From the IMG/VR virus record IMGVR_UViG_3300025131_007349: 64,000 nucleotides of DNA; one strand, given 5' to 3'. The position numbers were made by a program, and so were the translations under genes. Source of the stretch: an uncultured virus (IMG/VR IMGVR_UViG_3300025131_007349) (taxonomy: Duplodnaviria > Heunggongvirae > Uroviricota > Caudoviricetes). Numbering within the stretch: the first letter of the stretch is position 1; each line of letters opens with the position of its first letter. Positions 1 to 64,000 of this stretch are shown one piece after another. The notes beneath the pieces are model-generated. The model ran no database searches. It had not been told where the DNA came from and was given only the letters and a program-made list of their open reading frames with translations.

Positions 1-1
1 T

Positions 2-199
2 AACGGGACCCCAAAAGTTAAAAAATTTAAATATATCTTAGAATCAGAATCTGTATTTGAGGCAACACAAAGAATGTCTTATTATTTAGCAGAAGACACT
101 AGAGATTCTGAAATCGTGTCTTTAGTTAAAGCGCCTTATGAAGATATTATTCACCCACAACTAACCCCTAAGTATTATACCCAAAAAATAGAAGCGTAG
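2..199 (+). CDS. 3' end of a partial CDS, DUF4494-like small protein
   Basis: Frame 2 is open from the window start (NGTPKVKKFKYILESESVFEATQRM...EIVSLVKAPYEDII...IEA*) and ends at TAG 197-199. The pattern resembles the Bacteroidota DUF4494 family (from memory). Confidence 0.5.
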   Translation, partial: NGTPKVKKFKYILESESVFEATQRMSYYLAEDTRDSEIVSLVKAPYEDIIHPQLTPKYYTQKIEA

Positions 200-242
200 A
201 CCGTTTAAAATAAAGTTTAATTAGACAATAATATAGTTTGAT

Positions 243-272
243 TTTACTGATAGTATTTGTTAGTTTTATAAT
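243..272 (+). promoter_or_regulatory. Putative sigma70-like promoter (TTTACT-18 bp-TATAAT)
   Basis: TTTACT at 243-248 and TATAAT at 267-272 in the intergenic gap before ATG 294. The AT-rich context lowers specificity. Confidence 0.35.
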
Positions 273-293
273 AAAACATTTAAACCTAATATT

Positions 294-1007
294 ATGTCAG
301 AAAACCTTAATAAACTACTATTCTTTAACATCGAAACCGCTGGGATAACTTCTAATCTAACCGAATTAAAAAGAGAATACCCTCTATTATATGATAGTTG
401 GGAGAATAATGTTCTACAATATATAAGAAAATGGTTTACCGAGGACGATAACCTATCGTCTGAAGAAATTTTTATAAAAAGAGCCGCAGGAATACCAGAA
501 TTTGCTAGAATTGTATGCATAAGTGCAGGATTTTTACAAACTGACAATACACCAAAAGTAGAATCCTACTATAATCTAAACGAGAAAGAAATAATAACTA
601 AATTCAAAGGGTTACTAAATAAGGTAGACAATTTAGGATTTAAAATATGTGGTCATGAGATAAAATCATTCTCTATCCCCTGTGTTGCTAAAAGAATGCT
701 TATAAATGGCATAAACCCACCACAAATATTTCCTAATCATGACACCAAACCTTGGGAGATTAGAGCTATAGACACAAAAGATGTTTGGGGTTTTGCTTCA
801 GGCAGAGGCTTATATTCTTTAGATGTTATAACAGCATCTATGGGATTAAAAAAAGAAGAAAAAGAAAAAACAGTTAGTACAGAAAAAACACACCAACTGT
901 ATTGGGAAGTTGAGAATACTGGAGAATGGGAGGCGATAAAAGACAGATGTGAGTCTAACCTTTTAGATGTGATGAGACTAATGTTAAAAATAAAATTATT
1001 GAAGTAA
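294..1007 (+). CDS. PolB-related 3'-5' exonuclease-like protein (DEDDy fold), apparently catalytically degenerate
   Basis: LFFNIET, PEFARIVCISAG, ICGHEIKSFSIP, KPWE..IDT and RCESNL align with the family motifs LFLDIET, EFGKIVCIS, HNxxxFDxP and YCxxDV. The acidic residues are substituted. Confidence 0.75.
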   Translation: MSENLNKLLFFNIETAGITSNLTELKREYPLLYDSWENNVLQYIRKWFTEDDNLSSEEIFIKRAAGIPEFARIVCISAGFLQTDNTPKVESYYNLNEKEIITKFKGLLNKVDNLGFKICGHEIKSFSIPCVAKRMLINGINPPQIFPNHDTKPWEIRAIDTKDVWGFASGRGLYSLDVITASMGLKKEEKEKTVSTEKTHQLYWEVENTGEWEAIKDRCESNLLDVMRLMLKIKLLK

Positions 1008-1013
1008 AATATT

Positions 1014-1625
1014 ATGAATAGTAAGACTAATAAGAAAATGAAAAGTACTTTATCTCAAATAGAAAAGTACGCAAGTGATAATTCTATGAGTGAGGCACCT
1101 ATAGAATTACCAAAAATTTTAGGGATAGACCTAGAAGAATTGGAAAAAACTTCTTTTATAACTGAGGAAGATATTCCAAAAATGGAGGTAAAGTATGTTA
1201 ATAAGTCCAATAACCAAGACCCAGAATACGCACATAAAGATGATAGTGGGTTTGACTTAAGAGCTGACTTAGATGAATCGACCACAATAAATCCACTACA
1301 AAGGAAACTCATCCCTACTGGCCTTTACTTTGAATTACCAGAGAATTATGAATTACAGGTAAGACCTAGAAGTGGGTTAGCTTTAAAACATGGTATAACA
1401 GTTCTTAATACACCAGGTACTGTGGATAGAAGTTATATAGGCGAGATAAAGGTCATACTAATAAATTTAGGTGATGTTCCTTTCATCATAAATCCTGGTG
1501 ATAGGATAGCTCAAGCAGTTTTAAATAATATTGTTAATACTAATTGGGCAAAATATATAAAAGTATCTAAACTAAAAAGTACTGATAGAGACACGGGTGG
1601 TTTTGGAAGTACAGGGATAAAATAA
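1014..1625 (+). CDS. dut: Trimeric dUTPase with an N-terminal extension
   Basis: Canonical motifs SGFDL, RPRSGLA, GTVDRSYIGE, DRIAQ and RDTGGFGSTG. Confidence 0.95.
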   Translation: MNSKTNKKMKSTLSQIEKYASDNSMSEAPIELPKILGIDLEELEKTSFITEEDIPKMEVKYVNKSNNQDPEYAHKDDSGFDLRADLDESTTINPLQRKLIPTGLYFELPENYELQVRPRSGLALKHGITVLNTPGTVDRSYIGEIKVILINLGDVPFIINPGDRIAQAVLNNIVNTNWAKYIKVSKLKSTDRDTGGFGSTGIK

Positions 1626-1629
1626 TATT

Positions 1630-2976
1630 ATGGGATTATCGGTAGTAGTAAGTACAAAGCAGAGAGATGAAGAATATGTTAGACATCTAAAGTCAACATC
1701 TGGGTTAAAAGATATAGAAATTATCATTTATGAAAATCCTGGGAAATATTCTTTAACAGAATTATATAATAAAGGATTAAAAGAGGCAAAAAATAATAAT
1801 ATAGTTTTTTGTCATGATGATTTAATCATTGAAACCAGAGGTTGGGCAAAAAAATTATTAAAATTAAAATCTAATAATCCAGATTATGGGATATTAGGTA
1901 TAGCTGGTACGACTGAACTACCAGAGAATGGTATGTGGTGGACTAATTGGGCCAAGATGATGGGAAGTGTATGGCATACACATGAAGGCAGAACATGGCA
2001 ATCCAAATACTCAGGGATTTTTAAAAATGAAATATTAGATGCTTTATTAGTAGACGGATTATTCTTTTTAGTTGATAGAGATATAATAAAAAAGAAATTT
2101 GATAACTATTTCAAAGGATTTCATTTCTACGAGATAGACTTTTGTGTATCTAACTGGTTAGAAGGTGTTAAAATTGGTGTAAACTTTGAAGTTAAAGTTA
2201 TTCATAAATCAGTAGGTATGGTAAACGATGAATGGCACAAGAATAGATTTATATTTGTCGGTAAACATTTTACTAATCTTCCGATGAAACAAGAAGGGCA
2301 ATTAAAATTTAACACTATAAAACATATAAAAAATAATAAAGTAAAAGTGGGAGTTGTGGTTAATAGTGCATTTGAAGAGGAGGATATAAAAAAACATATA
2401 GAAGATAATTGTACATATAATAACATAGTGTGGTTAGATAGGCCAGAAGATGAAGAGTGTGATTTATATGTATTTTTTAATGAGACAGCACCATTAAATG
2501 ATGTAGTAACTGAATTTGTTAAGATTTACTCAAAAATTAATAAGTGTGGTATTATTACATCAAGAACTCACGGAGAGGATAATAGTATACTAGCGAATGG
2601 TATAGATTTAATGGCTAGAGACGGACAATTAGTAATTAATAAAAATTCACTAAGTAGTTTTTATAATTTTGGTGGTGGATATAAGACAAATACTGTTGGT
2701 TCACAAGGCTATATTATGGGGCTAAGTAAACTCGCTTTAAAGACTATACGTGAGATAGGTACAGACATTACAAATCCAGCTTCTGGATTCCTAATAGGGT
2801 TAAATTTAATTAAATATGGTTATATTAATGTACACTCTGAAGAATCTTGTGGTAGATTATTAGATGAATATGAAGAGTTAAGAGACAATCCAGATTTGGG
2901 TCTTGTAAACCAGTTATTGGGAAGTTACGATTATAAAAGATTTATTAAACAATTTCAGAATGAACAACAAAAGTAA
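1630..2976 (+). CDS. Glycosyltransferase-like protein (GT-A fold, Glyco_tranf_2_5-like) with a degenerate second GT-like domain
   Basis: YNKGL...VFCHDD, GILGIAG, VDGLF and FHFYEIDFC. Confidence 0.75.
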   Translation: MGLSVVVSTKQRDEEYVRHLKSTSGLKDIEIIIYENPGKYSLTELYNKGLKEAKNNNIVFCHDDLIIETRGWAKKLLKLKSNNPDYGILGIAGTTELPENGMWWTNWAKMMGSVWHTHEGRTWQSKYSGIFKNEILDALLVDGLFFLVDRDIIKKKFDNYFKGFHFYEIDFCVSNWLEGVKIGVNFEVKVIHKSVGMVNDEWHKNRFIFVGKHFTNLPMKQEGQLKFNTIKHIKNNKVKVGVVVNSAFEEEDIKKHIEDNCTYNNIVWLDRPEDEECDLYVFFNETAPLNDVVTEFVKIYSKINKCGIITSRTHGEDNSILANGIDLMARDGQLVINKNSLSSFYNFGGGYKTNTVGSQGYIMGLSKLALKTIREIGTDITNPASGFLIGLNLIKYGYINVHSEESCGRLLDEYEELRDNPDLGLVNQLLGSYDYKRFIKQFQNEQQK

Positions 2977-3805
2977 AATAGGCTTAGGGCTCGTAACTTA
3001 TAAAGCAGAACACAGGATATTACAGAGTGCTATTACAGTCCCTGAATGGATAGAAAATTTTGTTATTGTTAATGATGGTACACCGTATACTCCCGAATCT
3101 TACCCAAAACAAGCACACATAATACAACATGAAGTAAATGAATGTGTAGGCAAAAGTAAAAGTGATGCAATGAATTATCTAATAGCAAAAGGGTGTGAAC
3201 ATATATTCATAATGGAAGATGATGTTCTCATAAAAGATGATTCAGTATTTGAAAGATATATAAAGGCTTCAGAAGTTAGTGGTATTAAACATTTAAGTTA
3301 TGCCTTACAAGGTCCCGCTAATAGAAAAGATAGTAAAGGATTTTCTACTTTAGAAGAAAGGGCAGCGACAGACAATTTAAATGAACCAAACCCAAAAACG
3401 GTTCTATATTATGAAAATGATATAAAAGTTGCCCTATATCCAAATTCAGTAGGGGCTTTTTGTTATTATCATAAAGATGTAATTGATAAAGTTGGTGTGT
3501 TCGACCCAATCTTTAAAAATGCTTGGGAACACGTAGAACATAGTTACCAATGTTATAAAAACGGATTTTGTCCGGAATTTTGGTGGTTTCCGGATATATG
3601 GGAAAGCTGGTTATACTTAGAAGACATAGAAAATTGTATAACGGAGAGTACTATCTCTCACACACCAGAATGGCACTTAAATTATAATATAGGGGCTGAA
3701 CATTATAAAAAGAAACACGGTCACTACCCAACAGGGGCACCACAGGTTGATATTGATATTGTGGTAAGGACATTAAATAAAATTAAAAAAGAACACGCAA
3801 AATGA
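2960..3805 (+). CDS. GT2-like glycosyltransferase
   Basis: VIVNDGT, HIFIMEDDV and VGVFDPIF..WEHVEH. Confidence 0.75.
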   Translation: MNNKSKIGLGLVTYKAEHRILQSAITVPEWIENFVIVNDGTPYTPESYPKQAHIIQHEVNECVGKSKSDAMNYLIAKGCEHIFIMEDDVLIKDDSVFERYIKASEVSGIKHLSYALQGPANRKDSKGFSTLEERAATDNLNEPNPKTVLYYENDIKVALYPNSVGAFCYYHKDVIDKVGVFDPIFKNAWEHVEHSYQCYKNGFCPEFWWFPDIWESWLYLEDIENCITESTISHTPEWHLNYNIGAEHYKKKHGHYPTGAPQVDIDIVVRTLNKIKKEHAK

Positions 3806-4620
3806 CAAAAGTAGATTTATCCGATGTTTGTTTTTTAGTACACGTAAGAATAGATACCGTGGCTAGACAACAAAATTTAGAAATTATACAAGAATTTTAT
3901 AGAAAATATGCTGATAATACACAGTTTATTTTTATAGAAGATGATGCTCAGCAAAAGATAACTGAGTCGGTTACTTTAACAGAGAATGATAGTTACATAT
4001 TCCATGAGAACGCAGGAATATACCTTAGACCTAAATGTTATAATATAGCTTCTAGACAAACAGATAGACCAGTAATAGTTTCATTAGATACGGATATAAT
4101 TATCCACCCAAAATATATGAAAATGACAGCGGATAGGCTAATTAATGAAGATAATTTAGCTATCTGTTATCCTTATAATGGTTTATTCTTAAATTTATAT
4201 GAACATACTAAAGAAGAGTTTATGAAAACTTTAGATTATGAAGATTTAATAAAATATAAGCCAGAATCTAAACAAGTTAATTATAGTAATGGCAAGATTT
4301 TTGTTGGTCATTATGATAGTGTAGGGGGTTGTGTATTCTTCAATCATGATAGATACAATAAATTTGGTGGTTATAACCCTATGTTTAAGGGTTGGGGTTA
4401 TGAAGATAATGAGATTACTATAAGAACAAGAGCGTTAGGTTATGATATTAGTAGAGTAATGGATGAAGACGCCATACTCTTCCATCTTCCTCATGACGGA
4501 CCAGGACAATCACCAAAGGCAACCCATGAATTTTATCAAAGTAATGCACAGTTATCAGTTATGACTGAGACTATGACTAAAGAAGAAATGGAACAATTTA
4601 TAACACAATGGGAAGTATAA
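3802..4620 (+). CDS. GT2/GT7-type galactosyltransferase-like protein
   Basis: DTD (DxD) motif and GGYNPMFKGWGYEDNE (GT7 C-terminal signature). ATGA overlap with the upstream gene. Confidence 0.8.
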   Translation: MTKVDLSDVCFLVHVRIDTVARQQNLEIIQEFYRKYADNTQFIFIEDDAQQKITESVTLTENDSYIFHENAGIYLRPKCYNIASRQTDRPVIVSLDTDIIIHPKYMKMTADRLINEDNLAICYPYNGLFLNLYEHTKEEFMKTLDYEDLIKYKPESKQVNYSNGKIFVGHYDSVGGCVFFNHDRYNKFGGYNPMFKGWGYEDNEITIRTRALGYDISRVMDEDAILFHLPHDGPGQSPKATHEFYQSNAQLSVMTETMTKEEMEQFITQWEV

Positions 4621-4621
4621 T

Positions 4622-5404
4622 ATGGTAACAAGTACAGGAATAAAAAATTTTAAGTTAGGTAATTCATTGTTTAATCTAGCTACAGTTATTGGAATTGCGG
4701 AAGCAAATAATGATGTAGTGGTATTACCTGATAACTATAGATTTGTGCCATTTTTTAATATACCAAAAGAGTGGTTAAAAAGCGATATTAGTTTTATAGT
4801 AGAGGAATCTGAAGGGCCTTTTCACTATACCAATATACCTTACACAAAGGATATGAATATAGTTGGATATTTTCAGAGTGAAAAATATTTTGAACATGCT
4901 AAAGATAAAGTACGTGAGATTATAAGTGTGACTGAAGATGTTAAGAAGGGAATACAAGACCAGATTAATATAATTAAATCAGAATATACAATAGCTCTTC
5001 ATGTAAGAAGAGACGATTACCTTAACTACCCTAATATACACCCAACACAGGATTATAACTATTATAAGAAAGCATTAGAATATATTGTTAATAAGACACA
5101 AAGAAATGATATAGAAGTATTCGTATTCTCTGATGATATTCAATGGTGTGTACATAATTTATTTAGTTTAGCACAGACAAATGGGATTAAAAAGGTTAAT
5201 TTTGTTAGCGATAATGAGAATTATGAAGATTTGCATCTAATGTCTCTATGCAATCACCAAGTTATCGCAAATAGTAGTTTTAGTTGGTGGGGAGCATGGT
5301 TGAACACATATAAAGATAAAATTGTAGTTGCACCGAATAATTGGTTTGGCCCACAGGGACCAGACCCTAAAGATTTAGTACCAGAAACATGGAAGAGAAT
5401 ATAA
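4622..5404 (+). CDS. GT11 alpha-1,2-fucosyltransferase-like protein
   Basis: LGNSLF, GYFQSEKYF, HVRRDDY, FSDDIQWC and IANSSFSWWGAWL. Confidence 0.9.
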   Translation: MVTSTGIKNFKLGNSLFNLATVIGIAEANNDVVVLPDNYRFVPFFNIPKEWLKSDISFIVEESEGPFHYTNIPYTKDMNIVGYFQSEKYFEHAKDKVREIISVTEDVKKGIQDQINIIKSEYTIALHVRRDDYLNYPNIHPTQDYNYYKKALEYIVNKTQRNDIEVFVFSDDIQWCVHNLFSLAQTNGIKKVNFVSDNENYEDLHLMSLCNHQVIANSSFSWWGAWLNTYKDKIVVAPNNWFGPQGPDPKDLVPETWKRI

Positions 5405-6240
5405 ATTTACATCAAGCAAAAGTATTTGGTATTGGAGGCAATGACGAACCATCACAAAATTTCCCTAAATACAATAAGAAGGTTTGTATATATTGGGACC
5501 ACATGAATTTAAATAATCCAGCGTTTAAAGATGCTGATATAAGGATTCATATACAAACAGAACCAGAGGCATATAGGAGATTAAGTCCCACTAGTGCTAC
5601 TAATGATTTGTTATTACAAAATCAAGACCTATTTGATATTATACTAACTTGGGACCCAATTTTACTAGAACAAATACCACATACAAAACCCTTCCCATTT
5701 GGCACTTGTTGGATTGACGCTAAGCATGAATTTAGAAAGGAATTTGCTTTATCTTTCTTGCCTGGAGCTAAAAGAATGGACATATTTCCAGGACATAGAC
5801 TTAGATATGAGGTTTTACCACAATTAAATAATTTAATAACAGCAAGCCCTAATAATGTAATAACCAATAATGGATTAAAGTACGATTTATTCCCCCCTAC
5901 AAGTTACCTACCTAAAAAAGACCCTATATTTGACGGTTACCAATTCTCAGTAATAGTAGAAAATTGTTCTACAGACAATTGGTTTACAGAAAAGTTAATA
6001 GATTGTATCGCGTCAAAAACAATACCTTTATATTGTGGAGCACCTAACATTGGAGAATATTTTAATATAGATGGTATTATATCTTTTAGTAGTTGGCCAG
6101 AATTATATGATATAATTAATAATCTGACACCAGAAACTTATGATTCTATGAAGGAAGCGATAGAAGATAACTATAAAAGACATTTTCAGTATTCGGATTT
6201 CTGGGAAAGAGTTAGAAATGAAGTAAAAGAATTATTATAA
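5389..6240 (+). CDS. GT10-like (alpha-1,3/4-fucosyltransferase-like) protein
   Basis: YQFSVIVENCSTDNWFTEKLIDC...TIPLYCGAPNI matches the GT10 GDP-fucose-binding motif. Confidence 0.8.
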   Translation: MEENINLHQAKVFGIGGNDEPSQNFPKYNKKVCIYWDHMNLNNPAFKDADIRIHIQTEPEAYRRLSPTSATNDLLLQNQDLFDIILTWDPILLEQIPHTKPFPFGTCWIDAKHEFRKEFALSFLPGAKRMDIFPGHRLRYEVLPQLNNLITASPNNVITNNGLKYDLFPPTSYLPKKDPIFDGYQFSVIVENCSTDNWFTEKLIDCIASKTIPLYCGAPNIGEYFNIDGIISFSSWPELYDIINNLTPETYDSMKEAIEDNYKRHFQYSDFWERVRNEVKELL

Positions 6241-6968
6241 TGAAAGTATCGATTTGTATACCATCATATGAGGCTAATGGAAGAGGTGTGGAGTTTTTAG
6301 AACATAACTTTAATCTATTTGAAAGACAAACTCATAAAGATATAGAAGTGATTATTTCTGACCATAGTCAGAATGATGAGATAAAAGAATTATGTGATAG
6401 ATGGGAAGATAGATTAGATATTAAATATATTAAAAATTTAGATAATAGAGGCAACTCATCTGCTAATACGAATGTTGCGATGAAAAACGCCTCTGGAGAT
6501 ATAATAAAGATTCTATTCCAAGACGATTTCATTGTTGATGAGACTAGTATAGAAAAAACAGTTAAAGGGTTTGAAAATGAGGCGGTACAATGGTTAGCCT
6601 CTGCTTGTTTACATACAAATGATGATGTTAATAATTTAGGAAGTCCATTTCAACCCAGATTCCATAGAAATATTCAGTATGGCGAGAACACAATGAGTTC
6701 TCCTAGTGTCATATCTGTTAGAAATTTTGAAGAAATTCCTTATTTTGACGAAAATTTAATATGGTTAATGGATGTAGAATATTATAAACAATTACATGAC
6801 GCGTTTGGTGAACCAGGGATTATTAAGGATTATACAGTTGTTAATAGAGCGTGGGGAAACCAAGTGTCAAACAGCATTGTTACAGAAGAAATAAAAATAA
6901 ATGAATTAAATTACGTATTAAAAAAACATCCTAATGAAGATAGCAGTTATAACGTCCGTATTTGGTAA
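6240..6968 (+). CDS. GT2 glycosyltransferase
   Basis: VSICIPSY, VIISDHS, ILFQDDF and FDENL..LMDVEY. Confidence 0.85.
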   Translation: MKVSICIPSYEANGRGVEFLEHNFNLFERQTHKDIEVIISDHSQNDEIKELCDRWEDRLDIKYIKNLDNRGNSSANTNVAMKNASGDIIKILFQDDFIVDETSIEKTVKGFENEAVQWLASACLHTNDDVNNLGSPFQPRFHRNIQYGENTMSSPSVISVRNFEEIPYFDENLIWLMDVEYYKQLHDAFGEPGIIKDYTVVNRAWGNQVSNSIVTEEIKINELNYVLKKHPNEDSSYNVRIW

Positions 6969-7623
6969 CGTACAACAATTACGAACACCACAAACAAAAT
7001 GGGAAGGGGTGGATTATTATGCTTATGTGGATAGAGAATATCCATGTGAAGTATGGAACCAGATAGTTTCACCAGATTTTACTATAGATAAACAATTTAC
7101 TGGTAGAAGAAACGCAAAAATCTATAAGATAATGCCTAATGTTTTTCTACCAGACTATGATTATCATATATGGATGGACCCAACACACGATATCATAGCT
7201 GACCCTAGAGAATTTTGCCCAACTTATCTAAAAGATAATGACATAGCATTATTCAAACACTCAGAAAGAAATTGTCTTTATGATGAAGCAGATATCCTTA
7301 TAGAACTTACGGAGGGGCCTGGTGGAGATTATGATGTTTTAGATAACATTCACAGACAAGTGGAATTTTATAAAGAAGAAGAGTTCCCTAAGGACTTTGG
7401 ATTATTTGAATTATCAGCTAGCATAAGAAAAAATACCCCACAGATACAGACTATGAATTTAAAATGGTGGGAAATTATATGTAGATTCTCTTCTAGAGAC
7501 CAGATAAGTTTACCATTTGTTTTAAATTCTTTAAATATTGATGTAAAAGTACTACCAGGATTTGCTAATAATGGTTTAAGGCAGAATCCTATAATTCCAC
7601 AATTATATTATAAAGGATTTTAA
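6934..7623 (+). CDS. DUF616 / TOD1-MUCI70-like glycosyltransferase-like protein
   Basis: YKIMP..FLPDYDYHIWMD, HSERNCLYDEA and WWEII..SSRDQISLP. Confidence 0.75.
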   Translation: MKIAVITSVFGNVQQLRTPQTKWEGVDYYAYVDREYPCEVWNQIVSPDFTIDKQFTGRRNAKIYKIMPNVFLPDYDYHIWMDPTHDIIADPREFCPTYLKDNDIALFKHSERNCLYDEADILIELTEGPGGDYDVLDNIHRQVEFYKEEEFPKDFGLFELSASIRKNTPQIQTMNLKWWEIICRFSSRDQISLPFVLNSLNIDVKVLPGFANNGLRQNPIIPQLYYKGF

Positions 7624-7624
7624 T

Positions 7625-8296
7625 ATGCCGATATCTAGAGAAAATAATTTAATGTTTATCCATATTCCTAAGAATGCCGGCACCAGCATCCAAGAGAAAT
7701 TTAAAATGGAACAAGCGGGAGGACACCAAACCGCACAACAAATGAGGGGGGAAAACCCCCAAATGTGGGACGAATATAGTTCTTTTTGTGTGGTTAGAAA
7801 TCCTTGGGATAGGATGGTATCTAATTACTACTATTGTTTAGCAGAAAAAAGTTTTTGGTTTGATGTTAATAATGATACAGAAAAATGGAGTTTGGCTGAT
7901 GGAACAGAGATAGAGGGCAAACCACAACACCCATTATATCATCATGTTAAAAATGCTGGGAGTTTTGAAGCGTGGATGCATACGTTTTATACAATAGGTC
8001 ATAGTGGAAAAAGTGGTCCAGAATTTTGGGCTACCCAGAATAGAGGTTATGATAACCAATACGATTATTTAGTTGATGAAGATGGTAAAATAATGGTAGA
8101 CCACATCTTAAGGTATGAAAATTTAAATGAAGACTTCAAAAAGTTTTGTGGTAAGGTAGGGTTACCTAATACAGAATTACCAACGTTAAACCAAAGTAAG
8201 AAAGTAGATTATAGAGATATACATACCCCCTATACACGAGAAATAACAGAGAATGTCTATAAGAAGGAGATAGAATTATTAAATTATAAATTTTAA
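7625..8296 (+). CDS. Sulfotransferase family 2 (carbohydrate sulfotransferase-like)
   Basis: 5'-PSB motif FIHIPKNAGTSI and 3'-PB motif VRNPWDRMVS. Confidence 0.88.
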   Translation: MPISRENNLMFIHIPKNAGTSIQEKFKMEQAGGHQTAQQMRGENPQMWDEYSSFCVVRNPWDRMVSNYYYCLAEKSFWFDVNNDTEKWSLADGTEIEGKPQHPLYHHVKNAGSFEAWMHTFYTIGHSGKSGPEFWATQNRGYDNQYDYLVDEDGKIMVDHILRYENLNEDFKKFCGKVGLPNTELPTLNQSKKVDYRDIHTPYTREITENVYKKEIELLNYKF

Positions 8297-8299
8297 CAT

Positions 8300-9637
8300 A
8301 TGTGTAGTTTTATATTTAGTGCAAAGAAAGAATTAAAACCAGAAGAATTAGGTAGAGCAAATTTCTACCCAAAATTTAGAGGCCCTGATAAAACTAATGC
8401 TGTAAATTTATCAGGATTAATTTTTTTACATAATTTATTAAGTATAACAGGAGAATTTACAATCCAACCCTTTGTAGATAATGAAATAATTTGTTTATAT
8501 AATGGAGAAATATATAACTATGAAGACTTGGGTGATTATAAATCGGATGGGGAGTGTTTAATACCTTTATATAGAAAACATTCATTTGAGTTTGTTAAAA
8601 AATTAGATGGTGAATTTGCTATAGTATTGGTCGATTTAAAACAAAGAAAAGTTTTATTTTCTACTGATACTTTTAAAACTAAACCTATTTTTTATTCTAC
8701 AGGATTAGGAAACTTGGGGTGTGCGTCATATAGTAGTGGATTGGCTGGTTTAGGTCACAGTAATGTACGAAAATTAGAACCAAATACAGCAAAAGTTTTC
8801 GATTTAGATTTAATGATGGAAATAAAATCTTTTAAAATCCACGAATTTGATTTAAACCAACATAAAGATAGTTTTGATGACTGGAGAGAAGCATTTAAAA
8901 AATCTATAGAAAAAAGAACGTATAAGTTAAGAGAAAGAATTTTTATTGGACTTAGTAGTGGATATGACAGTGGTGCAATTGCTTGTGAATTAATAAAACA
9001 AGACATTCCTTTTAAATCATATACAGTAATGGGGACCGAGGATAGAAATATTATAGAACAAAGGAAAAGACTCCTTAAAGATAATGTAGAGTTTGAAGAA
9101 TTATTTAGACATCCACAAGAGTTAAGAGATGCCCATACATACATTGAAAAAAACACCGAAGAGTTTAAATATGTCACGTACTCCAACTCCAGCGACTACA
9201 ATGAATTTTATTTATCGTTAATAGATGATAATGGTGCCAATTCTTTATCATTATTATGTAATCATGCTATTGGAGATGATAAAAAAATTCTATTATCAGG
9301 AATGGGGGCAGATGAACTATTTTCAGATTATGGATTTAATGGCATTAAAAAATATAATCATAGTAATTTTGGTGGATTATTCCCTACTAATTTAGAATCT
9401 ATATTTCCATGGCCTAGCTTCTTTAATAGTACAATGGAGTCTTATTTAGCAAAAGAAGAATATGTAGCGGGAGCTTATGGAATCGAAACAAGATATCCGT
9501 TTTTAGACATAGATGTTGTACAAGAATTTTTATGGTTAACTCCCGAATTAAAAAACAAATATTATAAATCTGTTTTACACGACTATTTAAGTCATAATAA
9601 TTACCCATTTAAGGAGGGAGAAAAAATAGGGTTTTAG
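8300..9637 (+). CDS. Asparagine synthetase-like glutamine amidotransferase (probably sugar amidation)
   Basis: N-terminal MC nucleophile, RGPD, NGEIYN, LDGEFA, LSSGYDS PP-loop, SGMGADE and ETRYPFLD. Confidence 0.85.
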   Translation: MCSFIFSAKKELKPEELGRANFYPKFRGPDKTNAVNLSGLIFLHNLLSITGEFTIQPFVDNEIICLYNGEIYNYEDLGDYKSDGECLIPLYRKHSFEFVKKLDGEFAIVLVDLKQRKVLFSTDTFKTKPIFYSTGLGNLGCASYSSGLAGLGHSNVRKLEPNTAKVFDLDLMMEIKSFKIHEFDLNQHKDSFDDWREAFKKSIEKRTYKLRERIFIGLSSGYDSGAIACELIKQDIPFKSYTVMGTEDRNIIEQRKRLLKDNVEFEELFRHPQELRDAHTYIEKNTEEFKYVTYSNSSDYNEFYLSLIDDNGANSLSLLCNHAIGDDKKILLSGMGADELFSDYGFNGIKKYNHSNFGGLFPTNLESIFPWPSFFNSTMESYLAKEEYVAGAYGIETRYPFLDIDVVQEFLWLTPELKNKYYKSVLHDYLSHNNYPFKEGEKIGF

Positions 9638-9671
9638 TTACTTTATTAAGATATTTTAATACATTTTATAT

Positions 9672-10316
9672 ATGAAAGAAAAAAGCATAGATATAGTTAT
9701 TACCACATATAACAGACCGGATAGATTAACACAAATACTAACCAATCTATCACAGCAGACCAATATGGATTTTAATTTGATAATAAATGATGATGGGGGC
9801 AACGATAGAATCAACCCAACAGATTTTCCAATTATAACAAAATATATTTGGAATGAAGATGATGGGTATCATAGAGTTGGTAGATTTAATGAATCCGTTT
9901 CAATATGTGTGTCACCATATATAATATTATTGGACGATGATTGTATACCACATTTTAGAGAATTTGTGCAAGCACATTTAAATGAATTACAAGATTTTGA
10001 TGCATGTAGAGGGATAGTCCAATTCCCTGATGGTGCTCGTGCTAATTCTTGGTTTAGTACCGCGAATTTAGGCATAAGAAAATCAGTAATTGACAAAATA
10101 GGTTTATTTGACCCTAAGTTTGATGGTCATTATGGTCATGAAGACCAAGATTTAGGGAATAGAATTAAAGAAAATAAGTATGCTGTCACTATGGATGTTG
10201 AACTAACCAGAACTGACCACGGACTAGAGATTTATGCGGATGGTGATAGGTCAGACGCTATAATAGGCCATAATACAAGATATTTTATAGAAAAATGGGG
10301 ATATGACCCAAGATAA
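9672..10316 (+). CDS. GT2 glycosyltransferase
   Basis: IVITTYNRP, INDDGG, ILLDDDC and FDPKFDGHYGHEDQDL. Confidence 0.85.
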   Translation: MKEKSIDIVITTYNRPDRLTQILTNLSQQTNMDFNLIINDDGGNDRINPTDFPIITKYIWNEDDGYHRVGRFNESVSICVSPYIILLDDDCIPHFREFVQAHLNELQDFDACRGIVQFPDGARANSWFSTANLGIRKSVIDKIGLFDPKFDGHYGHEDQDLGNRIKENKYAVTMDVELTRTDHGLEIYADGDRSDAIIGHNTRYFIEKWGYDPR

Positions 10317-11166
10317 CATGAAAAGAGTAATACCATATTGTACAAGCGGTTTAGGGAACAGATTAAGATGTGTAGCATCTTGTTATGTTATTTCACAAGA
10401 AACCGATAGAGAATTAAAAATATATTGGGATAATTTAATCCCGAACGGCTGTTTAGCAAAACTAGATGAACTTTTTGAAAATAATTTAGAGACTATAAGT
10501 TTAGAAGAGTTAAAAGAATTAAAAGATTATAAAATGTGCATCAACAAATATGATGCTGATAGGGAAGATTGGGAGTTTAAAAATGACACATTACGTAACC
10601 TTACCGATGTATATGGAGCAGATGGAAAACATTCATATACTCATGATGACCAACAAGAAAATGTGTTAGTTTTTAATATAAGTTTTTTAGATGGTGTAAA
10701 CCTAGAAAAGAGTCATGATTTTATTAGGTCACTAAAACCTATAAAACCAATACAAGATAATATAGATAAGATTAAAAATGATTTAGGGTTATCTAAAGAT
10801 GTTATCGGTATACACGCAAGAGGTACTGATTTTCTAGACTCAGATGTGAATGCTTACATGAAAAATATGGTACCATATTTAGAAAAAAACCCTAATCAGA
10901 AGTTTTTTATATCTACTGAAGACCCAGAAATGGAGAAAACTATTGTTGAGTATTTCCCCAACAATGTCTTATTTAGAAAAAAAGAAAATTATATAACTAA
11001 AGAAGATGAAAGTGTTTCATGGTTAAACCATAACAATTTCTATATAACTAAAGACCACGCACAAGAAGCTGTGGAAGACATGTTCTTATTAGCGGAAACA
11101 ACTGTGGGGATATATGATAATAGAAGTACATTCGCTGAATTAGCCATTATACTATCTAAAAGATAA
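10303..11166 (+). CDS. GT-B fucosyltransferase-like protein (GT23/NodZ/O-FucT-like)
   Basis: SGLGNRL, IGIHARGTD, FFISTED and DMFLLA...STF. Confidence 0.7.
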   Translation: MTQDNMKRVIPYCTSGLGNRLRCVASCYVISQETDRELKIYWDNLIPNGCLAKLDELFENNLETISLEELKELKDYKMCINKYDADREDWEFKNDTLRNLTDVYGADGKHSYTHDDQQENVLVFNISFLDGVNLEKSHDFIRSLKPIKPIQDNIDKIKNDLGLSKDVIGIHARGTDFLDSDVNAYMKNMVPYLEKNPNQKFFISTEDPEMEKTIVEYFPNNVLFRKKENYITKEDESVSWLNHNNFYITKDHAQEAVEDMFLLAETTVGIYDNRSTFAELAIILSKR

Positions 11167-11176
11167 AATTAATAAT

Positions 11177-11920
11177 ATGTTTATATCATTTTTTGGAAGA
11201 TTTATATTGTATCACTACCCTAAAACCGCGGGTACACAATTGCAGTACCTATTTCAAGATTTTGGGGTAGGAAGTGATGATGATATATGGGGTGGAAATC
11301 TACATGGAGTACATAGAACTGTTTATATTCCACTTTATGATAGAACGGGCAAAAAAATTGGAGAAGGGCACGTACCAAAACCACTTAAACATGCACCAGT
11401 GGGGAACCCTTATGAAAAGAGTATTATTAACGCATCTAAAGGTTTTGGTGTAGAAAGATGGTATAAATTTGGTGTGATAAGAAATCCGTGGGATTTATGT
11501 GTAAGCCATTTAAATTTTCAGAATATCTATGAAGACTGGTCTTTTACAAAAAAAGACATTATGGATTTTGAAAACAGGCAGGGGTATGTCGGTACATTTA
11601 CAGAATTTTTTGATTTAGATAATGATAAAATAGACTATCTTATTAGGACGGAAAGTTTTGAGGCTCATTTGGATATACTAATTGAAAAATTAAAATTGCA
11701 TGCTCCACAATATACAGATAAAGACTGGGGAGCTCTAGATAAGTTAAGGAAAACTAAAGATAGTCTTTATATAAATAAAACTAATCACAAACATTATTCT
11801 TATTATTATGACGATGAGTCTAGAGAATATATAGGGAAATTGTTTGAACAAGATATAAAAAGATTTAATTATAAATTTGACAATATAAGAGAAAAAGAAA
11901 ATGGAAAAATACTACTCTAA
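11177..11920 (+). CDS. Sulfotransferase family 2
   Basis: HYPKTAGT, IRNPWDLCVS and the C-terminal HYSYYYDDE...DIKRFNY. Confidence 0.8.
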   Translation: MFISFFGRFILYHYPKTAGTQLQYLFQDFGVGSDDDIWGGNLHGVHRTVYIPLYDRTGKKIGEGHVPKPLKHAPVGNPYEKSIINASKGFGVERWYKFGVIRNPWDLCVSHLNFQNIYEDWSFTKKDIMDFENRQGYVGTFTEFFDLDNDKIDYLIRTESFEAHLDILIEKLKLHAPQYTDKDWGALDKLRKTKDSLYINKTNHKHYSYYYDDESREYIGKLFEQDIKRFNYKFDNIREKENGKILL

Positions 11921-12320
11921 ACAAGAACCAACAAAATTATTACATATAATAAATAGATTAAATGATATTACTAGTCCTAGAAATAATGTGATACCGGAAA
12001 ATCATTTCCTTCAGTTAGCGACTATGAAGTTACAAGATGGTCAAACCTTTAAGGCCCACTATCATTTTTTTAAAGATACACCTACAGATAAAGTTATCGC
12101 ACAAGAGTCTTGGGTGGTAATTAAAGGAAAAGTAAAATGTATATTTTACGATATAAACCATAAAATATTATGCACACCCATCTTAGAAGCTGGAGACTGT
12201 TCTATCACATTAGAGGGAGGGCATACTTATGAAATTTTAGAGGATGATACGATAGTTTATGAGTATAAAACAGGCCCATATGAAGGGCAAGAATTAGATA
12301 AAACATTTATAAAAGAATAA
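11901..12320 (+). CDS. Cupin-fold protein (WbuC-like, sugar modification)
   Basis: Cupin metal ligands H-x-H...QE and GGHTYE, in a glycan-cluster context. Confidence 0.65.
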   Translation: MEKYYSKQEPTKLLHIINRLNDITSPRNNVIPENHFLQLATMKLQDGQTFKAHYHFFKDTPTDKVIAQESWVVIKGKVKCIFYDINHKILCTPILEAGDCSITLEGGHTYEILEDDTIVYEYKTGPYEGQELDKTFIKE

Positions 12321-12323
12321 AAT

Positions 12324-12893
12324 ATGAAATCAGAAATAAAATTAAATTTAGGTTGTGGTTCAAGAGATTTTGGTGAGGACTGGGACCATATAGACGGTGA
12401 GTATTATCGACACATAAAATCAAAAGATATCTTTAATTTACCTTATGAGGACGAAAGTGTTTCTTTAATATATTCTTCTCACGTTATAGAGTATTTTGAT
12501 AGAGACGAAATAAAAATATTATTAACTGAATGGAAAAGAGTTTTAAAACAGGGAGGGCACTTACGGTTGGCTGTTCCCGACTTTACCAATATGTGTGCAC
12601 TATACTCTAATGGTAGTGTAGAATTAAAGGATATATTAGGGCCTCTATATGGTAAAATGCCAATGGGGGAAAAAACTATATACCATAAAACGGTATATGA
12701 TTTTAAAAGTCTTAGTGCGATATTAGAGAGTATGGAGTTTGATGAGATAGCAAGATATGATTGGAGAAAAACTGAACATGCAGACTTTGATGACCATTCA
12801 CAAGCTTATATCCCACATATGGATAAAGAACATGGAACATCAATCAGTTTAAATGTGCAGTGTAAAAAGAGGCATATAATGATGAAGAGATAG
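12324..12893 (+). CDS. Class I SAM-dependent methyltransferase
   Basis: LNLGCG, SSHVIEY and RVLKQGGHLRLAVPD. Confidence 0.85.
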   Translation: MKSEIKLNLGCGSRDFGEDWDHIDGEYYRHIKSKDIFNLPYEDESVSLIYSSHVIEYFDRDEIKILLTEWKRVLKQGGHLRLAVPDFTNMCALYSNGSVELKDILGPLYGKMPMGEKTIYHKTVYDFKSLSAILESMEFDEIARYDWRKTEHADFDDHSQAYIPHMDKEHGTSISLNVQCKKRHIMMKR

Positions 12894-12895
12894 AT

Positions 12896-13483
12896 ATGAG
12901 TTTTGAGTTAATAAAGACATTTGAAAATAAGATTGCTGAATTTTTTGGGGCACCTTATGCTGTAGCAGTAGATTGCTGTACTCATGGGGTAGAATTATGT
13001 TTAAGACGTAGTAAAGTCAAAACTATCAATGTACCTTATCGAACATATTTATCCATCCCTTTTTTATCTAATAAATTAGGTATAAACTTGGAATGGAAAG
13101 ACGAAAATTGGAAAGACTACTATTATTTAAATCATAATATAATAGACGCAGCAGTTTTATGGAAAAAAGATAGTTACATCCCAGGGACGTTTATGTGTGT
13201 TAGCTTCCAATTCAAAAAACATTTAAGTCTAGGAAGGGGAGGCGTTATATTAACCGATAGTAAAGACGCCGCACTAAAACTAAAAAAAATGTCTTATGAT
13301 GGTAGAGACCCTGATATTCCATGGATGGAACAAAACATAGATTCTATGGGGTATCATTATTATATGACACCAGAAACAGCTGCCTTAGGCTTGAAAAAGT
13401 TACCTGAGGCTATTAAAATTAAACCAAAACAATGGACAGTTACCGACTGGCCAGATTTAACAAAAATGGATATATTCAAATGA
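12896..13483 (+). CDS. Short DegT/DnrJ/EryC1/StrS-family PLP aminotransferase-like protein
   Basis: FE..IAEFFGAPYAVAV, IDAA and SFQFKKHL..GRGG. Only 195 aa. Confidence 0.75.
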   Translation: MSFELIKTFENKIAEFFGAPYAVAVDCCTHGVELCLRRSKVKTINVPYRTYLSIPFLSNKLGINLEWKDENWKDYYYLNHNIIDAAVLWKKDSYIPGTFMCVSFQFKKHLSLGRGGVILTDSKDAALKLKKMSYDGRDPDIPWMEQNIDSMGYHYYMTPETAALGLKKLPEAIKIKPKQWTVTDWPDLTKMDIFK

Positions 13484-14457
13484 AAAAAGCATTTATAACA
13501 GGAATAGCAGGACAAGATGGTAGTTATTTGGCAGAATACCTATTAGAATTAGGTTATGACGTACATGGAATAGTTAGAAGAAACTCAACACCAGAGAATC
13601 AAGATACACGTATAGCACACTTAGAAGGTAAGATTGAAACCTACTATGGAGACCTCTTAGACCAAGGAGGGTTAGAAAGATTACTAGATAAAATCCAACC
13701 AGATGAAATTTACAATTTAGCTGCACAATCACATGTTAGAATTAGTTTTGATGTACCTCAATTTACGGTACAGACAAACGCGTTAGGGTTGTTAAACATA
13801 TTAGAGGCTTATAGAAGAAGTTGTCCTACTTCTAAATTTTATCAGGCAAGTAGTTCAGAAATGTTTGGATTAACAGTTGATGAAGATAAGTGTCAGAGAG
13901 AGACAACAGTAATGAATCCAGTGTCACCATATGGGTGTTCAAAAGTATTTGGATACAATATGATTAGAAATTATAGAAGGGCATATAAATTACATGCAAC
14001 TAATGGTATATTATTTAATCATGAATCACCAAGAAGGGGGTCAAATTTTGTAACTAATAAGGTTGTAAAAGCAGCGGCAAGAATTAAATTAGGTTTACAA
14101 GATAAACTAGAATTAGGAAATATGGATTCTTATAGAGATTGGGGACATTCATGGGACTATGTTAGAGCAATGCATTTGATGATGCAACAAGATGAACCTG
14201 GAGATTGGGCAGTTTCTACAATGGAAACACATTCTGTTAGAGAAATGTGTGAGTTGGTTTTTAGTTATTTAGATTTAGACTATAAAGATTATATTGTACA
14301 AAATCCTAAATTCATGCGACCAGAAGAACTTCCGTATTTGAAAGGTGATTCTACAAAAATTAGAACAGAACTAGGATGGAAACCTAAGTATACATTTAAG
14401 ATGTTAATGGAGGAGATGGTTGATTATTGGTTGGAGTATTATTCTAAAAATAATTAA
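13480..14457 (+). CDS. gmd: GDP-mannose 4,6-dehydratase (copy 1)
   Basis: ITGIAGQDGSYL, NLAAQSHV, QASSSE, SPYGCSK, FNHESPRRG and RDWGH. Start moved to ATG 13480 (ATGA overlap). Confidence 0.95.
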   Translation: MKKAFITGIAGQDGSYLAEYLLELGYDVHGIVRRNSTPENQDTRIAHLEGKIETYYGDLLDQGGLERLLDKIQPDEIYNLAAQSHVRISFDVPQFTVQTNALGLLNILEAYRRSCPTSKFYQASSSEMFGLTVDEDKCQRETTVMNPVSPYGCSKVFGYNMIRNYRRAYKLHATNGILFNHESPRRGSNFVTNKVVKAAARIKLGLQDKLELGNMDSYRDWGHSWDYVRAMHLMMQQDEPGDWAVSTMETHSVREMCELVFSYLDLDYKDYIVQNPKFMRPEELPYLKGDSTKIRTELGWKPKYTFKMLMEEMVDYWLEYYSKNN

Positions 14458-14459
14458 TT

Positions 14460-15362
14460 ATGAAATTACTAGTAACTGGAGGGAATGGCATGGTTGGCTC
14501 TACTATAGATGCGGATGTAAGATTTGCATCACAGGAGTGTGATTTAACTAATTTTAATGATACCTTAGCGTTTTTTAAGAAACATTCACCAGAAGCTGTT
14601 ATCCATTGTGCTGGAAAGATAGGTGGGGTTGGAATCAACTCTAGACTAAAAGGAGAATTTTTTTATAAGAATACAATGATTAATACTAATGTATTGGAGG
14701 TTTCTAGATTAGTTGGGGTTAAAAAGTTAGTGTGTTTATTGTCAACATGTATTTTCCCGGTAGAAGCAAATTATCCCTTAACTTCGGACCAGATACACTC
14801 AGGAGAACCACACCCAACCAGTCTAGGGTATTCGTACTCTAAAAGATTAGCAGAAATACAAATTAGAACTTATAGAGAACAATATGGTGTAAACTATGTT
14901 TCTATAGTGCCTTGTAACATATATGGGCCTAGAGATAATTTTAAAATTGATGAGGGACATGTAGTTCCTTCTTTAATACACAAGTGTTATTTAGCTAAGA
15001 AAAATAATACCCCATTAAAAGTGTGGGGCACAGGCAAACCCCAAAGAGAATTATTATACTCACAAGACGCGGGAGATATCTCGACGTGGGCTTTAAATAA
15101 TTATGATGGCCCAGAGCCACTAATAACTTCCACTTCTATGGAATACTCGATAAAAGAACTTGTTGAGACAATAGTTGACGTTATGGATTTTAAAGGTGAT
15201 ATTATATGGGAGACAGATAAGACAGATGGACAATTTAGAAAACCTAGTGATAATACTAAGTTTACTGAATTGAATCCAGACTTTAAATATACACCATTAA
15301 AAGAAGGTGTAGAAAAAACCGTAGAATGGTTTATAAAAAATTATGATTATGCAAGAAAATAG
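14460..15362 (+). CDS. fcl: GDP-L-fucose synthase / GDP-colitose synthase-like epimerase-reductase
   Basis: GGNGMVG, AGKIGG, STCIFP, YSYSK, NIYGPRDNF, HVVPSLI and WGTGKPQRE. Confidence 0.85.
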   Translation: MKLLVTGGNGMVGSTIDADVRFASQECDLTNFNDTLAFFKKHSPEAVIHCAGKIGGVGINSRLKGEFFYKNTMINTNVLEVSRLVGVKKLVCLLSTCIFPVEANYPLTSDQIHSGEPHPTSLGYSYSKRLAEIQIRTYREQYGVNYVSIVPCNIYGPRDNFKIDEGHVVPSLIHKCYLAKKNNTPLKVWGTGKPQRELLYSQDAGDISTWALNNYDGPEPLITSTSMEYSIKELVETIVDVMDFKGDIIWETDKTDGQFRKPSDNTKFTELNPDFKYTPLKEGVEKTVEWFIKNYDYARK

Positions 15363-16452
15363 AATTAAAAAAGCAGTAGTTACCGGTGGAGCTGGATTTA
15401 TAGGCTCCCATATGGTAGATAAGTTAGTTAACATGGGGGTGCAAGTGACTGTAATTGATAATCTCTCAACAGGAAAAAGAGAGAATATTAATTCAGATGC
15501 ATATTTTTGGGAGCAAGATTTAGTTACAACAGAAATAGACACAATAAGTGAGTACCTTAAAGATGTGGACGCTGTATTTCATTTTGCAGCTATGGCTAGA
15601 GTACAACCATCAATCGAAGACCCAGTATTATTTAATGAACATAATGTTACTGCTACTTTAAAACTTCTTAAGGCTTGCGCAGACTCAAAAGTAAAAAGAT
15701 TTGTGTTATCTTCATCATCATCTATATATGGTGACGCGGAGATAATGCCAACATCAGAAGAATCACCAAGAAGTCCAATGTCACCTTATGCTGCACAAAA
15801 AATGATTAGTGAAGATTATTGTAAATTGTTTAGTGATGTCTACGATTTAGATACGGCATGTTTAAGATACTTTAATGTGTATGGTGATAGAATGACTAGA
15901 GAAGGTGCATATTGTACCGTTTTAGGGATATGGGCAGGTCAAATAGAAAATGGTAAAAATATAACAATAACTAATGATGGTGAACAGAGAAGAGATTTTA
16001 CATTTGTTGGTGACGTTGTAAACGCAAATTTATTAGCTGCAACTCATAATGAAAAACTAAAAGGTGAGGTATTCAATGTAGGTAACGCAAATAACGCTTC
16101 TATAAATGAGTTAGCAGAATTATTTGAAGTTGAGACTGAATATATTGGGGATAGACTAGAACCAAAAGCAACTTTAGCTGATATAAGTAAAATTAAAAAT
16201 AAGTTAGGGTGGGAACCTACTGGTGATATAAAAAAATGGGTTAAAAACTTTGTAAAAGAATTAAAACCAAATAACATTGAAACTGAAGCGATAGAATTAG
16301 AATACGAATTGTGGGATATGGTGAGTTATGGTGATGGAGAACCATTAGTGCCATTTAGTTTAATTTGTAGACACGAAAGATTCGAGGTGATATATTCCAA
16401 GTTCCAAGAAAAAATAAAAACATCTCCTTGTATTATAACAATAAAAAATTAA
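15349..16452 (+). CDS. NAD-dependent epimerase/dehydratase (UDP-glucose 4-epimerase-like) with a C-terminal extension
   Basis: GGAGFIG, SSSSIYG, YAAQK (YxxxK), LRYFNVYG and RDFTFV. Start is 15343 or 15349. Confidence 0.88.
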   Translation: MQENRIKKAVVTGGAGFIGSHMVDKLVNMGVQVTVIDNLSTGKRENINSDAYFWEQDLVTTEIDTISEYLKDVDAVFHFAAMARVQPSIEDPVLFNEHNVTATLKLLKACADSKVKRFVLSSSSSIYGDAEIMPTSEESPRSPMSPYAAQKMISEDYCKLFSDVYDLDTACLRYFNVYGDRMTREGAYCTVLGIWAGQIENGKNITITNDGEQRRDFTFVGDVVNANLLAATHNEKLKGEVFNVGNANNASINELAELFEVETEYIGDRLEPKATLADISKIKNKLGWEPTGDIKKWVKNFVKELKPNNIETEAIELEYELWDMVSYGDGEPLVPFSLICRHERFEVIYSKFQEKIKTSPCIITIKN

Positions 16453-17618
16453 TGACTAAATTAGTTGGAGATACTATAGATAAAAAAGATATTGCTGAGT
16501 TAGCTGAATGGTTAACTAGCGGTGATGAAGTTCCTAGATTAACTAAAGGGCCTTTAACCGTTAAGTTTGAGAAAAAGTGGGCAAAGAAGTTAGGTACAAA
16601 ATACAGTGTATTTGTTAATTCAGGCTCTTCAGCTATTTTATTGATGTTATATGCTCTAAAAGTAAGTGGGAGATTAAAAAATGATAAGATTATTGTGCCT
16701 TCACTATCTTGGGTAACAGATGTCTCTTCTGTAATGCAATTAGGGTTGGAACCAATATTATGTGATTCTAATATGGAGGATTTATCAGTAGACTTAGACC
16801 ATCTAGAAGAACTTTTTATAAAAGAAAATCCAGCATGCTTAATATTAGTTACTGTGTTAGGTCTAGTACCTGATATGTCAAGAATAAAAGAATTATGTGA
16901 AAAATATGACGTTACTCTTTTAGAAGATACTTGTGAAAGTATGGGCTCTAAATTCCAAGGAGGTTATCTGGGTACCATGGGGCTAATGTCGTGTTTCTCT
17001 TTATATTATGGTCATCATTTATCTACGATTGAAGGAGGACTAATAAACACAAACGATAAAGAGATATATAAAACTCTTTTAGCTTTAAGAAGTCATGGTT
17101 GGGACCGTGACTTACCAGAAGAAGACGCAAAAGAATTAAGTGATAAATGGGATATATGCGCGGATAATAAAGCTTATACTTTCTATTATCCTGGATTTAA
17201 TTTAAGAGCAACAGACTTACAAGCGTTTTTAGGTTTAAGGCAAATAGATAAGTTAGATAAATTTAGTATAATTAGAAAAAATAATTTTGATTTATATAAT
17301 AAGAAGATTAATAATAATATGCTTAATTTAAGGGTTGATAAATCTAATTTTATATCCAACTTTGCATATCCTGTAGTGAATAAAAATAGGTCTAAGATTA
17401 TGGAGATAATGACTAAAGAAGGCATAGAAGTTAGACCACTTATAGCTGGTTCTATGGGTAGACAACCGTTTTGGTTGAAACACTATGAGATGCCAGAACT
17501 ACCAAATTGTGACTTGTTACATGAATTTGGCTTCTATATACCAAATCACCAAGATTTGACAATAGACGAGATAAATAAAATATGTAAAATAATAAATGAC
17601 TATGGGGACATTTTATGA
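16452..17618 (+). CDS. PLP-dependent sugar 3-dehydratase-like protein (ColD/E1 type, DegT family)
   Basis: VNSGSSA, EDTCE and SLYYGHHLSTIEGG, with His at the Schiff-base Lys position as in ColD/E1. Start at 16452 (TAATG overlap). Confidence 0.8.
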   Translation: MTKLVGDTIDKKDIAELAEWLTSGDEVPRLTKGPLTVKFEKKWAKKLGTKYSVFVNSGSSAILLMLYALKVSGRLKNDKIIVPSLSWVTDVSSVMQLGLEPILCDSNMEDLSVDLDHLEELFIKENPACLILVTVLGLVPDMSRIKELCEKYDVTLLEDTCESMGSKFQGGYLGTMGLMSCFSLYYGHHLSTIEGGLINTNDKEIYKTLLALRSHGWDRDLPEEDAKELSDKWDICADNKAYTFYYPGFNLRATDLQAFLGLRQIDKLDKFSIIRKNNFDLYNKKINNNMLNLRVDKSNFISNFAYPVVNKNRSKIMEIMTKEGIEVRPLIAGSMGRQPFWLKHYEMPELPNCDLLHEFGFYIPNHQDLTIDEINKICKIINDYGDIL

Positions 17619-18387
17619 GGATTCGGTAAATAAAAGAAAAGTGACAATAGCTTCTTATCCACGCTCTGGCAGTAATTGGGTATGTTATTGTGTAGAAAGA
17701 TTAACCGATTTAATTATTATAGGGTCTGATGACTCTGAAGAGAGAGGAGCGGACATAACGCAGTCTAACCCAAAAGCTGTTATACATAAAACACATGGTA
17801 ATGGTACTGATTTTTGGGCTACATTTCCTGGTGAAAATGAAGGATATTTCCTAATTGTTAGAAATCATAAAGAATGTATTGTAAGACATCGTAGGATTGA
17901 TGACCAACCCATACCAATTAATCTTGTACTAAATGATTTACAAGGGTTACCTTTATCTGACCAAGAAAACACAGATTACTTAGCAATGTTAGAGTTATAC
18001 GATTTATATCTTGGGCCAAAGATGCTACTTTACTACGAAGATTTTATAATAAACCCAAAAGAAGAACTATTGAAAATAGTAGAATGGTATGAACAATTTG
18101 GTGGTAAGTTTAATAAAGATGATATCTATAATTTTGTGGATAATATTACCGACCATAAAAAGAAATCGTTAGATAGATATGTGGGCATTCATTTAGGTGT
18201 AGCTACAGATGGTGACCCAGAAAAATTAAGATACCAATCCGGACCAGACCATAGAAAAGAACACCAAGGAAAAGACGGTAATATTTTACCTAACACATGT
18301 AAACAGATTGACAACCATATTAAGAATAAAAGACCGGACATATATAAAAAATATTTAAAAAGATTTGAGTACGATGGATATAATTAA
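17596..18387 (+). CDS. Sulfotransferase-domain protein (P-loop-like)
   Basis: IASYPRSGSNW, IHKTH, LIVRN and YYEDFI. Confidence 0.75.
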   Translation: MTMGTFYEDSVNKRKVTIASYPRSGSNWVCYCVERLTDLIIIGSDDSEERGADITQSNPKAVIHKTHGNGTDFWATFPGENEGYFLIVRNHKECIVRHRRIDDQPIPINLVLNDLQGLPLSDQENTDYLAMLELYDLYLGPKMLLYYEDFIINPKEELLKIVEWYEQFGGKFNKDDIYNFVDNITDHKKKSLDRYVGIHLGVATDGDPEKLRYQSGPDHRKEHQGKDGNILPNTCKQIDNHIKNKRPDIYKKYLKRFEYDGYN

Positions 18388-19354
18388 GAAAAAAGCACTA
18401 ATAACAGGAATAAATGGTCAAGATGGCTCATATTTAGCAGAATTATTACTTGAAAAAGGATATGAAGTATGGGGTATATTGAAGAGAAATTCTGTAGCTG
18501 AGAATCAAACTACTAGGTTAGACGGGGTATTTTCAAAATTAAATTTAGAATATGCGGATATGACTGACATGGCTTCATTATGTAAAGTATTAAGTAAATC
18601 AAAACCTGATGAGATATATAATTTAGCTGCACAATCTCATGTTAGAATAAGTTTTGACCAACCAAAATACACATTAGAAAGTATAGGCACTGGAACATTA
18701 AATTTATTAGAATCTATTAAATTAGTTTGTCCGGAAGCAAGAATATACCAAGCAAGTAGTTCAGAAATGTTCGGTAATAATATAGACGATGATGGGTATC
18801 AACGAGAAACAACACCCTTAAACCCCGTTTCACCTTATGGATGTGCTAAAGTATACGCATATAATATATGTAGAAATTATAGAAATTCTTATGGTATGTT
18901 TGTCTCAAACGGAATATTGTTTAATCATGAATCACCAAGAAGAGGCACTAATTTTGTTACTAATAAAGTAGTTAAGATAGCTGTAGAGATTAAGTTAGGG
19001 CTAACTGATGAATTAAAACTTGGTAACATGAAAGCTAGTAGAGATTGGGGACACGCAAAAGACTATGTTGAAGCAATGTGGTTAATGTTACAACAAGAAA
19101 AACCAGATGACTTTGTTTGTTCAACAGGAATATCTCATACTGTACAAGATTTAGTTGAATATGTGTTTGGAAAGTTAGAACTAGATTGGAAAAAATATAT
19201 TAAGACAGATAAAAGATTCTTAAGACCAGAAGAACTAGAGCATCTAAAAGGGGACTGTTCAAAAGCTAAAGAGATTTTAGCTTGGGAGCATAAATACACA
19301 TTTGAAACAATGTTAGATGAGATGATTGAGTATTGGTTAAAAAAATATTCATAA
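18374..19354 (+). CDS. gmd: GDP-mannose 4,6-dehydratase (copy 2)
   Basis: ITGINGQDGSYL, NLAAQSHV, SPYGCAK, FNHESPRRG and RDWGHAKDY. Confidence 0.95.
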   Translation: MDIIKKKALITGINGQDGSYLAELLLEKGYEVWGILKRNSVAENQTTRLDGVFSKLNLEYADMTDMASLCKVLSKSKPDEIYNLAAQSHVRISFDQPKYTLESIGTGTLNLLESIKLVCPEARIYQASSSEMFGNNIDDDGYQRETTPLNPVSPYGCAKVYAYNICRNYRNSYGMFVSNGILFNHESPRRGTNFVTNKVVKIAVEIKLGLTDELKLGNMKASRDWGHAKDYVEAMWLMLQQEKPDDFVCSTGISHTVQDLVEYVFGKLELDWKKYIKTDKRFLRPEELEHLKGDCSKAKEILAWEHKYTFETMLDEMIEYWLKKYS

Positions 19355-19364
19355 ATAAATTTAA

Positions 19365-20102
19365 ATGGGAAAAAGAAATAAAAAATTATCTAGAGAAGAA
19401 CAAGCAGAAGTAGAAGCTTGGATTTATCAAAATAACACAGAGGAAAGTAGAGTAACTGATACTATGACCATTAGGGTCAAATGTAAAACTGAAAATCAAA
19501 AAGCTTTAGTAAATTCAATGAAAGAAAACGAAGTAACTATATGTTCTGGACCCGCGGGGACAGGCAAAACATATTTAGCGTGTGCAGAGGCATTAAAACT
19601 TATTAAACGTTATGCAAAATACAAAAAAATAGTTATAGTAAAATCTGTCACTACTTTAAAAAATGAAGAAATAGGTTTTTTGAAAGGGGGGTTACGTGAA
19701 AAAATGGAACCTTTTATGTTTTCTTTTGTACATAATTTTGAGAAGTTGGTGGGTCAGGCTATAACAGCAAGATTAAGAGAATTAAAAACTATAGAAGAAA
19801 TGCCTATAGCCTATATGAGAGGAATTAATTTAGACAGGTCAATTATTATTATAGATGAGGCTCAAAATATATCCAGAGAAAACATAAGAACTATTATGAC
19901 TAGGCTTGGAAGAAATTCTAAAATGGTATTCTTAGGGGACGAACGACAACAAGATTCCAAAGGAGGAAACGGACTAACCTTCCTAATGGACCATTTTGCT
20001 GATATAGAAGAGATTGGGTGTGTACAATTTAATAAGTCGGATGTAGTAAGAAATCCATTAATCGCTAAGATAGAAAGAGTTTTTGATTCTTTACAAAATT
20101 AG
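19365..20102 (+). CDS. phoH: PhoH-family ATPase
   Basis: GPAGTGKT, IGFLKG, YMRG, IIDEAQN, TRLG, GD..QQD and DVVRNPL. Confidence 0.92.
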   Translation: MGKRNKKLSREEQAEVEAWIYQNNTEESRVTDTMTIRVKCKTENQKALVNSMKENEVTICSGPAGTGKTYLACAEALKLIKRYAKYKKIVIVKSVTTLKNEEIGFLKGGLREKMEPFMFSFVHNFEKLVGQAITARLRELKTIEEMPIAYMRGINLDRSIIIIDEAQNISRENIRTIMTRLGRNSKMVFLGDERQQDSKGGNGLTFLMDHFADIEEIGCVQFNKSDVVRNPLIAKIERVFDSLQN

Positions 20103-20123
20103 AAAAAATATTAATTTACAAGT

Positions 20124-20693
20124 ATGAGAATATCTATAAGTATAAATGGTGTATTGAGGGACGTATTAAAAAAGATGTCAGATGTGTATGAAAAGTATAC
20201 AGAAAAGGAATGTAAGATAGACATAAATACCACAGACAATTTATTAGAAGTATTTGATTTTGAGACTGAAGAAGAGCTATTTGAATTCATATATGTAGAA
20301 TGCCCAATGGAAATATTTGGACATGGTACAGAAGCGGAGAATAATGTGTTTAATAGCTTAAACGAGTTTTATAAAGATAAAAGAGAAGATTATGACATTT
20401 ATTTAGTATCAGATGAGATTGAGAAGTCAAAACCAGCTACTTTATTCTTTTTATCTAAGTATGGAACTTTAGTAGAAAGAATAGAATTTTACACTATACA
20501 AATGATAGATGATTTGTGGGATAGAACAGATATATTTATCACAGATAATAAGTTAATCTTGAATAGAAAACCAGAAGGTAAATTATCGATAAAAATCGAT
20601 AAACCATATAATAAAGATATTGAATCTGACATTACATTAGATTCTTTCAAAGATGTATTAAAACTAGATGATGACAGATTTAAGCAAATATAA
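20124..20693 (+). CDS. HAD-fold 5'(3')-nucleotidase-like protein with a degenerate motif I
   Basis: ISISINGVLRD in place of DxDGV; DIFITDN and KPYNK resemble NT5C-like motifs. Confidence 0.5.
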   Translation: MRISISINGVLRDVLKKMSDVYEKYTEKECKIDINTTDNLLEVFDFETEEELFEFIYVECPMEIFGHGTEAENNVFNSLNEFYKDKREDYDIYLVSDEIEKSKPATLFFLSKYGTLVERIEFYTIQMIDDLWDRTDIFITDNKLILNRKPEGKLSIKIDKPYNKDIESDITLDSFKDVLKLDDDRFKQI

Positions 20694-21000
20694 CTTAGAA
20701 GATACATTTAGTTTAAGTATAGCAGGAGCTCATTTTTATTTAGATTTCGAGGAATTAGAAACAATAATAAGAATAGCAGAACGTAAAAAGACTATGGATA
20801 AGGATGGAAACCCAGTAGAAGGTTATGAGATTAATGCCCCTCGTTATGAGATATTAAGGATGATGATTGATACTCTTTTGACTTCTGTTGAAGAATTAGA
20901 TGAAGATATGGGAGCATATAGCTTGAAAAATTTAACAATACCCTTTAAACTTGCATTCAATACATTATCACACTATAAAATTATTAAAGAAAAAAATTAG
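20668..21000 (+). CDS. Hypothetical phage protein
   Basis: 110-aa ORF coupled to its neighbours; no recognised family. Confidence 0.7.
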   Translation: MMTDLSKYNLEDTFSLSIAGAHFYLDFEELETIIRIAERKKTMDKDGNPVEGYEINAPRYEILRMMIDTLLTSVEELDEDMGAYSLKNLTIPFKLAFNTLSHYKIIKEKN

Positions 21001-21003
21001 AAA

Positions 21004-22068
21004 ATGGAGCAAACAGAACAATTACAAAAGTTACAACAGGCAATCGCTTCACTAGAAGCACAAACATTTAAAATATTTATTTTAACACAAGACACAAAAG
21101 GAGTTCAACGAGCTTCAGTAAGTACTAATTATAGACTTGTAAAAGTATTAACCGAATTAGGGTATGACGCTTGTATTTTACACGAGAAAAAGGACTACCA
21201 AGGCGTATCTGAATGGTTAGGTGAAGGATATTCACAATTACCACACGCTTGTATTGAAGAAGGTAATTTACAAGTTGGAGCACAAGATTTAGTTATTATA
21301 CCAGAAGTTTTTGGGCACGTATTAGAACAAACAAAAGATATGCCGTGTGCAAGAGCGGTACTATGTCAGTCATATGACTATATATTTGAAACACTACAAC
21401 CAGGACAAAGTTGGCAATTATTTAATGTTAACAAATGTATAACTACTAGTGATGAATCTATGAACTATATAAAAGGTATATTCCCTGGTATAGATGTATC
21501 CACATTTAGACTATCTATTCCAGATTACTTCAAAGCGGACGATAAACCTAAGAAACCTATTATTGCTATCCACACTAGAGACCCTAGAGATACAGCAAAA
21601 ATAGTTAAAACTTTTTACATTAAATATCCACAATATAGATGGGTTACCTTTAGAGATATGAGAGGATTAAATAGAGAGGATTTTGCACAGGCCTTAGGTG
21701 AATCATGTTTATCCGTATGGATAGATGATATATCAGGTTTAGGTACATTCCCACTAGAATCTATGAAATGTGGTACACCTGTTATAGGCAAGATACCTAA
21801 TATGAAACCAGGATGGATGCAAGAAAAGAATGGATTTTGGACATATGAGTTAAACCAAGTAGTAGACATCACTTCATCTTATTTTAAAAATTGGTTAGAA
21901 GATTCTATTCCACAAGAATTATATGACGAGATGTCAACAACACATACTCAGTATTCAGAAGAAAATGAAACTGGAGACATAAAAAACTTTATAGAAGAAT
22001 ATGCTAATCTCAGAAAAAAAGGATTAGTTGAAAATTTAGATAAATTTACCCAACCACAAAACGCATAA
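21004..22068 (+). CDS. GT-B (GT4-like) glycosyltransferase-like protein
   Basis: VIIPE and SGLGTFPLESMKCGTPVIG resemble the GT4 nucleotide-binding motif. Confidence 0.65.
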   Translation: MEQTEQLQKLQQAIASLEAQTFKIFILTQDTKGVQRASVSTNYRLVKVLTELGYDACILHEKKDYQGVSEWLGEGYSQLPHACIEEGNLQVGAQDLVIIPEVFGHVLEQTKDMPCARAVLCQSYDYIFETLQPGQSWQLFNVNKCITTSDESMNYIKGIFPGIDVSTFRLSIPDYFKADDKPKKPIIAIHTRDPRDTAKIVKTFYIKYPQYRWVTFRDMRGLNREDFAQALGESCLSVWIDDISGLGTFPLESMKCGTPVIGKIPNMKPGWMQEKNGFWTYELNQVVDITSSYFKNWLEDSIPQELYDEMSTTHTQYSEENETGDIKNFIEEYANLRKKGLVENLDKFTQPQNA

Positions 22069-22071
22069 AAA

Positions 22072-22953
22072 ATGAAAGATATAACTGTTTTAATACCCGT
22101 ACACACAATAGAAGGAAACTTCAAGGAATGGTTTGATAAGGCAATCAAAAGCATTCAAGAAAATACACTTAAACCTGAAAAGGTAGCTATAATTCACTGT
22201 GATTGTGAAGACGTAAAATCATTTATGGAGTCATATGATTTTGGTGAATTAGATGTTGAATTTATGATAAATGAAGGAGATTTAGATTTCTGTTCACAAA
22301 TAAATTATGGTGTGAGCCAAGTAAAAACTACATGGTTCTCTATATTAGAATTTGATGATGAATATTCTACAATTTGGTTTAAAAATGTAGAGAAGTATAA
22401 AGATTCTTATAATAAAACTTCAATATTATTACCTTTAGTTGTGGATGTTGACGAAGCAGGACAATTCATAAGTTTCACTAATGAGGCAGTGTGGGCTATG
22501 AAATTCTCTGATAAATTAGGATTCCTAGATAATACAGCTCTATTAAACTACCAAAACTTCCAAACTAGTGGGATGGCAATGAAAAAAGAAGATTTTGAAG
22601 CTGTAGGAGGATTTAAAAGCTCTATGAAACTTACTTTCGTTTATGAATTTTTATTAAGAGCTACTTATAATGACTTACAAGTTATGACAATCCCTAAAGT
22701 AGGCTATAAACATACAAATATGAGAGTAGAATCTTTATTTTGGGAATATAAAAACCACACAAGTGATAAGTTAATGCCAGAAGAAGCAAAGTTTTGGATG
22801 GATACAGCTAAGAAAGAATACTTCTTCAAAATGGATAGAAAGGTTAAATATGATGATAGAACCTCAGATAGTGAAATAAAAAATGTTAGCATAGATTCTA
22901 CAGGTGGGGTTGTCACAGAAATACAACCAAAGACTGAAGAAGAAGCTAAGTAA
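22072..22953 (+). CDS. GT2-like glycosyltransferase
   Basis: ITVLIPV, NYGV...WFSILEFDDEY and VGGFK...YEFLLR. Confidence 0.7.
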   Translation: MKDITVLIPVHTIEGNFKEWFDKAIKSIQENTLKPEKVAIIHCDCEDVKSFMESYDFGELDVEFMINEGDLDFCSQINYGVSQVKTTWFSILEFDDEYSTIWFKNVEKYKDSYNKTSILLPLVVDVDEAGQFISFTNEAVWAMKFSDKLGFLDNTALLNYQNFQTSGMAMKKEDFEAVGGFKSSMKLTFVYEFLLRATYNDLQVMTIPKVGYKHTNMRVESLFWEYKNHTSDKLMPEEAKFWMDTAKKEYFFKMDRKVKYDDRTSDSEIKNVSIDSTGGVVTEIQPKTEEEAK

Positions 22954-22964
22954 AGACTTATATA

Positions 22965-23663
22965 ATGCCTCGTAAACCACAACAGAAAGTGTATTTTGGA
23001 CAAGTACAAGAGCATGCTGTTAGAATGTTTTTAACAGCTACTACTTGGACGGAAAAAGACAGAATATACAGAGATTATTTATATGCTCCACTCAATAAAA
23101 TGATAGATTCTATCATTAGGAGATATAAGTTATATAGAAAGGGGTTAGAGTTTAGAGATATTCACGCTGACACTCTATCTTTTTTAATCACCAAGGCGGA
23201 TAAATTCAAACCAGAAAAAAATAAAAAAGCTTATTCTTATTTCGGAACCATTTGTAAAAATTATCTAATGGGACAGATAATAAAAGACAGAAAAGAACTT
23301 ATTAGAAATATATCTTATGAAGACATATCAAGTAGTATACAAGAAAGAGATGATATGGTTTATTATATGCATAAAGATGGGCTAGAATATAATGAACTCA
23401 CAAAAAAGTTAATAATACAGATTGAGGATTTCATGAACGAAAATGACCTTAACGAGAATGAAGAAAAAATAGGTTTAGCTCTAGTAGATGTGTTTTCCAA
23501 TTACGAAGCTATTTTTGTTCATGGAAAAGGTAATAAATTTAATAAAAACTTAATACTCCTATCTCTAAGAGAAATGACCGGACTAACCACTAAAGAAATA
23601 AGAAATGCTTTAAAAAAATATAAGGTAATATATAAATCTTTAGCAGACACACTTAGGAAATAG
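22965..23663 (+). CDS. Phage sigma-factor-like transcription protein (putative late sigma)
   Basis: DKFKPEKNKKAYSYFGTICKN resembles sigma region 2.3-2.4 / T4 gp55. There is a C-terminal HTH-like segment (LREMTGLTTKEIRNAL). Confidence 0.6.
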   Translation: MPRKPQQKVYFGQVQEHAVRMFLTATTWTEKDRIYRDYLYAPLNKMIDSIIRRYKLYRKGLEFRDIHADTLSFLITKADKFKPEKNKKAYSYFGTICKNYLMGQIIKDRKELIRNISYEDISSSIQERDDMVYYMHKDGLEYNELTKKLIIQIEDFMNENDLNENEEKIGLALVDVFSNYEAIFVHGKGNKFNKNLILLSLREMTGLTTKEIRNALKKYKVIYKSLADTLRK

Positions 23664-23672
23664 GGTTGCAAA

Positions 23673-23679
23673 TATTTAT
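23673..23679 (+). promoter_or_regulatory. TATTTAT putative late-promoter motif
   Basis: Intergenic, 20 nt before ATG 23700. One of 9 correctly oriented copies. Confidence 0.6.
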
Positions 23680-23699
23680 TGTTATAAAAATATGACAAA

Positions 23700-24068
23700 A
23701 TGCCAAGACCTAAGAAAAAACAAATCGCATTAGATAGAAATAGTATTTTAGCTTTACTACAAGAGATTTATAACGAATGTGTAGAACAAAGAAACACTGC
23801 TATTAGAATCCAGAATAAAATGTTAAGTTTTATGCATGGACCAGAAGACCTACAAGTGTTAGGTCCAGTTATAAAAGAACAGCAAAAAATAATAGATTCT
23901 ACAATAGAGAAAAAGATTCAACTCTCAAAAATCCAATCCAACTTAACACAAAAAGATATTGAAGGAGGCGCTAATCCATTTAGTTTTTCACTAGATGATA
24001 AGGACGCTTTAAATGCATTATTGAATAAAGAGTCAGATGATAAAGGAGACACCAAATACGAAATGTAA
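23700..24068 (+). CDS. Hypothetical helical phage protein
   Basis: 122-aa ORF with a TAATG overlap to the next gene. Confidence 0.75.
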   Translation: MPRPKKKQIALDRNSILALLQEIYNECVEQRNTAIRIQNKMLSFMHGPEDLQVLGPVIKEQQKIIDSTIEKKIQLSKIQSNLTQKDIEGGANPFSFSLDDKDALNALLNKESDDKGDTKYEM

Positions 24069-25987
24069 TGCCTACAGATAATCAAGAAGCTAAATCAAGT
24101 ATAGTTACCAGGTTCCAAAATCTATCTACTTTTAAAAAAATAAAAGAAGGCAAGGAAAAGAAACAACAACAAATCAGGAGTATAATGGACTCCTACGATA
24201 ATATAAAAGATAAATCCAATAATCTTATACCTTATTTATTAGACCTTATTCAGATAGGTGGTGGAAAAGATGCTGTTAAAAGAGTAAGAAAGAAGATAAC
24301 AAACGGTATTGGAAAGATGAATCCTGAGATTAAGGAAATTATATTTGAGGAACTATTAAACTTTTTGAACTGTAATTTAGATTTTGAACTTCCAGCCGCG
24401 GACGGACCTGCCTTAGGATTTGCAAATGCAAATGATATTGTTCTAGATATCAGAGGAGTTGATATTATGGAATTACTTAAAATTGTTCCAGGTGGAGTCC
24501 CAGGAAAATTTCTTTATGAGAAAGAAGCTATGGCGGTAGGTAGTGTTCCTTTTGCAATGAATAAACAATTATATGATGTTACAGCGAACCCATCAGGTAC
24601 ATTTACTATTTTTGGAGCTTCCACTAATCCATTATTTGATATTGTCTATGATGGTACCACACTGTTAACCATAAGACCATATGGTAGAGACGGCTCATTT
24701 TCTACAGGACCTACTACCCCAGCCAACCCAACTCCATGGAGAGGAGCACCAGGAGAGAACAATTATAAATTAACAGAATTTATAAGAGATTATTTTGATT
24801 CTATAGACATGTTTGGAAAAACTAATTTTATGGCCATGCTTTTCGAGATATTAGAAGGGGTGGTTAGCATACAATTAAATAAAACACCATTAGATTTAGA
24901 ATTGGATGGAAAGTTTTGGGAGATAATTAAAAGAATTTTAGGTCTATGTGGTGATGATGATGTAGGTCTGGGGAATGAAATTAATGTGTCAGGCACAGGA
25001 CACTTATCTGACGATGATGTGGACACTAATCTATTTGAGTTTGGCCCACAAGACCTTAGACATATATATGATTTAGCGAATCTAAGGATGAAAGGAATGA
25101 TTAGATTTGAGGATTGTGATAATATAGAAAAACCTGTGGATGTAGAGTCTATAAATTCTGCTTTAGACTCACTATTAGGAGAAACTGACCCGACTGTTGA
25201 AAATATTAAAATAGAACAAGCACTTAATAATAATATCAATGGATTTGGCATTAATATACCTAATTTAGACTTAAATATTAATTTAGATATTATAAAACAA
25301 TTACCACAAATATTAATTAGTTTAATTCTAACACCAAAGATAATTTTACCTATAGTTACAGCATGGGTAGCTATAGGAAACACAATGAATGCCACTAATA
25401 AAGAAGAATTTTTAAAAGAGTTTATTAGATTGGTAAAAAGAATTATAAAAAGATTAAAAGATTTATTAATACAGATTTTGTATGATGAAGTAAAGAAATT
25501 TATTTTACAATTGATAGATTACTTAACTAGTCAGATAATTGGTGAACAAACCATGAAACAAATGCAGATAATACAGTCATTAATTTCTTTATTAACTACA
25601 ATATTGGAAATGATTGATAATTTAATGAATTGTAAAAGCATATTAGATAGTATCATGAGGTTATTAAAAATTCCGCTACCGCCCGGCGGGGGATTAAACG
25701 TACCTAGTACTCTTAGATTCGCTACATCTGCACGCCCTGGATATTCAAAAACTAGAGCAGTACTTAATACGTTAGAAAATTTGGAAGAGTCTGGTATAGA
25801 TGTATCTGATAATCCAGATGGGTCACCAAATGAGTATGTCACAGCATTAATGGCATATGAGGATGGCAGGACAAAAGAATTTGATACAAATGCAGTTACA
25901 AAGGTTGGTGTTTATCCTATGACAGTAAAAACGCCAGGAGGTATTGGTACTACCGATAAAGGTCAAGGGACCGGATTAACCGCTTAA
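24068..25987 (+). CDS. Hypothetical protein, probably virion structural (baseplate/tail region)
   Basis: 639 aa with amphipathic helical stretches. Lies in the TATTTAT operon upstream of the spike-like gene. Confidence 0.55.
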   Translation: MPTDNQEAKSSIVTRFQNLSTFKKIKEGKEKKQQQIRSIMDSYDNIKDKSNNLIPYLLDLIQIGGGKDAVKRVRKKITNGIGKMNPEIKEIIFEELLNFLNCNLDFELPAADGPALGFANANDIVLDIRGVDIMELLKIVPGGVPGKFLYEKEAMAVGSVPFAMNKQLYDVTANPSGTFTIFGASTNPLFDIVYDGTTLLTIRPYGRDGSFSTGPTTPANPTPWRGAPGENNYKLTEFIRDYFDSIDMFGKTNFMAMLFEILEGVVSIQLNKTPLDLELDGKFWEIIKRILGLCGDDDVGLGNEINVSGTGHLSDDDVDTNLFEFGPQDLRHIYDLANLRMKGMIRFEDCDNIEKPVDVESINSALDSLLGETDPTVENIKIEQALNNNINGFGINIPNLDLNINLDIIKQLPQILISLILTPKIILPIVTAWVAIGNTMNATNKEEFLKEFIRLVKRIIKRLKDLLIQILYDEVKKFILQLIDYLTSQIIGEQTMKQMQIIQSLISLLTTILEMIDNLMNCKSILDSIMRLLKIPLPPGGGLNVPSTLRFATSARPGYSKTRAVLNTLENLEESGIDVSDNPDGSPNEYVTALMAYEDGRTKEFDTNAVTKVGVYPMTVKTPGGIGTTDKGQGTGLTA

Positions 25988-25988
25988 T

Positions 25989-26207
25989 ATGGAAAAGAAG
26001 AAATTACAAAATATATTAGAAGAACATAAAAATAAACCTAATAAAGACTTATTAGAAGCTGCAGATAGTTTAAAAAATGAATTTGAAGAAACAAAAGAAT
26101 TATTACTCAAATTAAGTAAACATTTAGATTTTGTAGAGGAAGCTTATTTTAAAGTTTATAATGAGTTAAAAGATAGAGCAAGATTAACAGAAGACAATGG
26201 CAGGTAA
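25989..26207 (+). CDS. Small coiled-coil hypothetical protein
   Basis: 72-aa ORF filling the gap between two larger genes and overlapping the next start. Confidence 0.7.
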   Translation: MEKKKLQNILEEHKNKPNKDLLEAADSLKNEFEETKELLLKLSKHLDFVEEAYFKVYNELKDRARLTEDNGR

Positions 26208-27885
26208 AGGAGTAGACAAAGCAAATCCCCAAAATAATATATATTTTGGAGTATGCATAGACAATAACGACCCAACAAGAGCGGGAAGAATTAGATTAGT
26301 AGCTGATTTTGAAAATAAAAGTGAAACACCTGAAAATTATGCTGCTGCTACTTATGAAGCGTCGTACAAAGAAAAAGATTATGCTACCGTGGAAGAAATG
26401 TACTGGACAAAAGATGACCCATTTCTAACCTTACCATTATTACCTATACATATAAATGTTTGTCCAAGCAATAGTGATAATGTCCCTATTATGTTTTACC
26501 AGGATGATAATAAAGAACAAAATAGAGTATACATAGGGTCAACTATTTCACAACCTCATTATTTAGGTGGTAAGGATTCTTTAGGTGAACATTATGGTTC
26601 AGGTAGAAAAGGTTATTCTAAAGGCACTAGAGACGAAGGAAAGGAAGCTATAACTAATAACGAAAAATCAGACGGAGCATTTGCTAACCCTAATACAGTT
26701 TCCATAGATGGGAAAGATAATGCAGACATTATACTAGGTTCTAGAGAAGTTGTTATTAGAGCTGGTAAGTTTAAACCGAACAAAGAGTCTCCATGGTTCC
26801 CAACAAAAAATGACGATGTTACTATGTTACAGTTATCTAGTTTTCTTACAGCAAAAGAAATGGAAAAGACGGTAGAAGAAGTACCTGAGGTAGAGGAAGC
26901 GGAAATTAGGTACTTAGTAGAATACCATATTGACGATTTTACTCAGGTAGGTGCTTTTAATGGTAACGTTAAATTATGGGAAGTAACACCTAATGAAGAG
27001 ATAGAAGACTCACGCCATCTAACAAGTAAAGATATTGGTAAAAGTACAAATATTTTAAGTTCATGGGACACAAAACCATTAGTGGAACTATCATTTAACT
27101 CACAACCAATAAGTGGGGTAACCTATTTAGTAAATAAGTTTATAAATGAAGCGAATGGTAGTGGGCCTGCTCTTAGTAGTAGATACCTAAACTCAACCCC
27201 AACAGTTACTCCAGGATGGGCAAAGAACGGTATTGGTATTGACCTTTCATCTAGCGGTTCAGAAGCACCAGCTGATGGTCCAGATTTACATAATTTACAT
27301 CCTTTTTACTATAGACCATCATTAGAATTTCAGAAGGTTATAGCAGATAATCTTACCGGATATGAAACAGCTATAGACATAGAGGCTACGATTAAGGGGG
27401 TTGTTGGTGTAGATGATAGTTTTGGTCTAGTTTTTTCACCATTAAATCCAGAACCTCAGGAGAAGATTAAAAAAGTAGAGTTAGAAGAAGCAAAAGATGA
27501 CCCAGATAAAGAACAGGGTGTCGCAACTTTACTTAGTGATAAAATACTATTTTTTGCTTATCCATCTAAGATTGCTAGTAAAGGTGAAACAAACCCAACT
27601 AAAGAATCAACGACAATATATAGTGAATCACCATACAAAACAGGTATAGACCAGAAGACACTAATTAAAACTCAGGATAAGCATATGGAACCTCTAGTTA
27701 GGGGAGAACAATTAATATTATTATTAGAAATGATGCATAAGTGGATGCAGGGACATTCTCATCATTTCCCTCAAGGAGCACCATTTGATAAACCTAAAGA
27801 AGGCAATGTTACATTAAGTGATATTGAGGAGGCTTTAGGAAATGCTAGGACAGAGATATTAAATCAGAATATTAGAATCAACTAA
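26197..27885 (+). CDS. Baseplate hub/central spike protein (gp5/VgrG-like OB-fold N-terminus)
   Basis: GVCIDNNDPTRAGRIR resembles the gp5 OB-fold motif (DP..xGRxRVR). The C-terminal HSHH resembles the HxH metal-binding spike tip. Confidence 0.65.
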   Translation: MAGKGVDKANPQNNIYFGVCIDNNDPTRAGRIRLVADFENKSETPENYAAATYEASYKEKDYATVEEMYWTKDDPFLTLPLLPIHINVCPSNSDNVPIMFYQDDNKEQNRVYIGSTISQPHYLGGKDSLGEHYGSGRKGYSKGTRDEGKEAITNNEKSDGAFANPNTVSIDGKDNADIILGSREVVIRAGKFKPNKESPWFPTKNDDVTMLQLSSFLTAKEMEKTVEEVPEVEEAEIRYLVEYHIDDFTQVGAFNGNVKLWEVTPNEEIEDSRHLTSKDIGKSTNILSSWDTKPLVELSFNSQPISGVTYLVNKFINEANGSGPALSSRYLNSTPTVTPGWAKNGIGIDLSSSGSEAPADGPDLHNLHPFYYRPSLEFQKVIADNLTGYETAIDIEATIKGVVGVDDSFGLVFSPLNPEPQEKIKKVELEEAKDDPDKEQGVATLLSDKILFFAYPSKIASKGETNPTKESTTIYSESPYKTGIDQKTLIKTQDKHMEPLVRGEQLILLLEMMHKWMQGHSHHFPQGAPFDKPKEGNVTLSDIEEALGNARTEILNQNIRIN

Positions 27886-27886
27886 G

Positions 27887-27893
27887 TATTTAT
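27887..27893 (+). promoter_or_regulatory. TATTTAT putative late-promoter motif
   Basis: Intergenic, 16 nt before ATG 27910. Confidence 0.6.
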
Positions 27894-27909
27894 AGTTAAA
27901 GATATTTTA

Positions 27910-29424
27910 ATGGCACTTCATAAATCATATTTTAGTAAAAACAATACATTAGTAAAAGATAGTGAGGTAAACACTGCTAAGAATCCAGTGACTGAATTAT
28001 TTTATGGTGGTGGGTACACTTCTATTAATACTACAGGAGGTACTATTACTACTTCATCTAAGTTTTCAAGATTTATATTCGATTTAGAGTTACAAGATTT
28101 GAAACGTAAATACGCTGATGGGACCATAGTACTTGCGGGTGGGTGTGGTAATTCTGCTACTACTCACACACTAAGAATGGTCAATACTTCATTTTTTGAT
28201 ACTGAACTTTTAAACACTGAAACTGCCTCTGCACGTATGAGAGCAACTTCTTTTGACCTTTTATTATTTAAAATAGTTGATAATGTACATGTCTCAGCTA
28301 CTACAGCTTGTTGGGATGAAGGTGTTGGATATGATTATAAATCATCTTGGGACTTTCAGAATATGAGAACAGATAAGAGTTATTCCGAAAGACCAAGCAA
28401 TTATTATAAGGCCACAACTTTACAGTCTTGGTTATATCCAGGAATATATAATAATGGTGGTACTCCAGCAGTTTCTATAATAGACACCCAACATTTTGAT
28501 AACGGTAATGAGAATATAGTATTCGACATGAGTGCTGAGATTAATAATATATTAAGTGGTGGGACTCCTGATGATTGTGGGTATGGTGTTGCTTTTTTTG
28601 CTAGATATGAGAACATGACAGGCCTTACGGAAAGTTACTCTGTCGGGTTCTACACCAAGTATACTCAAACATTTTACGAACCTTATTTAGAAAGTAACTA
28701 TGATGATACTATAGATGACGCTAGGGCTAATTTTTATGAAGGCAAGATTAATTGTCTATATTTGTATGTGAATGCAGGAGGAAAGCCAGTTAATTTAGAT
28801 TATTTACCTAATGTAACCATATATGATAATAGTAATCAAATAGTTTCCGCTCTTACGTCCACCAATATATCTAGAGTAACTAAAGGAGTTTATTGTACAT
28901 GTTTCAGTATAGATTGTGACACTTATACGACACCTTGTTTATTTAGAGACCAATGGTCTAATCTAGAAATAGATGGTATCTGTAGAGACGATGTAACTAA
29001 TAAGTTTACTTTGAAGTCTAATGATGATTATTTTAATATAGGGACCAATGCAGGTGAACCTAAGACTTACGGTTATTCTTTTAGTGGTTTAAAAAAGGAT
29101 GAAAAGATAGTGGCTGGGGATGTTAGAAAAATCCTAGTATCAGCAAGAAAACCATATACAGTTAATGTGGATGTAGATATATCTGATTTAGAATATAGAA
29201 TATTTGTTAAACAAGGAACACAACAAGTAGAGACACATCCATGGGCCAAAGTTAGTCGTGCTTATAATCAGAATTATTTTATTGTAGATACGGGGGATAT
29301 GATACCGAATGAGTATTTTATAGATTTAAAAGCTATTTCTAATTTAGAGGTTAATAGTTATCGTGAAGCGATAAATTTCCAAGTAGTTAGCCAGGCAAAT
29401 TACTTCGGCAATCCACCAACGTAG
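27910..29424 (+). CDS. Hypothetical beta-rich protein, probably virion structural
   Basis: 504 aa, rich in S/T/N/Y/G, preceded by TATTTAT. Confidence 0.6.
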   Translation: MALHKSYFSKNNTLVKDSEVNTAKNPVTELFYGGGYTSINTTGGTITTSSKFSRFIFDLELQDLKRKYADGTIVLAGGCGNSATTHTLRMVNTSFFDTELLNTETASARMRATSFDLLLFKIVDNVHVSATTACWDEGVGYDYKSSWDFQNMRTDKSYSERPSNYYKATTLQSWLYPGIYNNGGTPAVSIIDTQHFDNGNENIVFDMSAEINNILSGGTPDDCGYGVAFFARYENMTGLTESYSVGFYTKYTQTFYEPYLESNYDDTIDDARANFYEGKINCLYLYVNAGGKPVNLDYLPNVTIYDNSNQIVSALTSTNISRVTKGVYCTCFSIDCDTYTTPCLFRDQWSNLEIDGICRDDVTNKFTLKSNDDYFNIGTNAGEPKTYGYSFSGLKKDEKIVAGDVRKILVSARKPYTVNVDVDISDLEYRIFVKQGTQQVETHPWAKVSRAYNQNYFIVDTGDMIPNEYFIDLKAISNLEVNSYREAINFQVVSQANYFGNPPT

Positions 29425-29426
29425 AA

Positions 29427-30110
29427 TTATTTTTTTACTGATTTAACTTTATTAATCTTACCGAAGAATATTTTATTACCAACCCGTAGACTTAAATTTT
29501 CGTTTATATTAGTTTCTTCTAATATATTTCTTACTTTATTTTCTACTATTTCCTCCAAAGATTCTTTAATAGTTTCTTTTATTACACTTTTCATATCTGA
29601 AGAGGACGCTGTAGGTCGATTATTAGTGACAGCAGTATTAGAGATTGGAATGGTAGTGACGGGTGGTGGTATGTCTATAGTTGAGTTAGCTGTAGTTCTC
29701 ATACCATCTACCGAATAATTACTACTTTTCATTTTCTTTGAAACTTCTTCTATAAATTCAGGACTTAATTTATTAGTAGCGTTGTTATAATCCATAGTAG
29801 GGATGGGATTATTAATCATTGCTTTTTTAATTGCGGGCGGTAATTTAGATTCCATAATTCTCTCTTTTGTGTGACCTGCCTTAGGATTCATATTCATTGG
29901 TGCTTCTTGTTGTACTTGAGAAGTAGGTAAAGGTGCGTTAGGGGCGTTAGGTGGTAGTTGTGATAACATTTGTTCAGGTGGTACCTGTTCTGTCATTGTT
30001 TGGGTCATTGTACGGTTTTGTGAAGTTGGTTTTACATTTCCACTCTCCACTGCACCCATAACTTTTTTTGCTTTAAGTAAAGAATTTTGTAATTTAGTTA
30101 AGTCAGCCAT
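29427..30110 (-). CDS. Hypothetical protein
   Basis: 227-aa ORF, last gene of the minus-strand operon, with a TAATG overlap. Confidence 0.75.
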   Translation of the reverse strand: MADLTKLQNSLLKAKKVMGAVESGNVKPTSQNRTMTQTMTEQVPPEQMLSQLPPNAPNAPLPTSQVQQEAPMNMNPKAGHTKERIMESKLPPAIKKAMINNPIPTMDYNNATNKLSPEFIEEVSKKMKSSNYSVDGMRTTANSTIDIPPPVTTIPISNTAVTNNRPTASSSDMKSVIKETIKESLEEIVENKVRNILEETNINENLSLRVGNKIFFGKINKVKSVKK

Positions 30111-30490
30111 TAAAATTTAGCGTTTATATAAACAGTTCTCATTGTTTTATCCCCATTAGGGTTATAATTAGGTCTAACCTCGTTAAAAACTTCATGAGTA
30201 TTATCAAAGTTCCTAATTCTATCAGTCCTAAACAATCTCCATCCCGGCATTGTATTAGGTCTATCAGTTGCCCCTTCTCTTTGCCATGCTCTTACAACTG
30301 GATTTCCAGGACCCATCTTAGTTCTAGAGAGACCAAAACATACAGGCTCTATAGTTCTCCAACCAGGATTATTAGTGGTATCCCCCGCATAATAGATAGA
30401 AACTAAATTTCTATTTCTAATAGAGTCCATTACTTCATCACGGTTGGCTACTTCTAATATAAGTTCACGAACAGTATTGTAAAGTTTCAT
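30110..30490 (-). CDS. Stand-alone WYL-domain protein
   Basis: VSIYY...RTIEPVCFG...VRAWQ...WRLFRTDRI matches the WYL pattern (RxxEP...xAxx...RxFRxDRI). Confidence 0.75.
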   Translation of the reverse strand: MKLYNTVRELILEVANRDEVMDSIRNRNLVSIYYAGDTTNNPGWRTIEPVCFGLSRTKMGPGNPVVRAWQREGATDRPNTMPGWRLFRTDRIRNFDNTHEVFNEVRPNYNPNGDKTMRTVYINAKF

Positions 30491-30504
30491 TTTAATTAAC
30501 TAGT

Positions 30505-30825
30505 TTAGATGCCAACAGAATTATCACCTTCATCTGTAACATTATAATATTCTTTTTTCTTATTATATAAATTACTAGATATTAAAGATTTTCTTTCGTT
30601 CTTATCTGTTAAACTACCCGTTTCATCACTATAAACACCTAAGTAACTTGCATTACCCTTACCTTTTTCATCACCATCACTTGTAGCGTTGGGATGATTA
30701 ACAGAATAATTAGTTTCTGCGTCATTTGGTTGATAGATGTTTTTAGTTATCATTTTTTTATACTCCGCATTCGCGATGTCAGTTAGTGTTTGTCCAGGTT
30801 TTGAATTGTACTTGTTATCAGCCAT
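30505..30825 (-). CDS. Hypothetical protein
   Basis: 106-aa ORF in the minus-strand operon. Confidence 0.7.
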   Translation of the reverse strand: MADNKYNSKPGQTLTDIANAEYKKMITKNIYQPNDAETNYSVNHPNATSDGDEKGKGNASYLGVYSDETGSLTDKNERKSLISSNLYNKKKEYYNVTDEGDNSVGI

Positions 30826-30841
30826 TTTTAATTGTTTTTAT

Positions 30842-31291
30842 TTAAATATTTATTAATCTTTTTATTTCATCGATACTTTCCCTAAGTCTATTAGCTTTAT
30901 CTACTGTAGGAACATGTACCGCTGTTGAATTTACGTTATCATCTCGTTCATGTGGTTTTTTATGAGTATGCTCAAGACCACCCCTCATTTTTGCTTTACG
31001 ACCTCTATCTTCCCCTTCTCTAGTTTGTCTTTCCATTTCTGAAAAAGTATTTTTACCAAAATCACCACCAGTTAATTCATAACCTGGATGACTTTTATCA
31101 TTACTTCTAAAGAAATTATTTATTTTTTTTAGAAGAGCTAAACTTATTACAGGGTCATCTACTATATTTTGTGCACGAACATAACCTTCCGTTGTTTCTG
31201 GTCCATTAAAATTATTCAAAGAAGATTTAATCCTATTAACTAATTTATCAGGACAAGTAAATGTCGTATTTTCTAAATTAATGTCCGGCAT
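30842..31291 (-). CDS. Hypothetical phage protein
   Basis: 149 aa. GYVRAQNI...SL..LKKINNFF...YELTGG resembles a small domain seen in phage head-associated proteins (from memory). Confidence 0.65.
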   Translation of the reverse strand: MPDINLENTTFTCPDKLVNRIKSSLNNFNGPETTEGYVRAQNIVDDPVISLALLKKINNFFRSNDKSHPGYELTGGDFGKNTFSEMERQTREGEDRGRKAKMRGGLEHTHKKPHERDDNVNSTAVHVPTVDKANRLRESIDEIKRLINI

Positions 31292-31937
31292 TATCGTCTT
31301 TCATTAAGTTATTTATTACTTCCATAAAGTCTTGGTCATCAGCTTCTATCGTATTTTTAAGACTTTTAAATTTTCTTTTAACCAAAGGATTTACATCATG
31401 AAGGTCTATAGGGGTACCCAAATCTTTTTCTTCATCCTTTTTTGCTAAAATCATTTCTATCATATCTTTCATTCTTTGTCTAGATTTCTCATTAATCATC
31501 TGTATATCTTCTTCATCTGGTATTTGTCCCATTTCTAACGCTTTATCTTCAGCTTTTCTGGTACTCTTTCCTAGGTCCTCATATTTTTCAACTGTATCGT
31601 CCCAACCTAGACCATCAGTGCTTATTAGTCCATCTTCATCATTATCTGCGCCTAATTGACCACCCAGATAAGATTCCCCCCAATATCGTTTATAATAATA
31701 ATCATAACTCATACCTCTTTGGCGTGACCTATCTACAGTTTGGTCTAAAGTACTCTTACTAGTCATATTTGCAACATTAACGTTTTTAGGTATTTTACTA
31801 CCGATTAATGAACCATCATAATCTACTAATTCTTCTAACTCTTCTTCTCCAACTTTTTTCTGTTCGCCTGTCCATTTTTCATGAGTTTTTCCTTTATGTA
31901 CAGAATCACAAGAACCTTTATGTTTTAATTTTTTCAT
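31278..31937 (-). CDS. Hypothetical acidic/charged protein
   Basis: 219-aa first gene of the minus-strand operon, preceded by TATTTAT on the minus strand. Confidence 0.75.
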   Translation of the reverse strand: MKKLKHKGSCDSVHKGKTHEKWTGEQKKVGEEELEELVDYDGSLIGSKIPKNVNVANMTSKSTLDQTVDRSRQRGMSYDYYYKRYWGESYLGGQLGADNDEDGLISTDGLGWDDTVEKYEDLGKSTRKAEDKALEMGQIPDEEDIQMINEKSRQRMKDMIEMILAKKDEEKDLGTPIDLHDVNPLVKRKFKSLKNTIEADDQDFMEVINNLMKDDNAGH

Positions 31938-31951
31938 GTTTGCTTTTTCTT

Positions 31952-31982
31952 ATAAATATTAACTACACCTATAAGTATTTAT
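31952..31982. promoter_or_regulatory. Divergent pair of TATTTAT putative late promoters
   Basis: ATAAATA at 31952-31958 is TATTTAT on the minus strand, 14 nt before start 31937. TATTTAT at 31976-31982 on the plus strand is 5 nt before ATG 31988. Confidence 0.65.
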
Positions 31983-31987
31983 GAATA

Positions 31988-33796
31988 ATGGGACCACAGA
32001 ATTTAAATAACTATTATTTTAATAGATTAGACGTTAAATTAGACTATACATCTTACTATGATTTTTTCTTAGTATCAGACGAAAGAGATTTTAATACAGA
32101 AGTTGTCTACTCTAAAAACATTATTGGCTATGCTGATTGTGAGGTTTTGCCTGTATGGATTGACTTAGGAAATCCATTATCTTCATTACAATTGACGATG
32201 GAATGTGGCACATTCTACCCCAACAATACGATATTAAGTATAAGTGGCACATGTTGGTGTCATGCAACACCATCATTAAAAGATTTAGATTGTTTAGATT
32301 GTGACTTGGATTGTTATACATCTGGATGTACAGAAATGGGTGGGTTTATTACATCTATCTGTGATATAGGATTAACTGGTATGGATAATGGTTGGACTAA
32401 TTCTTTAAAAAGAAATAGAGATAAAGTGGAAATTTGTTGGTCAGGTTGTGGTTATCCTTATTATTGGGAGTTATCACCAGAGACGCCATTATTAAATGCA
32501 GATGATTGTGAATGTAATCTTAGTGAAGTTACTGAAATATATACGGGGCATTTTACTGCTGGTACTTGTTGGGACTCTAGTGGATTTACATGGTCATCTA
32601 ATACTAATATACCCGAATGGATTAAGAGTAAAATAGAAAATGATTATATTTACGGACAAGGAATTTATACCTTTAGTGCAAATATACAACAAACAGACCA
32701 ATGGTGTGGTGGATTTACTAGAACTTCTTATACTGTTTTTGTTTCAGACCCAGAATGTTTATGTTGTCCACCTGAGATTGTAGATGAACCATGTGCCACA
32801 ACTACAACTTATTATCCAACTACAACCACAACGACAACTATTGGGCCTACAACCACAACTACAACTTATTATTCGCCTACAACCACCACTCTAACTACAC
32901 TTCTACCAACTACTACAACAACTACTTATTTTGGGCAAACAACCACCACAAGTACTACGATACCAGGGCAAACAACGACAACCACTACTTACTCCCCAGT
33001 TGCCACGACCACCACAGTATGGAACACTTGTGATGAAACGTTATATCCATGGACGGTTCAAACTACTGGTATATTCAATGCCTATGATGTCATAGAATTT
33101 GCTGCAACTCCAGCCAATGGATATCAAAATACCACAATTAGTGACATTATATTTGACTACGCATGTAATGGTGTTGCACCATCCCCAGCCATCACGTGTC
33201 CTAGAATGAACTATTGTGAACCACATACACCTGGACTGAGTAATTGGCCAAACGATTCACAAGCTTACCGAGGATATATAATGCACTTTGATTATGACTT
33301 CCAGGATGGAAACGGAGTGATTCAATTTACCAAATGGACTGACTTTATAACACATGTTAATTTAGTTTGGCCTGCAGTCACAGCAACTCTAGGTATGCAA
33401 TTTGCTACAATTCGAACTAATGTTGATGCATATGCATGTGCTCTTCCTCCTCCAGGTGGTTGTACGTCTTACCTTGGTTCTCTTAATTCGACTACCAATT
33501 GTGGGTGTTCTCCTTTAACTAACTCTAATTGTCGTTGTTATTATTTAATAGGGTGTGATAGTTATCCTGTTAATAATGTTATAGTTTCCATGTTCCCATG
33601 TTCGTCTCCATTCCTAGAAGATGGTAAGTACTATAGTTTTTCCGGGACATCTTTAGGTATGCCATATAGTGGATGTTACCAAACCCAAGAAATCCTTGAC
33701 CCAGCCGTTAATTGTCTGGGTACGACAGGAACAATAGATTATAATTCGGTTTCTAATATATATCCAAATTGTGTGGATTGTATTGCGGGAGTTTGA
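31988..33796 (+). CDS. Cys-rich, poly-Thr (mucin-like) putative virion protein
   Basis: 602 aa with a central run of repeated TTTTT(Y/L) tracts flanked by Cys-rich modules. No signal peptide. Confidence 0.75.
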   Translation: MGPQNLNNYYFNRLDVKLDYTSYYDFFLVSDERDFNTEVVYSKNIIGYADCEVLPVWIDLGNPLSSLQLTMECGTFYPNNTILSISGTCWCHATPSLKDLDCLDCDLDCYTSGCTEMGGFITSICDIGLTGMDNGWTNSLKRNRDKVEICWSGCGYPYYWELSPETPLLNADDCECNLSEVTEIYTGHFTAGTCWDSSGFTWSSNTNIPEWIKSKIENDYIYGQGIYTFSANIQQTDQWCGGFTRTSYTVFVSDPECLCCPPEIVDEPCATTTTYYPTTTTTTTIGPTTTTTTYYSPTTTTLTTLLPTTTTTTYFGQTTTTSTTIPGQTTTTTTYSPVATTTTVWNTCDETLYPWTVQTTGIFNAYDVIEFAATPANGYQNTTISDIIFDYACNGVAPSPAITCPRMNYCEPHTPGLSNWPNDSQAYRGYIMHFDYDFQDGNGVIQFTKWTDFITHVNLVWPAVTATLGMQFATIRTNVDAYACALPPPGGCTSYLGSLNSTTNCGCSPLTNSNCRCYYLIGCDSYPVNNVIVSMFPCSSPFLEDGKYYSFSGTSLGMPYSGCYQTQEILDPAVNCLGTTGTIDYNSVSNIYPNCVDCIAGV

Positions 33797-33819
33797 TAAT
33801 GAAATAAGAAATGATAAGA

Positions 33820-33826
33820 TATTTAT
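33820..33826 (+). promoter_or_regulatory. TATTTAT putative late-promoter motif
   Basis: Intergenic, 17 nt before ATG 33844. Confidence 0.6.
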
Positions 33827-33843
33827 AAAATAATTAGAATAAT

Positions 33844-34686
33844 ATGGCTCAAACTTGTATCAATTTTTATATAACCGGAAGCAGTGCACCTTATGATGTG
33901 TATTTGTGTCAATCTGGTTGTACTGATTGCGTTTATTCAGGACAAACAGACCCTGGTGATGTATATGGAAACGTATGCTTTCCAATGTGTGTTCCTTGCG
34001 GTGAAGAATATTGTATAAAGACAATTTCAGTTCCACATCCAGAATGTGAGAATTGTGATTGTTTTAGTGGTGGTTGTTGTGTTACAGCAACTACAGTTTT
34101 TGGTAGTACAGGATGTACTTTTAACCCCTATAATGTTACGGTTCAAGGCATTCTCTCGCCACAAAGTACTTCAGGAAATACAAATCTAATTGGGAGAGCT
34201 GTAAATGGCCCTGGGCTCACCGCTGGAAAATACTATAAAACAGATATATTTGGTACTGTACAAATTATTTCAGCTACCACAGATAATAGTGGGCCTTTCT
34301 TTAAATTTACTGACCTAACGGCTTATGATACTGCATGTGAATCTAATACGGCATATTGTTTACAGTCAGTGTGTTTAAGCGGCGTTACAGCCACTGCAGG
34401 CACTTTTAGTGACCATGTCATATCAACAGGGTTTACACTTGATTACAGTTATCCTTTTTCAACTTACGAATCTTCAGGCTTAACAAAAGAAAATTACTGG
34501 AAGAGTCATTTGAAATATTCTCTTTTAGCTACCGGGGTTTATGGTTGGGAAGTCTATGCTTCTAGTACTTCTGGTACTACTTTTACACCAGCGAGACTAC
34601 TTACCGGTGCCACTCTGGTAGGAACTTATGTAGCGATGTATAGTGGAATAACTAATGGTGTGACCTATTCAGGAGCATGTTCGTAA
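33844..34686 (+). CDS. Cys/Ser/Gly/Thr-rich putative structural protein
   Basis: 280 aa. The N-terminal PYDVYLCQSGCTDC module resembles segments of the 34705 and 56756 proteins. Confidence 0.7.
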   Translation: MAQTCINFYITGSSAPYDVYLCQSGCTDCVYSGQTDPGDVYGNVCFPMCVPCGEEYCIKTISVPHPECENCDCFSGGCCVTATTVFGSTGCTFNPYNVTVQGILSPQSTSGNTNLIGRAVNGPGLTAGKYYKTDIFGTVQIISATTDNSGPFFKFTDLTAYDTACESNTAYCLQSVCLSGVTATAGTFSDHVISTGFTLDYSYPFSTYESSGLTKENYWKSHLKYSLLATGVYGWEVYASSTSGTTFTPARLLTGATLVGTYVAMYSGITNGVTYSGACS

Positions 34687-34704
34687 TTTTAATATTTTAA
34701 TTGT

Positions 34705-37700
34705 ATGCCTTCTCCAAATTTTTCCGCTTATACAATACAAAGTCTTTCTGTTTTTGGGCCTAATGTATGGAAATATGATTTATATCAGTGGAATTTTGCA
34801 CCTCTTGGCTCAACTCCACCTCTTATTCCTAGAACTGAAGTAGGCACTACAGAATCTATACATTCTTCATATTCCGGGCCCCAATTTAATATGAACCCAT
34901 ATTATGGGATGACACAGAAAAATGGAAAATTATATGGCTTTGGGGCCGAAAACAATACCTCTCAATATCAATGGCCTGGACAAATATTCCAAATAGACCA
35001 AGATTGGGGAGGACGGGCTAAAACAATATATTCAGGACTTACTGGAGTATTACCTTTTGGTTTTCAGGTTTGTAATGTTGGTGGATTCGCTTATGATAAG
35101 GCAAATGATTGTTTTACATTACTTAAGGGGACAACAATGTTACATACTACACCCCCACCCCTACCAAATCCATATTTCGCTAATGGGGAAAGATATTTAC
35201 ATACTTGGGGAGTAAGTCATACTTTTGCCACCCCACAACTTCCATTTTATTCTGGGGTTACTTGTCTGTTAGAAACAGCTATTGGATTAGCATATAGAAA
35301 TAGTGAATTATATGCTGTAGCCTATATTAGTGGGATGACACCCGGACTAACATTTCAACACATAAATACAAATTCTGGTATTAATACCATATTAAGTTAT
35401 TCCCCATTATCAGTAGATTCAGTAATTAATGTTTCTACTCAGGGATGGGGAGGAGGAGATTTAACTTATGACGAAGTGGGTGATAACTTTTACTTCTTAT
35501 CACATAATGGTACAGCTAAAATTGACCCACAATTCTATACCTGGGAAGTGGTACCATCAACAGCTACCACTCAACAATACTGGGGAGGGGTATCAAGTTT
35601 CGAAATAGGTGGGTTTGAAATTATAGAACCTAGTGTTACCACAACCACCACATTATGTACAGAGATTTATAGTGTCGAAGTATCTCCAGATTATTTAAAT
35701 GCTACAATATCTTTATGTGATTCGGCTTGTACCAATTGTGATATAGTATATGTGTCAGGTTGTACAGCCCCAGTATTTGGTTGGTGTACAGCAGACACAA
35801 CTTGTTTTGACTTAACTTTAGAATGTTGTAAAACATATTGTATTGAAGTAAGTGCACCAGGGGATAATTGTTCATATACAGAATACGTTACTTCTAGTTG
35901 TCCTTCTACAACCACGACAACAACTTATACGCCACCAGAACCTACTACCACGACTACTACAACAGAATGTGTATGTGTTTATCCCGTAGAATATTTTAAT
36001 GGTACATTATCTGGTATAACTTATCTTGGTGACACTTTAGAAGGGACTTATTGTAATGATGACTTTGCTCCATTTATATATAATCATATAAGTAACCCTA
36101 TTAACAGCATACTCACACACGGTATACTAATAAAACAAACAGCTTGGGGGTCACTACCAATATCAAATAATTGGTGGAGTTTAATAAGGGATATTGGGGC
36201 AAGCAATTATTTATTAGTTGGTACTGGAAGTACATTAACGACTGTATACAAGGGCATACCACCTTTAGTGGATGATTTTTTAGTGGTTACAGGTCAATGT
36301 GAATGTACAACTACAACGACATTAGACCCGTCTCTTACTACAACTACGACATTAGACCCGTCTCTTACTACAACTACGACACTAGACCCAGCTTTTACTA
36401 CCACAACTACAACCACATTACATCCATGTGATTTTGGTCCAGTACCCTTAACAGGTGATTGTCCAACGACAACAACTACTACGGTGCCACCTACAACAAC
36501 GACTACAACAGCAGACCCTTGTGATTTTGGGATTATTCCTCTTACGGGTGATTGTGTTACTAGTACAACAACATTAGGACCTCGAACAACCACAACAACA
36601 ACGATACCATGTTGTTATGAATGTTGTCTAATTACGGGAGATTGGGAGATAATCAATACAGGTACTACTGGAAATAATAGTTTTTATTCTATACATAAAA
36701 CTTCACCACATAATCAGGCTACCTTACCTATCGCATTAAAAGACCCAACGATGTGGGGAGCTCTCCCACATATGTTTTTCCAAGGTTTTGCTAAAAGAAC
36801 TACAAATAATTTCTTATATGGTGCATTTTTAGAACATAAGTTCGATAATGCTTGTAATGGTACATTCAGATATGATTTACACATCTATCAAGTAAACCCC
36901 AATACAGGAAGTGGGGCCCTAGCTCAAACATATACGGGTTATGATGCTTGTACTAATGGAGGAGGCATAAGAACAGATGAATTAGGGGAAGGATGCTTAG
37001 GATACGACAGTTTAAACGATAAATTAATTTTTATCCCATATAATAATACTGTTCATCCAGTATACCAAATACAACCATGGGTTAATGGTAATGTAACATA
37101 CTTGGGTGACTTTACTGTAATGGGCTCTACACCTAATCAATACGCTCATATGAGTGGTTTATCTAATATACCTGGAACAAATAGTTTTTATTGTTATTTA
37201 GATGAGTGCTCATTTACACCAACACCTCCAGGAGGAACGGTAAATTGTAACTCAACGGGAGGATATGTATGTGGGTTTGATACCACAACATTAAATTCTT
37301 CTATATTACCATTACCGATAAATCCATTACCAAATTCTAGTATTGCCGCTGGTTTATTATATGATTGTGATGACCTTTATATTGTAAGACGAATGCCTAG
37401 TTGTTCTGGGTGTACACCACAACAATATACAAATACATGGATTGACAATAATGACACACTACCTGGTAATTGTAGTAGTAATGTCCTACCACCTTGTGCA
37501 CCCGGAGGTTCGGATTGGTATTTTGGGTATTCTTATTTAGCAATGGTGTTTGACCAGCAAGATAAAGACGGGAATATTGTAACTATTGATATGTTAACTG
37601 GTGATACCAGTTGCCCATTTATTTTTACAATTACAGACCCTGCTACAGGTACCTTTATTGGTCAATGGGAATATGATATAGCGATGGATGGTAATTATCC

Positions 37701-40700
37701 TCTTGCGGATGGTACTGGAACTGGTGGATGCGTCCCTATCCCATGGCCTGTAGGATTTACTAACACCTTCTGCCTCCCTATAGCACCTACTACACCACCA
37801 TGTTCACTTTCATTAATTTTCACCAATCCTAATCCATCTAATAATCCAGTTAATTTACCAAACCCATCTTCGGATTACGAAGTTAAAGTAGAATATGGTG
37901 GAATGGGAACAGCTTGTAACTCACAATATACTGAGACCTGGATTGATGGTAGTATGACCAATTCAGGACAATTTGTATCACAAGGGATATATGATGTGGG
38001 GGTATGGCCTAACCCTGCAGGGGTTGGGACGGCGAAAGACCAAGTAATGGGTGCAGAGTATATGGTATTATTTATGTCCAGACAATCACAATCAGGACAA
38101 GTCTTTAATGGAGATAATTTTACAGCTAGCACCAACCCTTGGAATATTACGGTTTATCATCCGAATGGGTCTGGTACAATTATAGGAAGTTGGGAATATG
38201 ACTTAGTTAGGTACCCAACAGGTCCTGGATACCCTGTCGCTCTTTGTGACGCGACACCACCAGTACAATGTGTGTGGTCGTGCCAGAATGGTATGCAAGG
38301 TTGTATTGCTGGAGCTCCGCTACTGGGTATCTATACTCCTCTGTTTGAGGATTCTTACGCTTTCTGGTTTAAAAATCCAGTACCATCGAATAATGTGATT
38401 GACCTATCAGTTTATGGTCCATTGTCCGAACATTTCAATGATATGGTAATTAGTTGGGGTGAAAACTCATGTTGTTCTGGGGGGACAGAAAATTTAGTTT
38501 TAACAAAATATACATTACCTTCAGGGCCTCTTACTAATACAGTATTAGGTACCATATCTGGAGTAACAGCATTAGCTGGTTTAGAATGTGCAGGTGATTT
38601 TTGTGAGACACCTGAAAATCCATGCCCAACTACAACAACTACCACAATACCAGTATCAACAACAACTACGACCGACCCATGTGCTCCATCTACAACCACA
38701 ACGACAACTACAGAAGGACCACCAACAACCACAACTACAACTTATTATTCGTCTACAACTACTACCACACTTCTTGTACCTTGTGATTGTGAATGTCCAC
38801 CAAATCCACCAAGCCAATGCCCATGTATATTTTCAGGAACAAACATTTATGTGTTTTATGATGGTAGCCCTAGTTTCTCTGTTAGTGCCAATCAAATAGC
38901 TAATAATGTTGTTTTACCTTGGTTTAATCAATTTATTGCTCCATTAGCTGGATATGTTGGGTGTTTATATCAAGCTACTACCCCATTCCCTACACAAGCA
39001 ACAGCTGAATCATGGTTAAGATTTTCAAGATATCCATGGGAGGGAACAAACGCTTTTATCCCAACACCAATTTCTAGTGTGCCAGGTGGTTGTGCTAGTG
39101 GACTTGACATGCCAATAGCTCCAGCTCTAAACGACCCTAACGCTGTGGTAATTTCTTTTGTTAACGAATCAGCGGTTATGTATCAGGATTATCCATGGCC
39201 GGCATTCTGTAATGCTCCAAGTGGGGACGGCACTTTAATCCCACCAAATAATTGTAGTGATTGGAGAACCAACCAACCACAAAGTTGGCCTACTTCTGGT
39301 GGTGCATTGAGAGTGGTACCAACTCATGAATATTTAAAAGATTTTGATTCTTTTATGAACACTTATAATAATGGAATATGGGACCAAATATATGGTACTC
39401 CAGGTAATAATGGTTCATTTAATAGTTTTGTATATACATTACCAGTAAATGTTGTTCCATGGAACGAAAGACTTACTGAATTAAATGCTTATGCAGCTGT
39501 TGAAGGTAGAGTAGTTGCTCCAGTTGATTTTGTAGATATTGGAATGGCTAATAATGGTGGTGGGTTATATACATTTAGTGCAATAAAACAAACAAATCCA
39601 TATTGTGAACATGAGTGTTTCTGGGATGCAGGATATGGTCCAGGCCACACACCAGAAGGTAGATGTTTAAGTGGGTTAACCCATTTTGGTTTTGTTTCTG
39701 TACATAGTCACGAATATCTTTTATCTAATTGGTTAGGTAGTACACAAAATAATAATATTGGAATAGCTACATTATCAGCAACTGTATGTTTTAATACTGC
39801 ATGTACTTCAGGTATTACAGTAGAAGAGTGTTGTATTACTGGTCTAACAGCAGAACAATGGATAGTAGATAATCCTAGTGTAGTTAGTGGTTTGATTTTT
39901 GGTGAAACATTTAATGACCTTGACCATAATGCTTGTTATAAAGTTATAGCACCACCTAATCCTCCACCAACCAACGGAATAACTTTAAATCCACAATCAC
40001 CTACCTTTGGTAATGATAATTGTGGTGAATGTATGGCTGCTGGAGCATATTGTGAACCTACAACTACAACAACTACAAAAATATATCATACAACAACAAC
40101 TACTAGTACCACTATTAGAAGAATTTGGGGTGTGGAAAGATGTTGTTGCCCGACAGGAGAAACAGTCACTATACTAACTGCTACTACGGTTGCAACCCCT
40201 ATTAATTTTGAGAATGGAGGAGCTAGAACTCAGTCTATGAGTTTCGCTGATATTATGGATAATTCTGTTGTTCTTAATCAAGCTAATCCACAAGTAGTGT
40301 TTGTTACTACAACTACCACATTTCCCTTTCCGCATGATATTACATTACATTTCTACAAAAGTTGTCACCCTACTCCTGGTTGTCCACACTCCACACTTGA
40401 TGGGACGCCCTTCTGCTGGTTGTGGGAGGATACTCAAGGTAATGCACCTATGACCCTTCCATACAATATGGCAGGTGCTCAAGGAATCCCCCCATCATTA
40501 TCAAGCGCATTGGGTATCATGAACATGTCAATACAATTATGGATGCATCTGGGGAGCCCAAATGTGGGAGATTTATTTGAGATTGATAGGGAGCTGCAGG
40601 GGTCATTATGTTGGAATGGCCATGTCAACAATTGCTATGAATATATGGGAACAGAAACTCGTACATGGCCCACTGACCCTTGGTTTACTACACCAACCAG

Positions 40701-43700
40701 TCCTCCTTCAGGATTTAGTATTTTTTGGCTTTTGACAGGATGGTGGCTCGGAAATATGTCCCCGGGGTGTTGCTCACCATCTCCTAGTACTACTGGAATT
40801 CCATGTACATTCAGTATAAACACCTTTACCAGAGGACCTAATCTTCCTGACTGTACTAGTTGTTGTTCCCAGATTGTCCCACTCAGAAATCGTACCTTCC
40901 ATATATGGGAAGAATGTGTAATTAATGGATATTTCCCATTCGCCAGTCAACCTTTCCCACCTGGTCTGCATATAACTTATGATGGAATTCCGGGGGCAAT
41001 TGCTACTTGGGATTATACGACAGCAACTGGATTAGATGATGTAGAACATAATAGTAACTTATTCTATAATTGGGTTGGAGCACCTGGTCTTGGTGAAGTT
41101 GTTACAATACATGAAGCTCCTCCTGGTACAATAATGAATAGTTTGACTCTTTGTTTGAAATATATGGGACCTGTAACTACTAGTGCTGTTCCATGGACAC
41201 AACAAGCATGGCATGTTACGGCGCTTATGCCTTGGTCAACCGGAGGAACCAATAGTGATTGTTGTGTATGTACAAATTTACAAGCTAATACAGCACAAAG
41301 TTTACAAAGTTATTTACCCATCCCTACTTTAACAAATATAATGGGTAGTCAACTTAATATAGATAGCAGAAAAATTCCTGTAGGGCCACCAACAACTGCT
41401 TACTATGAACCTACAAGAGGCGCTAAAATACTAAATGGTTGGGAAGATATTAGTGTACATGGTTTAGCTTATTTAGTTAAAGTATGGACAAAAAATGGTG
41501 ACCAATATATCGCAGAAAGTGATGCAACATCATGTGCTTATATAGATAAAAAGGCATTTAGCACACCACCAACTACTCCAACAACTACTTATTTTGAGCA
41601 ACCAACTACTACAACAACTACTTATTTTGGGCAAACAACCACAACAACGACTTATTATCCAGCTACCACAACAACGACCTATTATCCAGCTACCACAACA
41701 ACGACCTACTTTGTACAACCAGCTACCACAACAACGACCTACTTTGTACAACCAACTACCACAACAACATACTTTGGGCAAACTACTACAACTACAACCT
41801 ACGCTATACCAACAGGTGGTCCCCTATCTAATTTTGTTGGAAATGGGTTAGATGGTACAGCATCAAATGCACCTCGAAGGGGTGATTTTATTAATTTATA
41901 TCAGGATAATGCCTATGGTTTCCAATCGATAGAGATTTTAGATATTGTAGACCAGAGTGAGTATGAATCAGGAAAAGTTAAATGTTCAGGACAAAGATTA
42001 ATTATATCTTCTGATATAGAACCAATCCCATTATTCGCGAGATTCCGAAATCTTGAAGTGTCCCTATCACAATCTCCTATACTCTCTACCACTACAACAA
42101 TATATCAGATACCACCTAGTCATATGTGGGAGACATGTTGGGTTGAGGAAAGTGATTACACACCAAACTGGTTTACACTACTGAATTTGGTTGGTAAGAC
42201 ATGGGGTGTCGAATATTACGCATCACCAAACTATATTGGGTCCGCTTGTTATGATTGGGTGGCAAACCCATCTACAACCCCTAGTTCTAATTTTATAGCA
42301 AATAGTAACGACTTTTATCAATATATGGGAGCTCCAAGTATTGGTGAGACCGTTAGACTTTGTTATTGGCATGATAATGTAGACTTTAATACATATACTT
42401 CAAATAATCAGCCTACAAGAATACCAGGTATGGCATGTGGTTGTCTGAGATATATGGGTGTTGGTGTCCCTAATTTCTATTCACATTTAAGATGTGAGGT
42501 GACCAATTCCAATATGGGAACCACTTGTTCAGATTGTGATATACCCATGAATACTGCTGCTAGTTTTGGTGGAAGTTTAACTAATAAAGGTATAACTTGG
42601 GATAATGTTATTACAAATACCGGATTAAATTCTTGTTGTTGTACTAATGAGTATAATACTGGTGTAGATTGTATGCCACCACGTACTTACCCTAACCCGT
42701 GTAGTGGGTATACATATACGGATTTATCAGGAATCCCTTCAGGTGGAACTTGGTATGACGCTACGTCAGGTGAATGCTTTACTCATATTGCTGACCCAGG
42801 ACTAACATATTTTGATTTTACTGCTCCAGTACCAAATCCAGGAGGATATTATCTAGATTGTGAGGAGTGTCATGATATGAATGAAATTATTTGTGACCCT
42901 ACAACAACCACTACAACAAGACCACGTGAAGTATGGGGGATAAAACCTTGTTGTTGTGATGAAAAAGATATGGTTGGTACCGTACCTAATGTTGGAGATA
43001 CTGGGGAAGCTGGAGGAATTATATTCCATGTAGACTCAATTAACAATACCATCTACGAAGTAGCACCAAAAGCACTGGAGATTGGTGGTTGGGGAATGAG
43101 ATGGGGTTGTTGGGGAACAAACGTACTATCCAATCCAACTCTAGGAACTTCAATAGGGATGGGTAAAACAAATACAAATGAAATTTTTGCTACTGCATGT
43201 TCAGACCCATGTCCATGGAAACCTTATTTACAGAGTTTAACAGTAACAACACCTAATGGAATACAATATCAAGATTGGTTTGCCCCAAGTTATGGTGAAT
43301 GGTTAAAATTATGGTTTAATATTGGTCCAGGACAAAGTGCATCATCACCATTATATAATTTAGCTGATATTGATGACTTAAAACCTTTTTCAGGGGCAAC
43401 ACCACAACCACCATATTGGATTACATCTAGTGAGAACCCTAACAATCCAACCTACGACACAATTAATATTGGTTTGGATGGAGCTAATCAAGTATTAAAT
43501 GGGTTAAATTGGTATAACGACATGGGTGACCTACAAAAGAATTTTCCATTCTTTTGGTTAAGACCTATTAGGTCCTATAACTACCAAGCTTGTTCTGGAT
43601 ACACAACTACTGACATATCACTAGTACCAATAGGAAATACTTGGTATGACCCATTATCTAATGAGTGTTATGAAAGAATAGCATATCCAGGACCAATAAA

Positions 43701-46700
43701 TTATACTGTTAACGTACCATTAAATGGTCCTTATGAAGATTGTGATTGTTGTGAAATAACTCATGGTATAGTTAGTGGATGTGTAACAACAACTACAACA
43801 ATCTGGGACCCACCAAAAACAACAACCACAACAACGAATAGACCAACCACAACTACCACTACTCGTCCAGCAGAATGTTATGGTATTAAACCTTGTTGTT
43901 GTTTAACAGGTGAGACTTGGGCAATAGGTTCTACTGGACCTAGTGGTGGAATAGTATTCTATCATGACGGTGATGGGAATTATTTAGAAATGGCACCATA
44001 CGATATAAACGTATCAAACTATAATTTACCACAAAATATAATAGCTGCTGACGCAACTGATTCGGCTCACACCTATACAATATGGGGATGTATGAATCTT
44101 TACATAAGTGGAACATCGAGAGAAATATTTGATGGTAAAGACAATACATTAAGAATAAACAACGCATGTACACCGAATACTTACGGGTATCCTTGTTGTC
44201 CTTCATGTACTACTGATGTTAATTGGATTCAGACTAATCCTTGCAGTGGTAGTTCTATACCTTTTACTTATAATTGTGTTACGATACCAGGTGAAGGTGA
44301 TGGGCCAACCACTTTTAGTTGTACAAAAGAATATATAGGAACAGATGTGTGGCCAAATCCTGGAAGTAATTTAGATGCTTCTAATATAACTCTTCATAGT
44401 GCAGCTCATATATGTTCAACATTCTCTTATAGTGGAAATTCAGATTGGTATTTACCTACCATTAAAGAAATGAATGAAATGTATAATAATCTTGTTGGTG
44501 CTACGGGTGGTCAAACATTAGGGTTGGCAAATCCTCTTGTAGCGGGACCACCAAACGAAACTTTTTATTCTACCTATAATTTTGCTGAAGGAGGACACTA
44601 TTGGACTTCTAGTGAATGTGATGCTAGTAGAGTAGAACATTTCCCAATGTTTAATGCGTTTAATAACATATATTTAAGTTTAGGTATTTCTGATGGACCT
44701 AATTATCCTACAGGAACACCATGTTCAGGAATAGATTCTATATTCCCAGAATTATTTGCTTCTGAGTTACACAGTAAATCTCTTATACCTTATCCTGATA
44801 CCGATAATAATATTATACAAGGTAGTCCAAAATATATTAGACCAGTTAGAAAATTTACAAGTAGTAATCTTTTTTGTTCTGGTTGTACTAAAACAGATTT
44901 AAGTTTTATGCCCCTAGGTCAAGTATTCTACGATTTAGCAACTAATATGTGTTATGAAAGAATAGCTATTCCTGGGCCAGACCTTTACACTATAGCTGTG
45001 GTGCCATCAGTATTCTATGATGAATGTGAAGGGGGTGGTGGAAATCCAGGATGTTTAGATGTTCACAAAGTTATTTGTACAACTACAACACATCCTCCAG
45101 TAACAACAACAACTACCGCATGGTCAGCTACTACGACCACTACAACAGCAAGATACGGAACCACAACCACAACAACCACATGTCAAGGTTTATCGGCTTG
45201 TTGCCCAACTGACACATATATGTTTGCAAGATGGTGTGGAGACCCGGCTTATTCAGGAGCTAACTTAAATGCATATAATGTATTCTACGACACTCTTACA
45301 AATACATGTTGGGAAACGATAGATTTAGAAATAGGTCCAGTAATCAGTATTAATTACCCACCGATGCCTATGTTTGATTGTGAGGGATGTAATCTGCTAA
45401 CTAATAATTGTACCACAACCACAACAACCACATGTCTACCTTTTGCTATTTCTGCTTGTTGTGAAGAGTATGTATTCTCATTAACAGCTTGTACTGGTGA
45501 TTTGACTTATCCATATGACCAAACTAATATATATGAAGGTCAAGGATTATTTGGGACAATTGGTGGGGTGGAACAATGCTATGTAGTTGTTCCTCATCAA
45601 CCGGTAGCACCACAAGTAGCGGCTGGATTTACCTATAGTTTCTGGTGTACAGACACAGTAGCAGCAGGAGACCCACCGTGTAAATGTTCTGGATGTACTG
45701 ACACTACTTTAACTTATACCGGAGGAACTGCATATCCTTGTGACCCAACAACTACAACCACAACTCAAAGATGTGATAATTGTATATGTTTATCTGGTAT
45801 CTCTCACTCAGAGATATTTTATACTGGACAAACCACATCCACTCTTGATGATGTATGTTTAACATCAGCTGACGGTACGTATTGTTTAGAAGAAGTTGTA
45901 ACAGCTGCGGGGAGTACTTGGTTATATTACAACCAAAACAATTGTCAAGCTATAGGATATTACCAGATAGTTCCATTCCAATATAGTTTTGTAGCACCAA
46001 ATTGGGAAATCTCATCATGGGTGGTACAATGGTGTGATAATCTTTTTTGTACAGGATGGAACAACCCATACCAAATAGCGACAGCTTCAACTATTGTTAA
46101 TACGTCAATACCAGCAACTAACCCAGCATGGGATATGGGCCAAACCGTATGGGAATACATAGATAACCAAGCAGGACCTATATCGGTAAATCCTCGTAAC
46201 CTATCTGTACAAGACCCATGTTACAATTATTCTGGTACAAGTCATACGGGTTGTTGTACTTCGTATGGGTTAATGACATGTTGTTATGACCCACTAGACC
46301 CTTATTGGGGAGAAGACCTATGTTGTAATGACAACCAACAATGGTTTAATACTGTTTATGATATACCTACTTTATTTAGTGGTACGTCATCCAATCCAAG
46401 CCTCATTCCAACAAGTGTTATACATATACAATGTCCTGATATGTGTCTTACTATTAGTGACGAAAATTATCAATCATGGGAACCAGTACCATGTGCACCG
46501 TTTTTAAATTTACGTAGTGTAGACTTGTCTTGGTCGATAACCAACCCTAACCCTTGTCTAGAATGTAAACATTTGGTTAATGACCCATGTGATTGTGTAA
46601 CATCAACAACTACGATTCCAGCTACTACGACTACAACTACTGGTCCAGTAACAACAACGACAACCACTTCCGGCCCATTAGGGTTAGAAGATTGTTGTGA

Positions 46701-48201
46701 CCCAAACATACAATATGTAGCAGCGGGAGCACTTTATACACTTCTTTCATCAATGATTGTAGGGCAAGCCTTTACTAGTACTATAGCTCCTTGTGATTGT
46801 TTTGGGTGTTGGAAAATAATAAATAACCCAGTTGGTCCAGTACAAACTTGGAGTAGTTCACCTTCTTTTGTGTCTTCATCATGTGCAGCGTTAAATACAG
46901 CTACAAATTATCGGGTATGTTGTCCAGTAAGCACAACCACTACTACAGTATATGGTACAACTACTACCACAACACATCAAACTCTAGGAGTTAAACAATG
47001 TTGTGACCCTTATACCGAATATATAGCTACAGGTGTTATATTAACTTGGTTAACTACTAATTTACTAATAGGTGAGGTGGTATATGGTGATATTATCACA
47101 GCACCATTTTCACTCCAGTCCGGATGTTGGGAGTTTATAGCAAACACGACCGGCCCGGGTACAGCTGTTTCTATATCACCGACCAATACCTATTCATCTC
47201 CATTCCCATGTTCAGCATGTACCACTATTAATGAAACTGCTGCGTGTACTACTACAACCACAAGTCCAGGTATAATAGGTATTGAGGCTTGTTGTCCAGA
47301 CCTACTTACCGGTGCATTTGACCAATATGTAGCGGGAGGGGCATTTGAAATATATCTTAATGGTCTAACTATAGGTCAAGCATTCGAAATTACATTTAAT
47401 ATTCCTGGGGTTGGAGATATTACTGGATGTTATAAAATTATAAGTAACCCTATCGGTTTAACAGTAACAGTTTTTGTGACCCCAACAAGTGTATACCATA
47501 ATTGTAATGCGTTAGAAGCTGCTATACACTTTAGATGTTGTGAACAGCCACCAACAACTACAACTACAACAGTATCAGAAATGTCAATAGTAAAACATTG
47601 TTGTACTGGGGATGTTTATGAATTAGTAGGTGATGCCGGTGCTTTAAGTAGCGTGGCTGGACTTAATAATAATGACACATTTAGATTAGTGGGGATTGGT
47701 CCTCCATTTGATGGTATGGCTTGTTGTTTCCATAAATGTGATGGTTGTGCCCCTATTGTAGGGCCAATTACTGGTACCTTCCTCTACCCTATTTGGGCAG
47801 CGACCCCAGGTCCTCAGTGTGATGTTTGTCATCGATTCGGACAATCAGATGGATGTTGTCCAACTACAACAACCACAACTATGGTGAGAGCTGGGTTAGG
47901 GCTAGAAGCGTGTTGTGAAACTTATCCTGGGTCTTCGATATACATACAATATGTGCCTATTGGAACATTACTTAGTAACATAGGGGCTTTAACTTTAGGG
48001 ACAGCACATTTATTTGTACTTAATGGTACTCCGGTGTGTGCAACGGTAATTAATAACCCAATTGGTCTTAATGTTACAGGAAGTATAGTACAATCACCAC
48101 CAACAGATATGGATTGCCACGACCTTATCACATGGATGCCTCCATCATTGATGCAATGTTGTCCGGTAACAACAACTACGACATGTACACCCATAAACTA
48201 A
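34705..48201 (+). CDS. Giant 4498-aa Cys-rich poly-Thr modular protein (propeller-like, vWA-like and two DUF1566-like domains)
   Basis: Uninterrupted 13.5-kb ORF with many T5-T8 tracts. Carries YVFYDGSPS (MIDAS-like), two GGI(I/V)F...DW(F/Y)xP...YW..SSE...RP(I/V)R domains and repeated GxExCC modules. Confidence 0.85.
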   Translation: MPSPNFSAYTIQSLSVFGPNVWKYDLYQWNFAPLGSTPPLIPRTEVGTTESIHSSYSGPQFNMNPYYGMTQKNGKLYGFGAENNTSQYQWPGQIFQIDQDWGGRAKTIYSGLTGVLPFGFQVCNVGGFAYDKANDCFTLLKGTTMLHTTPPPLPNPYFANGERYLHTWGVSHTFATPQLPFYSGVTCLLETAIGLAYRNSELYAVAYISGMTPGLTFQHINTNSGINTILSYSPLSVDSVINVSTQGWGGGDLTYDEVGDNFYFLSHNGTAKIDPQFYTWEVVPSTATTQQYWGGVSSFEIGGFEIIEPSVTTTTTLCTEIYSVEVSPDYLNATISLCDSACTNCDIVYVSGCTAPVFGWCTADTTCFDLTLECCKTYCIEVSAPGDNCSYTEYVTSSCPSTTTTTTYTPPEPTTTTTTTECVCVYPVEYFNGTLSGITYLGDTLEGTYCNDDFAPFIYNHISNPINSILTHGILIKQTAWGSLPISNNWWSLIRDIGASNYLLVGTGSTLTTVYKGIPPLVDDFLVVTGQCECTTTTTLDPSLTTTTTLDPSLTTTTTLDPAFTTTTTTTLHPCDFGPVPLTGDCPTTTTTTVPPTTTTTTADPCDFGIIPLTGDCVTSTTTLGPRTTTTTTIPCCYECCLITGDWEIINTGTTGNNSFYSIHKTSPHNQATLPIALKDPTMWGALPHMFFQGFAKRTTNNFLYGAFLEHKFDNACNGTFRYDLHIYQVNPNTGSGALAQTYTGYDACTNGGGIRTDELGEGCLGYDSLNDKLIFIPYNNTVHPVYQIQPWVNGNVTYLGDFTVMGSTPNQYAHMSGLSNIPGTNSFYCYLDECSFTPTPPGGTVNCNSTGGYVCGFDTTTLNSSILPLPINPLPNSSIAAGLLYDCDDLYIVRRMPSCSGCTPQQYTNTWIDNNDTLPGNCSSNVLPPCAPGGSDWYFGYSYLAMVFDQQDKDGNIVTIDMLTGDTSCPFIFTITDPATGTFIGQWEYDIAMDGNYPLADGTGTGGCVPIPWPVGFTNTFCLPIAPTTPPCSLSLIFTNPNPSNNPVNLPNPSSDYEVKVEYGGMGTACNSQYTETWIDGSMTNSGQFVSQGIYDVGVWPNPAGVGTAKDQVMGAEYMVLFMSRQSQSGQVFNGDNFTASTNPWNITVYHPNGSGTIIGSWEYDLVRYPTGPGYPVALCDATPPVQCVWSCQNGMQGCIAGAPLLGIYTPLFEDSYAFWFKNPVPSNNVIDLSVYGPLSEHFNDMVISWGENSCCSGGTENLVLTKYTLPSGPLTNTVLGTISGVTALAGLECAGDFCETPENPCPTTTTTTIPVSTTTTTDPCAPSTTTTTTTEGPPTTTTTTYYSSTTTTTLLVPCDCECPPNPPSQCPCIFSGTNIYVFYDGSPSFSVSANQIANNVVLPWFNQFIAPLAGYVGCLYQATTPFPTQATAESWLRFSRYPWEGTNAFIPTPISSVPGGCASGLDMPIAPALNDPNAVVISFVNESAVMYQDYPWPAFCNAPSGDGTLIPPNNCSDWRTNQPQSWPTSGGALRVVPTHEYLKDFDSFMNTYNNGIWDQIYGTPGNNGSFNSFVYTLPVNVVPWNERLTELNAYAAVEGRVVAPVDFVDIGMANNGGGLYTFSAIKQTNPYCEHECFWDAGYGPGHTPEGRCLSGLTHFGFVSVHSHEYLLSNWLGSTQNNNIGIATLSATVCFNTACTSGITVEECCITGLTAEQWIVDNPSVVSGLIFGETFNDLDHNACYKVIAPPNPPPTNGITLNPQSPTFGNDNCGECMAAGAYCEPTTTTTTKIYHTTTTTSTTIRRIWGVERCCCPTGETVTILTATTVATPINFENGGARTQSMSFADIMDNSVVLNQANPQVVFVTTTTTFPFPHDITLHFYKSCHPTPGCPHSTLDGTPFCWLWEDTQGNAPMTLPYNMAGAQGIPPSLSSALGIMNMSIQLWMHLGSPNVGDLFEIDRELQGSLCWNGHVNNCYEYMGTETRTWPTDPWFTTPTSPPSGFSIFWLLTGWWLGNMSPGCCSPSPSTTGIPCTFSINTFTRGPNLPDCTSCCSQIVPLRNRTFHIWEECVINGYFPFASQPFPPGLHITYDGIPGAIATWDYTTATGLDDVEHNSNLFYNWVGAPGLGEVVTIHEAPPGTIMNSLTLCLKYMGPVTTSAVPWTQQAWHVTALMPWSTGGTNSDCCVCTNLQANTAQSLQSYLPIPTLTNIMGSQLNIDSRKIPVGPPTTAYYEPTRGAKILNGWEDISVHGLAYLVKVWTKNGDQYIAESDATSCAYIDKKAFSTPPTTPTTTYFEQPTTTTTTYFGQTTTTTTYYPATTTTTYYPATTTTTYFVQPATTTTTYFVQPTTTTTYFGQTTTTTTYAIPTGGPLSNFVGNGLDGTASNAPRRGDFINLYQDNAYGFQSIEILDIVDQSEYESGKVKCSGQRLIISSDIEPIPLFARFRNLEVSLSQSPILSTTTTIYQIPPSHMWETCWVEESDYTPNWFTLLNLVGKTWGVEYYASPNYIGSACYDWVANPSTTPSSNFIANSNDFYQYMGAPSIGETVRLCYWHDNVDFNTYTSNNQPTRIPGMACGCLRYMGVGVPNFYSHLRCEVTNSNMGTTCSDCDIPMNTAASFGGSLTNKGITWDNVITNTGLNSCCCTNEYNTGVDCMPPRTYPNPCSGYTYTDLSGIPSGGTWYDATSGECFTHIADPGLTYFDFTAPVPNPGGYYLDCEECHDMNEIICDPTTTTTTRPREVWGIKPCCCDEKDMVGTVPNVGDTGEAGGIIFHVDSINNTIYEVAPKALEIGGWGMRWGCWGTNVLSNPTLGTSIGMGKTNTNEIFATACSDPCPWKPYLQSLTVTTPNGIQYQDWFAPSYGEWLKLWFNIGPGQSASSPLYNLADIDDLKPFSGATPQPPYWITSSENPNNPTYDTINIGLDGANQVLNGLNWYNDMGDLQKNFPFFWLRPIRSYNYQACSGYTTTDISLVPIGNTWYDPLSNECYERIAYPGPINYTVNVPLNGPYEDCDCCEITHGIVSGCVTTTTTIWDPPKTTTTTTNRPTTTTTTRPAECYGIKPCCCLTGETWAIGSTGPSGGIVFYHDGDGNYLEMAPYDINVSNYNLPQNIIAADATDSAHTYTIWGCMNLYISGTSREIFDGKDNTLRINNACTPNTYGYPCCPSCTTDVNWIQTNPCSGSSIPFTYNCVTIPGEGDGPTTFSCTKEYIGTDVWPNPGSNLDASNITLHSAAHICSTFSYSGNSDWYLPTIKEMNEMYNNLVGATGGQTLGLANPLVAGPPNETFYSTYNFAEGGHYWTSSECDASRVEHFPMFNAFNNIYLSLGISDGPNYPTGTPCSGIDSIFPELFASELHSKSLIPYPDTDNNIIQGSPKYIRPVRKFTSSNLFCSGCTKTDLSFMPLGQVFYDLATNMCYERIAIPGPDLYTIAVVPSVFYDECEGGGGNPGCLDVHKVICTTTTHPPVTTTTTAWSATTTTTTARYGTTTTTTTCQGLSACCPTDTYMFARWCGDPAYSGANLNAYNVFYDTLTNTCWETIDLEIGPVISINYPPMPMFDCEGCNLLTNNCTTTTTTTCLPFAISACCEEYVFSLTACTGDLTYPYDQTNIYEGQGLFGTIGGVEQCYVVVPHQPVAPQVAAGFTYSFWCTDTVAAGDPPCKCSGCTDTTLTYTGGTAYPCDPTTTTTTQRCDNCICLSGISHSEIFYTGQTTSTLDDVCLTSADGTYCLEEVVTAAGSTWLYYNQNNCQAIGYYQIVPFQYSFVAPNWEISSWVVQWCDNLFCTGWNNPYQIATASTIVNTSIPATNPAWDMGQTVWEYIDNQAGPISVNPRNLSVQDPCYNYSGTSHTGCCTSYGLMTCCYDPLDPYWGEDLCCNDNQQWFNTVYDIPTLFSGTSSNPSLIPTSVIHIQCPDMCLTISDENYQSWEPVPCAPFLNLRSVDLSWSITNPNPCLECKHLVNDPCDCVTSTTTIPATTTTTTGPVTTTTTTSGPLGLEDCCDPNIQYVAAGALYTLLSSMIVGQAFTSTIAPCDCFGCWKIINNPVGPVQTWSSSPSFVSSSCAALNTATNYRVCCPVSTTTTTVYGTTTTTTHQTLGVKQCCDPYTEYIATGVILTWLTTNLLIGEVVYGDIITAPFSLQSGCWEFIANTTGPGTAVSISPTNTYSSPFPCSACTTINETAACTTTTTSPGIIGIEACCPDLLTGAFDQYVAGGAFEIYLNGLTIGQAFEITFNIPGVGDITGCYKIISNPIGLTVTVFVTPTSVYHNCNALEAAIHFRCCEQPPTTTTTTVSEMSIVKHCCTGDVYELVGDAGALSSVAGLNNNDTFRLVGIGPPFDGMACCFHKCDGCAPIVGPITGTFLYPIWAATPGPQCDVCHRFGQSDGCCPTTTTTTMVRAGLGLEACCETYPGSSIYIQYVPIGTLLSNIGALTLGTAHLFVLNGTPVCATVINNPIGLNVTGSIVQSPPTDMDCHDLITWMPPSLMQCCPVTTTTTCTPIN
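36307..36396 (+). repeat. 30-bp coding tandem repeat, 3 copies (TTTTTLDPSL)
   Basis: Near-perfect copies of ac(a/t)ac..ac.ac.acgac(a)ttagacccgtctctt; the third copy is more diverged (LDPAF). Confidence 0.85.
41572..41805 (+). repeat. Coding tandem repeats TTTTT-Y(F/Y)-(xQ)P(A)
   Basis: Repeated ccagctaccacaacaacgacctac/tat units of about 27-33 bp. Confidence 0.8.
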
Positions 48202-48214
48202 TCGTTATGATAGG

Positions 48215-48221
48215 TATTTAT
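48215..48221 (+). promoter_or_regulatory. TATTTAT putative late-promoter motif
   Basis: Intergenic, 16 nt before ATG 48238. Confidence 0.6.
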
Positions 48222-48237
48222 TACTAAATGATAAATT

Positions 48238-51200
48238 ATGGCGTATCACAAATATATAGCGTGTTTTAGTAATGTTCCTTTTACAATACCTACGCCTTAC
48301 GATTGTAATATTGGTAAATTAACTGGTGGTATACCAGGAAATACTACTGCAAATAATCAAAATTTTGTTACCCATTATTATAATCAATCTGGTGGTTTTG
48401 TATTAGTGCCAGGAACTTTTATTAGGTTATATGACGCATTTTACCCAAACACCTATACTTGTTATGAATATCTAGGTACAAGTCTTACACCGGAAGTACT
48501 TTATGTTGAATTTCTTGGTGCCCATTCTTTACAAAATTCTGGTTATCTTGTTGAACCATATGGTGATTGTAGCACATGTGAGATTGACCCATCCATTTTC
48601 GCTTACAACCATTCTTGGCGTTATTGTGATAATTCAATCGCTTTTAATCCAGTACCAGTAGTACCTATAATAGGTTCATGTTTTTTACCAAATACTGAGA
48701 CAAATATTCAGATAGCTCAAAACCAATTAACTGCTGCTCTAGGGCCTATAAGTATTGGGGACGTAGTACAATTATCTGATGGGACATGTATGTACTATGA
48801 AGGGAATCAACTCAGACCAACCAGTTATGATATTGATGCAAGTAATAATCCAGGTAGTGGAAATTGGCATGCAGGATACGCTCCTGGGAGTTGTGGAAAT
48901 GCTTTTGGAACACCACCAACAAGAGGATTAATTGGTAGTATTGGTGATTGTCAACAGTGCCCTGCAGTTATTACTACAACTACCTTAACTACTATAGCCC
49001 CTATAACCACCACAACAACAACATGTTATAATTGTTGTACCACCACAACTACTAGTGGACCTTGTCAAACATGTGGTATAGAATCTTGTTGCGACCCATC
49101 AATACAATATCTCGCTACTGGTAATTTATTAATTTTACTGAATATATTGCAATGTAATTCTACTTACGCCTTATTTTTACCACAATTATTCGTTGGTGGT
49201 AATGTAATATATGATGAATGTTGGAAACCACTTTGTAACCCCCCACAAAATCTACAGATAGCTACTACCACCGCAACATATGCATATTTAACTTCGAATG
49301 GTTATATAAATGCATTGGGTTGTGCAGGGTTAAGTTCGACACTACCAATTCCTTGTTGCCCAGTTACTACCACAACAACTTATTATCCAGCTACGACCAC
49401 AACAACTTATTCCCCAACGACTACAACTACAACCTATACCCCAGTTTCAACAACAACTACTGTATGGTACGAGTGTATAGCATCATCCCTAGTAACTATA
49501 GGAAATGGCTCAACTTGTGACAATAAAATTAAGTTACCATATGTTCATGGATATGCAGGAGGTATTGGAAGTGGAAACTTTATAGCTGATGAAATAATAG
49601 CGGGTAATATACCTGCCACTGCTAATTTTAGTGATTATTATGTGGAGGGTGTTAACCCTAATTCAAATTATTGCATCAACGGCAATAGTTACACAATGTA
49701 TGTAACCGCGTGGCCTCAATATCTTGGGCCTCATACACCACAACCTTTTGATTTATGTTGTTGGTTAGCCGTCCCACCTCTTTCTCCACCTCTTAATGTT
49801 ATAACACATGTTATGGGTATAATTACTACTGGTGTGATGTGTTGGCCTTATAATAATTTATATACAAGTGGTGCGGGTGCTACTCCGACAATATATCCTA
49901 CTTGGGCAGCATTTATAGATTATCTAAATCAAACTAATACCATTAATTCGCTCCCAGCAAGCTATACCTATACAATGCCAAGAGCTACAGTAGTTGGAGA
50001 TATGTGCACATATTCCATTCCATTTAACACCGGGCCAAACCCAACTTGTAATGATGTTTTTGATTATGCTCAGTCATATTGTGAGTGTTCATCACTACCA
50101 TGTTATTGTGTGCCATGTTATACTCCTGGTACATCACCTTGCATATATAATAATTTTACTGCGTGTGATACAGCGGCAAACCCACCTGGTGGCGGGCCAT
50201 GTTGTGAACCAGCCTCAACAACAACTTCAACAACCCCACCAACAACCACAACTACCACAACATTAGCTATAGGCTTAGAATTGTGTTGCCCAACATATGA
50301 CCAATACATAGTACCTAGTGGGAATTTTCTATATACCCTAATACAAGGATTAACTATTAATTCTGCTCATCTTTTTTCAATAACTTTACCTAATGGTAAT
50401 GATGTGGAGGCGTGTGTTAAAGTAATCAATAATCCAAACCCTTCAAATGTAATAACTAATGGTATGTTACTAGCATCACCAAGTACTGATATGGATTGTT
50501 ATAGTTGGAATAACGATTTAGATATAAATAATGGTTATGGTTATACGGCTTTTGAAGATGGATGTTGTACTCTTGAGGATTGGCATGAATGTATTACACC
50601 AGCACCACTAATTCCTGGTATAAGTGCAACAAATGGATGTGAGGTGGGGGACACTTATGTTATACCACCACTTGTTAATTTAATTAATAATTTGTTTGAG
50701 AACCATATCGCTTTCATTGATTATGTGGTTAGTACTTTTGGTAACGCTATGACTTTAAGTGATTACTTCTATATTAATCCTACGTCTTATTACTACGTAT
50801 ATTCGTGTTATAATTATAGTGGTCTATATGGTGGAACTGGACCTGGGACTGGTGGAGTCTATATGACTGTCGACAGTATTATACATGCCCCAGGGAATAC
50901 TATCTACATATTCGTTACCCCATACCCTACAACATGGCAAGAACTTATAGATGCATTAAATGTTATAAATGCAGCAAATTCTTGGGTACAAGATTTTTCA
51001 TATAGTGAAAATTGGGCTCAGACCTTAACAAGAATTATAAATAACGTCCCAGGGGATACATTATTGGTAAATTCTCTAGATTGTCATTGTTTTAATCCTT
51101 GCTATTGCCAACCATGTACCCCACCTGCACCAAACTGTATTTACAGTACTTATGCTTTATGTGATGTAGCAGCTAATGCGATACCATGTTGTGACCCCAC

Positions 51201-54200
51201 AACCACCACTACAACAGTATATTGTGATAGATTAGGTATAGAAGATTGCTGTACCCACATTGTATATTTGGTTGCACCTACCACCCCTCTATATGTTATA
51301 ATATCTAACCCTATATATCTGAACATGGTGTTAGCTCTAGAAATAGTACTTCCTAATGGACAACTCCTTATTTCTTGTTTTGAGGTTATAGATACGGCTT
51401 GCCCTCCAGACCCTGTGGTTACTGGAGGATGGACAACACCTATATTACCACATCTACCCACATGTACACAATGTTTGGCTATGATTGCTGCCCAGCTCCA
51501 GATTGATTGTGTAACAACAACTACAACACAATGGTGGGAATGTGTTCGGGGCCATGTACCAGTTCCTGGGGTAGACGCAATATACTGTGATTCTAGTCAC
51601 ACTTATTTTCAACCAGCAAGTATCTCAACAGCAAATGGATGGGACATAAATAGGCAGATTTTTATAAATAACGTGGCTAGTACATTTGGGCAAACAGCAC
51701 TGTTTTCAAATTACTTCTACATCAATCCCATTGTAGGCCCAACGACACCAAACAATGTTTGTGTAAATACTGACCCAAACTTATTTAATGGTGTGGGGGA
51801 ATATCAGACGGTAGTTGGTTTTGTTGGAATGGGCACAAACACATATTATGTATTAACAGGACCAGTAACAACTAATGCTAATTGGCAAATGTTAATAGAT
51901 GCATTAAATGCTATAAATGCAGCAAATGGATGGGCACAAAATTTTCTTTATACGGACTCTTTTGGCGACATCCAGTACAAAATACTTCAACATCTAATCG
52001 TGCTTCCCGGAAACCCAATGGAGGCTATTTTGCTTGTATCAGCGTATTGTATGTGTACCGTTACGTGTATTTGTCAAGTATGTAGTTCAGGGCCTAACTG
52101 TATCTATACTAATGAACCAGATTGTTTACTATCGGCTAACGCAACACCATGTTGTATAACAACAACATATGCTCCACTAACAACAACTACAACTACTAGT
52201 AATTTAGTTGGTCTTAAATTATGTTGTGAACCTTATACTCAATATGAAGTAATTTATAATAGTTCACTTTATAATCTTATAGACTATAGTCTTCCACCAT
52301 TTACTAGAGCGTTTGTAATGACAATAACATTACCTAATGGGACAGACCTTACAGCTTGTATGCAGATGGATATGAATATACCTTTAGCTTCCCCTCAAGT
52401 ACAAGCGGGTCAGTTTGAATGGCTTTTTAGTCCTACTTACTATTATTCTAATTGTTTAGAGCTAGATTTAAACGCCCCAATGAATAGTGGTTATGGTTTT
52501 CAACAATTTTTGTATGGTTGTTGCCAACCTACTACGACTACAACTACATCAGCACCATTAGGAGTAGAAGAATGTTGTTCACCTTTTACTCAGTATGTAG
52601 CTACAGGCCCGCTATTATCATATTTCTCTACTTTCAGTGTAGGTGAAGCATTTTATGGTGCTCTAAGTGGCCCATCAACAGCCACCCCTTATATTTGTTT
52701 TAAAATTATAACTAATCCTGCGGGTCTTATAGTAAATTCAGCAGTAGGATATGGTCCAAAAGATAGTTGTACAGATATAGATACGTATATTATAAATGCA
52801 GGATTTGATGCTTGTTGCCCAACTACGACAACAACAACCTACCCTCCAACTACTACCACAACCACAGTCCTATGTGATTCATGCGGTGTACTATTTGTAG
52901 ATGATTCAAATCCACCAAACGTTTACAATTATAACCATACGGCAAATCAGGTTAATTTATTATTTACAGCGACACAAAATCTAGGATATAGTGCAGATAT
53001 AGCAAGGTACGGCAATCTAATATGGGTGTACTATGGTGTAAAAATTCAAGAATATGTTATAGACCCTGTTACTTGTATTGTTAACTGGGTAAGAGAGATT
53101 ACACTTCCAGCACCAATAGGTAATGGTTTAGCGGCTATAACTTCTACTGATTTAATTGGTGGTAGTGATTGGAATATTAGTTGGGGGTATATTAATAGTA
53201 TAGATATAACTACTAACACAGCTGTACTATCTGGTTCTATTACTTTAGGAGCTGGAGAATATGTCGCGGGTGATTTATTATACTTAGCTGGGACTAATAC
53301 ATTAATAGTCGCTTTAAGTACAAATACCGGAGCTAAATTAGCTTATTATGATTTGGTTAGTGGAGCACTAATAGCGAATATAGGTGGAAGTTTAACTTGG
53401 GGATTATATTGTTATAACCAAAACATTTATGGTGTTACTAATACTAAAGACATTTACCAAATATATGTAACTTCTAGTTCAATAAGCGCTGGTTCACCAC
53501 TTCAGACCCTACCTAACCCACCATCATATGTTTGGGGCGCAGCTTCAGACCCAGACTGTTGTATACAACAAGTCACTACCACAACCACGACTAATGTAGT
53601 CTCACTAGGGGTTGAATTATGTTGTGTTCCATATACACAATATGTAGCAGGAGGTTCTTTATTAACGTATATAGCAACGTTAAATATTGGAGATGCTTTT
53701 GCTGGTAATTTTAATATTGGTAATACGGATAATATTAAATGTATGAAAGTTGTATCTAATCCAGTAGGAACATTAATAAATCAATTTATTCTCATTTGTA
53801 ATCCTCATCCGATGACTTGTGACGCGTTAAATACTCACTTAATTAATTATATTCCACCTGGTCACGGCCATGTAGAGTTAGAACATGGATGTTGTCCATC
53901 AATTACAACTACAACAACAGAATATGTACTAACTAACAGGTGGATTAGAGCGTGTTGTCCAGAACAATTAGGAGGTAGTTACTATATAGAATTTGCTGCA
54001 CTACCAGGAAGTAATCTAGAGGGGATATTAAACAGTACAGCTTTAGGTGTAGCAATAGAATTAACGGTAACACCACAAGGTGGGATGCAAAGACCATCAC
54101 AATGCTATAGAGTAACAGACGTAAATACATCACCGTACAATCTAGCTGATGGATTCTCAATGTTACAACAAAGTTATAATAATTGTGTTGATTGTACAAA

Positions 54201-54237
54201 CGCACTTCCGGTGATTCCACATACTTGTGCACTTTGA
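48238..54237 (+). CDS. 1999-aa Cys-rich poly-Thr modular protein
   Basis: Repeated GxExCC..QY modules, three WxEC...W..(L/F)ID.LN domains and one propeller-like domain, separated by Thr tracts. Confidence 0.85.
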   Translation: MAYHKYIACFSNVPFTIPTPYDCNIGKLTGGIPGNTTANNQNFVTHYYNQSGGFVLVPGTFIRLYDAFYPNTYTCYEYLGTSLTPEVLYVEFLGAHSLQNSGYLVEPYGDCSTCEIDPSIFAYNHSWRYCDNSIAFNPVPVVPIIGSCFLPNTETNIQIAQNQLTAALGPISIGDVVQLSDGTCMYYEGNQLRPTSYDIDASNNPGSGNWHAGYAPGSCGNAFGTPPTRGLIGSIGDCQQCPAVITTTTLTTIAPITTTTTTCYNCCTTTTTSGPCQTCGIESCCDPSIQYLATGNLLILLNILQCNSTYALFLPQLFVGGNVIYDECWKPLCNPPQNLQIATTTATYAYLTSNGYINALGCAGLSSTLPIPCCPVTTTTTYYPATTTTTYSPTTTTTTYTPVSTTTTVWYECIASSLVTIGNGSTCDNKIKLPYVHGYAGGIGSGNFIADEIIAGNIPATANFSDYYVEGVNPNSNYCINGNSYTMYVTAWPQYLGPHTPQPFDLCCWLAVPPLSPPLNVITHVMGIITTGVMCWPYNNLYTSGAGATPTIYPTWAAFIDYLNQTNTINSLPASYTYTMPRATVVGDMCTYSIPFNTGPNPTCNDVFDYAQSYCECSSLPCYCVPCYTPGTSPCIYNNFTACDTAANPPGGGPCCEPASTTTSTTPPTTTTTTTLAIGLELCCPTYDQYIVPSGNFLYTLIQGLTINSAHLFSITLPNGNDVEACVKVINNPNPSNVITNGMLLASPSTDMDCYSWNNDLDINNGYGYTAFEDGCCTLEDWHECITPAPLIPGISATNGCEVGDTYVIPPLVNLINNLFENHIAFIDYVVSTFGNAMTLSDYFYINPTSYYYVYSCYNYSGLYGGTGPGTGGVYMTVDSIIHAPGNTIYIFVTPYPTTWQELIDALNVINAANSWVQDFSYSENWAQTLTRIINNVPGDTLLVNSLDCHCFNPCYCQPCTPPAPNCIYSTYALCDVAANAIPCCDPTTTTTTVYCDRLGIEDCCTHIVYLVAPTTPLYVIISNPIYLNMVLALEIVLPNGQLLISCFEVIDTACPPDPVVTGGWTTPILPHLPTCTQCLAMIAAQLQIDCVTTTTTQWWECVRGHVPVPGVDAIYCDSSHTYFQPASISTANGWDINRQIFINNVASTFGQTALFSNYFYINPIVGPTTPNNVCVNTDPNLFNGVGEYQTVVGFVGMGTNTYYVLTGPVTTNANWQMLIDALNAINAANGWAQNFLYTDSFGDIQYKILQHLIVLPGNPMEAILLVSAYCMCTVTCICQVCSSGPNCIYTNEPDCLLSANATPCCITTTYAPLTTTTTTSNLVGLKLCCEPYTQYEVIYNSSLYNLIDYSLPPFTRAFVMTITLPNGTDLTACMQMDMNIPLASPQVQAGQFEWLFSPTYYYSNCLELDLNAPMNSGYGFQQFLYGCCQPTTTTTTSAPLGVEECCSPFTQYVATGPLLSYFSTFSVGEAFYGALSGPSTATPYICFKIITNPAGLIVNSAVGYGPKDSCTDIDTYIINAGFDACCPTTTTTTYPPTTTTTTVLCDSCGVLFVDDSNPPNVYNYNHTANQVNLLFTATQNLGYSADIARYGNLIWVYYGVKIQEYVIDPVTCIVNWVREITLPAPIGNGLAAITSTDLIGGSDWNISWGYINSIDITTNTAVLSGSITLGAGEYVAGDLLYLAGTNTLIVALSTNTGAKLAYYDLVSGALIANIGGSLTWGLYCYNQNIYGVTNTKDIYQIYVTSSSISAGSPLQTLPNPPSYVWGAASDPDCCIQQVTTTTTTNVVSLGVELCCVPYTQYVAGGSLLTYIATLNIGDAFAGNFNIGNTDNIKCMKVVSNPVGTLINQFILICNPHPMTCDALNTHLINYIPPGHGHVELEHGCCPSITTTTTEYVLTNRWIRACCPEQLGGSYYIEFAALPGSNLEGILNSTALGVAIELTVTPQGGMQRPSQCYRVTDVNTSPYNLADGFSMLQQSYNNCVDCTNALPVIPHTCAL

Positions 54238-54247
54238 CCGCTGTAAC

Positions 54248-54254
54248 TATTTAT
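54248..54254 (+). promoter_or_regulatory. TATTTAT putative late-promoter motif
   Basis: Intergenic, 27 nt before ATG 54282. TATTTATGAATAA is identical to the site at 31976. Confidence 0.6.
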
Positions 54255-54281
54255 GAATAACGAATAAAATAATATAAAGAT

Positions 54282-56723
54282 ATGGCTTGGTTTTGTCCTA
54301 CAGAATTAGATTTAGTAAATCCCATCATGACACCTTATCCGTGTTGTGTACAAGGGCCAGCACCACTCAACCATCTAGTTTTTGGTACACAACAGGCTTG
54401 TCATGATAACACATCTTGTTGTAATAATGCCAATCAACCTGGAACAGGTAATTTAGATGTATGTTGCGGAGGTATAGACCAAGGTGACCCCTGTATCTAT
54501 ACTGCTTGGTTATCACTGACCCAAACACAAAGAGACGGTATATGTCAATATTGTATGGCGAGTGACCCCCTTAATAACCCTTGTCTTTCTGAAGTTTCTT
54601 TATACTGCAGGTGTTGTGATGGATGCAACCCAACAACTTCTACTACAACTCAAGAGATTGTAAGAGGGGTAAGAAGGTGCCCACAATTTGGTCCACAATT
54701 AGAATTTAGGGCAGACGCAAATCCTTTATTTACAATAGTTTGGTCATATCCTATTGGTACTGTATTAGCACTTGAAATTATTTATATAACTTTACAAGCT
54801 ATATTCACTTATAGAGCTTGTTGGGAAATTATAGAGTTAGTAAACCCATATTATTCTTGTGATGCGGCAAATGGAACATTATTAAATCCTACACCAGGTA
54901 TAGACTGTTCTAAATGTGTGGTTCCACCAGGCCCAGAAATCTGTACAACCACCACCACATCTGAACCACCACCTGCCCCATATTGGTGTATTAAAAAATG
55001 TTGTGATGATTCCTTACACAAAATAGACGCTACTTTTCCATGGGATTGGTCTGGAACTCTTGGTGCATACGTTCCAGGAACTGCATTTTTATCTCAATCT
55101 TTTAATAATTTAAATGGTACTGGATTACAAGAGTGTTACTCTCTCCCCGACCCACCAGTATTTGGGTGTGGTAACCTCCCTACACTTGTATTAGCTCCAC
55201 CAATAGTGGTTTTCCTACAAACTATACCACCCCAACCTAGCTTATGTGATGATTGTTTATGGATGTACGAATATGGCCAAATTGGTGATGTATACCAATG
55301 GTTTCCACCAACTTTACCACCACCTACAGGACAAGCAGTAGATACTGGGGTAGATGTTAACTTATGTGACCCAAGTGGTGCCACCACAACAACTACACTA
55401 ACTCCTGGTACAACTACCACAACAACAGTATGTATATGGGGTTGCACGGACCCACTAGATTGTAATTATGACCCAACTGCTACTTGTGATGATGGTTCTT
55501 GTATGTCGCTTGTTTATGGCTGTATGGATAGTGGTAATTGTATAGGGACTAGTTGTCCAGGACCTGGTGGTACTTGCCAAACTCCTAGTACTTACTATGT
55601 GTCACCTTATCCTGGATGTCAAGCTCTTAATTATTATCCTGGTGCGAACTTTATGGACGCTAATAACCCGTGTTATGGTTATTGTAATTGTTTAGACCCA
55701 AGTGGTACAAATTATAATGATACTGGTGAAATCGGTTGGGTTCCACCAGCTAACGCCGCCGTATGGATAAATGGGTTGTATATTGACTGTGCAGGTGTAG
55801 TACAAATGATAGGGCTAGTTTGGAATGGTAATGTAGGAGACACTTCTTGTTGTGGCCCTATAGTAACGACAACAACTACAGTATGTATATGGGGTTGCAC
55901 AGACCCAACACAAGTAAATTTTGACCCATTAGCTACTTGTAATGATGGAAGTTGTATCCCAATTATTTATGGATGCATGGATGATGGTTGCTGTACTACC
56001 GGTATAGGTCCAGACCCACTTGTTGGTGACCCCTGTGCTGGTGGAGCTACAGGGTTATATCATTTGTGTCCACAAGGTATTATAGGAGGTCCTTCATATA
56101 ATTCACCATTACCTCCTCCTGGAGCACTTAATTATTATCCTGGTGCTAATATAAACTCTCAGTGTCTTTATCCTCCTCTAGCAATTACATTTTTCGAAGT
56201 GGGACTACCTTATCCTGCGCCTTGTGCAAATTATCCAAACTCATCTCCTGGGCAATGTGGAGCAACATATAATATTAATATTAATACAGGTACTTCAGCA
56301 GATATCCCTCAAGGGGAAATTAAGTTTACTTTTGAAGCACATACTACAAATCCAGGTGTTTATTATGATGCTCCAACACCTTCCACTTATACTCATAATA
56401 CAGTAACCACCTCTTTAGATTTTGATTGTCAAAGTTATGTATATTGCACAGGGGCAGCCTATTCAGGAGCTTTTACGTATATAGGTGGTTTAGGAGCACT
56501 AACTAATGTTGAAGGTTCTGTACCAGTTAAAGTAATTATAGAATTAACGATGGCGGCCAACGGAGGCATATTGCTAGGAGAAGCTGTACTACAAGATGGG
56601 GCTACATCAGCAAATATCAGTATTGGTTATACTAATAATTTATCAGTTGTTGCCGGAGGTTTTTTCACTCAGACTTGTAATCCATCCGCTTCATCTCCTG
56701 GAGGTGTAGGGGGTTGTGTATAA
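54282..56723 (+). CDS. Cys-rich poly-Thr protein with GCTDP..NYDP.A..DDGSC repeats
   Basis: WGCTDPLDCNYDPTATCDDGSC and WGCTDPTQVNFDPLATCNDGSC, each followed by YGCMD and ALNYYPGAN. Confidence 0.8.
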   Translation: MAWFCPTELDLVNPIMTPYPCCVQGPAPLNHLVFGTQQACHDNTSCCNNANQPGTGNLDVCCGGIDQGDPCIYTAWLSLTQTQRDGICQYCMASDPLNNPCLSEVSLYCRCCDGCNPTTSTTTQEIVRGVRRCPQFGPQLEFRADANPLFTIVWSYPIGTVLALEIIYITLQAIFTYRACWEIIELVNPYYSCDAANGTLLNPTPGIDCSKCVVPPGPEICTTTTTSEPPPAPYWCIKKCCDDSLHKIDATFPWDWSGTLGAYVPGTAFLSQSFNNLNGTGLQECYSLPDPPVFGCGNLPTLVLAPPIVVFLQTIPPQPSLCDDCLWMYEYGQIGDVYQWFPPTLPPPTGQAVDTGVDVNLCDPSGATTTTTLTPGTTTTTTVCIWGCTDPLDCNYDPTATCDDGSCMSLVYGCMDSGNCIGTSCPGPGGTCQTPSTYYVSPYPGCQALNYYPGANFMDANNPCYGYCNCLDPSGTNYNDTGEIGWVPPANAAVWINGLYIDCAGVVQMIGLVWNGNVGDTSCCGPIVTTTTTVCIWGCTDPTQVNFDPLATCNDGSCIPIIYGCMDDGCCTTGIGPDPLVGDPCAGGATGLYHLCPQGIIGGPSYNSPLPPPGALNYYPGANINSQCLYPPLAITFFEVGLPYPAPCANYPNSSPGQCGATYNININTGTSADIPQGEIKFTFEAHTTNPGVYYDAPTPSTYTHNTVTTSLDFDCQSYVYCTGAAYSGAFTYIGGLGALTNVEGSVPVKVIIELTMAANGGILLGEAVLQDGATSANISIGYTNNLSVVAGGFFTQTCNPSASSPGGVGGCV

Positions 56724-56740
56724 AATATAATTAATTAAAG

Positions 56741-56747
56741 TATTTAT
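56741..56747 (+). promoter_or_regulatory. TATTTAT putative late-promoter motif
   Basis: Intergenic, 8 nt before ATG 56756. Confidence 0.6.
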
Positions 56748-56755
56748 AAAAAGAT

Positions 56756-58684
56756 ATGGCATGTAATTTAACGGGAATAACAATTAATATAGGTGGTGGT
56801 ATTTCACCCTATAATATAAGTCTTTGTGACCAAGGATGTGAAACTGGTTGCAATAATGTAGCTTCTACGAATTATGATTGTGTTTATTTTACCGCATGTT
56901 GTGGAACTTATGGTTTATTAATAGAAGATGTTTCTGGATGTACAAGTTGTTCTGATTTAATAGTAGATACTTGTTTTACTACTACGACAACTACAACCGT
57001 AGCTCCAGCTACCACCACAACGACAATATCTCCAGCTACTACAACAACATCAACTACGTCAGCTCCTACAGCTGCTACATTGTTTAGACCATGTGATGGC
57101 CAAAGTGGATGCACAGGCCATCCTAATATTATAACACCAAGTGTTGTAGGGGGTGGAGCAGAAATTACTATGTCAATGAACATACCGTCCTATACTAGAG
57201 TAAAAGGAGCTACTATTTCTACCGATGATATATATTCCGGTTATACTGATTCTGATGGAATCGAACATATGTCATACCATGATTATATAGTAAACAAATA
57301 TGCAGATACTATCACCTCTACAGGAGTAACTTCTATACATGTAGGACGAAAAATCACCAATAATATAGATACAGGTGTTTATTGTATCACTATAAGTGTT
57401 GTAGAAAAGAAAGATTTAAGTGAACTAAGTGAGAGTGAATTATTACCAACAGAACTAGACGAGATACCAACAGATATAGTAGCGACAGGGGAATATATAT
57501 TACACTCTTCATGTTTATATGATAAAGCTTTAATACTAACTGAAAGTACACAATGTCTCCCTAGTTTCCCTCCAGGTACTTTTGGGTGTGGTCCTTTGAA
57601 TGGGACAGTTATTAGTTACCCTGCCTGTTCAGACCATGGAAATCCTTATTATTCACCAGCTACTAACCAGAGAGCTATTCCTGGTGGCGTTAGTATTGGT
57701 ACAACCAATTCACTTGCTGCATTTGGTGGTAGAGTAAATGGGACATTAGGATGGTTAGCTTATGATAATAGTGACGACAGAATAGTTGCTATAACCAATA
57801 ATCACGTTATAGGATATAATTTTGTTGCGGCAGGATTAAACGCAGACCCAATTAATTATCCTGGTTTAGATTGTGGTTCTGCTGCCGGTGCAACTTCAAA
57901 TGGTGGAGCACAACCACCAAACTGGACAACAGGTTACGTAACCCAACAACCAAGCTATCCAGATAACGGATATTCAAGTGCTGGGGTACAAATGGGTTCA
58001 GTAAAAAGATTCCATCCTATATGTCACGATTATACACAAAATAAGGTTGATGGTGCGGTTATAGAATTAACCGAAGAACCTACAACCACTCAACTAGGTC
58101 TTGCATGGGGACCTTTCCAACACGCTACAACAGCAGAAATAAATGCATGTGTAGGAAGTTATGTTTATAAAGTAGGAAGAACTACTGGTAATATGTTAAG
58201 TGTAAGTTATCCAGATGTTGTAATAACTACAGTTAACGCAGCTAATATAGCATTAGACGGGACAGGTCTCTTTAAGTACAACAACCAAATAATATATCAA
58301 TCAGTAGGCGATGGTGACCCATCCGCGGGTGCTCCAGGTGATTCTGGTTCTTCTCTTTTATGTTGTGTAGGTGGAGCATTAAAAGTAGTTGGACTTAATT
58401 TTGCAGGTAATTATCCAACAGGAATATGTTGTGGATTTAGTGCAGGTGATATAAATACTATATGGCCTAATGGGTTTATTGCTATTGCCAATCGTATAGA
58501 CGAAGTAGAATCTAAATTAAATATTTCTTCATGGGACGGTTCTATAGTAGTATCTTCTACAGCATCTAACTATATAAAAGTTAATGATAAATGTTATTAT
58601 AACGCAGGAACTACTACCAGACCAGTACAACACACTATAGATGCTTCTTATACAGATTGTTCATCTTGTAATTCTTCTATCTAA
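56756..58684 (+). CDS. Poly-Thr/Cys-rich protein carrying a trypsin-like (S1, Nal1-like) serine protease domain
   Basis: GTLG, ITNNHV (His), VDGAVI (Asp), KVGRTTG and PGDSGS (Ser). Preceded by a prodomain-like segment (V..KK...LP....PTD.V). Confidence 0.8.
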   Translation: MACNLTGITINIGGGISPYNISLCDQGCETGCNNVASTNYDCVYFTACCGTYGLLIEDVSGCTSCSDLIVDTCFTTTTTTTVAPATTTTTISPATTTTSTTSAPTAATLFRPCDGQSGCTGHPNIITPSVVGGGAEITMSMNIPSYTRVKGATISTDDIYSGYTDSDGIEHMSYHDYIVNKYADTITSTGVTSIHVGRKITNNIDTGVYCITISVVEKKDLSELSESELLPTELDEIPTDIVATGEYILHSSCLYDKALILTESTQCLPSFPPGTFGCGPLNGTVISYPACSDHGNPYYSPATNQRAIPGGVSIGTTNSLAAFGGRVNGTLGWLAYDNSDDRIVAITNNHVIGYNFVAAGLNADPINYPGLDCGSAAGATSNGGAQPPNWTTGYVTQQPSYPDNGYSSAGVQMGSVKRFHPICHDYTQNKVDGAVIELTEEPTTTQLGLAWGPFQHATTAEINACVGSYVYKVGRTTGNMLSVSYPDVVITTVNAANIALDGTGLFKYNNQIIYQSVGDGDPSAGAPGDSGSSLLCCVGGALKVVGLNFAGNYPTGICCGFSAGDINTIWPNGFIAIANRIDEVESKLNISSWDGSIVVSSTASNYIKVNDKCYYNAGTTTRPVQHTIDASYTDCSSCNSSI

Positions 58685-58738
58685 TAATTTATTTACTATA
58701 GTCAGAAACCATTTAATTTTATTTAAAAAATAGATTAT

Positions 58739-59710
58739 ATGATTTTTATCTGTGCACAACCTGACGTACCATATTTCCATTGGCAAATAAGAATGCTATT
58801 CTTTAATTTTGAGAAATTTGGAATTATTAATAAATGTAGAGCAATATTCGGTTTAATGAATGGAGCTCAAGAACCAAGTGAAGGACTAAAAAAGTTACTA
58901 AGAGATTATCCAGATAATATTTATTTTTATAAAGATACTAGAATAAATAGGTCATATATTCCAAGCATTAAACCACACTTAGTAAAACATTACTTAAAAG
59001 AACATCCACAAGACGGTAAATGTATATTTTTAACTGATTCAGATATTTTGTTTAGACAATTACCAGATTTCGGGTCCATGTTATTTGATGACATATGCTA
59101 TGTTTCAGAATGTCCTGGGTATATAGATTATAACTACATAAAAGGTTGTTGTGATAGGTATAAAACACAACATCCACAGTTAGGTGATATCGAATTATTA
59201 GAAGATATGGCAGATAAGGTTGGTATATCAGTAGACGTTATCAAACAAAATAATGATAAATCTGGAGGAGCACAATACCTTATAAAGGACACAGATTATC
59301 ATTTTTGGCATAAAGTAGACCTTGATTGTAATAGAATATACGATACAACAAGAAAGTTTGGTGACAAATACCCTATACCAGCACATATACAATTTTGGAC
59401 CGCAGAAATGTGGGCCATATTATGGAATATGTGGTATTTTGGAAAAGAAACAGCTTTACACTCTGAATTAGCTTTTAGTTGGGCCACTGACCCAGTCTCT
59501 AGATACGAAGAAAGGAACATATTTCATTTAGCTGGTATATTAGACGAAATGAAAGATGAAAAGTTCTATAAGGGTGAGTTCATCAATAAATGTCCATTCA
59601 TGGAATACAAAAACAACCCAACAAAATTCCAAAATTACTCACCAGAATTCGGTGCAATAAAATACGTAGAAGAAATAAAACGATTCATTGAGTCGAAACG
59701 ACCTTACTGA
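58739..59710 (+). CDS. Putative peptide O-glycosyltransferase (GT96 SGT1 / GT95 HPAT-like GT-A fold)
   Basis: YFHWQ, YIPSIKP, FLTDSDILF (DxD), GGAQYLI and WTAEMWA parallel the SGT1 motifs YFDWQ, YPAINKP, ILDADM and WISEMYG as I recall them. Confidence 0.6.
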   Translation: MIFICAQPDVPYFHWQIRMLFFNFEKFGIINKCRAIFGLMNGAQEPSEGLKKLLRDYPDNIYFYKDTRINRSYIPSIKPHLVKHYLKEHPQDGKCIFLTDSDILFRQLPDFGSMLFDDICYVSECPGYIDYNYIKGCCDRYKTQHPQLGDIELLEDMADKVGISVDVIKQNNDKSGGAQYLIKDTDYHFWHKVDLDCNRIYDTTRKFGDKYPIPAHIQFWTAEMWAILWNMWYFGKETALHSELAFSWATDPVSRYEERNIFHLAGILDEMKDEKFYKGEFINKCPFMEYKNNPTKFQNYSPEFGAIKYVEEIKRFIESKRPY

Positions 59711-59711
59711 T

Positions 59712-59718
59712 TATTTAT
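59712..59718 (+). promoter_or_regulatory. TATTTAT putative late-promoter motif
   Basis: Intergenic, 21 nt before ATG 59740. Confidence 0.6.
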
Positions 59719-59739
59719 ATATAAATAAATAATTAATTT

Positions 59740-62700
59740 ATGGCCTATACCGGTAACGTACATGTTTCACTATATGCTATTCCAGATTACTGTAATCCGG
59801 GGGCTATATGGGCATCAGACCAAGAAAACCCTCTCCAACCAGGAGGGTCACTAAACTATATTTACAACAATGCAACTAATGCATTTGGACTCCAATCGCC
59901 ATTTTTTGATGCAGGATATTATTTTATTGGTGATACTGTAAAAATGTCCGCTGATACAGGCGGAGATGGTGGGATATATACTAGTGCTGCAAATTGGAAC
60001 ACACTTCGATTCGGTCAACCAGCACATTCTAAGTTTGACCATGCAATGCGTACTATGCATTGGTTAAAGGCCTGTGAATATACTGATGGTTCTGCATTTA
60101 CTCATACATTATCTGGAGTTACTAGTGGTGGTACTAAACCTTATATCTATAAATGGGAAAACCAAGCTCATCCATATACTGGGAATATTTTTAATTTATA
60201 TACTCTAGCTAGTGCTTATACTGCTAGTGATTCATGGGGAGGATATAGTGGTCAGACCTATACATGGGCTGGAACAGGAGATACCGTATATGGATTTTTT
60301 GATAATACATATGCACAAATTTATACCGGACCGTCAAGAGTTAAGTTAACTGTTACCGACTTTACTGGTGGTACAGCTAGTACATTTATGTCCTTAAGTT
60401 CAGGATGTACAACAATGCCATGGTCAGCGGCAACGACAACCACTACTACCGCACCTCCAGTTACAGGGTATTGTTATGAACTGAGAAGTTGTAATCCGTA
60501 TTATGATACTGGATACACATTCTCCACAATGTTCACAGCATCCACACTATCAGCAGGAAGTCATTATGAAATCTTAGCACCACCAAACCTTAATGGTATA
60601 GAACATTGTTGGCAAATTGTTAGTGCTTGTGGTTATACTGTAGGAACAAATATAGGTGCTAAAGTAATGGCTGGACCATTTAGTGGATGTTGTGACCCTA
60701 CAGCTACTGGAGCTTGTAGAACTATGTGGTGCCCACCACCACCAGAAACAACTACAACAACTGTTGAACCAGGAACTACAACAACAAGTACAACCACGAT
60801 TGTGCCTGCAACAACAACCACAACCACTTGTAACTTAAGATATGAAGTAGAACCTTGTGTAAGCACAGGAGGAACAATAACAATAATGTTAACAGGCTCA
60901 TCATGCTTAGATATAACTTTAAGTGCGGGAAGCTATTATAGGCTAGAGACTGGATGGCCTGAGTGTGTAACTGATTGTTATCATATAATTACAGGATTAA
61001 CATATGGTGTTTCAGGGGTTCAAACTGATATAATTGCTGGTGTATTTAGTTCTTGTACACATTGTGACCAAGGATGGATTGGGGAGACTACGACAACCAC
61101 TACTATGTGGCCACCATGGACAACTACTACCACTTCTCCAGTTACAGAAACTACTACTTGTGCTTATTATGAAGCAGATGCAACAGTACATGTAGTTACA
61201 CAAAGTGCGAGGACAGCTAATGATGTAATGAACATATGGTCTATATTACCTAGTGGGTTAACTCATAGTCCATATGATTATGATTGTCGTTTAAAATTAA
61301 AACCAATTACTGGGTATAGTAGTTATAATATTGATTATAGTATAATTAGTGCAACTGGTAGTTGTGAAGGTTATTATAATGAATTAGCTGGAGGATTTTA
61401 CCAAGGATTTTATAAATTACAAGGATACCCTTATGAGGTTTTACCTACTAGGGTAGAATGTGGTTGGACTGTAGAGACAATAATTAGACCTAGATGTAAT
61501 ACTATATGTAATGGTTATACTTTGAATGATTTATTTCCAGATAATAAAGGGATATTCTTTTATATGGGGACAAGAGCTGAGAATAAATTCAGGATACCCT
61601 ATTCGGGAGAAAATTGTATAGAAACTTGTGAACCATCTTGTTCAGGAAATTCTATAACTTTACAGACTGCTGGGTGTGACACTTATATGGATAATTGTGG
61701 AAATGTACATGAAGAATGTACTTCAGCTACAACATACCCATATTTTGTAGATTGTTGTAGTAATAATTTTGCTTTAATGTTAAGTGGAAATTGTGAAACA
61801 GGGTATAGATTAGGTTATAAAGCATTATATTTTTCTGGTGGTTGTGTTGTGACAGGAACTACCGATGAAACGGTACACTACGATAGATGTGGCCACCCAT
61901 ATATGGTAAGTTCTAATAATCCTGATTGTGGTACAGCTTTTACTTATATGACCGCATGTACAGTAATTAATCGTTTTAGTGATGATATAATATGCGACTT
62001 TACAGGACAAACAGACGCGCCCTGGCTTTATATAAGTGCTGTTTTCGAAAGAGATTATTGTTGGGATTGTTGTGACTTAGAAAATCAAGGAGGAGTCAAT
62101 GACTTAATACACGAAAGAATACCTGGAGTAGACTCGGTGTTTGGATATAATGATGCAGAACTCCCAACATATCTAAACTTCACAAAAAAATGGGTACAAG
62201 AAAAGAAATATAGAATGGGCACATTAACAATTTATGTTAATGGTAGACCAGTTTTTATAGATAAGAATTTCGAGGAAATCATCCCACGACAACTTAATAC
62301 AGCAAATCAATTACAAGTAGGTGTGCCATTTAATATTAGTTGGGGTGGTGGTTCACAAGGATTATTAGAATCATTTAGATTTGATGGTTGTGAATGTGAT
62401 AGTGATATAATTACAGATTCACAAGTAGATTGTATAACAGAAAACTTTGCGGGGACATTTATGGGAGCTATATCTCAGTTTAGGTATTATTTAAAACCTT
62501 TAGGTGCTGATGAGGTACAACATAATTTCTTAGTGGATAAGGATAGATATGGATTAATAGATTGTAAATGTGAAGATACAGCATGTAATAAAGCAAGAAC
62601 AATATACTATATCGAAGGAGATTCTGTCGATGTAATGCTAAACTATCCTGTACCAATAACCGTCCTAGATTTTGGTGGATTTGATACTTATATAGACGTT

Positions 62701-62913
62701 ACAAAGTACGAAGGAATTAAATTTAAATCCATTTTAGTTGATAATATAAGCTCTTTTACAATTAAAAGATACCCAGAATCAGTAATTACAGATGTTGTAG
62801 TCGAAACTTTACCGTTCTGTGTCGGGCCAAACGATATAGTTCAAATAATTATTAATAGAGTAGACACCAATAAAAAAGCGAGTGCTACATTAATAGGTAA
62901 CCTATATAAGTAA
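59740..62913 (+). CDS. Poly-Thr/Cys-rich protein with a C-terminal LamG/concanavalin A-like domain
   Basis: Thr tracts at about 60430-61160, then WTVE..IRP, YISAVF, LTIYVNGRPV and FMGAISQFRYYLKPLGADEV (LamG-type strands). Confidence 0.75.
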   Translation: MAYTGNVHVSLYAIPDYCNPGAIWASDQENPLQPGGSLNYIYNNATNAFGLQSPFFDAGYYFIGDTVKMSADTGGDGGIYTSAANWNTLRFGQPAHSKFDHAMRTMHWLKACEYTDGSAFTHTLSGVTSGGTKPYIYKWENQAHPYTGNIFNLYTLASAYTASDSWGGYSGQTYTWAGTGDTVYGFFDNTYAQIYTGPSRVKLTVTDFTGGTASTFMSLSSGCTTMPWSAATTTTTTAPPVTGYCYELRSCNPYYDTGYTFSTMFTASTLSAGSHYEILAPPNLNGIEHCWQIVSACGYTVGTNIGAKVMAGPFSGCCDPTATGACRTMWCPPPPETTTTTVEPGTTTTSTTTIVPATTTTTTCNLRYEVEPCVSTGGTITIMLTGSSCLDITLSAGSYYRLETGWPECVTDCYHIITGLTYGVSGVQTDIIAGVFSSCTHCDQGWIGETTTTTTMWPPWTTTTTSPVTETTTCAYYEADATVHVVTQSARTANDVMNIWSILPSGLTHSPYDYDCRLKLKPITGYSSYNIDYSIISATGSCEGYYNELAGGFYQGFYKLQGYPYEVLPTRVECGWTVETIIRPRCNTICNGYTLNDLFPDNKGIFFYMGTRAENKFRIPYSGENCIETCEPSCSGNSITLQTAGCDTYMDNCGNVHEECTSATTYPYFVDCCSNNFALMLSGNCETGYRLGYKALYFSGGCVVTGTTDETVHYDRCGHPYMVSSNNPDCGTAFTYMTACTVINRFSDDIICDFTGQTDAPWLYISAVFERDYCWDCCDLENQGGVNDLIHERIPGVDSVFGYNDAELPTYLNFTKKWVQEKKYRMGTLTIYVNGRPVFIDKNFEEIIPRQLNTANQLQVGVPFNISWGGGSQGLLESFRFDGCECDSDIITDSQVDCITENFAGTFMGAISQFRYYLKPLGADEVQHNFLVDKDRYGLIDCKCEDTACNKARTIYYIEGDSVDVMLNYPVPITVLDFGGFDTYIDVTKYEGIKFKSILVDNISSFTIKRYPESVITDVVVETLPFCVGPNDIVQIIINRVDTNKKASATLIGNLYK

Positions 62914-63203
62914 TGAGTTGTAATTGTAAAAATATAATAGAAGTTTTCCAAGGTGGGGATGTACCTTTACCAGCTACTTTTTATTCCAGCGTGACACTAA
63001 CTCAGTTATGTCACACTGTAGAAGGAACCAAAGACTTACTAAAAATATTAAGTCTAGGAGCTCACCCATCTCCACTACAGATTGGAGACACTTACTGCAT
63101 CTTTGAGAACATGCAAACATTTCATGCGGATGAATACATAAACGAAGGTGGTACTTTAGGTATAGATGGGGAACTAGTACTTTACGGAACAGACTTTGTA
63201 TAA
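62913..63203 (+). CDS. Hypothetical protein
   Basis: 96-aa ORF with a TAATG overlap. Confidence 0.65.
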   Translation: MSCNCKNIIEVFQGGDVPLPATFYSSVTLTQLCHTVEGTKDLLKILSLGAHPSPLQIGDTYCIFENMQTFHADEYINEGGTLGIDGELVLYGTDFV

Positions 63204-63223
63204 AAAAATAAAAATAAGAAAAA

Positions 63224-63973
63224 ATGCCAGCAATTATTAGAATTAAAAAAGAAGACCCTAGTGGTATAACAATACCACCTAGTGGAAATGCTACCCTATT
63301 GGTTGGATATGATGTAGTATCAGGGATAGACTATAATAACCATATAACCCTTAAACTTGACGATGGAACATTAAAACGTGCAGGCCAATGGATAATAGAA
63401 GATAACTTAACAAATTCATCAGGATTACCATTTGTTGGAGATGTAGATTTTAATGGGGATATCACAATAGGTGATAGTGCTTCAGATAGTCTAGCGGTAA
63501 GTGCAACATCAAGATTTGCAGAATACGCTACATTTGGTAAAGGTATATATATTCAGAATGACATTGTACATTTAAGTGATACCGATACCAAGATAGCTTT
63601 CTCTACAGACTCTATTGGTTTTTCTGCAGGTAATAAGACCCATCTAACCCTTACAACATCAGCAATAGAAGTTAATAAAGACAATTTAGATATAGATTTT
63701 GTCATTAGAACTACAAATACTAGTAATATATTTTATGTTGACGCTGCTAGTGATAATATAGGTATTGGTACATCTTCACCAGGAGTGACTAGTATACTAG
63801 ACGTAGAATCAACCACACAAGGATTATCAGTACCTAGAATGACTACCGCTCAGATGAACGCTATCCTAGGACCAACCGCTGGAATGGTTGTATATGCAAC
63901 GGATGGTGGTTCAGGTAATGGTAAATTAATGATTAGAACTTCGGCAGCTTGGGAGACAATAACATCTAGTTAA
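63224..63973 (+). CDS. Tail-fibre-like protein with a Bacteroidota-type C-terminal motif
   Basis: DTDTKIAFSTDSI and NIGIGTSSP..SILDVESTTQGLSVPRMTTAQMNAI.PTAGMVVYATD, a motif common in Bacteroidota and their phage fibre proteins. Confidence 0.65.
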   Translation: MPAIIRIKKEDPSGITIPPSGNATLLVGYDVVSGIDYNNHITLKLDDGTLKRAGQWIIEDNLTNSSGLPFVGDVDFNGDITIGDSASDSLAVSATSRFAEYATFGKGIYIQNDIVHLSDTDTKIAFSTDSIGFSAGNKTHLTLTTSAIEVNKDNLDIDFVIRTTNTSNIFYVDAASDNIGIGTSSPGVTSILDVESTTQGLSVPRMTTAQMNAILGPTAGMVVYATDGGSGNGKLMIRTSAAWETITSS

Positions 63974-64000
63974 TAAAAAATAATAATGATTCGTACTTCT

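Follow-up and report, generated by a model that had tools for sequence, protein, structure and literature searches.

A cysteine-rich module family with a duplicated, apparently inserted lectin-like domain in a giant tailed-phage protein

Introduction

Can a small cysteine-rich module of a giant phage protein hold another domain within its own loop, and does that loop serve as a general site for doing so? The question is raised by the window, the whole stretch of 64,000 nucleotides of uncultured-virus DNA analysed here, in which the initial annotation had noticed recurring opening and closing motifs with different sequence between them, and had proposed a plug-in display site on a beaded fibre. 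The motifs lie in the open reading frame G1, the product of which contains 5.0% Cys and 14.3% Thr. Its compact modules are separated by runs of 5-7 Thr, and the length of these linkers differs among near-identical strains (Table 1). G1 belongs to no PHROG family and its sole Pfam match is a sub-threshold one to Lcl_C. An open reading frame about 7 kb upstream looks like Phage_base_V/Gp5_OB (an ESM Atlas lead, score 0.92), and some 20 sugar-modifying genes are clustered just upstream, adjoining the giant-protein genes.

P0002-P0004 are intact full-length orthologues of G1 of 4457-4512 aa, and the full-length orthologues (n = 4) are 74-98% identical. Related records contain a terminase, and one relative, 93% complete, measures 297.6 kb. 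Judging from this context, G1 would be an adhesin or fibre protein located on the virion of a tailed phage of about 300 kb.

Table 1. Features of the giant-protein region, in window coordinates
Feature	Position	Strand	Remarks
G1 (P0001)	34705..48201	+	4498 aa; Cys-rich modules strung on poly-Thr linkers
E1	39790..40059	+	Uninterrupted; own opening GITVEECC; uninterrupted-only HMM iE 3e-30, positions 1-89
Orphan opening WGVERCCC	40126..40152	+	aa 1808-1816; only HMM positions 7-19 match, iE 2.9
F3a + F3b	40330..41274	+	Two complete third-type modules; alignment of 9 copies, three orthologues
Long Thr-rich linker	41605..41799	+	aa 2301-2365; missing in P0003 and near-identical strain L003
F3c	42112..42540	+	Third F3-type module; same 9-copy alignment
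E2	42604..42900	+	Complete, uninterrupted; opening GLNSCCC (aa 2640), 19-aa loop, closing CSGYTYTD...
I1 opening	42919..42972	+	RPREVWGIKPCCC...
I1 cargo	42973..43569	+	199 aa, DUF1566/Lcl_C-like; GGIIFHVD, DWFAPSYGEW, YWITSSE, LRPIR
I1 closing half	43570..43785	+	HMM match and alignment to E2
I2 opening	43864..43917	+	RPAECYGIKPCCC...
I2 cargo	43918..44859	+	314 aa, DUF1566/Lcl_C-like, additional Cys-rich stretch; Pfam PF07603
I2 closing half	44860..45078	+	HMM match
E3	45175..45411	+	Uninterrupted
E4	45430..45747	+	Uninterrupted, longer tail
Five C-terminal family-1 modules	46669..48168	+	About 90 aa each; distant full-length kinship to E-type
G2	48238..54237	+	1999 aa; seven further family-1 modules, none split
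G4	56756..58684	+	642 aa; protease-like body behind Thr linkers; phrog_20754, E 1.9e-17

Module architecture

The modules are probably small, disulfide-rich units of about 80-105 aa, linked by poly-Thr. Each would begin with a short strand, hG[ILV]xxCC(C), and end in a hairpin, G..(W/F)YD....C(Y/F/W)xxI, with a CxxC-type tail behind it; in uninterrupted modules, start and end would be connected by a loop varying among modules and orthologues. Several units have an odd number of Cys, and the numbers differ between orthologues; as they are not consistently even, a disulfide map cannot be inferred from them.

The six motif positions given by the initial annotation are exact: W/YG[IV]xxCCC openings lie at aa 1808, 2744 and 3059 (nt 40126, 42934 and 43879), and CSGxTxTD closings at aa 2666, 2963 and 3391 (nt 42700, 43591 and 44875). 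The shorter motif G[ILV]xxCC is found 10 times in G1, against a mean of 0.16 and a maximum of 3 in 2000 shuffles, and 6 times in the next open reading frame, G2, against a shuffle mean of 0.09, frequencies far beyond those of the shuffles. Fourteen of the 16 sites sit 2-8 aa downstream of a poly-Thr run. These proteins are compositionally biased, and three of the four weak matches that the module profile retrieved from 1.84 billion representative proteins are spurious repeat proteins, as would be expected if the modules merely resembled each other by chance or composition in Cys- and Thr-rich low-complexity sequence. Such a resemblance is contradicted by the shuffles, by HMM E-values down to 1e-30, by the alignment of the closing half of I1 with E2 (42% identity over 73 aa, E 1e-13) and by the 61-81% identity at which the modules are kept in orthologues, making this explanation highly improbable.

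The uninterrupted copy that had been placed at ~45190-45410 is real (E3, Table 1). E1 directly follows the region 38770-39789, for which a vWA-like domain bracketed by two module halves had been suggested; however, E1 is a complete module with its own opening, and the bracketing fails both the HMM test and inspection of the sequence itself. No Pfam family, vWA included, matches 38770-39790 at E <= 0.1, and the only similarity seen for the region is weak and collinear, to a P0007 domain (E 0.15). The closing at 42700 is preceded, at a distance of 26 aa, by an opening of its own, GLNSCCC. E2 is therefore a complete uninterrupted module, and the composite cargo of about 850 aa that had been read between 40126 and 42700 results from mis-paired motifs. 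What lies between these positions is three complete F3-type modules, with the signature hHhWExC for the opening and FYxxhGxPxxGE...CxxYhG...CxxC for the closing, and a long Thr linker. No E-type closing follows the opening at aa 1808; therefore, the opening motif is able to occur alone.

At the E2 loop site a change of length is tolerated: two orthologues have a loop of 19 aa, P0003 and P0011 one of 25 aa. The loop terminates in CMPPR, which aligns to the RP[IV]R terminus of the cargo described below, and E2 may have lost a former cargo of which this is a remnant.

Split modules

I1 (42919-43785) and I2 (43864-45078) are linker-delimited units with a single opening motif each, located 6 aa past the preceding linker, and a closing half of about 70 aa. 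No Thr linker is present between opening, cargo and closing inside either unit; the cargo is joined by connectors of 7-12 aa. An HMM trained solely on 8 uninterrupted modules matches the closings of I1 and I2 at iE 3.4e-9 and 1.3e-6, in both cases over HMM positions 28-88 only; the initial third of the module is therefore absent at the closing sites. The openings are placed at HMM positions 5-14, although this placement is weak and not statistically significant when they are scored alone. The four uninterrupted modules have about 35-52 aa between the opening and the core Cys, compared to 243 in I1 and 356 in I2. As the initial annotation had anticipated, the N- and C-terminal flanks jointly align to a whole uninterrupted copy, with the opening weak by itself, and the insert is recognisable as an autonomous domain, sub-threshold but DUF1566/Lcl_C-like. 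At the level of sequence, I1 and I2 are split modules.

The more distant family-1 modules bear on whether opening and closing form a single unit. Four of the five C-terminal ones in G1 match the uninterrupted-only HMM (iE 3.6e-6 to 3e-3); comparison of the E-type with family 1 by hhalign gives a probability of just 18%, the relation being better backed by the plain HMM search. Family-1 modules align across HMM positions 3-88, and the opening therefore belongs to the same evolutionary unit as the closing. The two adjacent Cys of their opening are invariant, and the four other conserved Cys are all in the closing part. A closing never occurs without an opening in its own linker-delimited unit, neither in the window (6/6 E/I-type and 12/12 family-1 modules) nor in the 297.6 kb relative genome, where 5 E/I-type and 12 family-1 matches were found.

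AlphaFold2 prediction of E2-I1-I2-E3 (936 aa, 4-row alignment) gave a mean pLDDT of 26.1, and that of I1, from an alignment with 13 rows of paralogues and orthologues, a mean pLDDT of 40.1 and a pTM of 0.34; at this confidence, both models are too poor for fold comparison. In this I1 model, pLDDT reaches at least 50 only at residues 6-14, in the opening, and at 225-255 and 275-277, in the closing, which is a weak hint. When the I1 opening (residues 1-32) and closing half (220-289) were predicted as a two-chain complex, scores of 0.23 and 0.06 were obtained, the mark being 0.32, which speaks neither for nor against packing.

The two AlphaFold2 models, then, give no confident packing of the two halves. 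This, together with the orphan opening at aa 1808 and the lack of significance of the opening alone, would fit an arrangement without a nested fold, in which the ~70-aa closing half is autonomous, the hG[ILV]xxCC strand is a conserved cap that follows linkers and anchors the domain behind it, and I1 and I2 are a cap, a DUF1566-like domain and a small domain in tandem. However, opening and closing make up one short unit in each of the window's 16 other modules, the alignment of the family-1 modules includes the opening, and the closing half is never without one. The two invariant Cys of the opening would also need partners, which the four conserved Cys of the family-1 closing part may provide. 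We consider a tandem arrangement unlikely, but a serious competitor to the nested one.

The inserted domain

The I2 cargo matches Pfam PF07603 with 25.9 bits (E 1.3e-5), below the gathering cut-off of 34.9 bits, while the I1 cargo has no Pfam match at E <= 0.1; for the latter, an ESM Atlas lead points to an Lcl_C cluster (score 0.90). Pfam Lcl_C matches three of the five I-type sequences at E <= 0.1, with a best E of 1.1e-7, and PF07603 is listed for P0009 in its source record. At their N-termini, the cargoes of I1 and I2 align with each other (E 2e-4). The cargo motifs DW(Y/F)xP, YW(T/I)SS and RP(I/V)R are presumably typical of the DUF1566/Lcl_C family. A search of PDB sequences with the cargo profile gave no relevant solved structure. 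Variation of the cargo as the target of a diversity-generating retroelement (DGR) was considered and rejected, as the variable region has no near-identical template repeat; the direct repeats in 30000-64000 are linker and module paralogues only.

A split of the module in I1 and I2 by a DUF1566/Lcl_C-like domain, with co-folding halves, a lectin-like head off the fibre and one insertion followed by duplication, is the reading we favour as probable, with some reserve. A complete domain of this type would occupy the loop of the two adjacent paralogous modules, with the opening strand still packed on, and disulfide-bonded to, the closing half. The lectin-like head would then stick out sideways from the Thr-linked thread and, given its context, could serve glycan or surface binding. 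As the two cargoes are of one family and tandem paralogues, a single insertion plus duplication suffices; the likeliest history would be one insertion into an ancestral module and a subsequent tandem duplication.

Generality of the insertion site

The initial annotation had gone further, seeing in the module a general display site for many types of cargo (the 850-aa composite, lectin-like, vWA-like and protease domains), swapped between relatives. Many units of open reading frames A, G1-G4 and G6 do begin with a Cys-bearing strand and end in a loosely similar hairpin with CxxC, and in the distant relative P0007 a closing-like element is located right behind a large domain (iE 1.8e-5). Cargo between module halves is, however, supported by sequence for I1 and I2 and not for the other units: the 850-aa case dissolves into mis-paired motifs, E1 behind the vWA-like region carries its own opening, and the C-terminal ...KCYY...DCSSC tail of G4, taken as the closing that brackets the protease, resembles a closing by eye only and is not significant in the HMM (iE 2.4). 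Nor are there different types of cargo, both real cargoes being from one family. The same cargo sits at the same sites in the full-length orthologues (all four), in three protein fragments and in four metagenome loci, and no cargo swapping is therefore seen. None of the 12 family-1 modules of the relative genome is split. A general, exchangeable display site is thus improbable, and we read the locus as one insertion type copied twice. The domain insertion itself is sound as far as sequence comparison goes, whereas its generality had been overstated.

A wider proposal would treat every linker-delimited unit (lectin-like, protease, "vWA-like" and hypervariable F3) as a pendant, the N-terminal Cys strand and the C-terminal hairpin with CxxC forming one disulfide clasp. 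The thread would enter and leave at one point and any domain could be hung from it; the thread would be glycosylated by the sugar-modifying genes upstream, making it a phage equivalent of the glycosylated fibrils found in giant viruses. We regard this as quite a long shot.

Distribution of the module family

No relative of the module family is present in Pfam, PHROG or the PDB. P0007, the fourth of the library matches mentioned above, is a weak relative and at best the one plausible match. I1 alone as query gave no homologues of 158-506 aa, a phage collection yielded no match at DNA or protein level, PDB sequence searches with the family-1 and closing-half profiles returned nothing relevant, and scans of viral and metagenome contigs recovered the same clade only. 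The family is very rare and restricted to a few related phages from metagenomes; any structure of the module would therefore be new. When an Erv1/ALR sulfhydryl oxidase was looked for in the relative genome, there was no match; since the controls likewise gave none, this result is uninformative.

Comparison with known systems

Domains are commonly combined by insertion of one into the chain of another, the N- and C-termini of the insert being neighbours, and C-type-lectin-like folds have such adjacent termini. Compared to discontinuous domains in general, the host module here is unusually small and has no solved or confidently predicted structure. Should its halves co-fold, the ~85-aa disulfide module would be among the smallest natural scaffolds that accept a loop domain of 200-300 aa, and a natural template for the display of binding domains on phage fibres.

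With its modules separated by Thr runs, G1 resembles Thr- or Pro-Thr-linked surface proteins, such as those with cellulosomal or Bacteroidota-type linkers and mucin-like stalks, but it is encoded by a phage, beside the sugar-modifying genes. For the cargo, the nearest comparison is Lcl of Legionella, the C-terminal domain of which has a C-type-lectin-like fold, binds glycosaminoglycans and forms a stand-alone lectin-like head atop a long stalk (PMC11162425). The I2 cargo shares with Lcl the match to the PF07603 model, but is nested within another module instead of being C-terminal to a collagen stalk; it is also Cys-rich, while the Lcl domain is reported to have no disulfides (PMC11162425).

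The arrangement of host and insert is reminiscent of the "evolved Dit" proteins of lactococcal and streptococcal siphophages, in which a carbohydrate-binding domain lies within an adhesion-device protein and the insert is described as promoting host binding (PMC10688798, PMC7533335). In both cases, a carbohydrate-binding domain, putative here, is nested in an adhesion-type phage protein. However, no Dit homology of G1 was detected in Pfam or PHROG, and the host is not a baseplate ring protein but a ~85-aa Cys-rich module of a Thr-linked giant protein. The cargo is DUF1566-like rather than BppA-like and comprises one family, compared to the 16 insert groups reported for evolved Dits (PMC10688798). 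We thus describe what appears to be a new family of Cys modules with one duplicated lectin-like insertion, which, if the halves co-fold, would widen the "evolved Dit" principle beyond small dairy phages to include an uncultured jumbo phage.

Repeated cysteine modules in the giant ORF

The giant ORF G1 has a composition of 5.0% Cys and 14.3% Thr; runs of at least four Thr separate some 19 units of more than 60 residues each. Pfam and PHROGs gave nearly no matches for this ORF and its neighbours, with a sub-threshold match to Lcl_C (DUF1566) in G1. The motif G[ILV]xxCC occurs ten times in G1 and six times in the next ORF, G2, versus means of 0.16 and 0.09 in shuffled sequences; a poly-Thr run is located 2–8 residues before it at 14 of the 16 sites. 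The closing half of I1, an interrupted module, aligns with the uninterrupted module E2 (42% identity over 73 residues, E = 1e-13). The repeated module proposed in the initial annotation is thus borne out, and its six motif coordinates are all exact. Neither Pfam nor PHROGs has an entry for this module family, and sequence searches of the PDB found no relative, so that it is new to all three. Searching 1.84 billion representative proteins with the module profile (E ≤ 1e-3) gave four matches, three of them spurious repeat proteins and one a weak relative. The sole plausible distant relative in that set, P0007 (1176 aa), contains Pro/Thr/Ser-linked Cys modules; at residues 800–837 it has a closing-like element (iE 1.8e-5), directly past a large domain weakly resembling 38770–39790 of the window.

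Features of the giant ORF and its surroundings
Feature	Coordinates	Strand	Remarks
Sugar-type genes	1630-22953		about 20, same strand
562-aa ORF	26197-27885		no Pfam or PHROG match; ESM Atlas score 0.92
G1	34705-48201	+	4498 aa; contains the entire finding
vWA-like region	38770-39789		
F3a	40330-40890		module of third type
Thr-rich linker	41605-41799		aa 2301-2365
E2	42604-42900		uninterrupted module
I1	42919-43785		split module
Patch in I1 cargo	about 43170-43290		about 40 aa
I2	43864-45078		split module
G3	55379-56150		downstream ORF; coordinates are those of its two tandem repeats
G4	56756-58684		protease-like ORF

Split modules I1 and I2

An HMM was built from eight uninterrupted modules only, E1–E4 of the window and E1–E4 of the orthologous locus L001. 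It detected the closing halves of I1 and I2 (iE 3.4e-9 and 1.3e-6); the match is limited to positions 28–88 of 90, the first third of the module being missing there. In both units, which lack an internal Thr linker, the sole opening motif is at the very start, 6 residues past the preceding linker, placing it 243 (I1) and 356 (I2) residues from the core Cys, versus about 35–52 in E1–E4. In the window, a closing half is always accompanied by an opening in its own unit, in 6/6 E/I-type and 12/12 family-1 modules (the latter of around 90 residues, in C-terminal G1 and in G2). In a 297.6 kb relative, all five E/I-type and twelve family-1 matches are within two orthologous ORFs, and none of these twelve is split. 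The same HMM aligns family-1 modules over positions 3–88 (iE 3.6e-6 to 3e-3 for four of the five in G1, 1e-5 in G2), which shows the two halves to be parts of a single evolutionary unit. The relation of the E-type to family 1 has a probability of only 18% in hhalign. We lean towards a single nested fold for the opening and closing halves of I1 and I2.

AlphaFold2 prediction of the 936-residue E2-I1-I2-E3 segment (four orthologue rows) gave a mean pLDDT of 26.1. For I1 (13 rows), the mean was 40.1 with a pTM of 0.34, and values of at least 50 were reached solely at residues 6–14 of the opening and 225–255 and 275–277 of the closing half, weakly hinting at an association of the two by the network.

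The E2 loop is 19 residues long in the window and in the orthologue P0004, and 25 in P0003 and P0011; the site thus tolerates length change. MAFFT aligned CMP(P/E/K)R at the end of this loop with the cargo end (L/I)RP(I/V)R, from which E2 may be a module that has lost its cargo.

Inserted domains and proposed further cases

The I2 cargo scores 25.9 bits against Pfam Lcl_C (E = 1.3e-5), below the 34.9-bit cut-off; three of five I-type sequences match this family (best E 1.1e-7), and PF07603 is listed in the source record of P0009, an I2 orthologue fragment. The I1 cargo has no Pfam match and is placed beside an Lcl_C cluster in the ESM Atlas (score 0.90, a lead). Its N-terminus aligns with that of the I2 cargo (33% over 36 residues, E = 2e-4, plus collinear weak segments). 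Together, these observations identify the two cargoes as diverged paralogues of one family, that of I2 being about 115 residues larger.

A third cargo, a composite of about 850 residues between an opening at aa 1808 and a closing at aa 2666 (nt 42700), does not exist. The pairing is ruled out by an opening, GLNSCCC, at aa 2640, 26 residues upstream of the closing, making E2 complete. Between aa 1808 and E2 lie F3a, F3b and F3c, complete modules of another type that all have both an opening (hHhWExC) and a closing, together with a 65-residue Thr linker and further domains. The aa 1808 opening is an orphan, of which the module HMM matches the first 13 residues only (iE 2.9).

Bracketing by module halves had also been suggested for the vWA-like domain and the protease, and is not borne out for either. 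Pfam gives nothing for the vWA-like region at E ≤ 0.1. Behind it comes E1 with an opening of its own, GITVEECC, so the region does not sit inside E1. The C-terminus of the protease ORF (KCYY...DCSSC) aligns with the appropriate part of the HMM, but at iE 2.4. A comparable hairpin plus CxxC terminates many units of the ORFs nearby, which keeps a broader "clasp" idea alive without establishing it. A general plug-in display site appears improbable.

G4 is protease-like (phrog_20754, E = 1.9e-17). As in the fibre proteins, Thr linkers are present, along with a Cys module at the N-terminus; it may be a virion-displayed protease.

Variation between relatives

Architecture and type of cargo are the same in four full-length proteins (74–98% identity over the region), and likewise unchanged in three protein fragments and four metagenome loci; within this very narrow sample, no orthologue has another cargo. 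The I2 cargo is the most conserved region (81–88% to P0003 and P0004). Divergence between orthologues is by far the greatest in F3a (31–35% identity, most other modules of G1 being at 61–88%), a candidate specificity determinant.

The Thr-rich linker of the table is missing in the near-identical strain L003 and in P0003, a linker-length polymorphism between close relatives. Although L003 hardly differs from the window elsewhere, the patch in its I1 cargo resembles the 74%-identical L001; the lectin-like domain may thus be a mosaic produced by recombination. Direct repeats in window positions 30000–64000 include no template repeat of the DGR type.

Genomic setting

Downstream of G1 come four more ORFs rich in Cys and Thr (1999, 813, 642 and 1057 residues), the 642-residue one with a protease PHROG match. 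G3 contains two tandem repeats of about 150 residues, each beginning with VCIWGCTDP...(N/Q)(Y/F)DP.ATC(D/N)DGSC. The 562-residue ORF falls among Phage_base_V/Gp5_OB baseplate spike clusters in the ESM Atlas (a lead only). With terminase present in related records, and the 297.6 kb relative 93% complete, this points to a jumbo tailed phage and, within its genome, to the region for baseplate and fibres.

In the left half of the window, the translations read as glycosyltransferases, GDP-sugar dehydratases, epimerases, sulfotransferase-like proteins and a dUTPase; PhoH was found by PHROG match. The sugar-type genes adjoin the giant proteins with poly-Thr linkers and apparently include, besides glycosyltransferases and sulfotransferase-like proteins, two GDP-mannose 4,6-dehydratases, NAD-dependent epimerases/reductases, an aminotransferase, a methyltransferase and an asparagine-synthase-like protein. 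Their products might glycosylate the linkers.

Comparison with known systems

Among known systems, evolved Dit proteins of lactococcal phages come nearest: their internal insertions encode carbohydrate-binding modules and promote host binding, the N- and C-terminal parts around the insertion aligning with the classical protein (PMC10688798). The split modules of G1 would work likewise, but with another host module and another cargo; they have no Dit homology and fall outside that family.
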